Assembly (NCBI GenBank): GCA_002269645.1
Contig: NIVC01001638.1
Span: 192,219 to 256,218, forward strand
Length of the DNA stretch: 64,000 nt
Direction: 5' to 3'
Source of the DNA: Macrostomum lignano
Taxonomy: Eukaryota
In this document: piece by piece, positions 1 through 64,000 of the stretch
Layout of the letters: the number at the start of each line of letters is the position of its first letter
Numbering within the stretch: the stretch's first letter is position 1
The notes under the pieces: generated by a model
The model's database searches: none
What the model saw: only the letters and a program-made list of their open reading frames with translations
What the model was told of the DNA's origin: nothing
Program-made: the position numbers and the translations under genes

Positions 1-15
1 TTTCTTTTCAAATAA

Positions 16-1052
16 ATGACAGATCAGAAACTTAAAAAACTCAACTACAGCGACAAAGGATTCTTTGTAGGCAAAAATGCCGTTAGTAAACTCATGGAGC
101 TGAGTAAGGAACCAAAAGCTACAGTAGAAAAATGGCTCTCTAAGCAGGCTGTCTTTCAAGTCTATTTCCCACCAGTAAAATTTGAAAGGCCCCATTTCAG
201 TATTTATAAACCTAATGAGGCGCACCAAGCAGATCTTCTGTTTCTCCCCAATGACTCGGGCTACAAGTATGCTCTCACAATTACAGACGTTGCCTCCAGA
301 TATAAGGAAGCGAGACCGCTTAAGACGAAGAAGTCAGAAGCAGTTGCAGCCGCCCTCCAAGATAGTTATAAAAACTCTCCGCTCACACACCCAAAACCCT
401 TATAACCGACCCGGGTAAAGAATTCATGGGTGCAGTGAAATCACTTATGGAAAAGAAAAATACAGAGATTCGCTATGGCAGAACTGAGCTCCACAGAGAT
501 CAGGCTTTTGTGGAAAGATTCAATCTAACTCTAGCCAAGAGGCTATTCACTAAGCAGACAGCTGAAGAGCTGAAACTAAAAAGTGGCCAATACTATACCA
601 AGTGGACAGACCGGCTCCCCACTGTTATAGAACAACTGAACAATGAAGTCACACGCATGACTGGATTGAAACCGTCCCATGCAATTAAACAAGACACTGT
701 CGAACTTAAGTCATCTCATAAAACAGACAACAACACGACAACCCCACACAACACACACAGCACAAAACACACCTCGAACTACCCTAAGCTTCCAGGAGTT
801 GAATCACCATACATAATGACAAACTCTGAGTTTCTACGCTTTTTATATCTACCTGGAGAGCTAGAGAAGGACACTAAAAGAAGAGCTACAGATCCATACT
901 TCAGCCTTGATGTACATAAAATAGACAGACATTTTACCTCCGACTCCGGTGACTATTACTTTTTATCTCAAACCTTTAACCCTAAATCCCCCACGCGGTC
1001 ATTCACTAGAGCTGAACTCCTAGTGATACCAGCTGACACGGAAATTAATTAA
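16..1052 (+). pseudogene. Retroviral-like DDE integrase of Polinton 1, split by a 1-nt frameshift near 400
   Basis: HQADLLFL...YALTITDVASRY (D1) lies in ORF 16-405. Restoring one base at cccttataaccgac gives PKPLITDPGKEFMG (D2), continuing into QAFVERFNLTL (E) in ORF 426-1052. Confidence 0.88.
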
Positions 1053-1068
1053 AATATTAAAATAAAAA

Positions 1069-1515
1069 ATGACAAAGATTGAAACCAGAACCATCAATAA
1101 ACTCAATAAAATCATTGAATCAAAGAAACCAGGTCTTATATCAATTAAAGGTGTCAAAGTAAAAATCGATCCCACGCAGCAAATAGTTGAGTGTAATGAG
1201 CAAAGACACAGCATAACAGATGAAAAGTCAGGAGGAATCCTACCATTAGCAGCTCTTATTCCGATCATTGCAGGCGCTGTAAGTGCCGCAGGTGGTGTAG
1301 CTGGAGGTGTAGCAACTGCTGTTAAAGCTGGGAATGATAGAGCCCACCCGCTAGAATTGCAAAAGATTGCAAGAGACAAAGGTATAACAATTAAGGCAGG
1401 AGAGGGCTGCCCCGATCGTGATGATTGTGAGCATGAAAATTCTGTAAGCAAGTCTGACATTGTCAAAGCCATCATGACACTGCACAATGCTGGGTTCACA
1501 ATAATGCGGATGTGA
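1069..1515 (+). CDS. Adenovirus pX(mu)-like small core/membrane-active protein
   Basis: KSGGILPLAALIPIIAGAVSAAGGVA closely resembles the adenoviral pX C-terminal segment (RGGILPLLIPLIAAAIGAVPGIA). It sits in the Polinton cluster with an AAAAAATG start. Confidence 0.7.
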   Translation: MTKIETRTINKLNKIIESKKPGLISIKGVKVKIDPTQQIVECNEQRHSITDEKSGGILPLAALIPIIAGAVSAAGGVAGGVATAVKAGNDRAHPLELQKIARDKGITIKAGEGCPDRDDCEHENSVSKSDIVKAIMTLHNAGFTIMRM

Positions 1516-1639
1516 TGAGGTTTAAAATCCCACTTTATCCAGCTTCATAAACCTAACGCTACTTATAGTATGTAGAAACAGTTCAACTTTTCTATCAGGG
1601 TGGTCACCCTCAAAATTTTTTTTTATTTTAGAGAAAAAA

Positions 1640-2990
1640 ATGCCAAAAGCTAATCCAGCAAAAGATTTAGTAAATTACTTTTGTCTTGAAATGAGACGCC
1701 TTTTGAAAAATATTTGTTGACTAAGAGAAGCATGTAAACAAACGTTTAACACAGACCCTGGTCACCTGGGAAGCTATGAAAAACAGTTGGAAATCATCAA
1801 TCAATTAGAATCCAACCAGTATGCGCCTATAAAAAATCCTGCAAAGGAACACCAAGAGAGGAGTCGCAACTTAGTTAACAAATATGAAACTCTCACTGGT
1901 GAAAAAGCAAAGTACCCACAAAATAAGCAGGAACAAGAGAAATTAGAGAAATTAATCCATTTAAAAGAGTCGGAGCTTGCCATTGAAGAGATTAATTTTG
2001 CACAGAGGAAGTTTACAGAACATTACATAGAGTACACAATCCCAATTAAGGATACCACCACAAACATCTACGACTATAAAGACAGCATCCAATCAGTTGT
2101 TGATCACACACTCAAAACACGCAAGACCTTTAAACTACAGATATCATTCAAGATTGCGTTTTATATGCCTGCAAAACCCACTGAGCATCTCGAGTATTAC
2201 ATGACAACAAAGGCAAAGCCATTCACCCCAACAGACACACTGGATCCTTTCCTTCAAGATGTCACCAAGAAAATTGAAGCGTTCACATCCAGAGGCTCCG
2301 GATGGGTCGCGGGAGGGACTCAAAGAGCAACTGTCATGGTCATGAAATATGACCCACTTAAAGCCTCCTCTTATATAGAGCTCCCGCATAAGCTTGCCGG
2401 CAAAAAAGCTTGCATAAATGTTAAAAATAAAGACAATTGCTGTGCTCTATGGGCAGTTCTTTCTGCACTTCTTCATGATGGTGTCCCTCACCACCCCGAA
2501 AGAACCTTAAATTATCAAAATTATTTTGATAATTTTGCTGCAGCAAAAAGATTTGTTTGACTTGTCTGAGTATGATAAATCTTTCAGGACACAGAATGGC
2601 GATCAAGTGTTTGACGATACTAACAAGAAAGTGATTGGGAAAATGAAGGACGAGATTGCTGGGGACATAATCACTGAATTCATAGGGTTGAGAGCAAAGT
2701 CCTATTTTGTAAAATGTGAGTCGTCAGACCCAATTAAAAAATCAAACGGAATTCCGAAACGTGTGGTTAGGAAGGAAATTAATGAAGCTGAATACAGAGA
2801 CGCCTTGAATTGCAACAAAAAGACATCTCATGAGTTCTCAAAGCTACAATCTAAAAACCATATTATTCACACAATTCAGCAAAAGAAGATTGGACTGTCA
2901 GGTGCAGATAACAAGAGATTCATTTTTGATGACAATATTAACAGTCTACCGTTCGGGCACTGGAGATTAGGTTTAGGAGATTGGGTTTAG
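1640..2990 (+). pseudogene. Internally deleted protein-primed DNA polymerase B (N-terminal part fused to C-terminal thumb region)
   Basis: ATG at 1640 is in frame with ORF 1787-2560 (TGA at 1718). N-terminal motif YDPLKASSYIELP..KKACINVKNKDNCCALWAVLSA. After a +1 slip in an A-run (~2545) come the C-terminal motifs FDLSEY, NKKVIGKMKDE, EFIGLRAKSY and DNKRFI. No Exo I-III, DxxSLYP, KxxxNSxYG or YxDTDS. Confidence 0.85.
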
Positions 2991-3043
2991 GAGGTGGAGA
3001 TTGGGTTTAGGTTTAAGAGAAAGTTTAATAAACCTCACAAAAA

Positions 3044-3445
3044 ATGACGACAAATAACTTTCTTGAAGATTTGGCTAACGAACTGGAAATCCCAAACTTT
3101 AGAGGAATATTTATGAGGGACACTCTGCCTGATTTTCCTCTAAGAAAAGAATGTGGCATCATGAACTTTGACACCACCGATAAGCCAGGATCTCATTGGG
3201 TTTGCTGGGTGATTGATCCCGATCGCAAGCACAAGTGTTATTACTTCGATAGCTATGGGACGGCAGTACCAGAAGAGCTAAGAAATTATATGAAGGGGAA
3301 AAATAATAAAAAAATTTATCGCTCAGACTTTATTCTCCAAGGTCTTAGCAGTGATATTTGCGGTGAGCTGTGCATGACTGTTTTGTATGCAATGACCAAA
3401 ACACGAAAGACCTACAAGGAAATTATTCTTGGCTGTGTTTCATAA
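3044..3445 (+). CDS. Adenain-like cysteine maturation protease
   Basis: NFRGIF..D, GSHWV (His), YYFDSYG (Asp), Q...DICGELC (Gln/Cys): the motif order of adenoviral/Polinton proteases. Confidence 0.9.
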   Translation: MTTNNFLEDLANELEIPNFRGIFMRDTLPDFPLRKECGIMNFDTTDKPGSHWVCWVIDPDRKHKCYYFDSYGTAVPEELRNYMKGKNNKKIYRSDFILQGLSSDICGELCMTVLYAMTKTRKTYKEIILGCVS

Positions 3446-3449
3446 AAGT

Positions 3450-4178
3450 TCATTGTGCATTTCTCGTCGTCCTTCTTGCCGAATTTCTTGCCGACTTTCT
3501 TTCCGCATAATGTTGAAAAACTTTCTCGAGTTCATTTTTCAGCTGACTCATGTCATCAGTACCGACCATGTTCAAGTTCATTCGAATTGATTGTTCATAA
3601 AGATCCTGAATGGTTTTGAACTCATCCTCTGAAATGAACTTATCCTCGATTGCCCTTGAAATGTACCCTATGATTGATGTGTGCACCCCTTTCTCTTTTA
3701 CTTGCTTCTCCTGTAGCTGCTTTAGTTTTTTTCGCCTGTTTCGCGCTACTGCTCCAGTAATTGCTGAAATAAGTCCACATGCAGCACCTACTGAACCAAG
3801 TGGAATTGCGATTGGGGCTGTGATGGCTGGCAACACTGAGACAGCTGCAGCAGATCCAGTTAGAACAGACACAGATCCTAGAATCATATTGCTGTAGTCG
3901 AAAAATTTACAGTGGTTGTCATAGCGCTTAATTTTCTTTGTGTTGTGGAAAATATTTTTTTCAAGATCATCGCGCATTTTTTGAATCTCCACCAGTCGAA
4001 ACTGTTGAGAGTTACAAGTAATGACGGGGTAGAGTTTTTGCTGCTCATATTGGGGTGCATTCAGATTCGGTGCATTCAGGCTTTGTGTGTTCGAATTCGG
4101 TGCCATTGAGTTTGGTGCTGTCGGTATTTTAGGTTCAACGTATTGAGACTGATCGTATAGAGAATTTTGTTGGGCCAT
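3450..4178 (-). CDS. Conserved Polinton/adintovirus protein with central hydrophobic hairpin (putative membrane-active protein)
   Basis: LYP..FRL.EI, coiled coil, then hydrophobic ILGSVSVLTGSAAAVSVLPAITAPIAIPLGSVGAACGLI, basic RRKKLK and IS.AIED..ISEDEF. Intact 242 aa with A-rich start. Confidence 0.6.
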   Translation of the reverse strand: MAQQNSLYDQSQYVEPKIPTAPNSMAPNSNTQSLNAPNLNAPQYEQQKLYPVITCNSQQFRLVEIQKMRDDLEKNIFHNTKKIKRYDNHCKFFDYSNMILGSVSVLTGSAAAVSVLPAITAPIAIPLGSVGAACGLISAITGAVARNRRKKLKQLQEKQVKEKGVHTSIIGYISRAIEDKFISEDEFKTIQDLYEQSIRMNLNMVGTDDMSQLKNELEKVFQHYAERKSARNSARRTTRNAQ

Positions 4179-4270
4179 TTTTTTCTCTAGAAAAAATAAA
4201 AAAAATTATAAAACTATCCGGTTGAAAGATCTGTTTTCTTTTTGATAATTCCATCTGCACCGCCGGTTGT

Positions 4271-5781
4271 CTAGGCGGCTCTCGTGACGCCGGAGGATCG
4301 CGAGTCCAGCAGGCAGCGGCTGGGCGGCTGACGTTTGAGAGCGTGCCGGATTACTCCGTCGGGGTCCAGAGCTCCTTCTACTCGATCTGTAGACATGACC
4401 GGACGAGCAGCAGATTCTGCTTCATCAATAGCAATATCACGAAGATTGAGTGTTCTCTCCAGACGATCAAGCCTCCTTATTATTTTACCCCAAGAGCTAT
4501 ACATTCCGTTTAGATAGCTACTGTGTGATACATCCTTTCTCTTTAATGCTTCAAGTCTTTCTTTGATTCGATCATGCAACGATGTTGACTGAGTCATGAA
4601 CTCTTCTAAATTATTGACTTTAACTGTGTTGGTTGCGACGTTTTCTTTAATTCTATCATGCAACACTGTTGACTGGTTCATGAACTCTTCTAAATTATTT
4701 ACTTTAGCTGTGTTTGTGAAAACTCCTCCTTCGAGAATACGCATCCGTCTATCAGTGGAATTTCCCAGAAGATTAACTGATGATCTCAAGCCGTTGATTA
4801 GCGAGACTATCGAAGTTATTTCTGACCTTAGTTCATTAGTTGCGTTTAACAACGGCACATAAAGCGGGTCCATGAGAAATGCCCGCAGACAAATTGCCCG
4901 CCGAGATTTGCCCGTGGAGATTTGCCCGCCGAGCTTTTCCCGCGGAGATTTGCCCGCAGTGCATTTTGCCTGTGAGCGAATTGCCTGTGGAGATTTGCCC
5001 GCCGAGAATTGCCCGCCGAGATTTGCCCGCAGTGCAATTTGCCCGCGAGCGAGTTGCCCGCCGAGTTTTTTCCCGCCGAGTTTTTTCCCGCCGAGGTTTG
5101 CCCGCAATGCTTTTTTCCTGCAGCGCATTTAGCGACGCGGCAGATTTTGTCGATCTGCATTGCCTTCCCAATGCTTAGTACGTGTTAATCTCAATAAAGA
5201 GATTTACACGATCAAAACGTTTTGATAGTAACTGCATATCAAATGCATATTTTTTTTTGGGGGGGGGGCAGTGCAGACAGAATCCAGCTGCCAAATGCGC
5301 TGCAGGAAAAAAGCATTGCGGGCAAACCTCGGCGGGAAAAAACTCGGCGGGCAACTCGCTCGCGGGCAAATTGCACTGCGGGCAAACCTCGGCGGGCAAT
5401 TCTCGGCGGGCAAATCTCCACAGGCAATTCGCTCACGGGCAAAATGCACTGCGGGCAAATCTCCGCGGGAAAAGCTCGGCAGGCAAATCTCCACGGGCAA
5501 ATCTCCTGCGGGCAAATCTCGGCGGGCAATTCGTCTGCGGGCATTTCTCGGGCTCCCACATAAAGCTTATCACTTTCAAACTTCTGCCTAGCTACTTTAA
5601 GCCTGAGATCTTCCATGTTGATTTGCAACTGGTGCATGGAGCGCTCTAGGGCTTTCAGTCTGTTTTTATTCAGTTTGATCTCTGGGATCTCTTCATCAAT
5701 GTTAATGTAGCGCTTGTCAAGGAAGGAAGTTGTGAGAGTGCTGTTGCCTGTAGTTGATTCACCTGCAAAATTAATAGACAT
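4271..5781 (-). pseudogene. Coiled-coil viral protein (269 aa when restored) interrupted by a MITE
   Basis: Removing 4866-5557 plus one TSD copy joins MSINFAG...KFESDKLYV to PLLNATNELR... in frame (224+586=810 nt). Contains a 29-aa internal duplication (TNTAKVNNLEEFM.QST.LHDRIKE). Confidence 0.8.
4866..5557. mobile_element. Non-autonomous Mutator/foldback-type MITE (692 bp)
   Basis: GGG...CCC ends; ~260-bp near-perfect inverted arms made of GC-rich subrepeats (gcccgccgagattt); 9-bp direct repeat ACATAAAGC at 4857-4865 and 5558-5566. Confidence 0.88.
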
Positions 5782-5796
5782 TTTTTAAATGAAAAA

Positions 5797-6594
5797 TTAA
5801 ATTAAAATTCTTTTCTCCTTATTAATCATGACAAACTGATAGGGTTGGTTCCACTTTTCATAGCATATGTTAACAAATTCCTCCTGTGATATTGTTCTGT
5901 TAGAGTTCTTAGCTGGATATGTAATGTGAGCTGGGGCAATGACCTCATTATAAAATCGTTTCAGTCGATCTTGTGGTATGGTTGGGAAAAGGAGAATCAA
6001 ATTACAGTTACCTCTAATTGTTTTATTTGGCAGTTCAAATCAGTTTTGGGCAATGTAAATAACATTGCAATTATTATGTCTACCCCGGGTGAAATAATTT
6101 TCTATCTGTTTCTGGGGACCGGTCATGCAGTCATCAAAGACAATCAGGTGCTTTCTCTCCTTTTCTAGTTCATCAGGTTGAGGTAAGAGTTTAGTTTTAG
6201 GATCTATCTGTGGATCTCCATAAGTGAAAACTTTAATGTTTTGCCATTTTTCATTGTCTGGGATGTGCTTTGCGTATTCAGTGGCTACAACTTCCGGGTA
6301 GTTGAGGTCTTTTTGATGTCTAAAACATTGAATAATATCTTCCTTGTTGAGTTTGTTCTGTAGGCCCGCTACTAGCATTTTATACTCATCTTGATACAGA
6401 GTGGGTGAATAGATATGTAGTGTGTCATAATCGAGGAATCCAGGTCTGAGGAGCATGTTAAAAACTCTGAAGGTTTTCCCTGACCCAGATGAGCCAACAA
6501 CAATGCATCGGAAGTGCCCTGGAATTATCTCGTTGTGAGCAAATTTTATCTGATTGCGTGTCCAGTGGGGATGAAAGTCGTTTGTGAAGTCCAT
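5797..6594 (-). pseudogene. A32/FtsK-like genome packaging ATPase with one in-frame TGA (6040-6042)
   Basis: Walker A GSSGSGKT, Walker B LIVFDD, YFTRGRHNNCNVIYIAQN*FELPNKTIRGNCNLILLF. ORFs 6040-6594 and 5797-6000 are in the same frame. Confidence 0.9.
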
Positions 6595-6629
6595 TTTTTA
6601 TGTAAAAAAACTTTTTCTTTTTAAACTTG

Positions 6630-6785
6630 TGTATTTAAGACGCGTGTGTCTTTTTTCGGGATGTGTATGTGTGTGTCTCTTTGCGGGATGTGTGTGTCTT
6701 TTTTCGGGTTGTGTGTGTCTTTTTTTCGGGTTGTGTGTGTCTTTTTTTTTCTACTAGTCCTACATCCGACTAGTCCTACACCCTC
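6630..6785. repeat. Intergenic simple repeats (TTTTTCGGG-TGTGTGTC units; CTAGTCCTACA x2)
   Basis: Read directly between the ATPase and the next ORF. Confidence 0.7.
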
Positions 6786-6815
6786 ACACCTCTTTTACCG
6801 TCAGGGTGCACCAAA

Positions 6816-7196
6816 TTAGTCAAATTTAAAACCGCCTCCTTTCTTATATTCAGCTCTCATCTTTGCGTAGATGGCTGGATCGACACTATCTGCACTCGGT
6901 GCAAGGGGTTGAATATCTGGTATTGATTTCCGGGTTTCATTAACCGTATCCTTTATCTTTTTGGCTGCTGTGGCTACACTGCCAGCCGCTTCGGCAACGT
7001 TCTTGATGTTCTCTTTGTTCTCTCCAATGACCTTAAAAATCTTAGCCCCCTGAGCGATCAAATCGGCAAGGCCATTCCCAGAGCGTTCTTTTCTTGGATA
7101 GTGGCCTGCAGGGAAAAGTCCAGATCCGCGTTTAATGAGATTAAGTTCCTCTTTGTCATAGTATTTGTCAATGTCTTTTTCGAAAATAATTGGCAT
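6816..7196 (-). CDS. Small basic core/pVI-like virion protein with GxG protease-type sites
   Basis: KRGSGL, RSGNGLADLIAQGAKIFKVIG (amphipathic), terminal KKGGGFKFD; intact 126 aa. Confidence 0.55.
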   Translation of the reverse strand: MPIIFEKDIDKYYDKEELNLIKRGSGLFPAGHYPRKERSGNGLADLIAQGAKIFKVIGENKENIKNVAEAAGSVATAAKKIKDTVNETRKSIPDIQPLAPSADSVDPAIYAKMRAEYKKGGGFKFD

Positions 7197-7212
7197 CTTT
7201 TTAAATAGAAAT

Positions 7213-8424
7213 TTATTTTATGTTAAACCGTGAAAGCAAAAGTTCTCTTGCTCTTTTATCGATATATTTTCTCTCAAGCATTTTGTCCAGGATGTTGACA
7301 AATTCTTTTCTATTCTCGTCTTTCATTCCGGTCTTTGCCGCTCCTAGAAGAACAGCTAACCGCTTGTAGAATTCAGGCATGCCTTTTCCGGAAGAGCTTG
7401 GAGGTGATTCGAATGATTGGTCAGAAGAGGAACTGTCATGTGGCGCTTGTCTTTGTTGAGGTGTGAATACTCTGTCATTGATTCGCTTCATTCGTTCTGG
7501 GGAGAACTGTTCTAATTGTCGCCATTCATCTGGGCGCTGGTTTCTGTACTGGGAAATCTCATTTGGCCCTGCTTTTTCAAGCGCTTCTAGTACTTGTTCG
7601 GGTGTGATTTGTTGCTGTGGCGGTGGAGGTTGTTGTGGTTGTGGTTGTGTTTGTGGTTGCTGCTGTTGTGGTTGTTGTAGTTGTTGTTGTAGTTGTTGTT
7701 TTGGTTGCTGCTGTTGTGGCTGTGGTTGTTGTGGTTGTTGTCTTATGACCTCTTCTTGATCCGGCAAACCAAACCATTGTTTAAAGTATTTGTATTTTCT
7801 AAACCTGTTCAAGTCAATCCTGTTTTCATGTAAAACTTTCAAAACACCGTTGTTCTTGAGAATGTCTATGTCCCTCTCTAAAGCGAAGGTAACCAGATCT
7901 CTATAATTCTTTAATTGCTTCTCGGATATTTTTTCCTGATTTTTAGTCATGTAGTCGAGTAAACTTTGAGTGAAGGGGATTCGTTTAGTTTCTGCGCCTT
8001 TATTGATTGAAATAGTTTCCTTCGTCACTTCAATGTTGTAATCCGCCGGTTCCCCGGTAATATTTTTTCGCCAGGCGCTAATTCCAAATATATATTTTCC
8101 ATCATCCGTTACGGGGCCAAAAAAGTTATCCGTCACTTTCATCTGCACTGGTTGTCCTGGTTGCTGAGCCTGTGGTTGTCCCGGTAAAGATGGGATTTTA
8201 CCCAATGTGTTTTGCAACTGGCTCTCTTGAATATCATCAATTGTTTCCTTCACAGTGTCGATGTTTTTCTTCGCTTCTGTGTATCCAGGTTTGTGAAACT
8301 CTGTGGCTGCTTGGACAAACTCATTGTAGGATTGCTGCTCCTTATTTATTAGCCCGGTAACTCGTTTCTCTGCTTGTGCTAGCTTCTCCAATTCAGATAT
8401 CTGTTGTGTACTTTTTCGCTTCAT
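7213..8424 (-). CDS. Polinton hypothetical protein, Q/P-rich tract, conserved helical C-terminus
   Basis: 403-aa intact ORF, poly-Q region, ending SGKGMPEFYKRLAVLLGAAKTG...EFVNILDKML. Divergent from MCP. Confidence 0.7.
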   Translation of the reverse strand: MKRKSTQQISELEKLAQAEKRVTGLINKEQQSYNEFVQAATEFHKPGYTEAKKNIDTVKETIDDIQESQLQNTLGKIPSLPGQPQAQQPGQPVQMKVTDNFFGPVTDDGKYIFGISAWRKNITGEPADYNIEVTKETISINKGAETKRIPFTQSLLDYMTKNQEKISEKQLKNYRDLVTFALERDIDILKNNGVLKVLHENRIDLNRFRKYKYFKQWFGLPDQEEVIRQQPQQPQPQQQQPKQQLQQQLQQPQQQQPQTQPQPQQPPPPQQQITPEQVLEALEKAGPNEISQYRNQRPDEWRQLEQFSPERMKRINDRVFTPQQRQAPHDSSSSDQSFESPPSSSGKGMPEFYKRLAVLLGAAKTGMKDENRKEFVNILDKMLERKYIDKRARELLLSRFNIK

Positions 8425-8454
8425 TTCTTATTTTATTTTATTTTTAGTTAAAAA

Positions 8455-9741
8455 ATGAACGACCCACTGACACCAGTTTTCTACAAAATTAACAAGCCTA
8501 TTTTGAGTGATGATAGCACAATCAAAGCGACTCAGGTAAGAGTTCCCAGTCAGGAAAATCAGAATGAAACTAATCTTGGTCCTGGCCAAACACTGACATT
8601 TACATACAATGGATGTTCGTCTTTGGTTAGTGTGCACAGTCTTAAGAGCGGCTTCCATATGACATTTCAATTCAAGACAAAGGGTGGTGCGGATGCGGCT
8701 CGTGCTAACGTTGACAAGCATGATGCGGATGTGGCTCTGATCAGTAACTTTTGGGCGTACATGTTCAAGGAGTTTAGTGTATCGAATGGGAGCACTGAGT
8801 TGGAGCGAATCGCTAACTTTGGAATTGTCTATGACGCTCATTGTTTGATCGAGAATCCTGATTTTATTCAGTTGGGAAGTGGTGCGGGTTTTATTGCAGA
8901 TGAAAAAGAAGGAGACATCAATGACAGTGGCTATAAAAAGAGGAAGAAGAGATACAACTATGCATTGCAAGGTGCTGATGATGCTGCTAAGAACCCGCTG
9001 TATCGGTCTGTTGATGTATTTGTACCATTAAGATTCATGAGTGGATTCTGTAATACATTTAATCGACTGACTAGTAACTTTAGCTACACTTTTAAGATGA
9101 CTAGAGATGATCGCAGTAGAGTGTTGTGGACTGGGGCGGACCACACAAGGATGGAGGTGAAGCTAACCGGAATCGAGCTGTATTTGGAAGTCATTGAGCC
9201 AAAGACTGCACTAAAAGCGGATTATCTCAAGGCAATAGAGAAGGACATTGATGTTGCATACACGGCCTACATGTGTCGAGATGAGCGAAACGAAACTAGA
9301 ACAAACATCTGCATTAAAGAGGGATCATGCAGCAATCCAAGGTATATTATTATTAACATGAGAAACCCAAATAGCATTATACGCTACATGCATGGAGACG
9401 TGCGGTCCATTCAGCATGAAATCAGTGATAATCTTTACCCTGCACTGCCACAAAATGGAGATTTCAGTCAGAACAAGATTAGCAAATTTTACAGCGAGTT
9501 GGTCGACTTGGCTGTGAAAGAGAACAATGGAATTGCTATCACTGCTCTTCAATATGGAACTCTATATCCAATGTTTGGCGCTGATGTGTCTGCCAGACAA
9601 ATGCCTACTGATAACAGCCCTGTGAATATCGTGACTAACATTGAAAGGACTGCCGCAACACCCGTGGACCTGTACATTGTCTATGCATTTGAGAGGAAGG
9701 TGAAGCTTAACATGATCAACAATTCATCCAGTAAAGTTTAA
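8455..9741 (+). CDS. Major capsid protein (double jelly-roll, adintovirus/Polinton type)
   Basis: 428 aa, beta-rich. D.S-type start, LISNFWAYMFKE...ELERIANFG, PRYIII, LYP....F..N....FY, YPMF..D.S.Q follow the Polinton MCP pattern; lies directly upstream of the penton-like ORF. Confidence 0.8.
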   Translation: MNDPLTPVFYKINKPILSDDSTIKATQVRVPSQENQNETNLGPGQTLTFTYNGCSSLVSVHSLKSGFHMTFQFKTKGGADAARANVDKHDADVALISNFWAYMFKEFSVSNGSTELERIANFGIVYDAHCLIENPDFIQLGSGAGFIADEKEGDINDSGYKKRKKRYNYALQGADDAAKNPLYRSVDVFVPLRFMSGFCNTFNRLTSNFSYTFKMTRDDRSRVLWTGADHTRMEVKLTGIELYLEVIEPKTALKADYLKAIEKDIDVAYTAYMCRDERNETRTNICIKEGSCSNPRYIIINMRNPNSIIRYMHGDVRSIQHEISDNLYPALPQNGDFSQNKISKFYSELVDLAVKENNGIAITALQYGTLYPMFGADVSARQMPTDNSPVNIVTNIERTAATPVDLYIVYAFERKVKLNMINNSSSKV

Positions 9742-9760
9742 ATATTTTTTAGGACAAAAA

Positions 9761-10624
9761 ATGGAAGCTATAGCCGAAAGACTAAATAACATTGTTTCAC
9801 ACTCTAAGGAGAGCATTCCTATTACAATAACTGGGCGAATTAATGACTCAAACGGGATGTTTGTTGAAAAATTAGAGCAGGCGATTCGCCTGGATCCAGG
9901 TGCTAATTACCATGTCTATCTTAACGACTTCACTGGTTGGTCAAACGTTCCCAATGTGATGGCAGCAAATAATAAGTTTTATTACAAATGGAAAGATGCA
10001 GCAGCAGACCCTGTGGTATTCCATGTGAGCACGCAAAGTGTGGATACCTACAATAACTTTCTAGAAAATGTCTTTACTAAGAGAGGCCATTTTGAGACAC
10101 CTGATGCGAGTAAGCCAGAGAAGAAACTTTTCCCTGTCAAACTAACCTATGATCTCACTGTAATGAGAGTGGTCATGCAAGTCCACAAAGATGCGGAGGT
10201 TGAGTTTAAAGATGACACTTGGTATAGGGAACTGGGATTCGAGAAGAAAGTTTATAAGGCAGAATCCGCGGCGCGGACCGCCACTCAAGCATCGGGGACT
10301 GTTAAAATGGTCCGGGAAAGTGCAAGCGGTTTGTTCTTAGCACCCAATATTGCAGACATTGTAAAGGGTTTGAATATTCTAATCAGAAGCAATCTCAGTC
10401 TTGATTGGGTATTTAAGGGAAAGCGAACGAATATTTTGTACAACATCTCCAACTCTGTTGCTGGAGGACAGATGGTGGTAGAGAAACCAAATCCAGTGAA
10501 AAGAGTTGTATTGAGTAATAAGGAGATTCACGAGATTGTGCTACAGTTTGAGACTGAAGATGGGGTGGGTGTTGATTTCAACGGTGAAGAGTTTGTATTG
10601 ACGTTGATCATTGAGAGAATGTAA
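9761..10624 (+). CDS. Minor capsid protein (penton, single jelly-roll)
   Basis: 287 aa; SNVPNV...NNKFYY, NILIRSNL, G.RTNILY, and C-terminal EIVLQFETEDGVGVDFNGEEFVLTL typical of Polinton mCP. Confidence 0.82.
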   Translation: MEAIAERLNNIVSHSKESIPITITGRINDSNGMFVEKLEQAIRLDPGANYHVYLNDFTGWSNVPNVMAANNKFYYKWKDAAADPVVFHVSTQSVDTYNNFLENVFTKRGHFETPDASKPEKKLFPVKLTYDLTVMRVVMQVHKDAEVEFKDDTWYRELGFEKKVYKAESAARTATQASGTVKMVRESASGLFLAPNIADIVKGLNILIRSNLSLDWVFKGKRTNILYNISNSVAGGQMVVEKPNPVKRVVLSNKEIHEIVLQFETEDGVGVDFNGEEFVLTLIIERM

Positions 10625-10628
10625 GAAA

Positions 10629-10868
10629 TCACAATTGCTTAATGATTTCTGCAAAGTTATAGTAGCTGTCGTAATCTTTTACGTAGGTTACTCCGTACTT
10701 ATGAAACCAGTGTCTTTGAAGAGCTAGATTAATATTAGGGACATTGATATCAACGCAGGGCCAATATTTTCTCATGTACTCGCTGTATTCCTTCTTGCAT
10801 TGGTACTTACTCTTGTAATTAGGCTCGTGCGCTTTGTAATAAGAACCTGGAGAGACAACTGGAAACAT
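10629..10868 (-). CDS. Small aromatic-rich orphan ORF at the edge of Polinton 1
   Basis: 79 aa, AAAAATG start like the other viral genes, convergent and tightly packed against the mCP stop. Confidence 0.5.
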   Translation of the reverse strand: MFPVVSPGSYYKAHEPNYKSKYQCKKEYSEYMRKYWPCVDINVPNINLALQRHWFHKYGVTYVKDYDSYYNFAEIIKQL

Positions 10869-10984
10869 TTTTAGATAAAAATTAGATTTTTTTTCAAAGG
10901 GTAAGGACCCTGCGCTGATGATTTAAAGTTTTAGGGATCTGGTTTCGCGTTGCAAATTGAATGTGGGGAGAAGAATGCAGATTG

Positions 10985-11280
10985 TTTTCTGATTGTTTCT
11001 GGGTGGATGTCAGTGGATTATGTCAGTGTCAGTGAACATAACAGGTGTTAGTGGACATCTGTTATGCACTGATTCTGTCAGGGATAATATGGATGGATTT
11101 AATAAGATTATGTTCGAAGTTTTCGGAGCAAGTGCGACCCCTCCACTTTTTCATGATTCTGTCGGGGATAATATGGATGGATTTAATGGGATTATGGAGG
11201 ACGTTTTGTGAGCGAGTGCGACCCCCCTTTTTTTCTGATTCTGTCAGGGATAATATGAATGGATTTAGGTGGATTATGGA
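10985..11280. repeat. Degenerate direct repeats (TTCTGTCAGGGATAATATGGATGGATTT x3)
   Basis: Near-copies at ~11073, 11157 and 11239. Confidence 0.7.
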
Positions 11281-11329
11281 GGAAGTGAAAAATTTTGTCC
11301 CAGAAGCCCCCTCATGCCTTCTACTGGTG

Positions 11330-12385
11330 ACTGATCACCTCCCGAATCAACTCTTCAATCAGACTGCCGCGAGAAACTTTCTTGGATCCGACCTACGACA
11401 CTCAGCGAAGCCTTGCGAGCACTGAAGAGGATGGACTAGCCAAAGACCTGGCTCATCCTTCGAACGAGCCCCCGGTCAGAATGTTGGACGGGGAGGGACA
11501 AGCCTCAAAGGAGCCCAACAACAGCGCCCTTTCGAAGTTGGAAAAAGTCGTTGAGCAACAATCTGTAATGATGCAGCAGCAGCAGCATCTACTCAACACG
11601 TTGGCACAGCAGGCCACAGCCGAACACTACCCGAACACTACCCGGAAGAGTATGGCCCCGGAGCCGCGGTAGCTGACTCGTCCGAGTCGTCAGTAATCGA
11701 AGAAACGGTCGATGGAGGTTTCGTGAACGCCTCCTTTGTAAATACAGTCCATGCGCGTGACGCCGATCCATTTATTACAGGACGAGTGGCTCGACGAGAG
11801 GTCGCTTTTCTGCTAGACAGCGGAAGCAGAAGAAACTTCCTCGGAGCGTCCACTTGGGCCGCCATTAGGCGTCGTCCACCACGTTGTATAGTTGCACCTG
11901 CTTACCCTAACCGAGTCGCTATGTACGACGGGACCGAGTTAAGTCTCGCCGCCAAGGTTATCCTATTAGTTGAATTCTGGGACTATGTCGCATAAACCGA
12001 ATTCTTCGTCGCCAAAGGAGACTGTGAAAATCTTTTAGGAATTGATTTCATGCGGAGTCATTGCCAAGGACTAGACTTCCAGCAAGGAATGCTCACATTC
12101 CGACAAGGCACCCGACTTCCCGTACGCTATTCAAGGAGAGAACTGAAGGCCTGCCGAGTGTACGTCGCTGAAAAATGCACTCTGCCGCCTCAATGTTCCT
12201 GCCTCGTCGCCATTAAACTAGCCGAAGGTCATCAGCAGAACTACGGTTCACCGATGATTATCGAACCACTCAAATCAGGACTGCGAGCGAAGCATCACCA
12301 GTTAGACGCAGCCCCGGTCCTGCATACGATGACAGAAGGTCGAGGAGTGATGGAAGTACTTAACCCATCAGATACAGAGGTCCAT
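11330..12385 (+). mobile_element. Ty3/Gypsy gag-end/protease fragment, truncated
   Basis: Retropepsin motif VAFLLDSGSRRNFL ... FFVAKGDCENLLGIDF (one TAA), then the post-protease spacer (LPPQCSCLV...EVLNPSD). Ends abruptly at the left inverted repeat. Confidence 0.75.
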
Positions 12386-12740
12386 CCAATGTGAGAATCG
12401 ATTGGTCTTTTAAAACTTTGCTTGTCCTTTATAGTCTATGGCTCATAGACTAGGCTGAACGCAGCTAGGCCCTTCGTATTCAGCGTAGGCAGGATTCTCA
12501 CTTTGGATGGCTTTATTCTCAGTTAGGCTGACAAAACCAATATTAGTGTAGTAGGCCCTAATAAAACACAGGTAGATACAAGTATAATGCAGACTTACTT
12601 TCAATACATGTGTGTATAAAGCGTAAAGAACATATCAGATTAATGTATAAAGCAGGTTTAAAAAGTCTACTTTCGATACATAGCAGTTTAATGTATAAAG
12701 CAGGTTTACAAAGTCTACTTTCTATACATATCAGATTAAT
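12382..12740 (+). repeat. Left inverted repeat of element 2 (contains 48-bp subrepeats)
   Basis: Reverse complement of 27020-27378 with only a handful of mismatches. AATGTATAAAGCAGG recurs at 12642, 12690 and 12738. Confidence 0.92.
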
Positions 12741-12938
12741 GTATAAAGCAGGCAAACACACAGGTGCAATTTCAACAGACGCATAATTAATGTCTCACCA
12801 ACTAAAGAGTAAATATTGGTGCGATTGTGTAACCAGCAGGCGCACAGCGGTTTAGGGAAACCCCAAAAGGGAGGTTCACGGCCTAATGACCCGATATACT
12901 TTCAACACGATTAAATTGAATGGCGACGCGGGGGCCGG

Positions 12939-13031
12939 AAAAGTCTATAGCCCGCAGGAATCGATCCTGGGTCACCCTGTTTTAAACCACCAGGGTTACC
13001 CCCTAGGCCATTAACCTCCCGGGGACTATAG
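12939..13031 (-). ncRNA. Candidate Pol III tRNA-like/VA-like small RNA (~90 nt)
   Basis: Minus strand: box A-like TGGCCTAGGGG, box B-like GGATCGATTCC, internal hairpin ACCCTG/CAGGGT, 9-bp terminal stem CTATAGTCC/GGGCTATAG, followed by TTTT. Confidence 0.5.
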
Positions 13032-13373
13032 TCTCATTATTGTCAAAAATAGATGGGCAAAAGGGAGGTTTTTACCGCCCGAGCCCTCTCACATGTTCAA
13101 TCGGGTTGAAAGTATTTCAAGTCATTAGGTTGTAAGGTCCATTTGTTTAGGACCGGCCCACCTATATTTCGGGTGGGCAGACTCGAGCCCGGGGCCAGCC
13201 CATTACAGTTTTCGGACCGGCCCCCTCTGGCAATTTCCTCCCTAGGGGCGAGCTATCAGAATTGGTGTTTTAACCCTGTGCATGCGCACATGAGAACCCA
13301 GTTAGCGCCCATTCTAACCTACCCAGTGTACAGTGTCAGGTTCCCCAAACCGCGTACAAAGAGAAATAGCTTA

Positions 13374-13940
13374 TCAGTCAATCTCCATACGCTCCCTCAG
13401 GGCTGTCTCGTACGCGGCCTCTTCCTCCACGCTCTCGAAGCAGTAGTCGGATGACTGCCAATGTGAAAATTATAACATTCTATATAGACAAAATATATGA
13501 AGTACAGATTATACGAAATGTATATATACTGTAATATCTTACCAAATCTAAATCGTCCTCCAGCCGCCACAGACGTAGAGACGCTGTATAGCGCACCAGC
13601 GAAAGGTGCTCCTCCCAGTTGGAGGGCCAGATAGCTGCAGCAGGCTCATCCCAAGCAGTCGGGCGCGCTCCCGGGCCAGCCAGGTACGCCTCCGAGTCGG
13701 GGGCATGCGAATTGCGCCCCATTAGCCAATCCTGGTGTAACGTCTCCGCCTCCAACACCTCCCGTAGGCAGGCCCCCCTCGAAACCAAAGTATCGAGAAC
13801 CTGATTAAATGCTCTGACAAAGGTGTCTTGGGAGGGCAGGCCGCCAGGGTGGCGAGACCTCAGCCAGTCGATATCCCCGCGGAAAAACGAGGCAACGATG
13901 CGTGGAAAGTGTGGTGGGCGTGTCCTCGCGGCTAAGCTAC
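13374..13940 (-). CDS. Last two exons of a spliced gene of unknown function in element 2
   Basis: Open frame ...FPRIVASFFRGDIDWLRSRHPGG...LRLWRLEDDLDL, GTAAG donor (13542), 88-nt intron, CAG acceptor (13455), phase-0 exon SSDYCFESVEEEAAYETALRERMEID*. 5' end not found. Confidence 0.62.
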
Positions 13941-14051
13941 TGGTTTTCTATTTGCTACTAAGGATTTTACTAGTGGATTATTATCTGCTGTACTGATTTG
14001 AGATTTGGTAGAATCGCTGCCACCAGGCTTCCTGTTCCCTAGTCCTATTAT

Positions 14052-14467
14052 TGTAGAGACAAAGGATTGACTCAGGAAAACCGAATTGTTTAACAAAAGT
14101 TTTATACTTCAAAAGAAAACAAAATGAAAAATAGCATGCAATGGTTGGTGCAAAATGTCAGGCATCGACTACCTGTAGGTGTACTGCTTCGGCATCAACT
14201 ACCTCGACAGTTTTACTTAAATTTTTCCCAATATTCCCTGTCTCTTACCTTCCTAATTTCTGAGATCTGCCGCCAGCCAGCGAAAATAAAACTAACTAAC
14301 AAGTCTGCTTTCCCAAGCCCCAAACTGTTCTATACTTCTAGAGAATCCCGAAAACTAGCGATTTTCCCCCACTCTAATTACTTTCCCAAACCTAAACTAC
14401 TGACAGTAGGCAAAAAGCATATCTGCTTCGCTACTAACTCCCGTTCCTAAAATAATGCCCTACTACA
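14052..14467 (-). repeat. 3' LTR of nested Gypsy element (416 bp)
   Basis: TGTAG...CTACA termini; polypurine tract AGGGGGGAGG immediately precedes TG on the minus strand (plus 14468-14477). Confidence 0.7.
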
Positions 14468-15038
14468 CCTCCCCCCTACTTTTAAAAGTTTGCAATCCCC
14501 ATTGCATACTTTCCTTCTTATTAGTTCGTGTATATTTGATAAATGTTATTATAATGGCGCGTGCAAGATGGCGTATTGAGCTGGATATAATTGATAAAAT
14601 TGTACTAATAATAGGTACCATTACAGTTGTGAACAAAAGAAAATATGTATGGCTATATAAGGAATAATGTCACGTTAGCGCTGGAGAGATTTAGGCACAG
14701 ATCATAGCTAATAACAGAATTGATAAAAAAATTGGTGATGACACACAGGTAATGCACGTATGAATTGGCAACAGTATAGAAAATAATTTTTATCAGGCAC
14801 AATTAATAGGCATAATTGCACTTTCTAAACGATAAGTGTAGCTAGTTAACATCATAAATGTAAAATGTAGATATTTATTAACGCAGAATAATAATAGGCC
14901 TAATTGGACTGTCCTGTAGAATAACTAGATAAACTATTAATGTATGCGTATTTATTTGTTAAGCATGCATAAAGAAAAGCATACCGGCTCAAATCCAAAA
15001 TGTAATTGTTTATGCTAATCTCAGCGTAACTACTTGGT

Positions 15039-15896
15039 TCAGTCATTACGTTCATCCTCTAGCCTCCTGCTTCTGGGGGGTACCAATAGGTACATCAGCC
15101 CATTAATGGGGATATTCGTGGCCTTGAACTGGTACCGGATGTCATCTAACATCTCAAACATGGCCCGCTCTCGCCAGGGCCCTCCGGCGCGCCGCTCGGC
15201 CTCTTGCAGTACGTAGGTAGTGGCCACCTCGTAACTAGCCGTTGCTTCTTCTTCGGATGCCATCCCTAAGAACTCCTGGCAGGCCGTCGGTAGTTGATGG
15301 TTCCACTGCCCAGTCCTGCCGCTGGATAGAATGGCCTTCTTTAAGGCTTTCGTGCTGGCCTTGAAAAGCTGCTTAAAGGCCTCCTCGTTCCGCTTCGGGG
15401 GCTCGGATTCTCGTGGCGCCGCAATCGGCCATTTTACTTGACCAAAGGGGTTCGGCAGCAGCTGGAATTTTGGCATCGGCGGTTCTGTTGCAGCTGCCAC
15501 TGGCGCGCCTGAGCCAGCCGACCCTTCTTCGTGTTCTTCCTCCTGCGGCTTCGTCTCCTTTTCTTCATTAGACTGCTGTTCCGTCTCATCTTCTTCATCT
15601 TCTACCTTTCGTTCTACATGTTGGACCAAGTCCTCCATAAACTGCTCTATCTCCCTTCTCAGCTCCTCTTCTCGCGTCGCCGTTCCTAATGCCTCGAAAT
15701 CGATGTCGATTTGTAACTCTCTGTGGACTTCTCCCTCCTCCTCCTGCTGCCGGTCCAATTTCTGCCTTTTATACGTTTCTCCACATTCTGCCAACTGCAC
15801 TGCCCTAATTCGCGGGGGCTCGTTCTCTTCTCGACTAGTTCTGCGCTGGCCGTAGATTCTCTTCCTAGGGTACACGCGCAATGGTGCGTCGGCCAT
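15039..15896 (-). CDS. Extra ORF downstream of Gypsy pol, unknown function (acidic/coiled-coil, basic N-terminus)
   Basis: Intact 285-aa ATG ORF between pol and PPT. No signal peptide or TM segment, so not env-like. Confidence 0.6.
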   Translation of the reverse strand: MADAPLRVYPRKRIYGQRRTSREENEPPRIRAVQLAECGETYKRQKLDRQQEEEGEVHRELQIDIDFEALGTATREEELRREIEQFMEDLVQHVERKVEDEEDETEQQSNEEKETKPQEEEHEEGSAGSGAPVAAATEPPMPKFQLLPNPFGQVKWPIAAPRESEPPKRNEEAFKQLFKASTKALKKAILSSGRTGQWNHQLPTACQEFLGMASEEEATASYEVATTYVLQEAERRAGGPWRERAMFEMLDDIRYQFKATNIPINGLMYLLVPPRSRRLEDERND

Positions 15897-16098
15897 AGTT
15901 ATTCAGATTTGAGCTGCAAGAGGTTGAATGGATTAAACAACGCCGCTATCCTCTGTACATAACTCTTCTGGTTCGGCCTGACAGTTAATCTATCCGGAGC
16001 ATGACGCTTTCTGGCTGGCCTAGCTTCTAAATTAATCCCTAGATTATTGTTATTATTTAATTGTACTGGCATAACTCCTTGTACACCTACTAAATTAT

Positions 16099-19000
16099 TT
16101 AGATTATTATTTTGATGCTGCACTTGTTGATTTGGCACTGACTGCACATTATTTGATGTTGCACTGGCATTAACTGCTCATTATTTTGATGTTGCACTGG
16201 CATAAATTGCACTGCGTCCTCGTACTCGTCGTCGCTTTCTGAGTCACTGTACACATTCGGCTGAATATTGGCTAGCTGTTCCCTATTGCACTGCTTCTTT
16301 TGTTCCTTTGGCTTAGTACGAGCTTCTTCCTCCTGATAATCTGCTTGCGGTACTTTCATTAAATTGTCTCTATGCATGATAAGTTCTTCCTTCCTAGCCT
16401 TCTTGTTTTTGGTGACTGGTCTAATCTTAAAGACTACTTCTGATAATTGTTCTACAATTTCGTAAACTGCCCTTTGCTTTCTGTGAAATTTGTTAGCCTC
16501 TGTGTTAGCAATTACTGGATTATTGATAAATACTAAGCTTCCTACAGGCAATGTTTCCGGCTTAGGCTTGTTAGAGTACTCCTGCTCACGGTTTTGCTGC
16601 ACTAATTTTAATCTCTTTCTTGCTAGTTCTTGGCCTTCCTGCAGATTCTGCTGATGTTCCTGGACATAAGATGGCAGGTCCTGAAACTGCTTTGGCTCGT
16701 TCAGCTCATTGTCACAGGGCATTCTGGCCTCTCGTCCAAAGATTAAATAGTGCGGACTAAATCCTGTGGCAGTGTGCGTGCTGGTTCTCAGAGCTGTTAT
16801 GCAACCTGGCAACAGAACGTCCCAGTTGGAATGCTCCTTCTCCAGTAAACAGGTGAGAATTGATTTAATCTGCTTATTAAGGTTTTCTACTAAGCCATTG
16901 CTCTGCGGATGATAACTAGTTGTTCGAGTGTGTCTAATGCCATAGAGGTCTAAAAATTTCTTAAAGGCCCTACCAGTGAACTGTGTTCCCTGGTCTGTGT
17001 GAATCCACTGTGGAATCCCAAAATCAGCGAAAACTCGTTCTTGTAGAATTTTGATAACTGTTTTAGCCTTCTGATTCCTAATTGCGAATGCGAATGGAAA
17101 TTTGCTAGTGCTGTCTATGACTGAAAGTACATATTTGTTGCCTGATTTGCTGGTTTGGCCAATAGGTCCTATTAGATCTATGTGCAATCTACCGAACGGT
17201 TCGACTACAGGATAGTTCTGAATTGGTGCCTTAATTCTTCGTCTAGTTTTGCTTTCTAGGCATGATTTACATTTGGCTACGTAGCGCTCAACTGCTGTTG
17301 CTAATCCTGGCCTCCAAAATCGAATTTTAATCCTCTGATAAGTTTTATCTCGACCTAGGTGTCCCGCTAACGGTGAATCATGGAATTGGTGAAAGATTTC
17401 ACTATCCAGAGACTTGGGCAACACTACCTTTGGATCAGTCTGCCCCATAGATAAGTCTACTTTGAGTACACCGTCCTCAATTCTGAGCAACTCATAGTAA
17501 CCTAAGAGGTTCCTACAGTCGTGGGTTAACTCTAGTCGTTCTTGAAATGTCGGTTTAGGCGAGTCATTCTCAATTAAATTTCTAACAAAGCCTACCGCCG
17601 GATCGGCTAGCTGTGCTGCGATCAATTGGTCACGGCGAACTGGGCTACGGAGATAGTCACTGAGCAGGGCATTGCATGCAGGCGGATTTCCGGTTTTAGG
17701 CTCCTGTCCCTGTCTATTGTCTAGCCTACTGCTACTAAAGATCGGAGTATTGTGTCGGTTCGTGACAGTGTCTTGTGACGAACAGCATGACGGAACTCCA
17801 CTGCTCGAGCTACAGGTTTCAGCGAACGCGGAATTGCCTGAGCTGACAGTAAAAGCTGATGCTGGGTCTGTATTCACTGTTGCCCTACAGCTTAGCGACC
17901 TGGCATGTGGGGACATCTCTTCCGGTTGAGGATCAGGGATCCTGGATAGGGCGTCAGCATTCACATGTTTAGGGCCACTTCTATGTTCTATCTCAAAATC
18001 AAATTCGGAAAGTCTTTCGATCCAACGACCTAAAATGCCTGTCTGTTCGGTTTGGCGAAGCAACCAGGTTAGGGCATTGTGATCAGTGCGCACCTTAAAA
18101 TGTTTTCCTACGAGGTAAAATCTAAAATACTTCAGCGAGTCAACAATCGCTAGAAGCTCCTTCCTCGTAATCGGATATCTAGTTTCTGACTGCCTCATCT
18201 TCCGACTATAATAAGCGATCGGCCTTTCAATGCCGTCGTTCTGTACTTGATTCAAGACCGCCCCAATTCTGACATCTGATGCATCAGTGTCTAACACAAA
18301 ATAAACTTGGGGGTCTGTATTGAACTCTGGGTAAGCAAGCACTTCTTCGGAACACATCCGTTCCTTCAACAATTCGAAGCATTCATCATGAATCCTGGTC
18401 CATTTGTCCTGGATACATTTGATGTTCTTCTTGGTTAACTCACAGAGTGGTACTGCTACCTCGGCAAAATCTCTAACGAATTTTCTATAGTAATTACAGA
18501 GTCCGAGAAAACTTCGAAGCTCTGTTACAGATTTAGGTTTCGGCCAGTTCCTAATTGCTTCTAATTTTGACGCATCTCTCTTAATTCCTGCTTTGCCTAT
18601 GACGTGTCCTAAATATTGTAGCTCTGATTTGAAAAGGTGACATTTCTTAGCCTTTAGTTTCATGTTAGCTTGTATTAGTCTCTTGAGCACTTCTTTCAGG
18701 TGTTCTAAATGCGATTCAAAGTCTGCACTATAAACTATTACATCGTCTAAGTAAGCTATAGCGAACTTCTGTGCAATGTCCTTAAGAACTAAGTTCATGC
18801 ACCTTTGAAAAGTTCCTGGAGCTCCTTGCAATCCCATTGGCAATACTTCGTACTCAAACGAGCCTCGATGTAAAGTTGGAAAGCTAGTCTTGCACTTATC
18901 TTCTTCCCTAAGAGCTATCTGATAATATCCCGAAAATAGATCTAACGTAGAAAATTGACTGGCTCCATGGAGACATGAAAATTTTTCATTGATATTAGTT

Positions 19001-19389
19001 ATTGGATACGGAAAGTACTCCGCTTTATTGTTTAGTGCTCGATAGTCGTTGACTAATCTCAGCGAACCATCTTTCTTAGGTACTATGACTAATGGAGTCG
19101 AGTACTGCGAGTAACTAGGCCTAATGATGCCTCTAGCCAACATGAGATCTAACTGCTCATCTACCTCCTTGATCCAATGAGGTGGAATTTTCCTAGCTGG
19201 TATCTGAACTGGGTTGTTGTCCTTCAAGATAATCTCATGAGTGACTAAATGCGTTCTGCCTAAGTCTAACTCGTGCTGCGAGAAAGCTGCTGAATGTTCC
19301 TTGACGACCTCGATCACCTTCTGTCTCTGTTCCTGAGTCAGTTCAGTTCCTATGTTAATCTCACTAATCCACTTAGCAACGGCAAGCAA
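16099..19389 (-). CDS. pol: Gypsy pol (RT, RNase H, integrase), lacking protease
   Basis: PLVIVPKKDGSLRLVNDYRALN, LDLFSGYYQI, MGLQGAP, AYLDDV, LDTDAS..IGAVL, TDHNAL, HDSPLAGHLG..C..C, LHIDLIGP, HTDQGTQF, GLVEN. Confidence 0.95.
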   Translation of the reverse strand: MLAVAKWISEINIGTELTQEQRQKVIEVVKEHSAAFSQHELDLGRTHLVTHEIILKDNNPVQIPARKIPPHWIKEVDEQLDLMLARGIIRPSYSQYSTPLVIVPKKDGSLRLVNDYRALNNKAEYFPYPITNINEKFSCLHGASQFSTLDLFSGYYQIALREEDKCKTSFPTLHRGSFEYEVLPMGLQGAPGTFQRCMNLVLKDIAQKFAIAYLDDVIVYSADFESHLEHLKEVLKRLIQANMKLKAKKCHLFKSELQYLGHVIGKAGIKRDASKLEAIRNWPKPKSVTELRSFLGLCNYYRKFVRDFAEVAVPLCELTKKNIKCIQDKWTRIHDECFELLKERMCSEEVLAYPEFNTDPQVYFVLDTDASDVRIGAVLNQVQNDGIERPIAYYSRKMRQSETRYPITRKELLAIVDSLKYFRFYLVGKHFKVRTDHNALTWLLRQTEQTGILGRWIERLSEFDFEIEHRSGPKHVNADALSRIPDPQPEEMSPHARSLSCRATVNTDPASAFTVSSGNSAFAETCSSSSGVPSCCSSQDTVTNRHNTPIFSSSRLDNRQGQEPKTGNPPACNALLSDYLRSPVRRDQLIAAQLADPAVGFVRNLIENDSPKPTFQERLELTHDCRNLLGYYELLRIEDGVLKVDLSMGQTDPKVVLPKSLDSEIFHQFHDSPLAGHLGRDKTYQRIKIRFWRPGLATAVERYVAKCKSCLESKTRRRIKAPIQNYPVVEPFGRLHIDLIGPIGQTSKSGNKYVLSVIDSTSKFPFAFAIRNQKAKTVIKILQERVFADFGIPQWIHTDQGTQFTGRAFKKFLDLYGIRHTRTTSYHPQSNGLVENLNKQIKSILTCLLEKEHSNWDVLLPGCITALRTSTHTATGFSPHYLIFGREARMPCDNELNEPKQFQDLPSYVQEHQQNLQEGQELARKRLKLVQQNREQEYSNKPKPETLPVGSLVFINNPVIANTEANKFHRKQRAVYEIVEQLSEVVFKIRPVTKNKKARKEELIMHRDNLMKVPQADYQEEEARTKPKEQKKQCNREQLANIQPNVYSDSESDDEYEDAVQFMPVQHQNNEQLMPVQHQIMCSQCQINKCSIKIII

Positions 19390-19866
19390 GAGGATTTGTC
19401 CTGAACAAGGTCACAGCCTCAACTCTAGCACAGTCATAACTCATAAGCCTTGAGCTAGTTGGTTGGTAGGCACACCAACCCCTTTTTTATGGTAGCGGGG
19501 GGCAGCCCTGAAGCGCATTAGCTAAGTTAGGAAGTGTTCCCGCTTCTACCGAGACCTCTTTCCTACTGTTCGTTATCCCTTTCCCCTTCATCGATCCAGT
19601 CTTCTTGTGCGGTCCCGGCCTTCTCCGGCTTTCGTCTCCAGGCGGGGTCCAGGTCAACTCCTCATCAGTCTCCCCCGCGGGCCGGTTCCAACCAGTTCCA
19701 GTTTTGCTGTCGGTCCGGGCCGCGTTCGCACTGTAATGAAAGGGTGAGCTCCGGGCGTGTCCTCATCTAACCTCTCTGCTTTCAGTTGCTTGCCCTCTCT
19801 ACTGTTGCTATTTTCTGCCTGATTTTATCCTAGAGCTCTCTTGAATTCGTTTCAGATTTCTAAGTC

Positions 19867-20400
19867 TTATAGAAAGCGCTCGCGAGCCATGGCAATCTCC
19901 CCAGGCACGTCCTCGTCCTCATCGTCGAAGAGAAGGAGCGTAGCGGCTGATGATATTGAGGCCCGGCGGGAGGCAGTCGAAGCAGAGGCGGCAGCAGCGG
20001 AAACGGGCGCTGCAGAGACGGGCGCAGCAGAGACAGAGGCGGCAGCAGCGGAGCCAGAGACAGGCGCGGCAGAGGCAGAGACAGGACCGGCTGTGGTCAG
20101 CTCCTCAACAGAGACCTCAAAGAGGGTGGCTGAGGCGGCAGTCAAATCGGAGGCAGTAGCAGCAGGGGCGCCGTTCACAACCCCTCCAATAGCCAGCAGC
20201 GGGAGGTCGAAAACTTCAGACTCGGTGTCACGATCATAGGCCATAGCCCAAGCTAAATATTGATCAACCTCCCAATTATCAGTTCCGTTGTTTTCAGTGC
20301 CTAGGGGGACTATGTGTTCGGGGATATCACCGTCGAGGCTAGTTAACTCTTCAGTCGGGCGATTTTTATCCCAGAGGTTGGATAGAGCTCGGCGGGACAT
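19867..20400 (-). CDS. Acidic, Ala/Ser-rich hypothetical protein of element 2
   Basis: 177-aa ATG ORF with TATA-like TATATAAT ~70 nt upstream; same orientation as the neighbouring PC4-like ORF. Confidence 0.5.
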   Translation of the reverse strand: MSRRALSNLWDKNRPTEELTSLDGDIPEHIVPLGTENNGTDNWEVDQYLAWAMAYDRDTESEVFDLPLLAIGGVVNGAPAATASDLTAASATLFEVSVEELTTAGPVSASAAPVSGSAAAASVSAAPVSAAPVSAAAASASTASRRASISSAATLLLFDDEDEDVPGEIAMARERFL

Positions 20401-20516
20401 GTTGGAATCAACAGAGAGTAAAGTATCAGAGCAAGGATGGGGTTTGGCTCTCTGGAGAGAGAGGAAACACTAATTATATAGTAGGTCCAAGTGAGGTGGT
20501 GTGAGCCAATAGGAAA

Positions 20517-21062
20517 CTACCAGTGCCGACCCTCGTCATACAGATTTTCCCAGGGCGGGGATTGGTAGGGTTTGAGACCCACAACCTGAAGAACGTCCTG
20601 CAGATTTTCCTCCTCAGTCCTGGCTACCGGAGGGGTCTCTGTCTTGGCTCGCTTGGCAGGCGGTGGGGCCTCAGGTGCCGGCTTAAAGAGCTTGTCCAAA
20701 CGGGAGGCAAACATCCGGCGCCACAGTTCAGGCGTGAATTCGATCGTGTAGCGCCAATTAAACTTTGGGTCCACGTTGAGCCAATCGCGCAGCAAACGAA
20801 TCCTTCCTTGCGAAGCCTCGACAGCCTTGAAATTGCCCAACACGACCCGCTTGTACACGTGAAGGCGGGCAGCAGCCTCCAGGTCAGGGCGTGCAGACTC
20901 GAGCTTCTTCCACTCTGGTTCGGTCAAGTAGATTGCAGGGAAGCCGTCCTTCCACACTCCAGCCTCGTTGGTGCAGAGACGCCGAATTTCAATCAAGTTG
21001 TGCTCAGTTTCAAATGTGGGCTTCCGCGCCACAAAGTTTTCGTATAGAGAGTTAAAAGACAT
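20517..21062 (-). CDS. Putative tandem PC4-like ssDNA-binding protein
   Basis: Two PC4-like units: IEIRR...AIYLTEPEWKKL and IRLLRDW...TIEFTPELWRRM; basic PPAKRAK motif; TATA upstream. Confidence 0.5.
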   Translation of the reverse strand: MSFNSLYENFVARKPTFETEHNLIEIRRLCTNEAGVWKDGFPAIYLTEPEWKKLESARPDLEAAARLHVYKRVVLGNFKAVEASQGRIRLLRDWLNVDPKFNWRYTIEFTPELWRRMFASRLDKLFKPAPEAPPPAKRAKTETPPVARTEEENLQDVLQVVGLKPYQSPPWENLYDEGRHW

Positions 21063-21099
21063 GATTTAGCAGCAGCAGCAGAGAGCTCTCTGGCAGCCG

Positions 21100-21300
21100 T
21101 GCAGCGCCTTATATACCCCCGGATGGAGGGTGGGGTGGGTGGTGATTTTGGGGGTGATTTTTGATGATTTTGGTTGGTTTTTGGCGATTTGACCAATAAC
21201 CAGCAAGCTGGGCAGATTTTTTAGTATATATACAGACCCCCAGAACAGGGATAGAGAGATAATCCTTCTCTCTCCGCTCTCTAACACTCTCTGTTTGCAA
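21100..21300. promoter_or_regulatory. Putative bidirectional promoter
   Basis: TATATAAG on minus (plus 21108-21115) ahead of the ATG at 21062, and TATATATA on plus (21225-21232) ahead of the pPolB ATG at 21302. Confidence 0.5.
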
Positions 21301-21301
21301 A

Positions 21302-24300
21302 ATGTCAAAGCGCAGCGCAGCACCAACTGCTTTCCTGGCTGATAAGAGGCAGCGTCTTTATGGTAAGTTTTTAATTAATTTCTGGCCAGTTGTTTATCAG
21401 TCTAGACTAGAGTTACTAGGGTGGGGTGCTGCGGCAGGAGGTGAGCTGCTGCGACAGCTGCAGGGGTTTAGCGCTGTCTAGACAAGTTTCAGCACGGTGA
21501 GCTGCGCGTGTAAACAAAGACTGGGGCTGCAGATAGGGTGCGTGTACGTAGCTGCCCAGACAAGCTGCAGCTGAGGTGCTGATAAGAAATTGCTGCAAAA
21601 ACAGATAATCGTTGGGTGCGGTGACAGAGAGTTGCTGGGGAGGACTAGACATCATTTAGCAGCAACAGCTGCAGGATCCGTGGGAATTGGAGGGGTGCAG
21701 CAGAGTAAACAACAAAGACTGGCGCTGCTGCGCTGGCTACACGGGTCTAGACTAGAGTCACTAGGCAGGGGGGGGGGTACGTTGCTGATAAGAAATTGGC
21801 AGAGGCTGTAACAGATAATCGTTGGGGTAAAATTGCAGACAAGTTTCAGCAGGGCGGTGGCAGAGAGTTGCTGGGTCTGATAATCGGTGTGCGGGGACAG
21901 CGTGAACTCTGATAAGAAATTGGTGCAGATTTCTGGCGCTGCCCAGACAGGCTGCAGCTGGGGTACAGATAAGAAATTGGCAGGGGCTGTAACAGAGAGT
22001 TGCTGGGGCGGGCTAGACACGTTTCAGCAGCAACAGCTGCAGGGTCTGTGGGCAGCAGAGTAAACAAAGACTCTTGCAGAATAGAGTTGGTGAATTGCTG
22101 CTTGCTGCGACATAGGGCTGATAGGAACTTGCTAGGGCGGGGGAATGACAGATTCTTCTGGTTTGTTATCTCCTTGTGTTTTTTTCAGACGCGTTTGTCC
22201 CGCCTGTACAGCCAGAATCTGTTACCGGACCGGGTGAGTTATCTAGCCCCCATTCCCCAGACAGACCCGGGCTGACTCACACTCCCCTTCATTCCCTGCA
22301 GGTTTTACGGCCCGGCTAGATAATCAGCGCAAGCTGCCCAAGTTTAGGGCAAAGGGTGTTGAGTATGTGGTGCGTATTAGTAACACCGAAGATTTACGCT
22401 AGACATTCGCTAGTATGCTCGAAGTTTTCAAGCAGGATTTGGCGGGGGAAGACTTTATGGCCGCGAAATTCGAGAGCGACAACATGCTCAAAGCCGCCCA
22501 TACTCCCCCCAGTGCGTGCAGCCCGCATGACAGCCGAATTATTATTCAAGCACATTGACAAGATTGTGCAGTCGGAGGCAACTGTCTTGACGGGCAACTT
22601 TTCTATCCGACTGCTAAAGGCCTGGGTGCCTCGAGGTGGCTGCTCCCTCGAGAACAAGCATCTGGAGGACCGCCATGTCTTCTCCAAGCACTATGTCTGC
22701 ATCAACAACACTGACAAGAGGTGCCTGCTGCGAGCGCTTGTTGTCGCCTGCGCCTACCTGCAATTTGTGGCCAAGACAATCACCGAGCAACTGTGGCGCA
22801 CGATCAAGGCCAATTCACTCAAGCAGACTAAGCTGGTGGCTCAGCTGCAAATCAAAGCCGGTCTCTACACGGTAAGTTGGGCACTGATTTTCCTGATAAG
22901 AATTACTAAAAGAACCATTTTTCTGCTATTTTCATGGATTACTAAAAGAATTTTTACATAGTATCATGGAATACTAAAAGAACCATACTCTGATAAGAAT
23001 TTTTACGATAAGAATTACTAAAAGAACCATTTTCTGGTAGGAATTTTTACATAGTATCAGGGAATACTAAAATAAATATTTTACCCCCACACAGACTCTT
23101 CAAACCGTCTCGCAGGCCGGTCCTTTCGGGGTGGATGTACTACCCGAGGCGATCCGTGCCCTGAACCGGCTGCATCCTGGCCACAACTTTGGTGTACGAG
23201 TGTACCGGGCAGAGGAGGCCAACAGGTGCATCTTCAACCTGCCTGGCATCGAGATTCTGCACCTCCACCTGATTGAGCAGCACTTCAATGTGGTTACCAA
23301 GCTGCCAGCGTTTTTCGGCAGCCACCACTACTGCTCCAAGTGCGAGATGGCCTATGACTGCACCAACGCTGAGCACAAGTGTGCTGACGCCTGGAGTACA
23401 TGCAAGACGCCGGGCTCCAACTGCAAGGTCAACCGCGCATATGTGAGATGCCATGATTGCGGGCTAAATTGTTATAATGCTCAGTGTCTAGAGAATCACA
23501 AGCGCAAGAATAAGGCGGGTAGATCTCGCTGTGATTCAGTCCACGTTTGCGGCACGTGTGGCTATCTAGAAGAACTGAAAGTAGGCCAGGCCCCCGAGCA
23601 TCAGTGCGGTCACTCCAAGTATCCAGTCTGCAAGCAGTACGATGAAACAGCCACCTACGAGTGCTTTGTCACCCCGCCCAAAGCCAAAGAGTCTAGCGCC
23701 CCGTACGTTTACTACGATTTCGAGACGTACGTTGACTCTGGCAAGCAGCACCGGGTACACTTGGTTACGGCAGCTACCTCCTGCGAGGCGTGTCCCAAAC
23801 TCTTCCCCAGGCCCCGCTGCAGCGCGTGCGGGGGTTGCACCGCTCAGCCAATTGCATTGCGGGACGCGATTTGGCGCGCGATTTTACGAGCTGTGTCTCC
23901 CACAATGACTGTGCTTGCGGGATGCGAGAGTTTTTATCAGTCGGGCCTCACTCTATCGATGCATTTTACTGCTGGCTGACTAGCGTGTTCAAGCAGGGGG
24001 CAATTGCTATTGCGCACAATGGCTCTGCGTATGACGCATTCCTCCTGCTCGGAGCCCTACTCAATGGACTGGCCAAGAAAAAGCCCCAGGTAATCTTCCA
24101 GAACAGCCGCCTGATGTACATGAAGAGTGACAAGATCACGTTCAAGGACAGCCTCAACTTTATCCCTATTGGTCTGGCGCAATTCCCAAAGGCACTTGGT
24201 TTGAGCACCCAACTGACCAAAGGAGATTTCCCGCACGTGTTGAATCAGCCGCAAAACTGGGGCTACGTAGGACCCTACTGCTCGATTGATATGTACGGAG

Positions 24301-26476
24301 GGAAAAAGAATAAGCAACACGACTCCATCGCTGACTGGCTGGCCCAGCAGGAGGGCCGAGTGTTTAATTTCAACAAGGAGTACCTGGACTATTGCCTGCA
24401 GGACACGCTAATATTGCGGGAAGGCTGTCTAAAGTACGGCCGCCTAATTAAGGACATTTGCGGACTGGACGCATTTGTCCAATCCAACACCATTGCGGGC
24501 TTGGCCATGGCAGTATTCACCACCAAGTTTATGGTGCCCAACACTCTTGGGGTGATTTCTCGCCGGTCAGATGTGCAGTCGCACAAGGCGCGGTGCTGGC
24601 TTGCACATTTGAATGCAACCGAGTTTGGCGGCCGGTTGCGGACAGCCGACTTTGGCGGCGAGGCTTTCGCCATAGGCCGAAAGGTGTATGGCTTCGACCC
24701 AGAGACTAGGACGGTGCTCCAGTTTCATGGCTGCTTCCACCATGGCTGTCCCAAGTGCTTTTTCAACGGCGACGTGCTGCACCCGCTCAAGAACCAGCCA
24801 ATGCGGGCAATTTATGAGGAGACTGAGCGCTTCACCCGGCTGCTCTCTACAGCCTACAATGTACGTGTTCTGTGGGAGCACGACTATCAGGGCGGGGGAG
24901 CGCCAGTCCAGCAGCCTATTCGTCTGGAGGAAGCCCTGTTTGGCGGCCGCACCGAGGCCTTTGTTCCGCACGCCGAGGCCACTGAGACTGTGGAGCTGCG
25001 CTATAGGGATGTGGTAAGTTTTTTCAAAATTTCTCACACACACGCACACACACACAGTTGACTTGCGTTTGAGTTTAGCCTACTTATCCTCTAGGTGTCG
25101 CTCTACCCGACTGTCAACAAGTTTGACAAGTACCCTGTCGGGCACCCGGTTCACCACCCCGAGCCTCATCTACTAGATGAGCAGCAGCTGGCTCGGTATT
25201 TTGGCATCGCCGAGGTCTCAATTCTGCCGCCAACCAATCTTCACATCCCGCTACTGCCCGCCAAGATTAGCAAGAAGCTGGTTTTTGGCCTCTGCCGCGT
25301 CTGCATGGAGACACAGTGCAGCAGCGAGTGTACACACACTGACGCTGAGAGAATGCTCCGCGGCACGTGGTCGACCCCAGAGCTCCACAAAGCCCTGCAG
25401 TTGGGTTACAAGCTGCAGTCAGTTCATGCCCTGGCGTATTGGACCGAGACTCGGTCCGGGCTGTTTGCAGATTATGTAAACACCTTTTTGAAGCTCAAAG
25501 CCGAGTCTAGCGGTTCGCCGGGGATGACTGAGGGCGCCAAGGCTGCCTACATGGCCAGCTTTTTCGAGCGCGAAGGTGTCCGGCTTGACAAGGTGGAAGA
25601 GAACCCTGGTCTGCGCTTTGTGGCCAAGATTTTTCTAAACTCGTAAGTTGGGGAGACCGTGTTTTTCTACTTACAGTAGCCAGATATACTAACTGCTAAA
25701 ATTTATTTTTCCCTGCAGGCTCTGGGGAAAATTCTGCCAGCGCGACGACTTGACCTCCACAGAGATTGTGGACAGCTACGAGGCGTGGCTCCAGCGTCTG
25801 ACAGACCCCTCCATCAAGGTCAAGTCGTGCGAGCCTGTTGGGGAGAGCTTCATGATGCTCGAGTATAAGCCCCGATTTGGCGGTGCCAGCGAGCGAGCAT
25901 TTAAGTACGCCAATGTACCAATTGGCGTTTTCACCACCTCCCATGCCCCGCTGCGACTCTACGAGGCTCTGGAGGGGCTAGGACCAGAGTCATTTACGCC
26001 GATACCGATTCGTAAGTAATTTTTTCACTGTCTCTGTGTCTCTTTCTCCCCCAACACTTTTTTATCCTCCTCCTCCTCCCAGGGTCGTATACCGGTGCTC
26101 TCCGGGCGAGTACGAGCCTCCGGGCGGTTCGAGTTTGGGGCAGTGGACTGACGAGGTACCTGCCGGCTGCCGTATGGTACAGTTCACCACTGGGGGCCCC
26201 AAGCTCTACCGCTATGTGGTGGAGAAGCCCGACGGGTCGGTGTACTCGGTACTCAAGTGCAAGGGCATCCGAGTCACACCCGAGATTTCCGAGCGCGAGG
26301 ACGAGCTGCAGGAAATTCTGCGCCACGGCTGCTCTGTAAGCCTGCCCCAGGTCCAGTTCAGGCGCGATATGGCTAGCTGTACAATCAGGACCCTGGAGAT
26401 GGACAAGACTTTCCAGCGAGTAATGACTAAGAGAGTGTATGGGGCCGCCAGCCGTCCGTATGGCTTTCGGGAGTGA
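21302..26476 (+). pseudogene. Seven-exon protein-primed DNA polymerase B (~1276 aa restored; 3 single-base frameshifts, 1 TAG)
   Basis: Exons 21302-21362, 22189-22233, 22302-22871, 23095-25013, 25095-25642, 25719-26011, 26083-26476, all GT-AG and phase-compatible. Motifs: NNTDKRCLLRAL, YYDFET, AHNGSAYD, YCLQD, FGGRT, DV|VSLYP, KIFLNS|LWGK, YADTDS|VVY, GGPKLY, KCKG. Confidence 0.9.
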
Positions 26477-27019
26477 GTGATAACGATCTGTCTTAGGGGA
26501 GCGGTTTTCGTGAGTGATAAGGATCGGTCTTTGTACGTCTCCCAGCCTGGGATTCCCCTATGTGCACACTTGGGATCCCTTCAAGTGTTAAAACTCCCAT
26601 TTGACACCTATTCCCCCGGGGCGGTTTGTAGCCCGTTGGTCCACCTCTTGGAGTAGAACTCCTGCAAAACGGACATAAACTGCTGCGCCGATTAGCGTCC
26701 CGATAGCGCAATCGAAATACGTTTCCGCTCCCGAGCCCTCTCACGGGTTCAATCGGGCTGAAAGATGTTGACGCGTTCAAAAGCGTCGTGATAATAATAT
26801 ATTGTGGGTTAGGGCGGCTAAAAACTCCCTTTTGTTTTTTGTTTAATGCACCTGTGGGCTAGACAATTGCAGCAATATTTACACCTGCAGCACCTACGTT
26901 TGTATAGCTTTATTAATCTGATATGTTTCAAAAGTGAATATGCTTTATACATATGAGTCTGTATTTTACAACTATATATTTACGCCTGCTGATATTTGCA
27001 CTCGCGCATGCATACCATT

Positions 27020-27378
27020 ATTAATCCGATATGTATCGAAAGTACACTTTGTAAACCTGCTTTATACATTAAACTGCTATGTATCGAAAGTAGACTTTGT
27101 AAACCTGCTTTATACATTAATCTGATATGTTCTTTACGCTTTATACACACATGTATTGAAAGTAAGTCTGCATTATACTTGTATCTACCTGTGTTTTATT
27201 AGCGCCTACTACACTAATATTGGTTTTGTCAGCCTAACTGAGAATAAAGCCATCCAAAGTGAGAATCCTGCCTACGCTGAATACGAAGGGCCTAGCTGCG
27301 TTCAGCCTAGTCTATGAGCCATAGACTATAAAGGACAAGCAAAGTTTTAAAAGACCAATCGATTCTCACATTGGATGG
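27020..27378 (-). repeat. Right inverted repeat of element 2
   Basis: Reverse complement of 12382-12740. Confidence 0.92.
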
Positions 27379-27516
27379 CTTTTTATCACTTTGCTTGTCC
27401 TTTATTGTCTTTGGCCCATAGACTAAGGCTGCACGCAGCCAGGCCCTTCGCAGTCAGCGTAGACAGGATTCTCACTTTGGATGGCTTTATTCTCAGTTAG
27501 GCTGACAAAACCAATA
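27218..27516. repeat. ~300-bp imperfect palindrome overlapping the right inverted repeat
   Basis: Arms 27218-27345 and 27388-27516 (TATTGGTTTTGTCAGCC...GGCTGACAAAACCAATA), 42-nt loop. Confidence 0.85.
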
Positions 27517-27719
27517 CGTACCCGCTTTGTATTTTGTCTGCTTTACCGTCTGTCAATATATCGATAATATGCACCTACATTGTGTGTTTTTTTGCTGCTC
27601 ATATACCTATTATGCACCATTATTCACACCTACCAATATGTTTTATCTACTTTTTTATGTAAATATACTCAATTTCGCCTACTATAAGTAGTTTTCACTA
27701 GCCTAATATCATTGACTAC

Positions 27720-27995
27720 ATATCGGTGTACACATACATATCGGGAGAGTGTACTGGGGAGAGTGTACTGGGAAGAGTGTACTGGGTAGAGTGTACTGGG
27801 GAGAGTGTACTGGGAAGAGTGTACTGGGTAGAGTGTACTGGGGAGAGTGTTCACTCGGGGTGCCTGCGGCATACATATCGGGGTACATATCGGGAGAGTG
27901 TGCATACATATCAGGAGGGTCGCCTGCGGCATGGGCGCCTGCGGCATACATATCGGGGTACATATCGGGAGAGTGCGCATACATGTCGGGAGGGT
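27720..27995. repeat. Minisatellites (15-bp GGGAGAGTGTACTGG-type units; CCTGCGGCATACATATCGGG units)
   Basis: Direct tandem copies visible. Confidence 0.85.
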
Positions 27996-28784
27996 CGCCT
28001 GCGGCTGGACGGCGCTTGGCGATACGATACGATACGCGTATCGATCACCTAGTGATCGGGGCGCCAGCCAATGAGAGGCGAGGAGGGTTGACACCCACCT
28101 CACCTCCAAAATCAACGGAAACGGGGTTGTATAGTAGTGAGGTAGACCCAAAGTAGTGAGAGACCATATTTAAAATATTTCACTATGTACCCAAGGCCGG
28201 GCAATTTGAGGCCGCGGAGGCAATAGAGCTTGTGCATGTGGGAGAAATAATTTCTCTACACGGAGCCAGCGTGCCTATGAGGCCGCCTGCTGGGGGAGAG
28301 ATTTTCTCTCCCGAAGTCAGCGTGCTCGGGGGTCGCGTGCATGGGAGAGAGAAGTAGCTATTATTATTACTCCATAATTATGAAATCAGTGAGGTTTGAA
28401 TACTAGATTTCATGTTTTCTAGTAGAAGTTAATCTCAGTTTTTCAGGGCATTTTTTTCTCGAATACTGTGTTGGGATAGCTATTTCAGCCATAAGAGCTT
28501 TGTACGTCAATCGATTTTAGTATATGTTGATCTAAGGGGGATTTGGTTGTCCCAGAAGCCCCATCATGACAACTACTATCCCGTTTAGATCAGTAGTTAA
28601 AATTATGACGATGAGGTAGTTGGTTTTTGGTATTAGGGCATGATGTTTAAATAGATTTTAGTACTCGTAGATAATGATTTTTTGTTGCACCAGAAAAGGG
28701 GTAGTGGTTTTTTTCCCAAAACTTTGCGGAGGGAATTTGCACCAGAACTCCCCTCATGACAACTTAGTGTCATAGTGGGTGTGT

Positions 28785-29855
<1,071 letters not shown>

Positions 29856-31294
29856 GTTTAGTTAGCAAACGCACGCACTCGTTTCTCTTTTTTCCGGACG
29901 CGCGCCCAACGGCGGCCCGCCCGCTTTTTATCTCAATCGCCTTAATTGTGGCCTCAGTCGTCTCAAACGGACAGACATGGGTCGCCGTTGGTGGCGCCTC
30001 CGGCCTTGGGGCCGCCGTTGCTCCCGCTGCTTTTTTTTCGCTCTGCTGTCATTTAGCTGCAAATGGTTACAGAAATTCTAGTGAGTGTTTTTATATAGTA
30101 GCCGTGATTTTTGGCCAACCGTGCTTTTGTAAACAGGATTGTCTGTCTTCTGCACCACGTAGAGGTCATCACAACGCAGGAGTGGTGATCTGGATGTTTG
30201 CAAAGTGACCATAAATACCCCAGCAAATTATGCAAAAATGAACTGCAAAGTAGACAGAGTCACAGCAATGAACCAGATCTTCTGCCACAGCATTTTCTGC
30301 AAAGCGGCCAGTCTTGCAAGAGACTGTAGGATTTCTTTACTTAGCATAAAATCGGTGATTTTAAGTTTAAAAAAGACTCCAAAAAAGTTTTTTGTCGGCT
30401 CCAAGGACTAATTAACAACTACTTAACTACTTAACTTACTTAACGTGTTAAGTAGTCCTTGGTTGGCTTTTAATTCGAATCAAAACAAGCTTAAGTAGCA
30501 GTTGAGCGGCCGAATAAAGTGATACTCTGAGCATTCGGATTGGCTGTTGTCTCTAAAGCTGAATGAGACGTGCCTGTCAGATTACTGTTAGCACTTGCGC
30601 TGCTGGATGTTGCGTTAGTCAGTACAGCAGGAGCTCCCTGCGGCTGCGCTTCCACTGTTGCACTGCTTCCATCCAGTGACGGAGGAAAAAAACGTGTCCA
30701 GGTCCAGGTCCAAGCTCGATGTCGTCAGAAATGCTACTGTAGTTATCAATCTCATCAGATTTGTCTGCCGGGATGTTCGTTTCAGCTCTCGTGGCAGGTG
30801 TAGCAGCGCTCGGTAATTGACAAATACCAACTCAGTATTTTCCAACTGTTCGGCCACCTGAACGCATTCTGCCCTGTTTAAATGATGGGGTGATTTAAAG
30901 TCGAGAGAATCTGCCGCATGCAAACCTGGTATTGTTTCGCTTGTCACTCTCCATTTGCTTCCAGGGAATGGGGCCTCTATTTCAAGCTCTCTTGAAAGCA
31001 CTTCTGCCGCAGCTTCCATTCAGGTTTGAGCAGCGATTTTATCTTCTTGATAATATTCCTCTCCTTTCTTGATTACTTTAGAAAGCTGTTTCACCGTTGC
31101 AGGTAATTCTCATCTCATCTGTTGGTATGGCTGGAGGGATAAAGACGCAGAGAAATTTACGAGCTCTTTTCAAGTGGTCCACAATGCTTTTAATCTCTCT
31201 CACACGATCTTTGGCCCTCTCTCTCAGAGCACTTTTCTCGTCTGGCGTAAGAGCCTGGAATTCAGCATTGAGAGCAGGTGTCCATTCTAAAATT

Positions 31295-31468
<174 letters not shown>

Positions 31469-31779
31469 AATATTGTATATTTTGTGCGATATACAGGGAC
31501 AACCAGAAATATTTGACCAGAATAAATGCTAAGGTCAGTGCTAGTTGCTAAAAACTAGTGCAAACATGGTTGAATAAAGATCTTGAATACGTCGTACTTG
31601 CTACAAACAAGTGTGAGGTGTAAGCGCTTTTAATAAAAATGCAATAAAAATTGGCCACCTTTTGAGTAGTGAAGATAACATCAATGCGCGTATGGTGACA
31701 GTCACGGCAGATATCAGTCAGCCTTTTTTTAATTTAGTACTTGGCATTCCGATGTACGGAATACTGATGGTTGGTTTCC

Positions 31780-32290
31780 TTTCGGTAGGGTTAGAGGTAC
31801 GAGCGTAGAGCCAATTTTGTGACAAGCCTAAAAAGCAAAGTACCCTCCACCCTGTGTGCTGGTGTCGTCTATTAATTTGTTTGCCCTGCTGAGCAGAGCC
31901 AGTCGTACATCGGTAAGACTGATCGACACCTGTACACTAGGATTGAGGAACACCGCAAAAAGGCGAGAGCGATTCATGACCAGCTGCTAATGCGCTACGC
32001 GTGTGCCGACATCAAACATGATCAAAAGTTTAAAATTATTGATCGGATTCGACACCACACCACCACAAACTAAATGTGTTGGAAGCCCTGTACATCAAAC
32101 AGTTAAAGCCTACCCTGAATGTACAACTGACAGGAAGGGGGGCTAGCACTATCCTTAGAATTTTTTGACTATCCTACGGCTACTTAAACCTGGTTTTTAA
32201 ACTCTTGGCCCGTACTTTCAAATTATTACAAAATATTGTCACCTGATCATGCTGACAGTTACAGCGAAACATGTTGTGAATAAAATAAAA
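31780..32290 (+). mobile_element. Penelope-like element 3' fragment (GIY-YIG endonuclease remnant plus 3' repeat region)
   Basis: GVVY*FVCPAEQSQSYIGKTDRHLYTRIEEH ... EALYIKQLKPTLNVQL with stops/frameshifts; followed by hammerhead motif and AATAAA. Confidence 0.8.
32239..32279 (+). ncRNA. Minimal type I hammerhead ribozyme-like motif (core variant CUGAUCA)
   Basis: TCAC-CTGATCA-T-GCTG acagtta CAGC-GAAAC AT GTT-GTGA: stem I TCAC/GTGA, stem II GCTG/CAGC, palindromic ACATGT stem III. Confidence 0.65.
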
Positions 32291-32685
32291 TAAAATATTT
32301 TCGTCTTAATATTTGTCAACAATATCTATTGTTGTAAAGAATGCAAATGTTTACAATTATATTCTTGTTTTTGTGCATTTCTTAAGCGAAGCAGCATTCC
32401 TAAAATTTACTTTTAATAAAAGTTTACTCACTTGCAACGCTGTGCTCGCTTTTAAACTGTTGGACTGTCCTATCAACCGTATCTGAGGGGAAACAACAGG
32501 GAATTTTGCTGTTGTCAGTAAAAGAGTGAACGGTGTAATAAACAAAACTCAAATCAAATGACGCTCACTCAGATCAAATGTCACCTGACAGTGTTGCCCC
32601 CGACTCTTGGCTCGCAACAATCGCATGGGCAATAAAAAATCGCAGCTACTTCGAAATAAAAAACATTGCTTTGAGCATGATTCTT

Positions 32686-33586
32686 ACCCCGAGAATCTCA
32701 CAATTCTAACCCCCAGAACCTCACCATTCATACCCCCCAGAATCTCAAGATTTTACACCCATAATCTCACGATTCTTAACCCCAGAATCTCACGATTCTT
32801 ACCCCCAGAATCTCACGATTCTTACCCCCAGAATCTCACGATTCTTACCCCAGAATCTTATGATTCTTACCCCCAGAATCTCACGATTCTTACCCCCAGA
32901 ATCTCATGATACTTACCCCCAGAATCTTATGATTCTTACCCCCAGAATCTCACGATTCTTACCCCCAGAATCTCATGATACTTACCCCGAGAATCTCACA
33001 ATTCTAACCCCCAGAACCTCACCATTCATACCCCCCAGAATCTCAAGATTTTACACCCATAATCTCACGATTCTTAACCCCAGAATCTCACGATTCTTAC
33101 CCCCAGAATCTCACGATTCTTACCCCTTAGAATCTCACGATTCTTACCCCAGAATCTTATGATTCTTACCCCCAGAATCTCACGATTCTTACCCCCAGAA
33201 TCTCATGATACTTACCCCCAGAATCTTATGATTCTTACCCCCAGAATCTCACGATTCTTACCCCCAGAATCTCATGATACTTACCCCGAGAATCTCACAA
33301 TTCTAACCCCCAGAACCTCACCATTCATACCCCCCAGAATCTCACGATTTTACACCCATAATCTCACGATTCTTAACCCCAGAATCTCGGGATTCTTACC
33401 TTCAGAATCTCGGCATTCTTACCCCCATAATCTCACGATTCTTACCCCAAGAATCTCACGGTTCTTACCCCAAGAATCTCACGATTCTTACCCCAAGAAT
33501 CTCATGATTCTTACCCCCAGAATCTCACGATTCTTACCCCAATAATCTCACCATTCCTAGCTCCAGAACCTCATGATTCTTACCCC
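32686..33586. repeat. ~21-bp satellite (CCCCCAGAATCTCACGATTCTTA), left block with higher-order duplications
   Basis: Dense tandem copies; the variant block at ~32686-32820 recurs at ~32980 and ~33280. Confidence 0.95.
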
Positions 33587-34669
33587 CTTGACTTACTTGA
33601 CTTAGCTGCAGGGGGCGTCCGGCGGATGCAGCGAGGAGGTGGAGGAGACCGCCCATTCCGCTAGCCCCTGGCGACCAATGACTTCCATCGAAGCGATGTC
33701 GCTCAGGGGGACCCGTCGGTCTCGCCTGCAGCGCGGTCCTCCTCACCGGCGGTGGGGAAGAACTCAGCTCGTCCCGTGTCCCTGAGGTACCGGGCGAGCA
33801 GCGGGATGCTCTCAAGCCTGCAAACGTCGGAGAGAACCGGATTTGGCCCGAGGTGAGTGAGCCTGGCCCTGGTGAAAACCGGGCACTGGCAGATAAAGTG
33901 CTCGGCGTTTTCACTGCCTGAGCGGCAGTAGGGGCACCGCTCCTCGGGTACTTGGCCCTGAAGGAAACGGTGGCGAGAGAAAGAGCCATGCCCGGAGAGG
34001 GCCGCGGGAGTTGATCACCGAGGCGGGGATGGGGGCTCCCGGGCCCGGCCCCAGCAGCGCGCCGGCGGAGCCAGCCTTGGCCAGCAGGTCAGCGCGCTCG
34101 TTGCCGAGGAAGCCGGCGTGGCCCGGGATCCATCTGAGCTCCACCTGGTTGCCTAGCGCAAGCCCGTTGAGCTAGGTGTTGCAGTCCAGGACGGACCTGG
34201 AGCTGGCGGTGCTGCGGCGGAGGGCCCGAAGGGCTGCTTGGCTGTCAGAGTGAAAAATAAATTTCCGACAGCTAAGCTGCCTTCGGCGCAGCTCTGCCGC
34301 GCAGGAGCTGATGGCAAGCACCTCGCTCTGAAAAACACTGCAGTTAAGCCCAGTGTGCTGGGAGTAGCTCCACACCACTTCTCCCTTAAAGAAGACGCAA
34401 GCTCTGAAGCCTGAAAGACTATGCCTCATAGAGCCGTCAGTGTAACAGTGGACTTCAGAATCGCTCCAGCTGTCACTCGCCTCGTGTCGAGGCTGAATAG
34501 TAACCTTATACCTTTGGCTCAGGAGCAGGGTGGCTGGGATCGAGTCCGTGAGGATGTTGAGCCCGCCACACTCCTCGAGAGCCTTGAGGCAGAGGTCAGA
34601 GTGCGGGATAAGCAACCGCTTCTTAAAGGCCCGCACTTTCTTGAAGGCCACCCCAACATCCAAAAGACG
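33587..34669 (-). mobile_element. 5'-truncated non-LTR retrotransposon with RNase H (I/R1/Loa-type)
   Basis: YTDGS, SVFQSEVLAI, FHSDSQAAL, LRWIPGHAGFLGNERADLLAKAG; 3' tandem tail TAAGTCAAG x2 (plus 33587-33604). Confidence 0.85.
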
Positions 34670-35885
34670 CCGATTCTTACCCCCAGAATCTCACGATTCT
34701 TACCCCCAAAATCTTACAATTCTTACCCCCAGAATCTCACGATTCTTACCCCCAGAATCTCACGATTCTTACCCCATAATCTCACGATTATTTTTTCCAG
34801 AATCTCGGGATTCTTACCCCCAGAATCTCACAATTCTTACCCCCAGAATCTCAAGATTCTTACCCCCAGAATCTCACGATTCTTACCCCCAGAATCTCAC
34901 GATTTTACCTTCATAATCTCACAATTCTTACCCCCAGAATCTCACGATTCTTACCCCCAGAATCTCACGATTCTTACCCCCAGAATGTCACAATTCTTAC
35001 CCCCAGAATCTCACGATTTTACCCCCATAATCTCACGATTTTACCCCCATAATCTCACGATTCTTACCCCCAGAATCTCACGATTCTTACCCCCCTAGAA
35101 TCTCACGATTCTTACCCCCAGAATCTCACGATTCTTACCCCCTTAGAATTTCACGATTCTTACCCCCCAGAATCTTACGATTCTTACCCCCGGGAACCGC
35201 ACGATTCTTCCCCCAGAATCTCACGATTCTTACCCCCAGAATCTCACGATTTTACCCCCATAATCTCACGATTCTTACCCCCAGAACCTCACGATTTTAC
35301 CCCCATAATCTCACGATTCTTACCCCCCTAGAATTTCACGATTCTTACCCTAGAATTTCACGATTCTTACCCCCTAGAATCTCACGATTCTTACCCCCAG
35401 AATTTCACGATTCTTACCCCCCAGAATCTCACCATTCATACCCCTAGAACCTCACCATTCTTACCCCCAGAATCTCACCATTCATACCCCTAGAACCTCA
35501 CCATTCTTACCCCCCAGAATCTCACGATTCTTCCCCCAGAATCTCACGATTCTTCCCCCAGAATCTCACGATTCTTCCCCCAGAATCTCACGATTTTTAC
35601 CCCTAGAATCTCACGATTCTTACCCCCAGAATCTCACGATTCTTACCCCCCAGAATCTCACGATTCTTACCCCCTAGAATTTCACGATTCTTACCCCCCA
35701 GAATCTCAAGATTCTTACCTTCAGAATCTCACAATTCTTACCCCCAGAATCTCACGATTCTTACCCCCAGAATCTCACGATTCTTACCCCCAGAATCTCA
35801 CGATTTTACCCCCATAATCTCACGATTCTTTTTCCCAGAATCTCGGGATTCTTACCTTCAGAATCTCAGGATTCTAAGGCCCAGA
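34670..35885. repeat. ~21-bp satellite, right block
   Basis: Same unit as 32686-33586. Confidence 0.95.
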
Positions 35886-36353
35886 ATAAAGAATCACTGC
35901 AAGTTGCTGAATATGACAAACTTAGGGGTTAGGCGAGTGACGAAGACCGAACGCAGAACGTGGGCACAAAGCAGCGAGCAGGGGAGCAACCCCTGGCTGT
36001 TCGACGAGTTATTTATTTGAAAGGCTGTTCGATGAACTACGAGCGTATTACTTGAAATTGGTATTTAAAAGACACTAAGAATCAAAGAATGCATTACTTC
36101 GAATTTTTAAAAAATAAATTGAGCAGGTGTGCGACACCGCGAGCAGAGCACAAGCTGGGGGTTAAAAGCTAGCCGCCCCGCGACAACCCCCCAACGCAGA
36201 CGCCACCCCGCCACCCCTAACACACTTTGTACGCGGCCTACGGCCGCCCACAAAGCACACTTAGGGGTTAGGCGAGTGACGAAGACCGAACGCAGAACGT
36301 GGGCACAAAGCAGCGAGCAGGGGAGCAACCCCAAACTCCAAAAAGCAGGCGAG

Positions 36354-37379
36354 TCAGAGGGGAGAGGAGGCAAATGATGAACAGTAGGAGCCAAGGCAAG
36401 CAGACATAGATCGACGGGCCGCTAGGTTACCGGCATTGCCATCAGAGATGTACCGCGAAACCGCCGAGCTGCGCCAATCTCCCAGCAGCTTGATGCGGTC
36501 CACGCTCAGCCCAGCATTGAAAGCAAACGTCGCTCCACCACGCCGGAGCGAGTGCGCCGAGAAGCTAGAAGCTTCCAGTCCGGCCTTGCAGAACAGGCGA
36601 TGCAGGCGGTGGCGAACCCCCCGCTGAGTCAGAGGCCGCCAGGATCGCGGCGCTGATGAAACTGAGAATATGGGCAGACTGTGAGACGCATCAAAAAGGC
36701 GATTCAGCTGCCAGTGATGTCGGAGCGCAGCCACAGGACACAATCTGAGAGCAGCTGCTGAGCTCGGGCCCATGACCGGGAGCTGGATGGTGTGAATGCG
36801 CTCACCGAACTGCACTGTCTTTGAACGGGCTACAAAGATGGTAACACCAGCGCGGCTGAACTTGACATCAGATATCCTTATCGCGCTCGCCGAGTCACCC
36901 GATTTCTTGCGGGCGCACAGATTATCGAGGCGAAGCATGCCGAACCAGCCCGTGAGCACGAGAGCCCACAGAGCAGCATCTGCCGGATCTGACAGCAGCA
37001 GGTGCTGGCGAATGCGCATCAGATGCTCCGGCCGGAGTGGTTGCTTAGTGGCTGGGGTCCACGACTTGCTTAGGTCCCGTCTGATTCCTTTTAGGATGAG
37101 TGGCAGAATTGGAGCTCGCGCGACTTCGTCAAGACCGAGGCAGCGGCAATACCAGCTCAACGCTTGCAGATGAAGCTGAACACTGTTGAACGAAAGTAGG
37201 CGAAGAGAGATGTCGGACAGGTAGAGAACGAGAAGCTCCACCGTGGGCTGCTCAGGTCGTTCATTTAGCCCTTGACAGAAACGACACCAGGCTCGCCAGA
37301 CAGACTCGTAGGTCAGCCGTGTCGACTCCGCCAGAGACAACTCGATCAGACGAGCCGCCCGCCCCCGAAGCCGCCGCAC
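36354..37379 (-). CDS. Tyrosine recombinase of the Ngaro element
   Basis: GWFGMLRLDNL (R), VARSKTVQ (K), FSAHSLRRGGAT (HxxR), LGDWRSSAVSRY (W/Y). Confidence 0.92.
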   Translation of the reverse strand: MRRLRGRAARLIELSLAESTRLTYESVWRAWCRFCQGLNERPEQPTVELLVLYLSDISLRLLSFNSVQLHLQALSWYCRCLGLDEVARAPILPLILKGIRRDLSKSWTPATKQPLRPEHLMRIRQHLLLSDPADAALWALVLTGWFGMLRLDNLCARKKSGDSASAIRISDVKFSRAGVTIFVARSKTVQFGERIHTIQLPVMGPSSAAALRLCPVAALRHHWQLNRLFDASHSLPIFSVSSAPRSWRPLTQRGVRHRLHRLFCKAGLEASSFSAHSLRRGGATFAFNAGLSVDRIKLLGDWRSSAVSRYISDGNAGNLAARRSMSACLGSYCSSFASSPL

Positions 37380-39142
37380 CGCAGGGTCAGGACCTGTAAA
37401 AGCAGAAAATGGGAGGCAGCAGAGGCCAGCGCGTGGGAGGCAAATTCAAGCGGGCACACTTGCACAGTGCCATAAAAACGCATGCAAAAGTTAATGAGGC
37501 CACTCCGAGAATGAAGACGCGAAATGGGGTCAGCATAGGTCTGAAACCAGCCCGGCACATGAAAGAAGCTTAACACAACTTTGTTAGCGAAACAGAAGAG
37601 ACCAATGGTCTGAAGCAGGCGCAGCAGCTCAGGGTCCTTAGAAGCAGCCTTGTTGAGGATGAAGACAGCTGGGTCATTGTCAACGTAGCATACGACCTTG
37701 CACTGGCTCAGCAGCGGGCGCAGCACCATCAGAGTGAGAAGCGGCACGAGAGCTTCTTTGTAGTTGATCGGGTACTTGGCAAACTGGCCATTGAAGTCCT
37801 TCTCCCAGTCGATGAAGATCCAGTCACAAAAATTGTGGCTGCGGACGATGCAGCCGCCCGCCTTCTCGGATGAGTCACTCTCCAGCACCCACTCATTGAG
37901 ATACTTGGGCCAGAGCTCGCGGCCATTCAGCTTTCGGATAGCCAGGGTCCACCACTCCAGCTCGCCACGCAGCGACTCATCCATACGGACGCAGTGCCTA
38001 GGATGAGCTAGAGAGTTAACTCTGGAGATAAGGTTGCGCAGGAAACTTCTACCCACGGGAGGAGCGACCTGGCACCACCAGTTAATCTTGCCACACAGCT
38101 TCTAAAGCTCCCGCTTAGTCAACCGAGACTTCAGCTTCATCTGCTGGACGAGGTTGACAGTCAGATCGATCTTATCATCGGGCAGGCAAAGCAAACCAGA
38201 ACTCGTGTCGATGTTCACACCGAGGTAGGTGACGGTCTGGGCTGAGGCGCTGCTCTTCTCCCAGTTGATGTCGAACCCGAGACGTTGGAGAAGGCCAGTT
38301 AAAAACTCAAAGGCCTCTTCACACTTGGCTCTACTGTCAAAGGCAAGGCCAAAGTCGTCCAAATAACCAACGACATTGCTAAAGCCAGACCGCTGCATAA
38401 TTCGGACAATCGCCTGCGAGATTCTGTGAAAAATGGACACGGAGGCAGCTGCGCCAAACATCAGCCGGGTGTCAACCAGGTAGCACGGCGAGTCGGCTCC
38501 TTTGAATTTCCATTGTAGACCGGCTGCCGGGTAGCAAGAAGGGTGAATGCCAACGGAGCGATAGGCATGCTTGATGTCGACTTTTGCCACAAAGCAGCCA
38601 GGATGGAGCAGACGATAAAATTCATCGATAGACTGAAAGCGGATGCGTTCCTGCTGATGGTAGTGACTGTTGATAGAATTTCCATACGGAGCGCTGGCGT
38701 CGTGAATCAGCCGGATTGATGAGCTGCCCTTAGGGATTGCTGCCAGCGGGCTGACCTTCGTAGGCTTTGTGGAAGACATCACATAGCGGCCTGTTCTTAG
38801 CTCTTCTTTAATTTGCTTATCCACGAGCTCCTGGTGCGCGAGCGCAGAGTTGTAGTTAGGCTTAAAGCTTTCGCAGAATTTGGTATCATCAGTGATCATA
38901 AACCCGGCACTAATACCATTTAAGAGAAACTCGGCATCTCTGTCTTCATCAAGATACTTCGACCATTCACAAAAGCGCATGTCACCGCAGCTGGATGTAG
39001 GAAAATTATCAGGAATAAAATCGCGGATTGATGAACTATTTACAATGGCGGGCGGGCGGTCATCTAGTTTTTTGACGCTGAAGCGTGCAGATGACCCGGA
39101 TGGTCCCTTCTGCAGATGACGCAAGCATGCTGAAATTTGCAT
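37346..39142 (-). pseudogene. pol: RT-RNase H of the Ngaro element, one in-frame TAG (38102-38104)
   Basis: RLIHDAS, KVDIKHAYR, DTRLMFG, GYLDDF, LESDSS, INYKEA, YVDND, ADPISR. REL*KLCGKINW joins two same-frame ORFs. Confidence 0.9.
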
Positions 39143-40119
39143 TCCTCGCCGAACTTACAGCCGGTATCGCGGTTGAAGAGCAGGCAGATTTGGCGATTCC
39201 TCCTATTCTGTGGCTGCTTTCTACGCTGCAAGTTGCTGTCTATAGCGCTAAGCCGATTCGGAGCAAGCAGGTGTCGTGAGAGCAACTGGAAAGACTCGTT
39301 GTCCCAGTGACGACTGGTTTCATGCTGGAGCCTCCGAAAGCTGTCATCATAGAGCAGGACATTACTGACGTCAAATCCACTATTCAGCAGTTCGCCTAAC
39401 TGGCGGTTGTAGGCAAGGTACTCATGCAACCTTGGAGCAGCGCGCGCTTCCCAGTCAATCATCTCGCCAGATTCGATCAGGGACTGGAGAATTCTCGCAT
39501 TCGCACTTATCCACTCGCCGATGCTAATCTGCTCCAGAGGCTTCTGTCTGGTATTTGTTCCTTTCTTATTGCCAGCGCTGACATTTCCGGAGTCTTCGAC
39601 GAAGTCAGGTATGAGAAGTGGGCCCCTCTTGGTGGGGTCAGCATCTTGCTCCAGGAGGGGAATATTCTCCAAGGCAGAATGGGCGGCGCCCCAACTAGCA
39701 GAAAAAGCTGGCTTACCATACGTCTTCGTGCCATGGCGTCTGCCGCTGAGCTCGGCTGTCAATTCCGCTTCCTCCTTTTGGAGCCTCAGTAGCCTGATGC
39801 GTTCCTCGGTCGCTTCGATCTCATCGCGCAGGTCCTGACCCTTCGTCGAGCGGTGGCGGTTGGGGGGCGGTGGCTGGGGCTGCGGTTGGCTGTCGGTCTC
39901 GCTGTCAGTTGATTCTTCTCGTCTGCTGGTTGAGTCGTCTTGTTCAGGGTCTCTACCTTGCAGACTTTTCAGGCGCGCTAACAGAGTTCTCTTGTTACCA
40001 TTAGTTGGCTGGCCAGCCGCGGAGAGTTGGGCTTTCAATTCTCGGGCTGTAAGTTTAGCAAGGCTAGCCATCGCGCAAAAAAAATTGAGCAGGTGTGCGA
40101 CACCGCGAGCAGAGCACAA
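39064..40119 (-). CDS. Gag-like ORF1 of the Ngaro element (N-terminal SAP-like motif, C-terminal Cys/His fingers)
   Basis: LAKLTARELKAQLSAAGQPTNGNKRTLLARL; ICLLFN..GCKFGEECKFQHACVICRRDH. Likely ATG at ~40071. Confidence 0.8.
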   Translation of the reverse strand: MCSARGVAHLLNFFCAMASLAKLTARELKAQLSAAGQPTNGNKRTLLARLKSLQGRDPEQDDSTSRREESTDSETDSQPQPQPPPPNRHRSTKGQDLRDEIEATEERIRLLRLQKEEAELTAELSGRRHGTKTYGKPAFSASWGAAHSALENIPLLEQDADPTKRGPLLIPDFVEDSGNVSAGNKKGTNTRQKPLEQISIGEWISANARILQSLIESGEMIDWEARAAPRLHEYLAYNRQLGELLNSGFDVSNVLLYDDSFRRLQHETSRHWDNESFQLLSRHLLAPNRLSAIDSNLQRRKQPQNRRNRQICLLFNRDTGCKFGEECKFQHACVICRRDHPGHLHASASKN

Positions 40120-40329
40120 GCTGGGGGTTAAAAGCTAGCCGCCCCGCGACAACCCCCCAACGCAGACGCCACCCCGCCACCCCTAACACACTTTGTACGC
40201 GGCCTACGGCCGCCCACAAAGCACACATAATCGCTCTGCTATTTAAATCGATCAGCGATTAAAATTTGCAGGGGTGGCAACAGTGCACCTGATGAGGCTT
40301 AATGAACTTTGGTGGTTCAAAATGAGTCG

Positions 40330-40545
40330 GTTTTGAAGAATCGCCGCAAGATCACAATAGGCGGTCACCTGGACGACGCTGCTAAATGGTTTGTAAAGCT
40401 GGACCCTGGGGAAGAAAGTATGTTGAAACTCAAAGTAGTTGAAATGAAATATTACAGAATAATGCTAAGGATTTCATGGAAAGAGAACGATCTAAATGCC
40501 TGGGTTAGGAGAAAAGTGAATTCGGTTTTGGGAATAATATATTAA
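40330..40545 (+). mobile_element. Degraded RTE-type LINE fragment
   Basis: KLKVVEMKYYRIMLRISWKE..NAWVRRKV matches the post-RT region of RTE-clade LINEs. Confidence 0.55.
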
Positions 40546-41804
40546 ATAAGAATTCTTCCAATATTGCAAATAAAGTTAAGGTAAAAGTAAAACAGCTAGG
40601 GTATGGAAGTCAGTGCGTAATTCAGCTTCAAGGGGGGAAACTGTCTGACAGGCACAGTCTGAAACTTGGAAATTAATGAGAGAATTGGGGGGGTTACGCT
40701 CGAATGTCAAGTGTTCAGTTAAATCAATTGAATACGCTCGCTTCGGATCAGGTTAGCGGTGTTCATATGTGCATTGAAAATGTTGAAAAAGTTTGTTTCT
40801 TGCTATGACTGCTTCTATGTGGAGATATGGATGACGTAATCGTTCTAACTGCTTGGTGAAGAGGGTTCTTTCTGAGGGAGGCTGTGCGACCCGTCAGAAT
40901 GTACACTGGAAATGAGGTGAGAGAACGATTGTCAGAGAACGTGAACAGGGACGAGTGTTTGTCTCTATACATGTACATGTACAGGTATTTGATTTGCTCG
41001 TATATGGGGTTGCTTTGTGAAATCCTATAATTCTATAATTCTAAAGATACTCGAATGGCCATGCAGTTTAATATGGCAGTTACATCAGATATTGGGGCAT
41101 TTAATGTTTAGTATACTACACTGACATTTGCGAGTAGTAGTATTAGCATTTTTCTTGACAAAGTTTCCCAAAATTAGCTGATAAATGCATCCTACAAGTT
41201 AGTGATGAGAATAATGCTGCTGGCTGCGATGATGCACAGTAAGAATTTCTTGTGTTAGTGGGGCCGAGGGGAAGTTTGGGCAGTTTTTGGACACGTTTGG
41301 ACAGAGCGTGAATAATGGTTTGAGCTAAATATATAGAAGCAACTCTCTCTGAGGCCTCTCGATCTCGTTCAGTACTACTGAATAGACACTTTCTGCAAAA
41401 ACTGCATGGCACCACTGAGAATTCCCTCTGAGAGATGCTTGGGCCTCTTCATTGGTAACGAAACTTAAGTCATGCCTATTGAATCCTAGTTGGGCATGTG
41501 CCGACTGAAGACTGCAGCAGCCGATGCCAGCCATTGTCTCATCGTTGCATACGTAATTACATGTAACTGCCATGCACTGCTCTTGCGGAGTTTTAAGTCT
41601 GACTTGTGACTGCGGAGAGTGGTAAATGCCTAAGTTTAGCGATCGGCTGCTAAACATGTATCTAACAAGTGTTGATGAATAAATTTTCTTCATTTCCGAA
41701 GCTGTTTATAGCATTATACCATTGATTTCGTACCCAGTCACAAATTACATGTTCTTATCCACTTAGCTAGCACAGCAGGCCATCAGAAAGCGATCTCAAT
41801 CACA

Positions 41805-42360
41805 GTCAGAAATTCGCCACACACATGTACTTTAGTGATAGGGATTCTTAACTCTCACCGTCAGATACTCGCCACACACATGTACTTCAGTGATAGGGAT
41901 TCTTAACTCTCACCGTCAGATACTCGCCACACACATGTGCTTCAGTGATAGGGATTCTTAACTCTCACCGTCAGATACTCGCCACACACATGTGCTTCAG
42001 TGATAGGGATTCTTAACTCTCACCGTCAGATACTCGCCACACACGTGCTTCAGTGATAGGGATTCTTAACTCTCACCGTCAGATACTCGCCACACACATG
42101 TGCTTCAGTGATAGGGATTCTTAACTCTCACCGTCAGATACTCGCCACACACGTGCTTCAGTGATAGGGATTCTTAACTCTCACCGTCAGATACTCGCCA
42201 CACACATGTGCTTCAGTGATAGGGATTCTTAACTCTCACCGTCAGATACTCGCCACACACATGTGCTTCAGTGATAGGGATTCTTAACTCTCACCGTCAG
42301 ATACTCGCCACACACATGTGCTTCAGTGATAGGGATTCTTAACTCTCACCGTCAGATATT
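41805..42360. repeat. 55-bp tandem repeat, ~10 copies
   Basis: Unit CAGATACTCGCCACACACATGTGCTTCAGTGATAGGGATTCTTAACTCTCACCGT (41862, 41917, ...); some 53-bp variants. Confidence 0.95.
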
Positions 42361-43503
42361 CAGCCTCTGGTGGTCAGCTCCTTCCTAAATACTTTCCAGC
42401 GATGTTGAAGTGCTCTGTCACAAACGCAATCCTCTCATTCTTGGGGTCAATGAGCATCAAAGGATGAGCTAATAGGCACTTCTGTGGCTGATAATTGGTT
42501 TTGGTTTTAACTCGAACTCCAAGCAGTATTTGTTTTCACAAATCGAGGTCTATTAGAATGAGTTTCTGGTTTTGTCTCTTGCACTCATACAGCTCGTAAG
42601 AGGACACGCTGCAAAGGACACAAGGCTAGAAGTTAAGGTTTTATCCAGGGACAACTAAGGTTTTAGGTTTTAGTTGTCCCTGGTTTTATCAGAACGTTCA
42701 GGTATTAGCCAGAAACTAAAAATTGTAAAGCTTTCAGTTGTACTTTTACCAGCTAGCTGGTTTCAGAACTAAGCTTATCAAATTGATCAAATATGCATTA
42801 AAACGATAATAATTTTGATTTTTAAGGCTCCGCCGCCGACCATGGGAAACATGGCGCAAAATCCCTTCTGAAAGGCCCAGAGAGTAGCTCCAATCAAGGC
42901 CAAGAGCACTTGTAGAAAGAAGAGGGATTTAAAAGAAGTTTAGTGCTAAACTTGATAGAGTCCATCTCCCCAAATGCACTGTTGCGTGCCTGCTCAACAC
43001 TGCAAACCTCTGATCGATTATTCACACAGGAAAATCAGTTATTGCGCTGCTGTTTATTCAATAAACTAAAATCACTCTCACAATGCCAAGTCTCTCACAT
43101 AACGATCATTTATTAACATTAAGTCAATTTTCTCGGTCGATATCCCCTCAAGTAAAGTCAGCGATGCAAATTAATAACATTCCTGCATGATATGTCAAAC
43201 TTGTGGACACGATTTCTTTTAGAAATTGAGGCCGGAAACAGGGCTTATAGGAGTTTGGGGGTGGCCAACAGACAGTATGAATTAACAGTTGTCGGAACTG
43301 AATGCACATTGCGCCAAGCGCTACCATTAACCGTCTGAATTGAATGGAAATATTTCAAATTTGACTGCACATTTAACAAATTAGGATGGGAAAATGTGTA
43401 ACGATACGACAAACTCACGCTCCTTTTCTAATAAAACCAAACTAGCGTCCCTCCATCGTGATACTTCCAGCTGTCTAAGAGTCAGTCAATCCTTGGATGA
43501 AAA

Positions 43504-46438
43504 TCATTTTGTACAGACGGAACTGTCCACAAGAGATATTTCCACCTTCCCATCAGGTTCAGTGTTGCCTCCATCCGTTCCTGAGACTTGCTCAGCTGAA
43601 GCATCCGCGTAACTGGAGCCGCCGCCGCCGCCTGGACTGCCTTTCGCCCCTCCGGAGCCGCCGCAGTAGCCGCCAGCGCCACCACCTCCGGCTTCATTTG
43701 CTCCAGCTCCAGCAGTTCGGCCTCCTCCGCCTCCACCGCCGTAGCCACCGGAACCGCCACCGGCACCGTCGCCTCCAGCCCAGGTGGTGCCTCCAAAGCC
43801 ATTACTATCTCCAGGAGGTGAAGCCGCAGGTGACTGCCATCCAGCACCAGCAGCGCCACAGTTAGTACCCGACGGGTTGCTACCGGCGTTCTGATTGGCC
43901 GATCCGGGGCAAGAGCCATGCGAATGAATTCCAGCTTTGCCTGCAGTTGTCTCAGTGCCTCCGCCTCCTCCCCCGGCCGCCAACAGCAGGGTGCTGCTGC
44001 TCGTGTAGACAAAAGTTCCGCCTCCTCCACCGCCGCCATCGCCACTGCTTCCGCGTTTTCCAACAACAATGGTCAGCGTCTGAGAACTAGTCAAGGTAAA
44101 GTGAGCAATTTTTTCTGCTCCGTTGCCACCAGCGGCTGCTGTGCTTCCATCAAAAGCTGTACCGCCTTTGGCACCACGCGCTACAAATCGATAGCAGCCA
44201 CCGTCCACAGGTGGCGTGTAGGTCACCGACGTTCCTAATTGGTATGACGCTGATGCTGGCACTGAAAATGTTTGAGAAAATCAGATTCTAAATTATGTTA
44301 TCATTTAATAAATAGTAAATACCAACTTGAATTGTTAAACAGGCATGTGCATGGAGAACATTGAGCGATTCATTGATAGCTAGAATCCATAGATAAAGCC
44401 AATCAAAGCCACTGCCACAGAGCTGCAGTCGGCCAAAGCCAATAAAGACAGTCCAGCTGATAAAAAGTCAATTAAGGACGTAACTCCATTAAAAATCAGC
44501 GAAATTTTAGAAACCAATTTTCTGTGGCCGGAATACTTGCTTTAAGATTATCCACTTTATTGTCTTTTAGCCAGAGAGAATTAAGCCTTTAACAGCTTGG
44601 CTTGGACTGTAGTGGACTGTAGTCTATGGACTGTAGTCTGCGGGAGAGTGGCAGCTTAGAATTCCGAGCTGTCCGCTTGATTGGCTTTATTGTCTATGGC
44701 CGACTGCAGCTCTGTGACAGTGGTTTTGATCGGCTTTATTGTCTATGGCCGACTGCAGCTCTGTGACAGTGGTTTTGATCGGCTTTATTGTCTATGGCCG
44801 ACTGCAGCTCTGTGACAGTGGTTTTGATTGGCTTTATTGTCTATGGCCGACTGCAGCTCTGTGACAGTGGTTTTGATTGGCTTTATTGTCTATGGCCGAC
44901 TGCAGCTCTGTGACAGTGGTTTTGATTGGCTTTATTGTCTATGGCCGACTGCAGCTCTGTGACAGTGGTTTTGATTGGCTTTATTGTCTATGGCCGACTG
45001 CAGCTCTGTGACAGTGGTTTTGATTGGCTTTATTGTCTATGGCCCAGTGAAGTTCTGTGGCGATCTCCTTCTGCTGTTGCGAATGGGGATTCCTATCTTG
45101 ATTTGCTTAATTATGAACTTCACTGACAGAAGCAATTTACAGTTCAGTATGGCTTATACCACTGAGCAATACGAGTATTAAGAAGCTTTTGTATCTAAAT
45201 CCGAATGAAACTGACTACCTAAACACGAGAGAGCATAGGAACTCGTGAAATTTAGTCTTGAAAATTTGATTAGAATCTGATGATAGCAAAAACTGCTTTT
45301 AAAAAGAGACTTCGGGGCGAATGCATTCACAACTGAAGAAGTCGCAACAACTCGAGCTTCTTAGAATTGAGCTGGTAAGAAAAATACATATTTGTCGGAT
45401 TGCTAGTGCATTCAGTATGCTCTAAAAAAACGGCATTGTTAGTGCCGGATTTGTCTGTGTCGAAGCAATATTGAGCGCCATGCGTTCTCTCGAGCATGCT
45501 ATAATATACATTACTTACGGGCCTCAAGCTTATTTCTAAGAAATTCGAGTTTAGGTTCCTACTACGATCGTACAGCAATCCAATTTGCAAATGGTGCAAA
45601 AGGAAGATTCTATTTTTCTTAGTATTTCACTTAAATGAAAAAAATGTATACATGTATACCTACCAGTCAGTGCCAGTGGACCCGGAGTCGTATACGTTGT
45701 CGTTAGAGTCGTAGTAGTAGCAGTGGTAGTCGGAGTCGTAGTGGTCGTAGTCGTAGTGGTCGTTGGAGCCTCTGTGCTCGCAGTCGTAGTGGTAGTTGGA
45801 ACCTCTGTGGTCGTAGTCGTAGTGGTCGTTGGAGCCTCTGTGGTCACAATTGTAGTGGTCGTTGGAGCCTCTGTGGTCGTAGTCATAGTGGTCGTTGGAG
45901 CCTCTGTGGTCGTAGTTGTAGTGGTCGTTGGAGCCTCTGTGGTCGCAGTCGTAGTGGTCGTTGGAGCCTCTGTGGTCGCAGTCGTAGTGGTCGTTTGAGC
46001 CTCTGTGATCGTAGTCGTGGCTGTCGTTGGAGTCTCGGTGGTCGTTATCGGAGCCGAAGTCGTAATCAGAGTCGAAGTGGTCGGAGCCGTAGTTCTCATC
46101 GAAGTAGTCTCACAATCTGCTCTGGTTCGCAGCACCTGCGTGTTGCAGGCCGGTCCGCTACTTTGCTGCCAGTAAAGCAGCAGGTCGCAGCTGTCTCCGA
46201 GAATGCATGACCGGTTGCTAGGCAAGTACTCATAGACTGAGCACAGGGTCGTGTTGCTCGCGCATTCGACAGCGCACACTCGAGCATCGACAACCCCGAG
46301 CACTGTGCACTGACCGCTCGCTGCAGTCGCAGAATTGTAGCACAGGTCCGGCCTCTTGTCGAAGACAAAAGATAGGCCATCGGCGAATGAAATCAGGGCT
46401 GTCAAAGTTATGACAGCTTCGCCTACATGCAGTGACAT
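43504..46438 (-). CDS. Host gene 1: secreted PAN/apple + Thr-rich mucin + ALK/LTK-type glycine-rich protein (2 exons)
   Basis: Exons 46438-45664 and 44261-43504; GTAGGT donor and TTTTCAG acceptor, both phase 1, giving PLALT-V-PASASY. Signal peptide, C..C....C...C PAN pattern, and A.GAKGG..GG.GA..LTIVVGKRG..GGGGGGTFV..LLLAAGGGGG. Confidence 0.78.
44385..45045. repeat. 49-bp tandem array (~7.5 copies, 44678-45045) with an inverted single copy at ~44395-44450, inside the gene 1 intron
   Basis: Unit TATTGTCTATGGCCGACTGCAGCTCTGTGACAGTGGTTTTGATTGGCTT; inverted copy ATAAAGCCAATCAAAGCCACTGCCACAGAGCTGCAGTCGGCC. Confidence 0.88.
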
Positions 46439-49394
46439 TCTAAGACGCTTAGACTAGTAAAGGCTTCTTTTAGAAGGGTTCTAAAGCCAAGAATGTTGCT
46501 TGACAGAAAGTCAGAAACCGCAGCTCCTAAATACAATGCCTCAAGCAGTCTCGAGCAGTTTCCTTCTTCAATTCTTGTTGGCTGGCTCTCTAGAGTCCAG
46601 CGGGTAGAGTTTGTAGTCATCATCACCATGAAAACCAGCCCAAGACAGTAACTATCTCTGGGACAGAGAAAAACTCTTCCCACTGCCTGTTGTGTGGCAG
46701 TTCAGTATAAGTGGTGGCTTGAAGATGCTTCAAGTTGGTTTTGAGCAATAAGAAGGGTCTTTTTACTTTGTAAAGGAGAGCTTTTCTAACAAGTTTTGTT
46801 GTTCAGTAGCTTTGGCATTTGTGGCAAGCTTAAATTAGCTGAGAGCTGTCGTCAAGAAGTGAATTCTACGTCCCATCTATATCCCTTCATGCTTTTCTCT
46901 GACTAGCTATAGCTCTCTCGACCCTATCTACAAGTGGCTACCGCAACTCCGTGCACCGCGGCACGGACCACTCGCCAAACGACATCTTATCCAACAGAGC
47001 CGTGAGCGACGAGGCTACCAAGGCACGTTTTGCCTTGCTTTAACTTGCGAGTAATTATTGTTTTGGCATAAGCACAACCGTTTATCAGACACAAATTTTC
47101 TCAATTTAACGTAGGATGCAAGTTGTTAGCTGCGTTTAGAATACCAAGTCACAAGGAGATTAGGAGCTACAATTAGTCTGGTTAGAAAGTCATTGTCATT
47201 GTCACTACTTATTTTTCTACCTCTTCACAATTCCAATTGCAGAAGTAGTTTCTCTAGCAGAGAGCAGACTCCATCCTTGGTTCATTTGAGGCTTAAATTG
47301 TTTATGCCATCGCAGAGAGCCAGCGTCTCCCTTCCACAGCTAGAGGCTTTCAGCTTTCACTGTCGTCCTTAAGTGCCAGAAAAGCGACAGAGATTTCCAC
47401 GTACATGTATTTTCTTTAGAAAACGTTTTTTCACCGGAGTGGGCTAAAACGGCACATATTCAACTCACATGACGTTTAAAAGATGAAAAAATTAAGTTTT
47501 CTTGTACCTTTAGTGGGTTGAAAAAATTACTCATGTTCATCTTTGGTTATCCTATCAAGCTTGTCTAAATTACCTATAAGGTATTGCATGGATAAGTAAG
47601 TTTGAAAAAATGCTGCATGATTTTGAACTTTACTAGTGGTCGATTTTTATTGCTACATTCGTGTATAGTAACGATATTGGTAAATGCAAGTTTTTGTAAT
47701 AAGGAAACGATTTTGAAAACTGACTTAAGATCATTTATTTCGGTCCCTGAGTGGTTTAACAAGATTTATCTATTTTAATTTATACAGAAAGCTGGGAAAA
47801 ATTTAAAATTACAACTCCACCCTACTCTTCCGTGAATTTTTGTCATCCATTGAGCTTGTCTATGGTAAAACCTCATCTGGTCCAAAATGGTCTACAAAAA
47901 CGAAAAAATCTGTTGAGAAACCAGTTGAAGGAAAATGCATAATTTCATTCATATTTGTAAGAGAGATGTGTCCCACAACCAGCGCTGAAGCGATTATGCC
48001 TATTCAGCTGACTCCAGAGAACATAGCAAGTGCACCAATACTGTACGCAAGCACGCACTCATACACACGCTCACACAGGATGTTCAGCAGCCCTGACTTT
48101 CTAATCGTCAGACATGTACACTCTGTGCTCTCTGTTGGCCCTCGTGGCTGCGAATCGCACGGCAACCCACGCCAAATTTTCGTGCACACAAGCCTCAATT
48201 CAAGTATTCGAAAACTGGTGTAGAGATCTCCAAACCTAGTAGACTACTAGAAGTAGTAAGATAAAATTACATGTACGAATGCAAATTTAAAAAAGCATGC
48301 GTCATACTCTATTTTCAGTAATACCAGTAATATCACGAAAACAGTGAGTGATCATTCCACAGTTCGAAAAATCGGTTTTCAACCTATATTTCCAAATATG
48401 GTAAATGTTAACTCAAATGCGACCCAAGTTTCACCCTTTTTTTATTAGAAACCGCACCGATCAAAGGAGAAAGTTCATTTCTTGATTCTTATCAATAAAA
48501 CCGGTTTAGGGCTCAAGGTCAAATAAAATTGTGTATAATTAAATACAAGCGAAAAATCCGAGCTGAAACCTCAGACTCGGAGCAGTCAGTCTTTAATTGT
48601 TAGTTGATTATTGAGAGCTGTGTTATTGCCGGCAGTTACTGATCAGTTGATTTAACTGAGTTTATTGAATTTGAGGTCTCCTCTTTTCCTAAGGAATTGG
48701 ATAGGATCTGCGGACCGATTCTGATACTCTTAGTCCATTGATTGATTTTGGTACCCTAGAGTAACCGAAGGAGCATTACGACTCCGATTCCTTTATTTCT
48801 AGTAGAAGACGCCCTTTCTGGAGGACCTCGTTATCGTCATAGAGTTGACTTAGTTATTAGGGCGCATCTCTGCACTCGAGGAATATATTGACGTCGACGG
48901 ATTAAATTGAAGTGCTCTCATATTCGGCCGATTTTAACACTCAAGAAGACTACTCCGGAGGAGGAAGATTTGAAGAAACGAGCTCGGAGAACCTGCCCAA
49001 CAAAGAAGAGGAGCCCGCACCACTGATCACTGAATTCGTTCCCAGGCTTGATGTCTGGAAGTGGAAATTCGTGCGTTTAGACTTAATTCTCCCTCTCTCT
49101 TCTCCTTCTCTCTCTCTTTCCATCGCTCTCTGTAGTGTGCTAAAACGAACTCTTCACAAGGGTACAGTCAGCATCTGATCAAACGCATACCAACTTAATG
49201 CGCATATAGGACTGATTATAAATTGGTCCAGCATCTAAACTTTTCAGGACTAAAGTGTCAATAGAATTCCTTCATCCAGTACAGAATAAAAGTACTTTTT
49301 AAATTCTGTATTTGATTATATCCGGTCTGGAAAACAGTTTAGGCACGGTATAGTTAAAGTACGTTGCATGTATATCCCACGGGTTCATTCAAGA

Positions 49395-49432
49395 TTAGGG
49401 TTTAGGGTATAGGGTTAGGGTTAGGGTTGGGG
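49395..49432 (+). repeat. Short degenerate interstitial (TTAGGG)n tract
   Basis: ttagggtttagggtatagggttagggttagggttgggg. Confidence 0.6.
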
Positions 49433-49714
49433 TATTGCTGAGATTTCTAGACTGATGGGGTATTTGCTAAGATGTCATGGCTCACGGGGGGAATAGCTGA
49501 GATGTCAAGGCTTACTAAGGGAATTGTTGGGGTCATATGAGAGAAGAAAGAATGCTACATGTAGTTTATTCAAAAACTTGTATTCAATTTTTGTTGGCCC
49601 AACGGGGGGCGCTGATTGCTAGTATACATCTAATAATAACTGACAACAATGGTTTTCATTAATGAATGAGTATCATGTCTTCTTCCACTATCACTTCTTT
49701 GAGACGGACTCTTT

Positions 49715-50720
49715 GAAACATCCTCCGGGGTGCTTGATTGAGATACGCAAGCGCCGTTCCTGTTCGTTCTGGTGCTTGACTGGGTGCTGCGGACCGCTCT
49801 TCCTACCAACGACGATGGTTTTCTGTTGCGGCGACGCGTGTCGACGCCAACCGGAGAGGCGGCTCCGTGTGCTTGGCTACGCCGACGATCTTGCCCTGCT
49901 GTCCTCGATCGTCGAGGGCGCCCAGCGCCAGCTGGACCCTCGGCAGAAGACCGTTTTGCTCTGCGTGCCGGACAACATTCGAGACTTCTATTTTCTGCCG
50001 AGGTGCTGACCGGCAGGTGACGAGGCTTCCGCGCTATCAGCAGTTTGTCAACCCCGGCGGTCCGGTGCCTCACGTTCGCGAGAACCGGCGACGTTTCCGT
50101 GGACTTGCCTGGGCTGCTTTCGTTCCGTGAGGGTTGTCCTGCAGCCCGTGGCCCTGCCTCACAGCCAGAGGACGGCGTTGTTCCAGGCGGTGTTCGTGAC
50201 CGTCCTGTGGTACAATGCCGAGACCTGGACTCTGACGAGTTTGCTCAAACAGCAGGTCGATGCAGCGCACGCTGGCCTGCTGCGCGCCGCTTTCAAAGAT
50301 CGGCTACGAGCCTCAATGCGTCAATGCGGCACTCTATCGCCGCACCTCAAATTTGTTGCGCCGTCGGCGACTCCAGCAGGCCAGTTAGGTCATATTATCC
50401 GAGCCGAGTCGTACTGCCCGCAACCGGTGCAGGAGCTGGAGGTGCTCTCTCTTTCTCTGCACCGCACACCCCGAAGTCAGCGCTGCTGCGAGGGGCGGGC
50501 GGGGGCGTCAAAGTTGGCGCCCCAGTCTGCGAAGGAGCCTGAGAACTGCCTGCGCGTCACAGAGGAGAAGCTCACGATCGGCCGGGCGGGCCGCGTGTAC
50601 TCTGGGGCAGTCGAAAAGAAGATGCTGCTCGGTGTCCGGGTCCCCGCAGTCCAGGCACAGCGCGCGGGTTGTCAGACAGGCCAAGCCGATGGCGAGTGGC
50701 GGCCGCTTGGAGGCTGCAGC
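49715..50720 (+). mobile_element. Degraded RTE-clade LINE (RT core and C-terminal region)
   Basis: PFLFVLVLDWVLR, GYADDLALL, GLAWAAF, LFQAV..VLWYNAETWTL, with frameshifts/deletions. Confidence 0.85.
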
Positions 50721-52159
50721 CGGCGCGAAGCGGATTAATGGCCACCTCGGCCCTTCTGGGTAAAGCTGGCAGTTGTGGCCAGGAGGTTTCTCGGCCCCAG
50801 AACTCGAGGTCGAGGTTGGATCTCAGATGGTGGAGGCTGCTGACGCTGTAGGCACCCTACCAGCGGGGGCAGGCGCGCACTCGGCGTTTCGTCGACTGCC
50901 TGCTGGCTGATGCCGGCGCCCCGGACACTGCCGGCAGTGCGGCCTAAGTTCGCGCCCAGGCCCTGAAACCCGCACAGCAAAATTACGTATCCAATAGAAA
51001 GTGGGACGTCTCCCGTACGTAACTTTTTTCGTTGCATGAACGTCCTTGATACGTATCAAATTTTTATGATCCTCTAAAGAAGCTCGTTTCTACAAAAGTT
51101 GGACTTTATTTTCACTGAAAATATTTTTAAACTTTATGACAGAATTTACAAAAAAAGAATAGATAAAAACTAGCAATTAATCTGTTATATTTAGACATTT
51201 CAATTTCGAAAAAGTTAAAAAAATAGTGAAACATTCATTTTTTCCGTAACCTTAAAAAATATGATTTCGGTGTACAGTGCATGTACTGTAGAACAGAAAA
51301 CTTGCGTTTTATCTACTAGCAAGTAGTGTTTAGATTTTAAGCAAAATGGTTGATTAAAAGTTGTAAATTGATATTAGAAAGTTTATAAAGTACAAAAAAA
51401 TTTAAAGATTAAATTGTAAGACAGAAAGGTTGAAAACGTTATTTAAAATTTTTTTAAACAAAAAGGTAATATTTCAAAAGATTTATTTTAATTCTCATAA
51501 ATTTTTATAATTTAATATATTATTTTCAATAATTATATTTATTAATTTAATAATTTAAATAATAATTAAAATTATTTTGAAATAATATTAAATTATATAA
51601 CAATTTTAATAACATTTAAAATTTTTCATTTTACATTTTACATTTCTATAATTTTAATAATTTTAAAAATTTATTTTTAATTTTAAAGGTTACTTTTCGA
51701 ACAAAAAGGTACTGTTTCAAAAGATTCTTTTTAATTCTCAAAAAGTGGCCAGTCAAAAAGAAGAATGGATAAATATTTTCCTAAGCCACAAGAAAAGTAT
51801 ATCAAAAGGAACTTAATTCAAAGCAAAGATAAAAGGGCGGCTGCAAAAAAAATCAAAATTACCCCGGCGAACACTGCAGTGGCAGGATACTGGCTGCACT
51901 CGATTATCTTTAGAAATGAACTGGATGCCGGCTAAGCTAAGAACCCTCTTCCAAAAAGGGTTTTACCACTGATACCTACTATGCCTTAGGCCGTAAATTT
52001 AGTGCTATAAACGAGATATTTATTATATTCTTCTAATGCAACATCCCTCGAAAACTAGGTTTCAAGTGATATCTTGTTCTATGTTGTAGTTGGCTGTTCG
52101 ATTTCACAATAAAGATCTTGAAGCAATTTCCTCCTTGATGTCCAGCGATTCACTCTAAC

Positions 52160-55100
52160 TCATTTGCAGTAAGAGTTGGCGACGGCTGCAATGACGACCT
52201 TTCCAGCAGGACCGCTATTGTGCCCATTCGATCCCTCGGGGTTCCTGCCCGATGCGTCCACGAAGCTGCCGCCTCCGCCTCCTCCATCTCCGCTGCTGCT
52301 TCCAGTTCCGCCGCAACCACCGGAGTAGCCGCCGCCTCCGCCGCCGCCGCCTTCACTGTCACTACCGTCTGTGCCGCCGCCTCCGCCGCCTCCGCCGTAG
52401 CCACCATCGCCGTTGCTGTTTGCGCCGCCTCCCGCCCAGCTTCCGGTGGCGCTCTTTCCTCCATAGCCTCCATCGTCGCCTGTGGGTCCGGAACCTCCAG
52501 CAGAGCCCCAACCAGCACCACTGCCGCCAGACCTGTCAGTGCCCTTGCTGGGACCTCCCTGTCCGACAGTCGAGCCGGAACAAGTGCTGCTAGTGCCATC
52601 GCTGCCGTCTTTTCCCGTGTCCGAGTTGGAGCCATCACCGCCTCCGCCGCCTCCTCCGGCAGCCAGAAGCAGCTGATCAGAGTTACTGCTTCTGGTTATA
52701 TAGACAAAGGTTCCGCCTCCACCACCGCCGCCGCCATTAGAGTCGCTATCGCTTCCGGCATCGGTCCCAGACTTTCCCACGACAATCGTGAGCGTCTCAA
52801 TCAGATTGAAATAGGCCATTTTGTAAGCTCCCTTGCCTCCAGTTGCACCTTTTGTTGACTGGCCACCGTTGGCGCCCCATGTTTCGATTTTGTAGCAGGT
52901 GTTCACTTCCGGTGGTGTGAAGAATTGCACTAATCCCGTTTTGCCAGTTGTGCCACTCGCTGAAATGCGGTTGATAGAGTGTGCGTTCAGTGGTAATGCG
53001 ATTGTAAAGACACAGAACTGCATGATGTTTTGAATGCAGCTATCAGTATTATCAGACATATATCACAGCCAAGTTATGGCCAAGAAGTCAGAACTAAGAG
53101 ACCTGCCGTCACCCAGATTCAAAGGGTGTAGTGCTTGTGTTGACATGCTGTGGCGTTTACGGGGATAGTCATACTATTGTTAATTCTGGCAAAATATTGT
53201 TCTACCGGATGAAATAGATTAACTTAATAAAATATCTGTGTATGTAAATTTAAATGTGGCTTTTGTTAGAGTTTTATAAGTTTCTTGAGTGCTTGCAACC
53301 AAGAGTTTGTGGCGTCTGTGATTCCTGAAGTTTGATTGCAGATCGAATCCTACCTCGCAAAAGTGGAAGGCTTATACCGTATTGCTTCGCTTTTCAATAT
53401 CTGAGGCAATTAATTTTTTTAAGAATAAAAATACGTATTTTTGACTCGCAGTCGCTGCTCTGCTGTTAACGCCGAGGTACTGTACACTCAGTCTACTTGT
53501 ATGAAGCACTTGGATTCACTTTGGTATGAGTATGCCAAGCCAGAAAACTTTGACACACGACAGAGTTCTCAAATTTTGTATACATTCAACCAGTTTATGC
53601 CACTTCATTAAAGCATGAGTATGTCATTATGCTGTCTGTCGCCAAGAGTAGAATTTTAGGTGTAAAATTTATACCCCTCTGCAAAGTAATAACGGCATGC
53701 TATGAACTTGTGACGCTTAATGAAATGCGCGTAGTAGGCTGTTTCCACAAAGTATCAACTACGTAAATGGCAAAGTGTCTAACGATTGTAGAGGAATCTA
53801 AATAGATTCAGTAAGTAAATGACATGAAGTAAGGCTTTGACAAGCTATTGATATATACCTCAGCAAGCGCAGAATAGCATGCAGCCAGGCTTTGACAAGC
53901 TATTGATGTTTACCTCAGCAATCGCCGTTCTTCACCTAAGTCGTAACCTAGATCTTCGAGGGAACAATCGAGGCGCTGTACGAGTTGAGCGACGAGTTGC
54001 AACGAAACAACAGCGACGCAGCACAGCACTCTCGGCTGCTCGATGAAATAGAAACCGTCGAGGAGGACTACCGCGTCAGCATGCGAGAGGTCCAGCGTTT
54101 CCGGCTCGCACCCGAGACCTCAGAAGATCCGAGGCAGGCCCAGTCACAACAACAGCAGCAACAGCCACACTTGGAAATCGGTGGCTATGGTGAGTTTGGC
54201 GACGAGTTTGCTCCGAACCATGCCAGTAGACCCGAGGCAGAACAAGCTAGCTTAGCGGAGGAACTGCTGGCAGTCAAGGTGCGAGTTCTACGGAACACGA
54301 ACTGTCAAAAGAACTTTGGAAGAATGTTGCGTCGAGTTGAAGTTCCTTACCTTCTACGGAGAAAAACAGCAGTACGAGGTGTGGAAGGCAGCGTTCATGG
54401 CTTGGATCGATAGGGCCGCGCCACACCAGAGTTCAAACTGCTGCAGTTGCGTCAGTATTTGCGTGGATCGGCGCTGAAGGTGATAGAGAGCACTTGGGTC
54501 ATTCGGCTGCTGCCGACCAGGCGGCTAAGGAGAGATTGGAGCGTGAGTACGGCGGCAAGCGACGAAAGTTGGCGCACTACTTGGAGGAGCTAGATAGTTT
54601 TCCACCCGTGAAGCAGAATAGTGCCGAGAAGCTGAAGAAATTCGCAAACATCCTCGATGTGGCTGTAATTAATTTGGAAGAAGCTGGTAAGAACTCCTAA
54701 CTTAGTGATGGACTGCTTTATGCTAGATTGCAAAAAAGTTACCAGAGCCGATGGTCGCAGCATTTCGTCGATGGATCTTCGAGAAGGCAAAAGCAGAAGG
54801 CGTTAGGACCCTTGAGAGTGGGTTTTGCGTGAGGCAGAGTTCCGGACTGAGGCAGCAGAAATTGTGTACGGGTGGCCGCATCAAGTCAGGAGCAACGGCG
54901 GCAAGGACAGCAAGCAGAAGGCCTTCCATGTAGCGCAGCTAAGCAAGAGCTCAAGCAAGGGGAGCTAATCCTGTGTCGTCTGCAAGGAGACACACGATCT
55001 ATGGAAGTGTCCCGCGTTCGGGAAGCTGTCGGCTGAGAACAGATGGAAGGCTGCTCAGGAAGTCAAAGCCTGTTTCCGCTGTCTTGGCCATGGTCACATC

Positions 55101-58100
55101 GGTATGAACTGCCGACGAGGTGGAAAGTGCGGCGTTGATGGTTGCAGAAAATTCCACCATCGTCTGCTGCATTCGACAACAAGGTCGGAATCGAAAGAGA
55201 AGCCAGAAGGCAAAGCCGGCGCTGAGCAAGAAATGCAGTCGAAGCCGAAAGCTGCAACCGTGACAATGGTAGCTAGAGAAGCCAGTGCGGTTTCACTTCG
55301 AACGGTTCCGGTCATTCTTAAGGCGAATAGGCGAGCTGTGAAGATCAATGCCTTACTTGATGACGCCAGCACAAAGACCTATTTGAATACGGCGATAGCA
55401 TCCAAGCTGCTGGAGGCCTGCACGGCAAACAGGAATCAATGCAGGTAAACGTGTTGAACGGACAGGTGGAAACCTTCATAACAGCACCAGTGTCATGCAC
55501 CTTGGAGAGTACTGACGGCCAAATAAGCAAGGAGATTACTGCGCTGACGGTAGATAGAGTGACCGGGAGCATGGAAGTAGTAGATTGGCAAAAATTGGCG
55601 TCGAAATGGTCGCACTTAGGAAACATTCCGTTTCCAAGAAGGCAAACATCAGCGGAGGTTGACTTGCTGATCGGAGCTGATCACACCGACTTGCATGCGT
55701 CGCATCTAGAAGTGTGTGGCAAGCCTGGAGACCGCAAGCCCGTCTAACACCTTTAGGTTGGACCTGCATTGGCAAGGTTGATGGAGCTTCGGAACGCTCT
55801 TTATTTGCGAGCACATTCTTCAGCGGAGGCGAATTCGAGAACTTGGCCCCATTGTTGCGCCAATGCTGGGAAGTTGAAGAGCTTCAGCGGGTGGAGTCAC
55901 CTTCATTCACGAATTCAGAGCAGCTTGCCCTGGAATGCACTCGATCATCGCTGAAGTTCATTGACGGGCAATACCAGGTTGGGTTTCCATGGGAACCGGA
56001 TGCCAAGCTACAAGACAACAACTTCGAGATGGCCATTAAGCGGCTTGGAAACTCTGAGAAGCGGCTCCTCAAGGATCTGGAAATAGCCAAAAAGTACCAG
56101 GACGTCATCAATCGCTGCGAGAAAGTAGGCCACGTCAGAAGGGTGCTGCAGAATGAGCATCAGGCTATGAAAAGGTACTACCTTCCGCATTTCCCAGTGG
56201 TGGCAACGCGTGCAGTTCATTTAAAAATGGCGTATGGCCTTGATACAAGCAGCTTCCTAAACTCGTTGTTTCGCATGATCAGTCGCCGAGGTCAAGTTCT
56301 GGAAATCTTCTCAGACAATGGAACTGATTTTGTTGGTGCAGATAGAGAACTAAAGGAGCTGTGCAAGTCGATGGACAAGAACGCATTGCAGTCATGCACA
56401 TCTTACGTACCGATCAAGTGGCACTTTAATTCGCCTGCGGCTCCGCACTTCGGCGGTGTGCATGAGTCAATGATAAATTTAACAAAGAGGGCGATAAATG
56501 CGATCTTGAGAACGGCAGAAGTCAGCGATGAACAGCTTGTAACAGCATTTGCCGGAGCAGAGCCGCTGCTGAACTCGCGACCTTTGACCTACCAGTCGTC
56601 CCATCCTGGCGACGATCCGGTCCTGACGCCAGCGCACTTCCTGTACGGGCATGTCGGCGGACAGCTGGCACCAGAGACCGCGGCTGACGAGGTGTTCAAC
56701 CCAACCAAGAGGTAGCGCTACGTGCAGCAGCTGGTGCAGTCCTTTTGGCGGCGATGGCTCCGAGAGTGGCTGCCAGCTAGTGAATAGCATGCAGTCAGGC
56801 TCTGACCTCAGCAAGCAAACATCTCGATCAAAATACCAAGTGCACTTCCGCTCTTTCATGTCAGACCTGACAAAGTGATTTGCCTTTGAGGGAACAAAAA
56901 TTTAAAATAGCTATATATTACTTACAGGTAAATGTCACCGGAATAGAGGCGTTGATTTCGCAATAGGAACTGGCGACGGCTGCAATGACGACCTTTCCAG
57001 CAGGACCGCTGTTGTGCCCATTCGATCCCTCGGGGTTCCTGCCCGATGCGTCCACGAAGCTGCCGCCTCCGCCTCCTTCATCTCCGCTGCTGCTTCCAGT
57101 TCCGCCGCAACCACCGGAGTAGCCGCCGCCTCCGCCGCCGCCGCCTTCACTGTCACTACCGTCTGTGCCGCCGCCTCCGCCGCCTCCGCCGTAGCCACCA
57201 TCGCCGTTGCTGTTTGCGCCGCCTCCCGCCCAGCTTCCGGTGGCACTCTTTCCTCCATAGCCTCCATCGTCGCCTGTGGGTCCGGAACCTCCAGCAGAGC
57301 CCCAACCAGCGCCACTGCCGCCAGACCTGTCAGTGCCCTTGCTGGGACCTCCCTGTCCGACAGTCGAGCCGGAACAAGTGCTGCTAGTGCCAGCGTTGCC
57401 GTCTTTTCCCGTGTCCGAGTTGGAGCCATCACCGCCTCCGCCGCCTCCTCCGGCAGCCAGAAGCAGCTGATCAGAGTTACTGCTTCTGGTTATATAGACA
57501 AAGGTTCCGCCTCCACCGCCGCCGCCGCCATTAGAGTCGCTATCGCTTCCGGCATCGGTCCCAGACTTTCCCACGACAATCGTGAGCGTCTCAATCAGAT
57601 TGAAATAGGCCATTTTGTAAGCTCCTTTGCCTCCAGTTGCACCTTTTGTTGACTGGCCACCGTTGGCGCCCCATGTTTCGATTTTGTAGCAGGTGTTCAC
57701 TTCCGGTGGTGTGAAGAATTGCACTAATCCCGTTTTGCCAGTTGTGCCATTCGCTGAAATGCGGTTGATAGAGTGTGCGTTCAGTGGTAATGCGATTGTA
57801 AAGACACAGAACTGCATGATGTTTTGAATGCAGCTATCAGTATTATCAGGCATATATCGCAGCCAAGTTATGGCCAAGAAGTCAAAACTAAGAGACCTGC
57901 CGTCGCCCAGATTCAAAGGGTGCTTGTTGTTGACGCTACTTTGTAGCTATCGACCCGCGCGATACCATCAATGACCACTGGAACCCTGGTGAGCTCCATT
58001 GCCACACCGACGGTTCTAAGCAGTCAGTCAACACCGGCTTTGATGTTGGAATTTTCCTGAACGGTAGGGTCATCGCACCCACGCCCAGTATACTTGGATC

Positions 58101-60496
58101 AACTCCTGTGTCTTCCAAAATGAAGTTCTTGCTATCAGTTCCTGCAGTGTAGTGCTTCTCGTCACTTGTGTTGCTGGTAAGAACATCATTTTCTGCAACA
58201 CTGCGGCATTGGTCTCGTTTTCTACTCTAAGTTCACTCATAGACCGTGTCGGACAACTTAGAATGCTGTCGATATAATTTAATAATTATTACCTTGATTC
58301 AGCACGAATAAGCAAACAAAAAGTGCAAGTCCCTATTAAGCTGCGGAGAGGTGGGTCAGATAAGTAGTGTGCCCGATCAATCAAGCTGTGGAAGCTTTTG
58401 ATTCAACCAGTCGGATACTCAACCTGCTGGTGAGTAAACTGTGGGAGTCTACAGCGACCGAGGCTGCCGTCGAGGCTGCGACAGAGTGCTGCTGTCGATC
58501 TAGTCGAAGTCATTTCTCACTATTCACCTGTGCTGTAGGTCCAAAAAGACTTTGTTGATTGGATGCTAAAGGGGAAAAGGCCGAAATCCTTAGGAGAAGG
58601 GAGGGGGAAAGCAGCGTCAGACAGCGAGAATTGAACGGAGTTTCAGTGGTTGGAGCAACGGGTGTCAACTGTCGACGCGAGCAACGCCTCTGATTGGCTG
58701 AGCTTAAGGTCCCAAAAGCCACCCGATCACCTGCTTTCTTTCTACCTCTTTGAGGGCAAGAATTTAATATTTTTTGGCTCCAATCGCTGTCACGAAATGA
58801 TTTACAACCGTAAAATTATGTAAAAATTGCATTTCTAAAAAGAGTTTGAAGTGACAGTGAATTACATGTGGAACAATACTTCTATTAAATACAGTAAGAA
58901 TTCCATAATCCCAGAGAAAAATTGGCAAAAATATGATTACGGCCTACTGCCAGTAGCGTATACTGTACCATTTAAATATAAATTTTTTAAACCCTGCTTC
59001 TGCCTACCATTAAAGATGACCGACGACATAGCCGTCGTTTTTGTAGTCGTAGTGGTCATATTTTGAGTCGTGGTGGGGGTAGTCCAATTTGAAGCTGTAG
59101 TAGTCGAAGCCCCTGTGGTCGTAGTCGGAGCCTCTGTGGTCGTAGTCGGATCCCCTGTGGTCGTAGTCGGAGCCCCTGTGGTCGTAGTCGGAGCCTCTGT
59201 GGTCGTAGTCGGAGCTTCTGTGGTCGTAGTCGAAGCCCCTGTGGTCGTAGTCGGAGCCCCTGTGGTCGTAGTCGGAGCCCCTGTGGTCGTAGTCGGAGCC
59301 TCTGTGGTCGTAGTCGGAGCTTCTGTGGTCGTAGTCGAAGCCCCTGTGGTCGTAGTCGGAGCCCCTGTGGTCGTAGTCGGAGCCCCTGTGGTCGTAGTCG
59401 GAGCCCCTGTGGTCGTAGTCGGAGCCTCTGTTGTCGTAGTCGGAGCCCCTGTGGTCGTAGTCGGAGCCCCTGTGGTCGTAGTCGGAGCCCCTGTGGTCGT
59501 AGTCGGAGCCTCTGTGGTCGTAGTCGAAGCCCCTGTGGTCGTAGTCGGAGCCCCTGTGGTCGTAGTCGGAGCCCCTGTGGTCGTAGTCGGAGCCCCTGTG
59601 GTCGTAGTCGGAGCCCCTGTGGTCGTAGTCGGAGCCTCTGTTGTCGTAGTCGGAGCCCCTGTGGTCGTAGTCGGAGCCCCTGTGGTCGTAGTCGGAGCCC
59701 CTGTGGTCGTAGTCGGAGCCCCTGTGGTCGTAGTCGGAGCCCCTGTGGTCGTAGTCGGAGCCCCTGTGGTCGTAGTCGGAGCCTCTGTTGTCGTAGTCGG
59801 AGCCCCTGTGGTCGTAGTCGGAGCCCCTGTGGTCGTAGTCGGAGCCTCTGTGGTCGTAGTCGAAGCCCCTGTGGTCGTAGTCGGAGCCCCTGTGGTCGTA
59901 GTCAGAGCCTCTGTTGTCGTAGTCGGAGCCCCTGTGGTCGTAGTCGGAGCCCCTGTGGTCGTAGTCGGAGCCCCTGTGGTCGTAGTCGGAGCCTCTGTTG
60001 TCGTAGTCGAAGCCCCTGTGGTCGTAGTCGGAGCCCCTGTGGTCGTAGTCGGAGCCTCTGTGGTCGTAGTCGGAGCCCCTGTGGTCGTAGTCGGAGCCTC
60101 GGTGGTCGTATTCGAAGTCGCAATCGGAGTCATGGTGTTCGGAGCCGTAGTAGTCATCGAAGCAGACTCACAATCTGCTCTGGTTCGCAGCACCTGCGTG
60201 TTGCAGACCGGCCCGCTACTGAGCTGCCAGTAAAGCAGCAGGTCGCAGCTGTCTCCCAGAATGCATGACCGGTTGCTAGGCAAGTACTCATAGACTGAGC
60301 ACAGGGCCGTGTTGCTCGCGCATTCGACAGCGCACACTCGAGCATCGGCAACACCGAGCACTGTGCGCTGACCGCTCGCAGCAGTCACAGCATTGTAGCA
60401 CAGGTCCGGCCTCTTGTCGAAGACAAAGGTAATCGTGGCTGTAAGTGAAATTAGAACTGCCAATATAATGGCAGTTCTGAAAAGACATGTAGACAT
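52160..60496 (-). CDS. Host gene 2: secreted PAN + long mucin + two ALK/LTK-type glycine-rich domains (3 exons predicted)
   Basis: Exons 60496-59008, 57753-56926, 52959-52160. Donors GTAGGC and GTAAGT, acceptors CATTTCAG, all phase 1 and in frame. Signal peptide MSTCLFRTAIILAVLISLTAT. Confidence 0.68.
52180..57925. repeat. ~950-bp direct duplication (52180-53130 and 56975-57925) of the Gly-rich exon plus upstream intron
   Basis: Near-identical sequence and translations, with scattered substitutions. Confidence 0.93.
53930..56790 (+). mobile_element. BEL/Pao LTR retrotransposon relic (gag, protease, integrase; RT/RNase H deleted)
   Basis: LLQLRQYLRG..LKVIE gag; CFRCLGHGHIGMNC and CGVDGCRKFHHRLLH knuckles; ALLDDAS protease; YYLPHFPVV fused directly to ATRAVHL..FSDNGTDF..APHFGGVHESMI. 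Confidence 0.88.
59095..60110 (-). repeat. 21-bp coding minisatellite (GAPTTTT/EAPTTTT heptads), ~48 units
   Basis: GTGGTCGTAGTCGGAGCCCCT tandem units; frame preserved throughout. Confidence 0.95.
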
Positions 60497-61199
60497 TAAT
60501 TAATTCTGGCTGATAAAGCAAGCTGCAAATAAACACCGACTGTGTAAGCGGAGGTATTAGTGAGTGAGGCTAAGTTGATGCAGCAACTTTAGCTATTTCT
60601 AGCCGTCATTCGTACGTGCGCTTCACCCACCTCATCGGCCTGGACAAGGTCTCCAGCACGGAGAAACTACGGAGTAAATAAGTTTTGTTACCGAGGTAAC
60701 TCAGTTTAAATGATGTACGTACAGAATTTCTATAGCCTCAACTTGAGTTGCAATGCAGTCAATGCAGCCCATCTGTAGGTTAGAGCAGAAGTCAAAGAGG
60801 CATATCTCTATGCGCATTCTTGAGAATCTGCTTCCCATGCCTAGTTAATTCCTTACGCTGCAGGTAAAAAAAGCATAGCTTAACTGCAGGGATGTAGAGA
60901 CCAACTCCCGCACTAAGAAAAGTTTTCTAGCTGTTCTAGTGCCTGCTTCTCTGTGGGTGGAAGCTAACTAAGCTGCAACATGTTTTAAAGAGCTATTGTT
61001 CTTTACACCTCACTCCCTTAACTATCGACAGTCATGTTAGGGCTTGGTTTGACTTTCTACTGATACCTCGGCCAGTCAGTCCCCACAAAAATACCACCTC
61101 CATTAGAATTATCCATTACAAAAATTACAACTTTATTGCTTGCTCTATCGGTTTCAATCCTCATTTTTTAACCTCTTGGTTCACCAACCATCTCCTGAA

Positions 61200-61345
61200 T
61201 GTCCAGAGCAACCAGAGCCGCCTGCTGAGCACCGAAAGCCTTCTGAACACCGAAAGCCTCCAGAGCAGTCTGCTGAGCACCGAAAGCCTCCAGAGCAGTC
61301 TGCTGAGCACCGAAAGCCTTCAGAGCAGTCTGCTGAGAAGTTTAA
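61200..61345. repeat. 30-bp tandem repeat (CAGAGCAGTCTGCTGAGCACCGAAAGCCTC)
   Basis: Three to four copies read directly. Confidence 0.85.
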
Positions 61346-61700
61346 ATCGCCTGTTGTCATTTCTTCATAGTCCTTGAACACCATTAAGCCGAAAACTTCA
61401 CTACAAGCCCAGGCAGCTTTCTTCACTTCGTGTCACGCCGTTAAAACAGTCATGCCCCAATTGGCCTTTTTTCTCGTCGTCACAGGAGCACTCTCCAGCA
61501 TTACTCGGTCAATCGCTTCATTTGACATAATCTTGAATCGGGCTTCTTCGGGCTTCTCCAGTCCAATCTACTCGGCCACATGAGAAAATTGTGCTGAGAC
61601 GCCGGATTGTTGTTCTAAAAGAGAAGTTGAAGAACTCGTCCAGCGAACTTCCTCCATGTTTACTTTGATGGTCACAAATGCTTGTGTGTCTTCGAATTCT
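61345..61700 (-). pseudogene. Possible Crypton/DUF3504-like N-terminal remnant
   Basis: EAIDRVMLESAPVTTRKKANWGMTVF ... YEEMTTGDLNF resembles the T..W....F..W / LN pattern; broken by stops and repeats. Confidence 0.3.
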
Positions 61701-61804
61701 AACGTGAAATATTTATGTTTGTCAGTCGACAGATATTTGTGGGGTGGTAGTAATGCGATGCACTGAAAGTGAAGAAGAGGGAAGCTGATTGGCTGCAGGG
61801 GAAA

Positions 61805-61955
61805 GAGGGGTACAATGTACGCGGAGGAGAGAGGGGTACAATGTACGCGGAGGAGAGAGGGGTACAATGTACGCGAGGAGAGAGGGGTACAATTTACGCG
61901 GAGGAGAGAGGGATACAATGTACGCGGAGGAGAGAGGGGTACAATGTACGCAGAG
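61805..61955. repeat. ~25-bp tandem repeat (GAGAGAGGGGTACAATGTACGCGGA)
   Basis: About six copies read directly. Confidence 0.85.
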
Positions 61956-64000
61956 AGTACATGTCAGACTGGGCCAGGCTTTAAATTGCCACCAAAAACG
62001 TTTGATGCTACGCCTCGGCCAGAGAAACTGCGCAGCCATAGAAACGTTTTTGGGGTGGGGCATCATCTTATCCTTAAGCGCCCGGGGTGTATCTTCGCCA
62101 GTCAATTCAGTGTACTGATTGATTTTATATTCAATAATATGAGTATTAAGCAAAGTTGATCCTTAATGGGAAGCGCGAATTTTTAGGCTTAAATTCATTC
62201 AATATTATACAGGCGAAGATTTTACTTTAGCAGCTTCGACAGCCAAAATTTGGCAGTTCACCTGCCCTTTAATTCAGTTTCCATCGACTTTCAATGGCTG
62301 CGATTTGTGCCACCGAAACTGCAACTGAAATAATGCTAAGAAATCAAACCTTACTATTTAGCAATTAAATTTTTATGCAGAGCACAATGCAGAGCAACCT
62401 ATCGAAGTAAAAAAGCATTAGAGAGCAATGGTGTACACTGCAATAAAAATGACATCGGAAATGATCAAAAAAGAGCGCAGCGTCATTGAACAAAGCAAAG
62501 ATCAAGGCCTCGGTCGAATAAAATCTCACCAGAGCAAAAGCAGCAACTGGGGACACAAAACTGGAGTCTTAAAGTCTTCTTTGGGCCTCCGATCCCACAG
62601 CCAGATTCTACTCGTGACGATCCTCCTCCTTGCCTGCTTCTTCTTTCTTCGATCTCTTCTTCCTTCTGGCTGCGAGGTTGTTTGGCAGGTGGCTCCAAGT
62701 CGGTATCGACACTGATTAACAACATTTTCTCCTGCTCCTGCACCAGGACGTCCTGTCAGTCGCATTCCTATTTTTGTGCTCTCGTCTTGATGTCGGCCAG
62801 TCGCTTCTTGTAGTCGTCCAGCTGCTGCTGCTGCTGTGCTACGACTTCAGCGAGCGATGCCCTCTGTGACGTTGTCAGTTTAAGTAGCCCCGCCAAGGGC
62901 CGTTTTGACATACGGTACCAATCTATAATATTATTAGTTTCGTTCTCTCACGTCTGCTTAAAGTAGTGCCCTAAGAATTTTAATCAGCTGCGTGCATTTG
63001 TAAAGCCTGCGTACAGCGCGCGATCGATAATTTCTGTTTTCTGTTTTTCCCAGCCGGCCAATAGAAAAGCTGCGCATTAATTATACTAAGTTCTCCTCGC
63101 GCGCCCACCCCCAGCCCGCTCCTTATCAGTTCTGTCTGGCCGTGCGCTCGGGGTTATCTTGGAGCCTGGCTTTGCGTCCCCGCCTGTAGACCCCTGCCGC
63201 CCGGCCCTCTTGTTTGTTTGCCTTCTCTTCCTGCCTCACTCCGCCACGGCCCTAGGCCACGCCTCTGCCACTCTCAGTCACGCCACTTCTACTACCTAAG
63301 CTATCTAACTCATTGTCGTGTAGCCGCCAGTGTATCGTTACGAATCCAACTTGTATTTTGACCTGTCTCTGTTGACAATAAACAATAAACCAAGTCTGCG
63401 GCCATTGATCGCATTAACATTAACTGATATTGCTACTGCCAAGTGCTACCGCTACAAAATTGCCTCTGCCGTATTCATTTGCCTTCGCCGATTTCTCTCG
63501 AGGCCGCCACATTAATACGTCACACCCTCAACCTGAACATTATCGACAAATAAGGGACAAATAATGCACAAATAATTCATTACCCACACATAATGCGCGA
63601 TTTAGTCTCACTGTAAAAATTTCATATTCCTGCTACTTGCAAATTTTGCTCGCTCAAACTGAGAGTCCATCTGTGGCAATCTAAATTAGCAATTTTTCTC
63701 TTTCATCAATTTTCGGAAAAAAGTTTGTCAAACAAAAAAATGCAATTTGGAAAACCATATACAACCTGAAATCAAAATTGACCTAGTTGACAAAGTTAGC
63801 GGGTATAAGTAATTAATGATCGGTCATTAGAAGAAAAGTTCTAATCTTTAGAATGCCAGTTATATTTAATTGCAAAGAGCTTTATGTGTTTAAAAATGGG
63901 ACCGACTAAACTTTATATCTATCAGAAAGTACAGCTCCTGCCTCGTTACCAAGAACTCTGGAGTTATTGAAGACTTGTAGGAACTTCTTAGAATCATTTG

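Follow-up and report, generated by a model that had tools for sequence, protein, structure and literature searches.

A 9.5-kb polymerase-only mobile element of Macrostomum lignano, probably one segment of a two-part Polinton

A Polinton is defined by a polymerase and an integrase that reside within one element. In the accessible portions of PMC8097293 and PMC8502044, Polintons or Mavericks (Polintoviricetes; Alpha-class adintoviruses with a pfam03175 pPolB) have long TIRs, target-site duplications (TSDs) of 6 bp and trinucleotide-repeat tips, the intact vertebrate elements measure 12.7-24.6 kb and are intronless, and the end motifs reported are (AGT)2, (AG)3 and (AC)3A. Polinton search pipelines demand that a number of core genes lie within some 20 kb, according to the available text of 10.1101/2023.08.22.554363. 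Split Polintons would therefore escape such pipelines.

The yeast killer and helper linear plasmids each carry a polymerase and, to our knowledge, do not integrate. They are two co-operating linear dsDNA elements of 9 kb and 13 kb, relatives of eukaryotic dsDNA viruses, which the available text of PMC13348850 describes as cytosolic and without particles. The Bidnaviridae (BmBDV) have two separately packed segments with ITRs, a 53-nt common terminus and a Polinton-derived pPolB; the accessible parts of PMC4061559 and PMC4938981 describe ssDNA, a parvovirus-type single jelly roll capsid, the polymerase and major capsid on one segment, and no integrase. The segmented densovirus of Acheta domesticus has a bipartite genome in a normally monopartite lineage and is a parvovirus with ssDNA, without integration by its own integrase as far as the available part of PMC10267136 goes. 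The transpovirons and 'mobile replication modules' of Polisuviricotina are replication modules without capsid genes. In the accessible text of 10.64898/2026.10.13.758929, Polisuviricotina pPolBs are consistently paired with a DDE integrase, transpovirons have their own DDE transposase, and autonomous mobility is called speculative.

In the stretch of 64,000 nucleotides analysed here (the window, from contig NIVC01001638.1) lies one copy, now damaged, of segment A1, a polymerase-only mobile DNA of 9.5 kb. An integrase, a double-jelly-roll capsid, an adenain and an ATPase are encoded by a separate element of the same genome, B1, which measures 10.5 kb and has ends that match those of A1. Together, A1 and B1 probably constitute a two-part Polinton, the halves of which would complement each other and be packaged. 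This view is supported by direct observations of gene content, ends, 6-bp TSDs, selection on both halves, pPolB splicing and a second pair, A2/B2. Because the ends match and the gene sets are complementary, A and B probably function as the two halves of a single, divided virus genome, and the existence of a complementary element with the same ends favours reading A1 as part of a two-segment system over an independent replicon.

Jointly, A and B hold pPolB, INT, MCP, an mCP-like protein, PRO and ATPase in about 20 kb, which is within the Maverick range, and they have the pPolB family, long TIRs, 6-bp TSDs and trinucleotide-repeat tips in common with Polintons. They differ from the Polintons of the sources above in that these genes are split over two separately integrated elements, the tips read 5'-ACTACT, pPolB has spliceosomal introns and nt 8-27 are hypervariable. 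Unlike an autonomous monopartite Polinton, A has no integrase, MCP, ATPase or PRO in the same element; these reside on B. The common tips recall the common terminal sequence of the bipartite bidnavirus genome, whereas the double jelly roll capsid and the integrase lie here on the polymerase-less segment. A resembles the transpovirons in lacking capsid genes, but its pPolB is accompanied by neither an integrase nor a DDE transposase, and A is matched by a morphogenetic element that lacks a polymerase. As in the Acheta densovirus, a bipartite genome is proposed within a normally monopartite lineage, but here with an integrase of its own.

The features of the copy in the window are listed in Table 1. 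The earlier note on this DNA had taken 359-bp near-identical inverted repeats as the bounds of the element. These repeats are present (12382-12740 and 27020-27378, 99% identity), but they are only the inner portion of a longer TIR, the right terminus of which is ...TAGTAGT at 28138. Moreover, about 160 bp, nearly half of the repeat, is half of an unrelated dispersed palindromic MITE (98 matches among 40 scored of 409 candidates), the end 25-mer of which is found in 0/10 other copies. For the same reason 27219-27516, considered as a hairpin terminus, was rejected: it is this MITE, which other copies do not have. The left end of the window copy is truncated at the MITE apex, and the left target duplication is gone with it.

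Table 1. Features of the A1 copy and of its nested insertion (positions in the window)
Feature	Position	Strand	Evidence or remark
Left TIR remnant (outer part and terminus gone; starts at MITE apex)	12382..12950	+	
Half MITE within left TIR remnant	12382-12544		
Orphan ORF A, 3' part	13400..13909	-	Short last intron predicted from sequence alone
Nested insertion, foreign to the element	13910..19871	-	GAAAG on either side
Gypsy 3' LTR in nested insertion	about 13910-14470	-	
287-aa ORF in nested insertion	within 13910..19871	-	
Gypsy RT-RNaseH-integrase in nested insertion	16099-19370	-	
501-bp piece of another repeat, adjoining Gypsy	19371-19871	-	
Orphan ORF A, 5' part, acidic, Ala/Ser-rich	19872..20400	-	
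ORF B, PC4-like, 181 aa	20520..21062	-	Atlas, Pfam, fold match
Putative divergent promoter region	21100..21235	.	TATATA at 21110 and 21225
pPolB, spliced	21302..26476	+	PF03175 match; GT-AG introns
Right TIR, tip ...TAGTAGT	27020..28138	-	Hypervariable block = nt 8-27 from tip
Palindromic MITE (dispersed family) inserted in right TIR	27219..27516	.	
GAGGTA, probable right TSD	28139..28144	+	Inferred from 6-bp TSDs in other copies

The nested Gypsy that had been proposed was confirmed by its pol. The insertion is 5,962 bp long and flanked by a 5-bp duplication, GAAAG, and its Gypsy breaks off at 19371. The genome is rich in Gypsy integrases. A gag/protease piece in the left flank (11331-12381) was considered as the missing 5' half of this Gypsy, displaced by inversion, and was rejected, as it did not match three longer family copies. 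Once the inserts are removed about 9.5 kb remains, close to the size previously estimated. Between the element ends in the window there was no match to MCP, ATPase or adenain, and the sole integrase match (26%) is attributed to the Gypsy pol. This agrees with the original observation that the element has no capsid, integrase, ATPase or adenain genes of its own.

The A1 copies examined in full contain only three genes: pPolB, which is spliced, a gene for a PC4-like protein, and a single orphan. Four had been proposed, but what had been called the 'acidic ORF' belongs with the 'other spliced gene' to the same orphan, ORF A, which the nested insertion divides, because position 13909 is joined straight to 19872 in 10/10 other copies. 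The pPolB noted earlier matches PF03175 above the cut-off (E 1e-15 and 3e-13) and bears motifs that we take to be exo I-III and pol A-C; a Pfam search gave no N-terminal OTU match, and Cys- and His-containing motifs were seen by eye only. Four GT-AG introns of the family's pPolB are present in genomic copies and absent from contigs of RNA-type runs, all of which are assembled contigs and none recorded as RNA; the first pPolB intron is a predicted one. ORF B is likely a single-stranded-DNA-binding protein with a PC4-like fold, as indicated by signals that are each weak but all concordant: an Atlas score of 0.86 with PC4 in 10/10 of the best family matches, a Pfam PC4 match with E 0.19, and human PC4 as the top fold match of the predicted model (E 0.018). 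ORF A had no match in the Atlas and no relative outside the element family; its 5 matches in 1.84 billion representatives are all 82-99% identical. The central TATA region noted earlier does contain TATATA at 20475, 21110 and 21225, and its role as a promoter is putative.

A-type polymerase was found at about 56 loci. All genome searches give lower bounds (97 of 536 MCP candidates were scored, and end-pattern results come from the first 100 matches listed). The ten A1 copies examined in full measure 9.3-10.1 kb and have long TIRs, ACTACTA ends, perfect 6-bp TSDs, unrelated flanks and no integrase (10/10). All of 20 further TIR pairs had 6-bp TSDs, in one case provided that one additional ACT unit is permitted. 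The form that lacks capsid and integrase is a family that recurs and integrates separately, and no one-off deletion. The idea of a distinct minimal class or satellite thus holds as far as such a family is concerned, but it missed the complementary element that makes a segment the better description. The main exon is broken in 6/13 other copies, and many assembled copies contain frameshifts. Element ends are ACTACTA or ACTACGTA and do not match the reported motifs (AGT)2, (AG)3 and (AC)3A. AC-ended elements of 0.46, 1.1 and 3.2 kb also occur, so size is not strict.

Segment B was found in two forms. B1 has a TSD in 5/5 two-ended copies; B2 measures 7.6-11.0 kb, with a TSD in 7/10 pairs and none in 3/10, and the pair A2/B2 has ends of its own. 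Both forms encode an integrase (rve E 2.5e-8), an MCP (pLDDT 88; PBCV-1 capsid match with E 2e-17), a protease with His-Asp-Gln-Cys and an ATPase with Walker A/B, and neither gave a pPolB match. An mCP-like protein is named from its position and its similarity to an ORF of a monopartite family, and one ORF, which by eye we take to be TBP-like, had 0 matches in a PDB sequence search. Among 89 stretches, 27 carry A-type pPolB, and MCP, ATPase and PRO were matched in none of these 27; conversely, A-type pPolB was found in 0/20 B elements matching B genes. The two gene sets occurred together in 0/47 gene-bearing stretches and in none of the AC-ended elements examined, a full reading that left out 14-40-kb pairs such as C126, C485, C583, C2285 and C271. 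Both gene types were found on the same contig in only 3 cases, at distances of 46-468 kb. Between A1 and A2, pPolB has a dS of 2.2-2.9 and a dN/dS of 0.10-0.14; between B1 and B2, dS is 1.1-3.0 or saturated, and dN/dS is 0.03-0.12 in the 5/10 genes where it is defined. Purifying selection acts on both halves, whose synonymous divergence is saturated. B coverage was patchy in 1/3 RNA-type runs and is no proof of transcription, because B has no long ORF intron.

The outermost nucleotides connect the partners. The ends are hypervariable at positions 8-27, where their sequences come from a pool common only to the members of a pair: for nt 6-27, the nearest-neighbour distance averages 2.3-3.6 within A1/B1 and A2/B2, against 10.9-12.9 between the pairs. 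An A1-type end over 31 nt is present at 8/27 B1 ends, 0 are common across pairs, and a full 31-mer common to A2 and B2 was found in 0/23. Inward of nt 31, A1 has 18 nt in common with B2 and not with B1. Giant non-coding palindromes bear the same ends, and the arms of these satellites hold pieces of both the A1 TIR and the B1 TIR.

In a two-part Polinton, protein-primed strand displacement by the pPolB and PC4-like protein of A would replicate any linear DNA that has ACT-type ends, the retroviral-type integrase of B would insert every segment separately, and the capsid, adenain and ATPase of B would package molecules of about 10 kb singly. Displaced strands that anneal at their tips would render both ends of a copy alike and reshuffle nt 8-27 between A, B and non-coding satellite molecules that replicate together. 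More tentatively, and with slightly less than even confidence, we propose an animal DNA virus with a double-jelly-roll capsid, active, segmented and integrating, whose polymerase and capsid/integrase segments are packaged and integrated separately, with two old partner systems kept apart by a rapidly shuffled 20-nt tip tag and segment-sized non-coding giant palindromes parasitic as defective genomes.

Alternatively, A could be a self-replicating satellite that exploits the integrase and capsid of B in a one-way manner, with B relying for its replication on the polymerase of resident monopartite Polintons. At least three monopartite groups with their own pPolB are present in the genome, and ACT and AGT tips both begin with A. 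This is nevertheless unlikely, since the monopartite Polintons examined for which ends were found have AG-type ends, the B ends use the variable pool of their A partner and not that of the other pair, and synonymous divergence is similar and saturated for A1/A2 and B1/B2. Non-autonomous derivatives are common among transposons, and A and B might both be mobilised by a complete AC-ended Polinton that is unassembled, rare or exogenous. Some long AC-ended pairs outside the full reading leave room for it; however, it appears distinctly unlikely given the 0/47 co-occurrence, the uniform size and content of the halves, and the fact that A1/A2 pPolB introns differ while B genes are long uninterrupted ORFs. 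Moreover, passengers would not be expected to show strong purifying selection, as both halves do in two old pairs.

The abundance of Gypsy integrases would suit a scenario in which B is a coincidence and A a linear plasmid that integrates by means of an unrelated integrase, from the host or a retrotransposon. That is very improbable, because the ends are invariably ACTAC and every TSD is 6 bp long, the same as in B, the Gypsy insert has a 5-bp duplication, and A1 has ends in common with B1. The earlier note had also suggested a Polinton deprived of its structural module near 19390, in a deletion that removed the Gypsy 5' end as well. The Gypsy is indeed truncated, but it there adjoins the 501-bp repeat piece, the insert has its own 5-bp duplication, and the other copies have nothing between 13909 and 19872. 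This reading is refuted by such uninterrupted copies without the module, and we give it practically no weight.

A two-segment Polinton would imply that the modules for replication and morphogenesis can exist on different elements with selection maintained on them. It would provide a tangible way for modules to be swapped, which is called speculative in the accessible text of 10.64898/2026.10.13.758929, and a possible intermediate toward bidnavirus-like genomes. As the host is culturable, it would also offer a testable case for the origin of multipartite genomes in dsDNA viruses, with the hypervariable tips as a record of molecules that replicated together.

A literature search outside subscription journals, Repbase and supplements, where an entry for a non-autonomous Polinton may exist, found no segmented Polinton. 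A bipartite partner was also sought among 73 capsid matches to PF21738, a profile that does not detect the B capsid; of 17 loci read, 16 belong to two AG-ended families and 1 is a decayed relative. Searching the genome with Pox_A32 produced 0 matches, which is uninformative, as the genome has ATPases. Capsids with 78-80% identity occur in public contigs that are 1.8-3.8 kb long. IMG/VR held no pPolB relative, and its 101 end-pattern matches, mostly mid-contig, were treated as chance. Lastly, a metagenome scan yielded one contig with a distant capsid (28%).

We consider the pPolB element of the window to be, quite probably, a decayed copy of A1, one segment of a Polinton that is likely bipartite and in which polymerase-only elements (subfamilies A1 and A2) are paired with integrase- and capsid-encoding elements (B1 and B2). 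The 359-bp inverted repeat is present where the earlier note placed it, its arms being 99% complementary, and between them lie pPolB (PF03175), a Gypsy RT-RNaseH-integrase and short ORFs. This repeat is not the border of the element, as the right terminal inverted repeat (TIR) runs on to ...TAGTAGT at 28138. The suspicion that it belongs to an unrelated dispersed family holds for its outer 160 bp, which are half of a palindromic MITE dispersed across the genome, and not for the remainder, which lies inside the longer TIR. In the window copy, the MITE sits at matching positions in the two TIRs; in contig C3314 it is present in the left TIR and absent from the right one. This distribution suggests copying from one TIR to the other.

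Positions of the palindromic MITE in the window copy
Feature	Window position	Location
Palindromic MITE, whole	27219-27516	right TIR
Palindromic MITE, half	12382-12544	left TIR

The left end of the window copy is gone at 12382, where it adjoins an unrelated Gypsy-type protease fragment that itself adjoins a canonical AG-ended Polinton end at 11325. That Polinton, of a 15-kb family (window 1-11325; also L243), ends roughly 1 kb to the left of the element. The right flank is common to contigs C3314 and C3940, which are versions of the same insertion. An inverted duplication of 15.9 kb (99.9%; C3314:1-39264, L001-L004) spans the left part of the element and may be an assembly artefact. The pPolB gene is frameshifted and the copy is probably dead; some frameshifts in assembled copies may be sequencing errors.

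One pPolB exon used as genome query gave 127 matches; by our own count, about 56 loci are at least 85% identical and about 30 form another subfamily at roughly 70%. We read ten A1 loci, each over 11-20 kb. All ten copies are TIR-bounded, 9.3-10.1 kb long, start with ACTACTA and have unrelated flanks, and the target-site duplications (TSDs) that the earlier note proposed to look for are perfect and 6 bp long in every one (by eye; four boundaries were shifted). The TIR aligns over about 900 bp at 94-100% in eight copies and is more diverged in two. The earlier note had also considered a Polinton whose structural module was lost in a deletion near 19390. This explanation for the missing structural genes is ruled out, since window position 13909 is joined directly to 19872, free of insert, in 10/10 A1 copies. 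ORF A is therefore one gene, which in the window is split by an insert of 5,962 bp flanked by a GAAAG duplication. Database searches found no relative of ORF A outside the A1 family. ORF B is predicted to be PC4-like by three tests, each weak, that are concordant; for both ORF B and pPolB, the nearest homologues in the databases are UniRef entries assigned to Macrostomum lignano. Contigs from four runs that we guessed to be RNA (three studies) lack four GT-AG introns of the pPolB gene, and genomic copies retain all five introns tested where both flanks could be placed (59/65 cases). It follows that the polymerase gene of the A1 family is transcribed and its transcripts are spliced.

The A2 subfamily comprises eight two-ended copies that start with ACTAC(G)TA and all have a 6-bp TSD; six are 9.5-10.4 kb long and two, with inserts, 13.8 and 15.1 kb. 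Their left part is variable and largely non-coding, and an ORF B homologue (42%) is present in two loci. With 6-bp duplications and no integrase of their own, A elements need a helper. Matches to the PF21738 capsid yielded only two AG-ended monopartite families (18 and 15 kb). A gapped pattern of the AC-type end gave 352 genomic matches versus 11 for a control, and 14 loci from the first 100 of these were read. Eleven contain segment B2; the other three have none of the B genes. B2 encodes, all on one strand, an integrase with chromodomain, an mCP-like ORF, a 433-aa capsid, a protease and an ATPase, lacks a polymerase, and has a TSD in 7/10 two-ended copies. Its capsid model (pLDDT 88, pTM 0.86) matches PBCV-1 Vp54 (E 2e-17), the protease retains His-Asp-Gln-Cys and the ATPase Walker A and B. 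With the B2 capsid as query, a second group at 75-89% was found, namely B1 (10.5 kb), which starts with ACTACTA as does A1 and has a TSD in 5/5 two-ended copies. B1-type ends number 59 and A2-type ends 120. Long contigs cover B1 in two of three presumed RNA runs, and coverage is patchy in the third; this does not prove transcription, because B has no introns to test. A Fic-domain ORF (E 5e-14; L155:5027-5806) is carried by B1 and was not seen in B2. A third capsid group, 31-33% identical to the B2 capsid, belongs to AG-ended monopartite elements about 19 kb long, whose polymerase gave no tblastn match to the A type. An ORF found in both B segments (L132:2966-3514) and in this third Polinton group (L160, L163) resembles TBP by eye; it had no PDB sequence match.

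The gene sets of A and B are complementary and, in the stretches examined, separate. An A-type polymerase was matched in 27 of 89 stretches, including one distant 31% fossil, and none of these 27 matched protease, capsid or ATPase, the last two being among the genes for which the earlier note had wanted other copies inspected. Conversely, B genes were matched in 20 B elements, none with an A-type polymerase; these locus lists are lower bounds, several long AC-ended pairs lying outside the stretches read. Among the matches listed, three contigs hold both gene types, 46-468 kb apart. AC-ended elements (B1, B2, A2-ended, palindromes) also occur adjacent or nested (C261:112484-132051, C382:258446-278560, C251:125759-143219), hinting at insertion hot spots.

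The tips also pair A with B. Across the 181 distinct ends compared, hardly any variation is seen at nt 1-5 or in the T run (nt 28-31), but nt 8-27 are strongly variable, the A1 mean p-distance being 0.50 at nt 8-27 (12 copies) versus 0.014 in the polymerase exon (13 copies). This 20-nt block (window 28112-28131) is thus about 35-fold more diverse than the exon. One tip pool is common to A1 and B1 and a different one to A2 and B2, the A1-type class here including non-coding satellites. The two ends of one copy are identical in 33/50 elements and differ at four or more sites in 7/50; ends of different copies are identical in 3/268 comparisons. The four-gamete test fails for 123/190 and 62/91 site pairs, and the block appears shuffled in short modules. 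Terminal repair via a panhandle is known from adenovirus work. Strand-displacement replication would copy one end onto the other, with exchange of sequence among co-replicating molecules. A and B would also complement each other in trans and be packaged.

Synonymous sites between B1 and B2 are near or at saturation, so that the separation can be dated only roughly; dN/dS is 0.03-0.12 in the 5/10 genes with finite dS. For the A1 and A2 polymerases, dS is 2.2-2.9 and dN/dS 0.10-0.14 (Nei-Gojobori; one B1 copy, three A1 copies). Both halves have remained functional over a long period apart, a pattern more in line with an old bipartite state than with recent decay. The element differs from an autonomous Polinton in lacking integrase and virion genes, but works like a Polinton replication module. 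Bidnaviruses likewise have two segments with a common tip (PMC4061559, PMC4938981); the A/B system differs from them in encoding an integrase and in its capsid, which is of the double jelly roll type. Mobile replication modules are proposed, as speculation, in preprint 10.64898/2026.10.13.758929; ACTACT is not among the Polinton end motifs listed in section 7 of PMC8097293, and the words 'segment', 'bipartite' and 'multipartite' are absent from 10.64898/2026.06.19.733378. Outside Repbase, supplements and subscription journals, the literature searched gave no description of a segmented Polinton.

The genome contains 211 occurrences of an exact 30-mer from the A1 TIR. Reading 20 A1-end pairs showed 13 non-coding elements, 7.5-9.4 kb long, each forming a single giant palindrome (7/7 of those tested directly; the rest from a separate analysis). 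The others are three polymerase copies, one polymerase/palindrome hybrid, one 3.2-kb deletion, one nested pair and one 9.9-kb, stuffer-like element filled with two tandem 4.25-kb Gypsy fragments (L061, C558:43513-53313). The palindromes (L049-L060 and L062, e.g. C977:137745-146951) have A1 ends and 6-bp TSDs, and their arms, 96-100% alike over at least 25 contigs, include pieces of both the A1 and the B1 TIR. Their lengths cluster near 9 kb, which suggests a packaging size; much shorter AC-ended elements also exist. Elsewhere in the window, 43610-46350 and 52163-60405 contain coding-like repeats, Gly-rich ones and tandem ones, with duplications spaced 4.8 kb and 14 kb.
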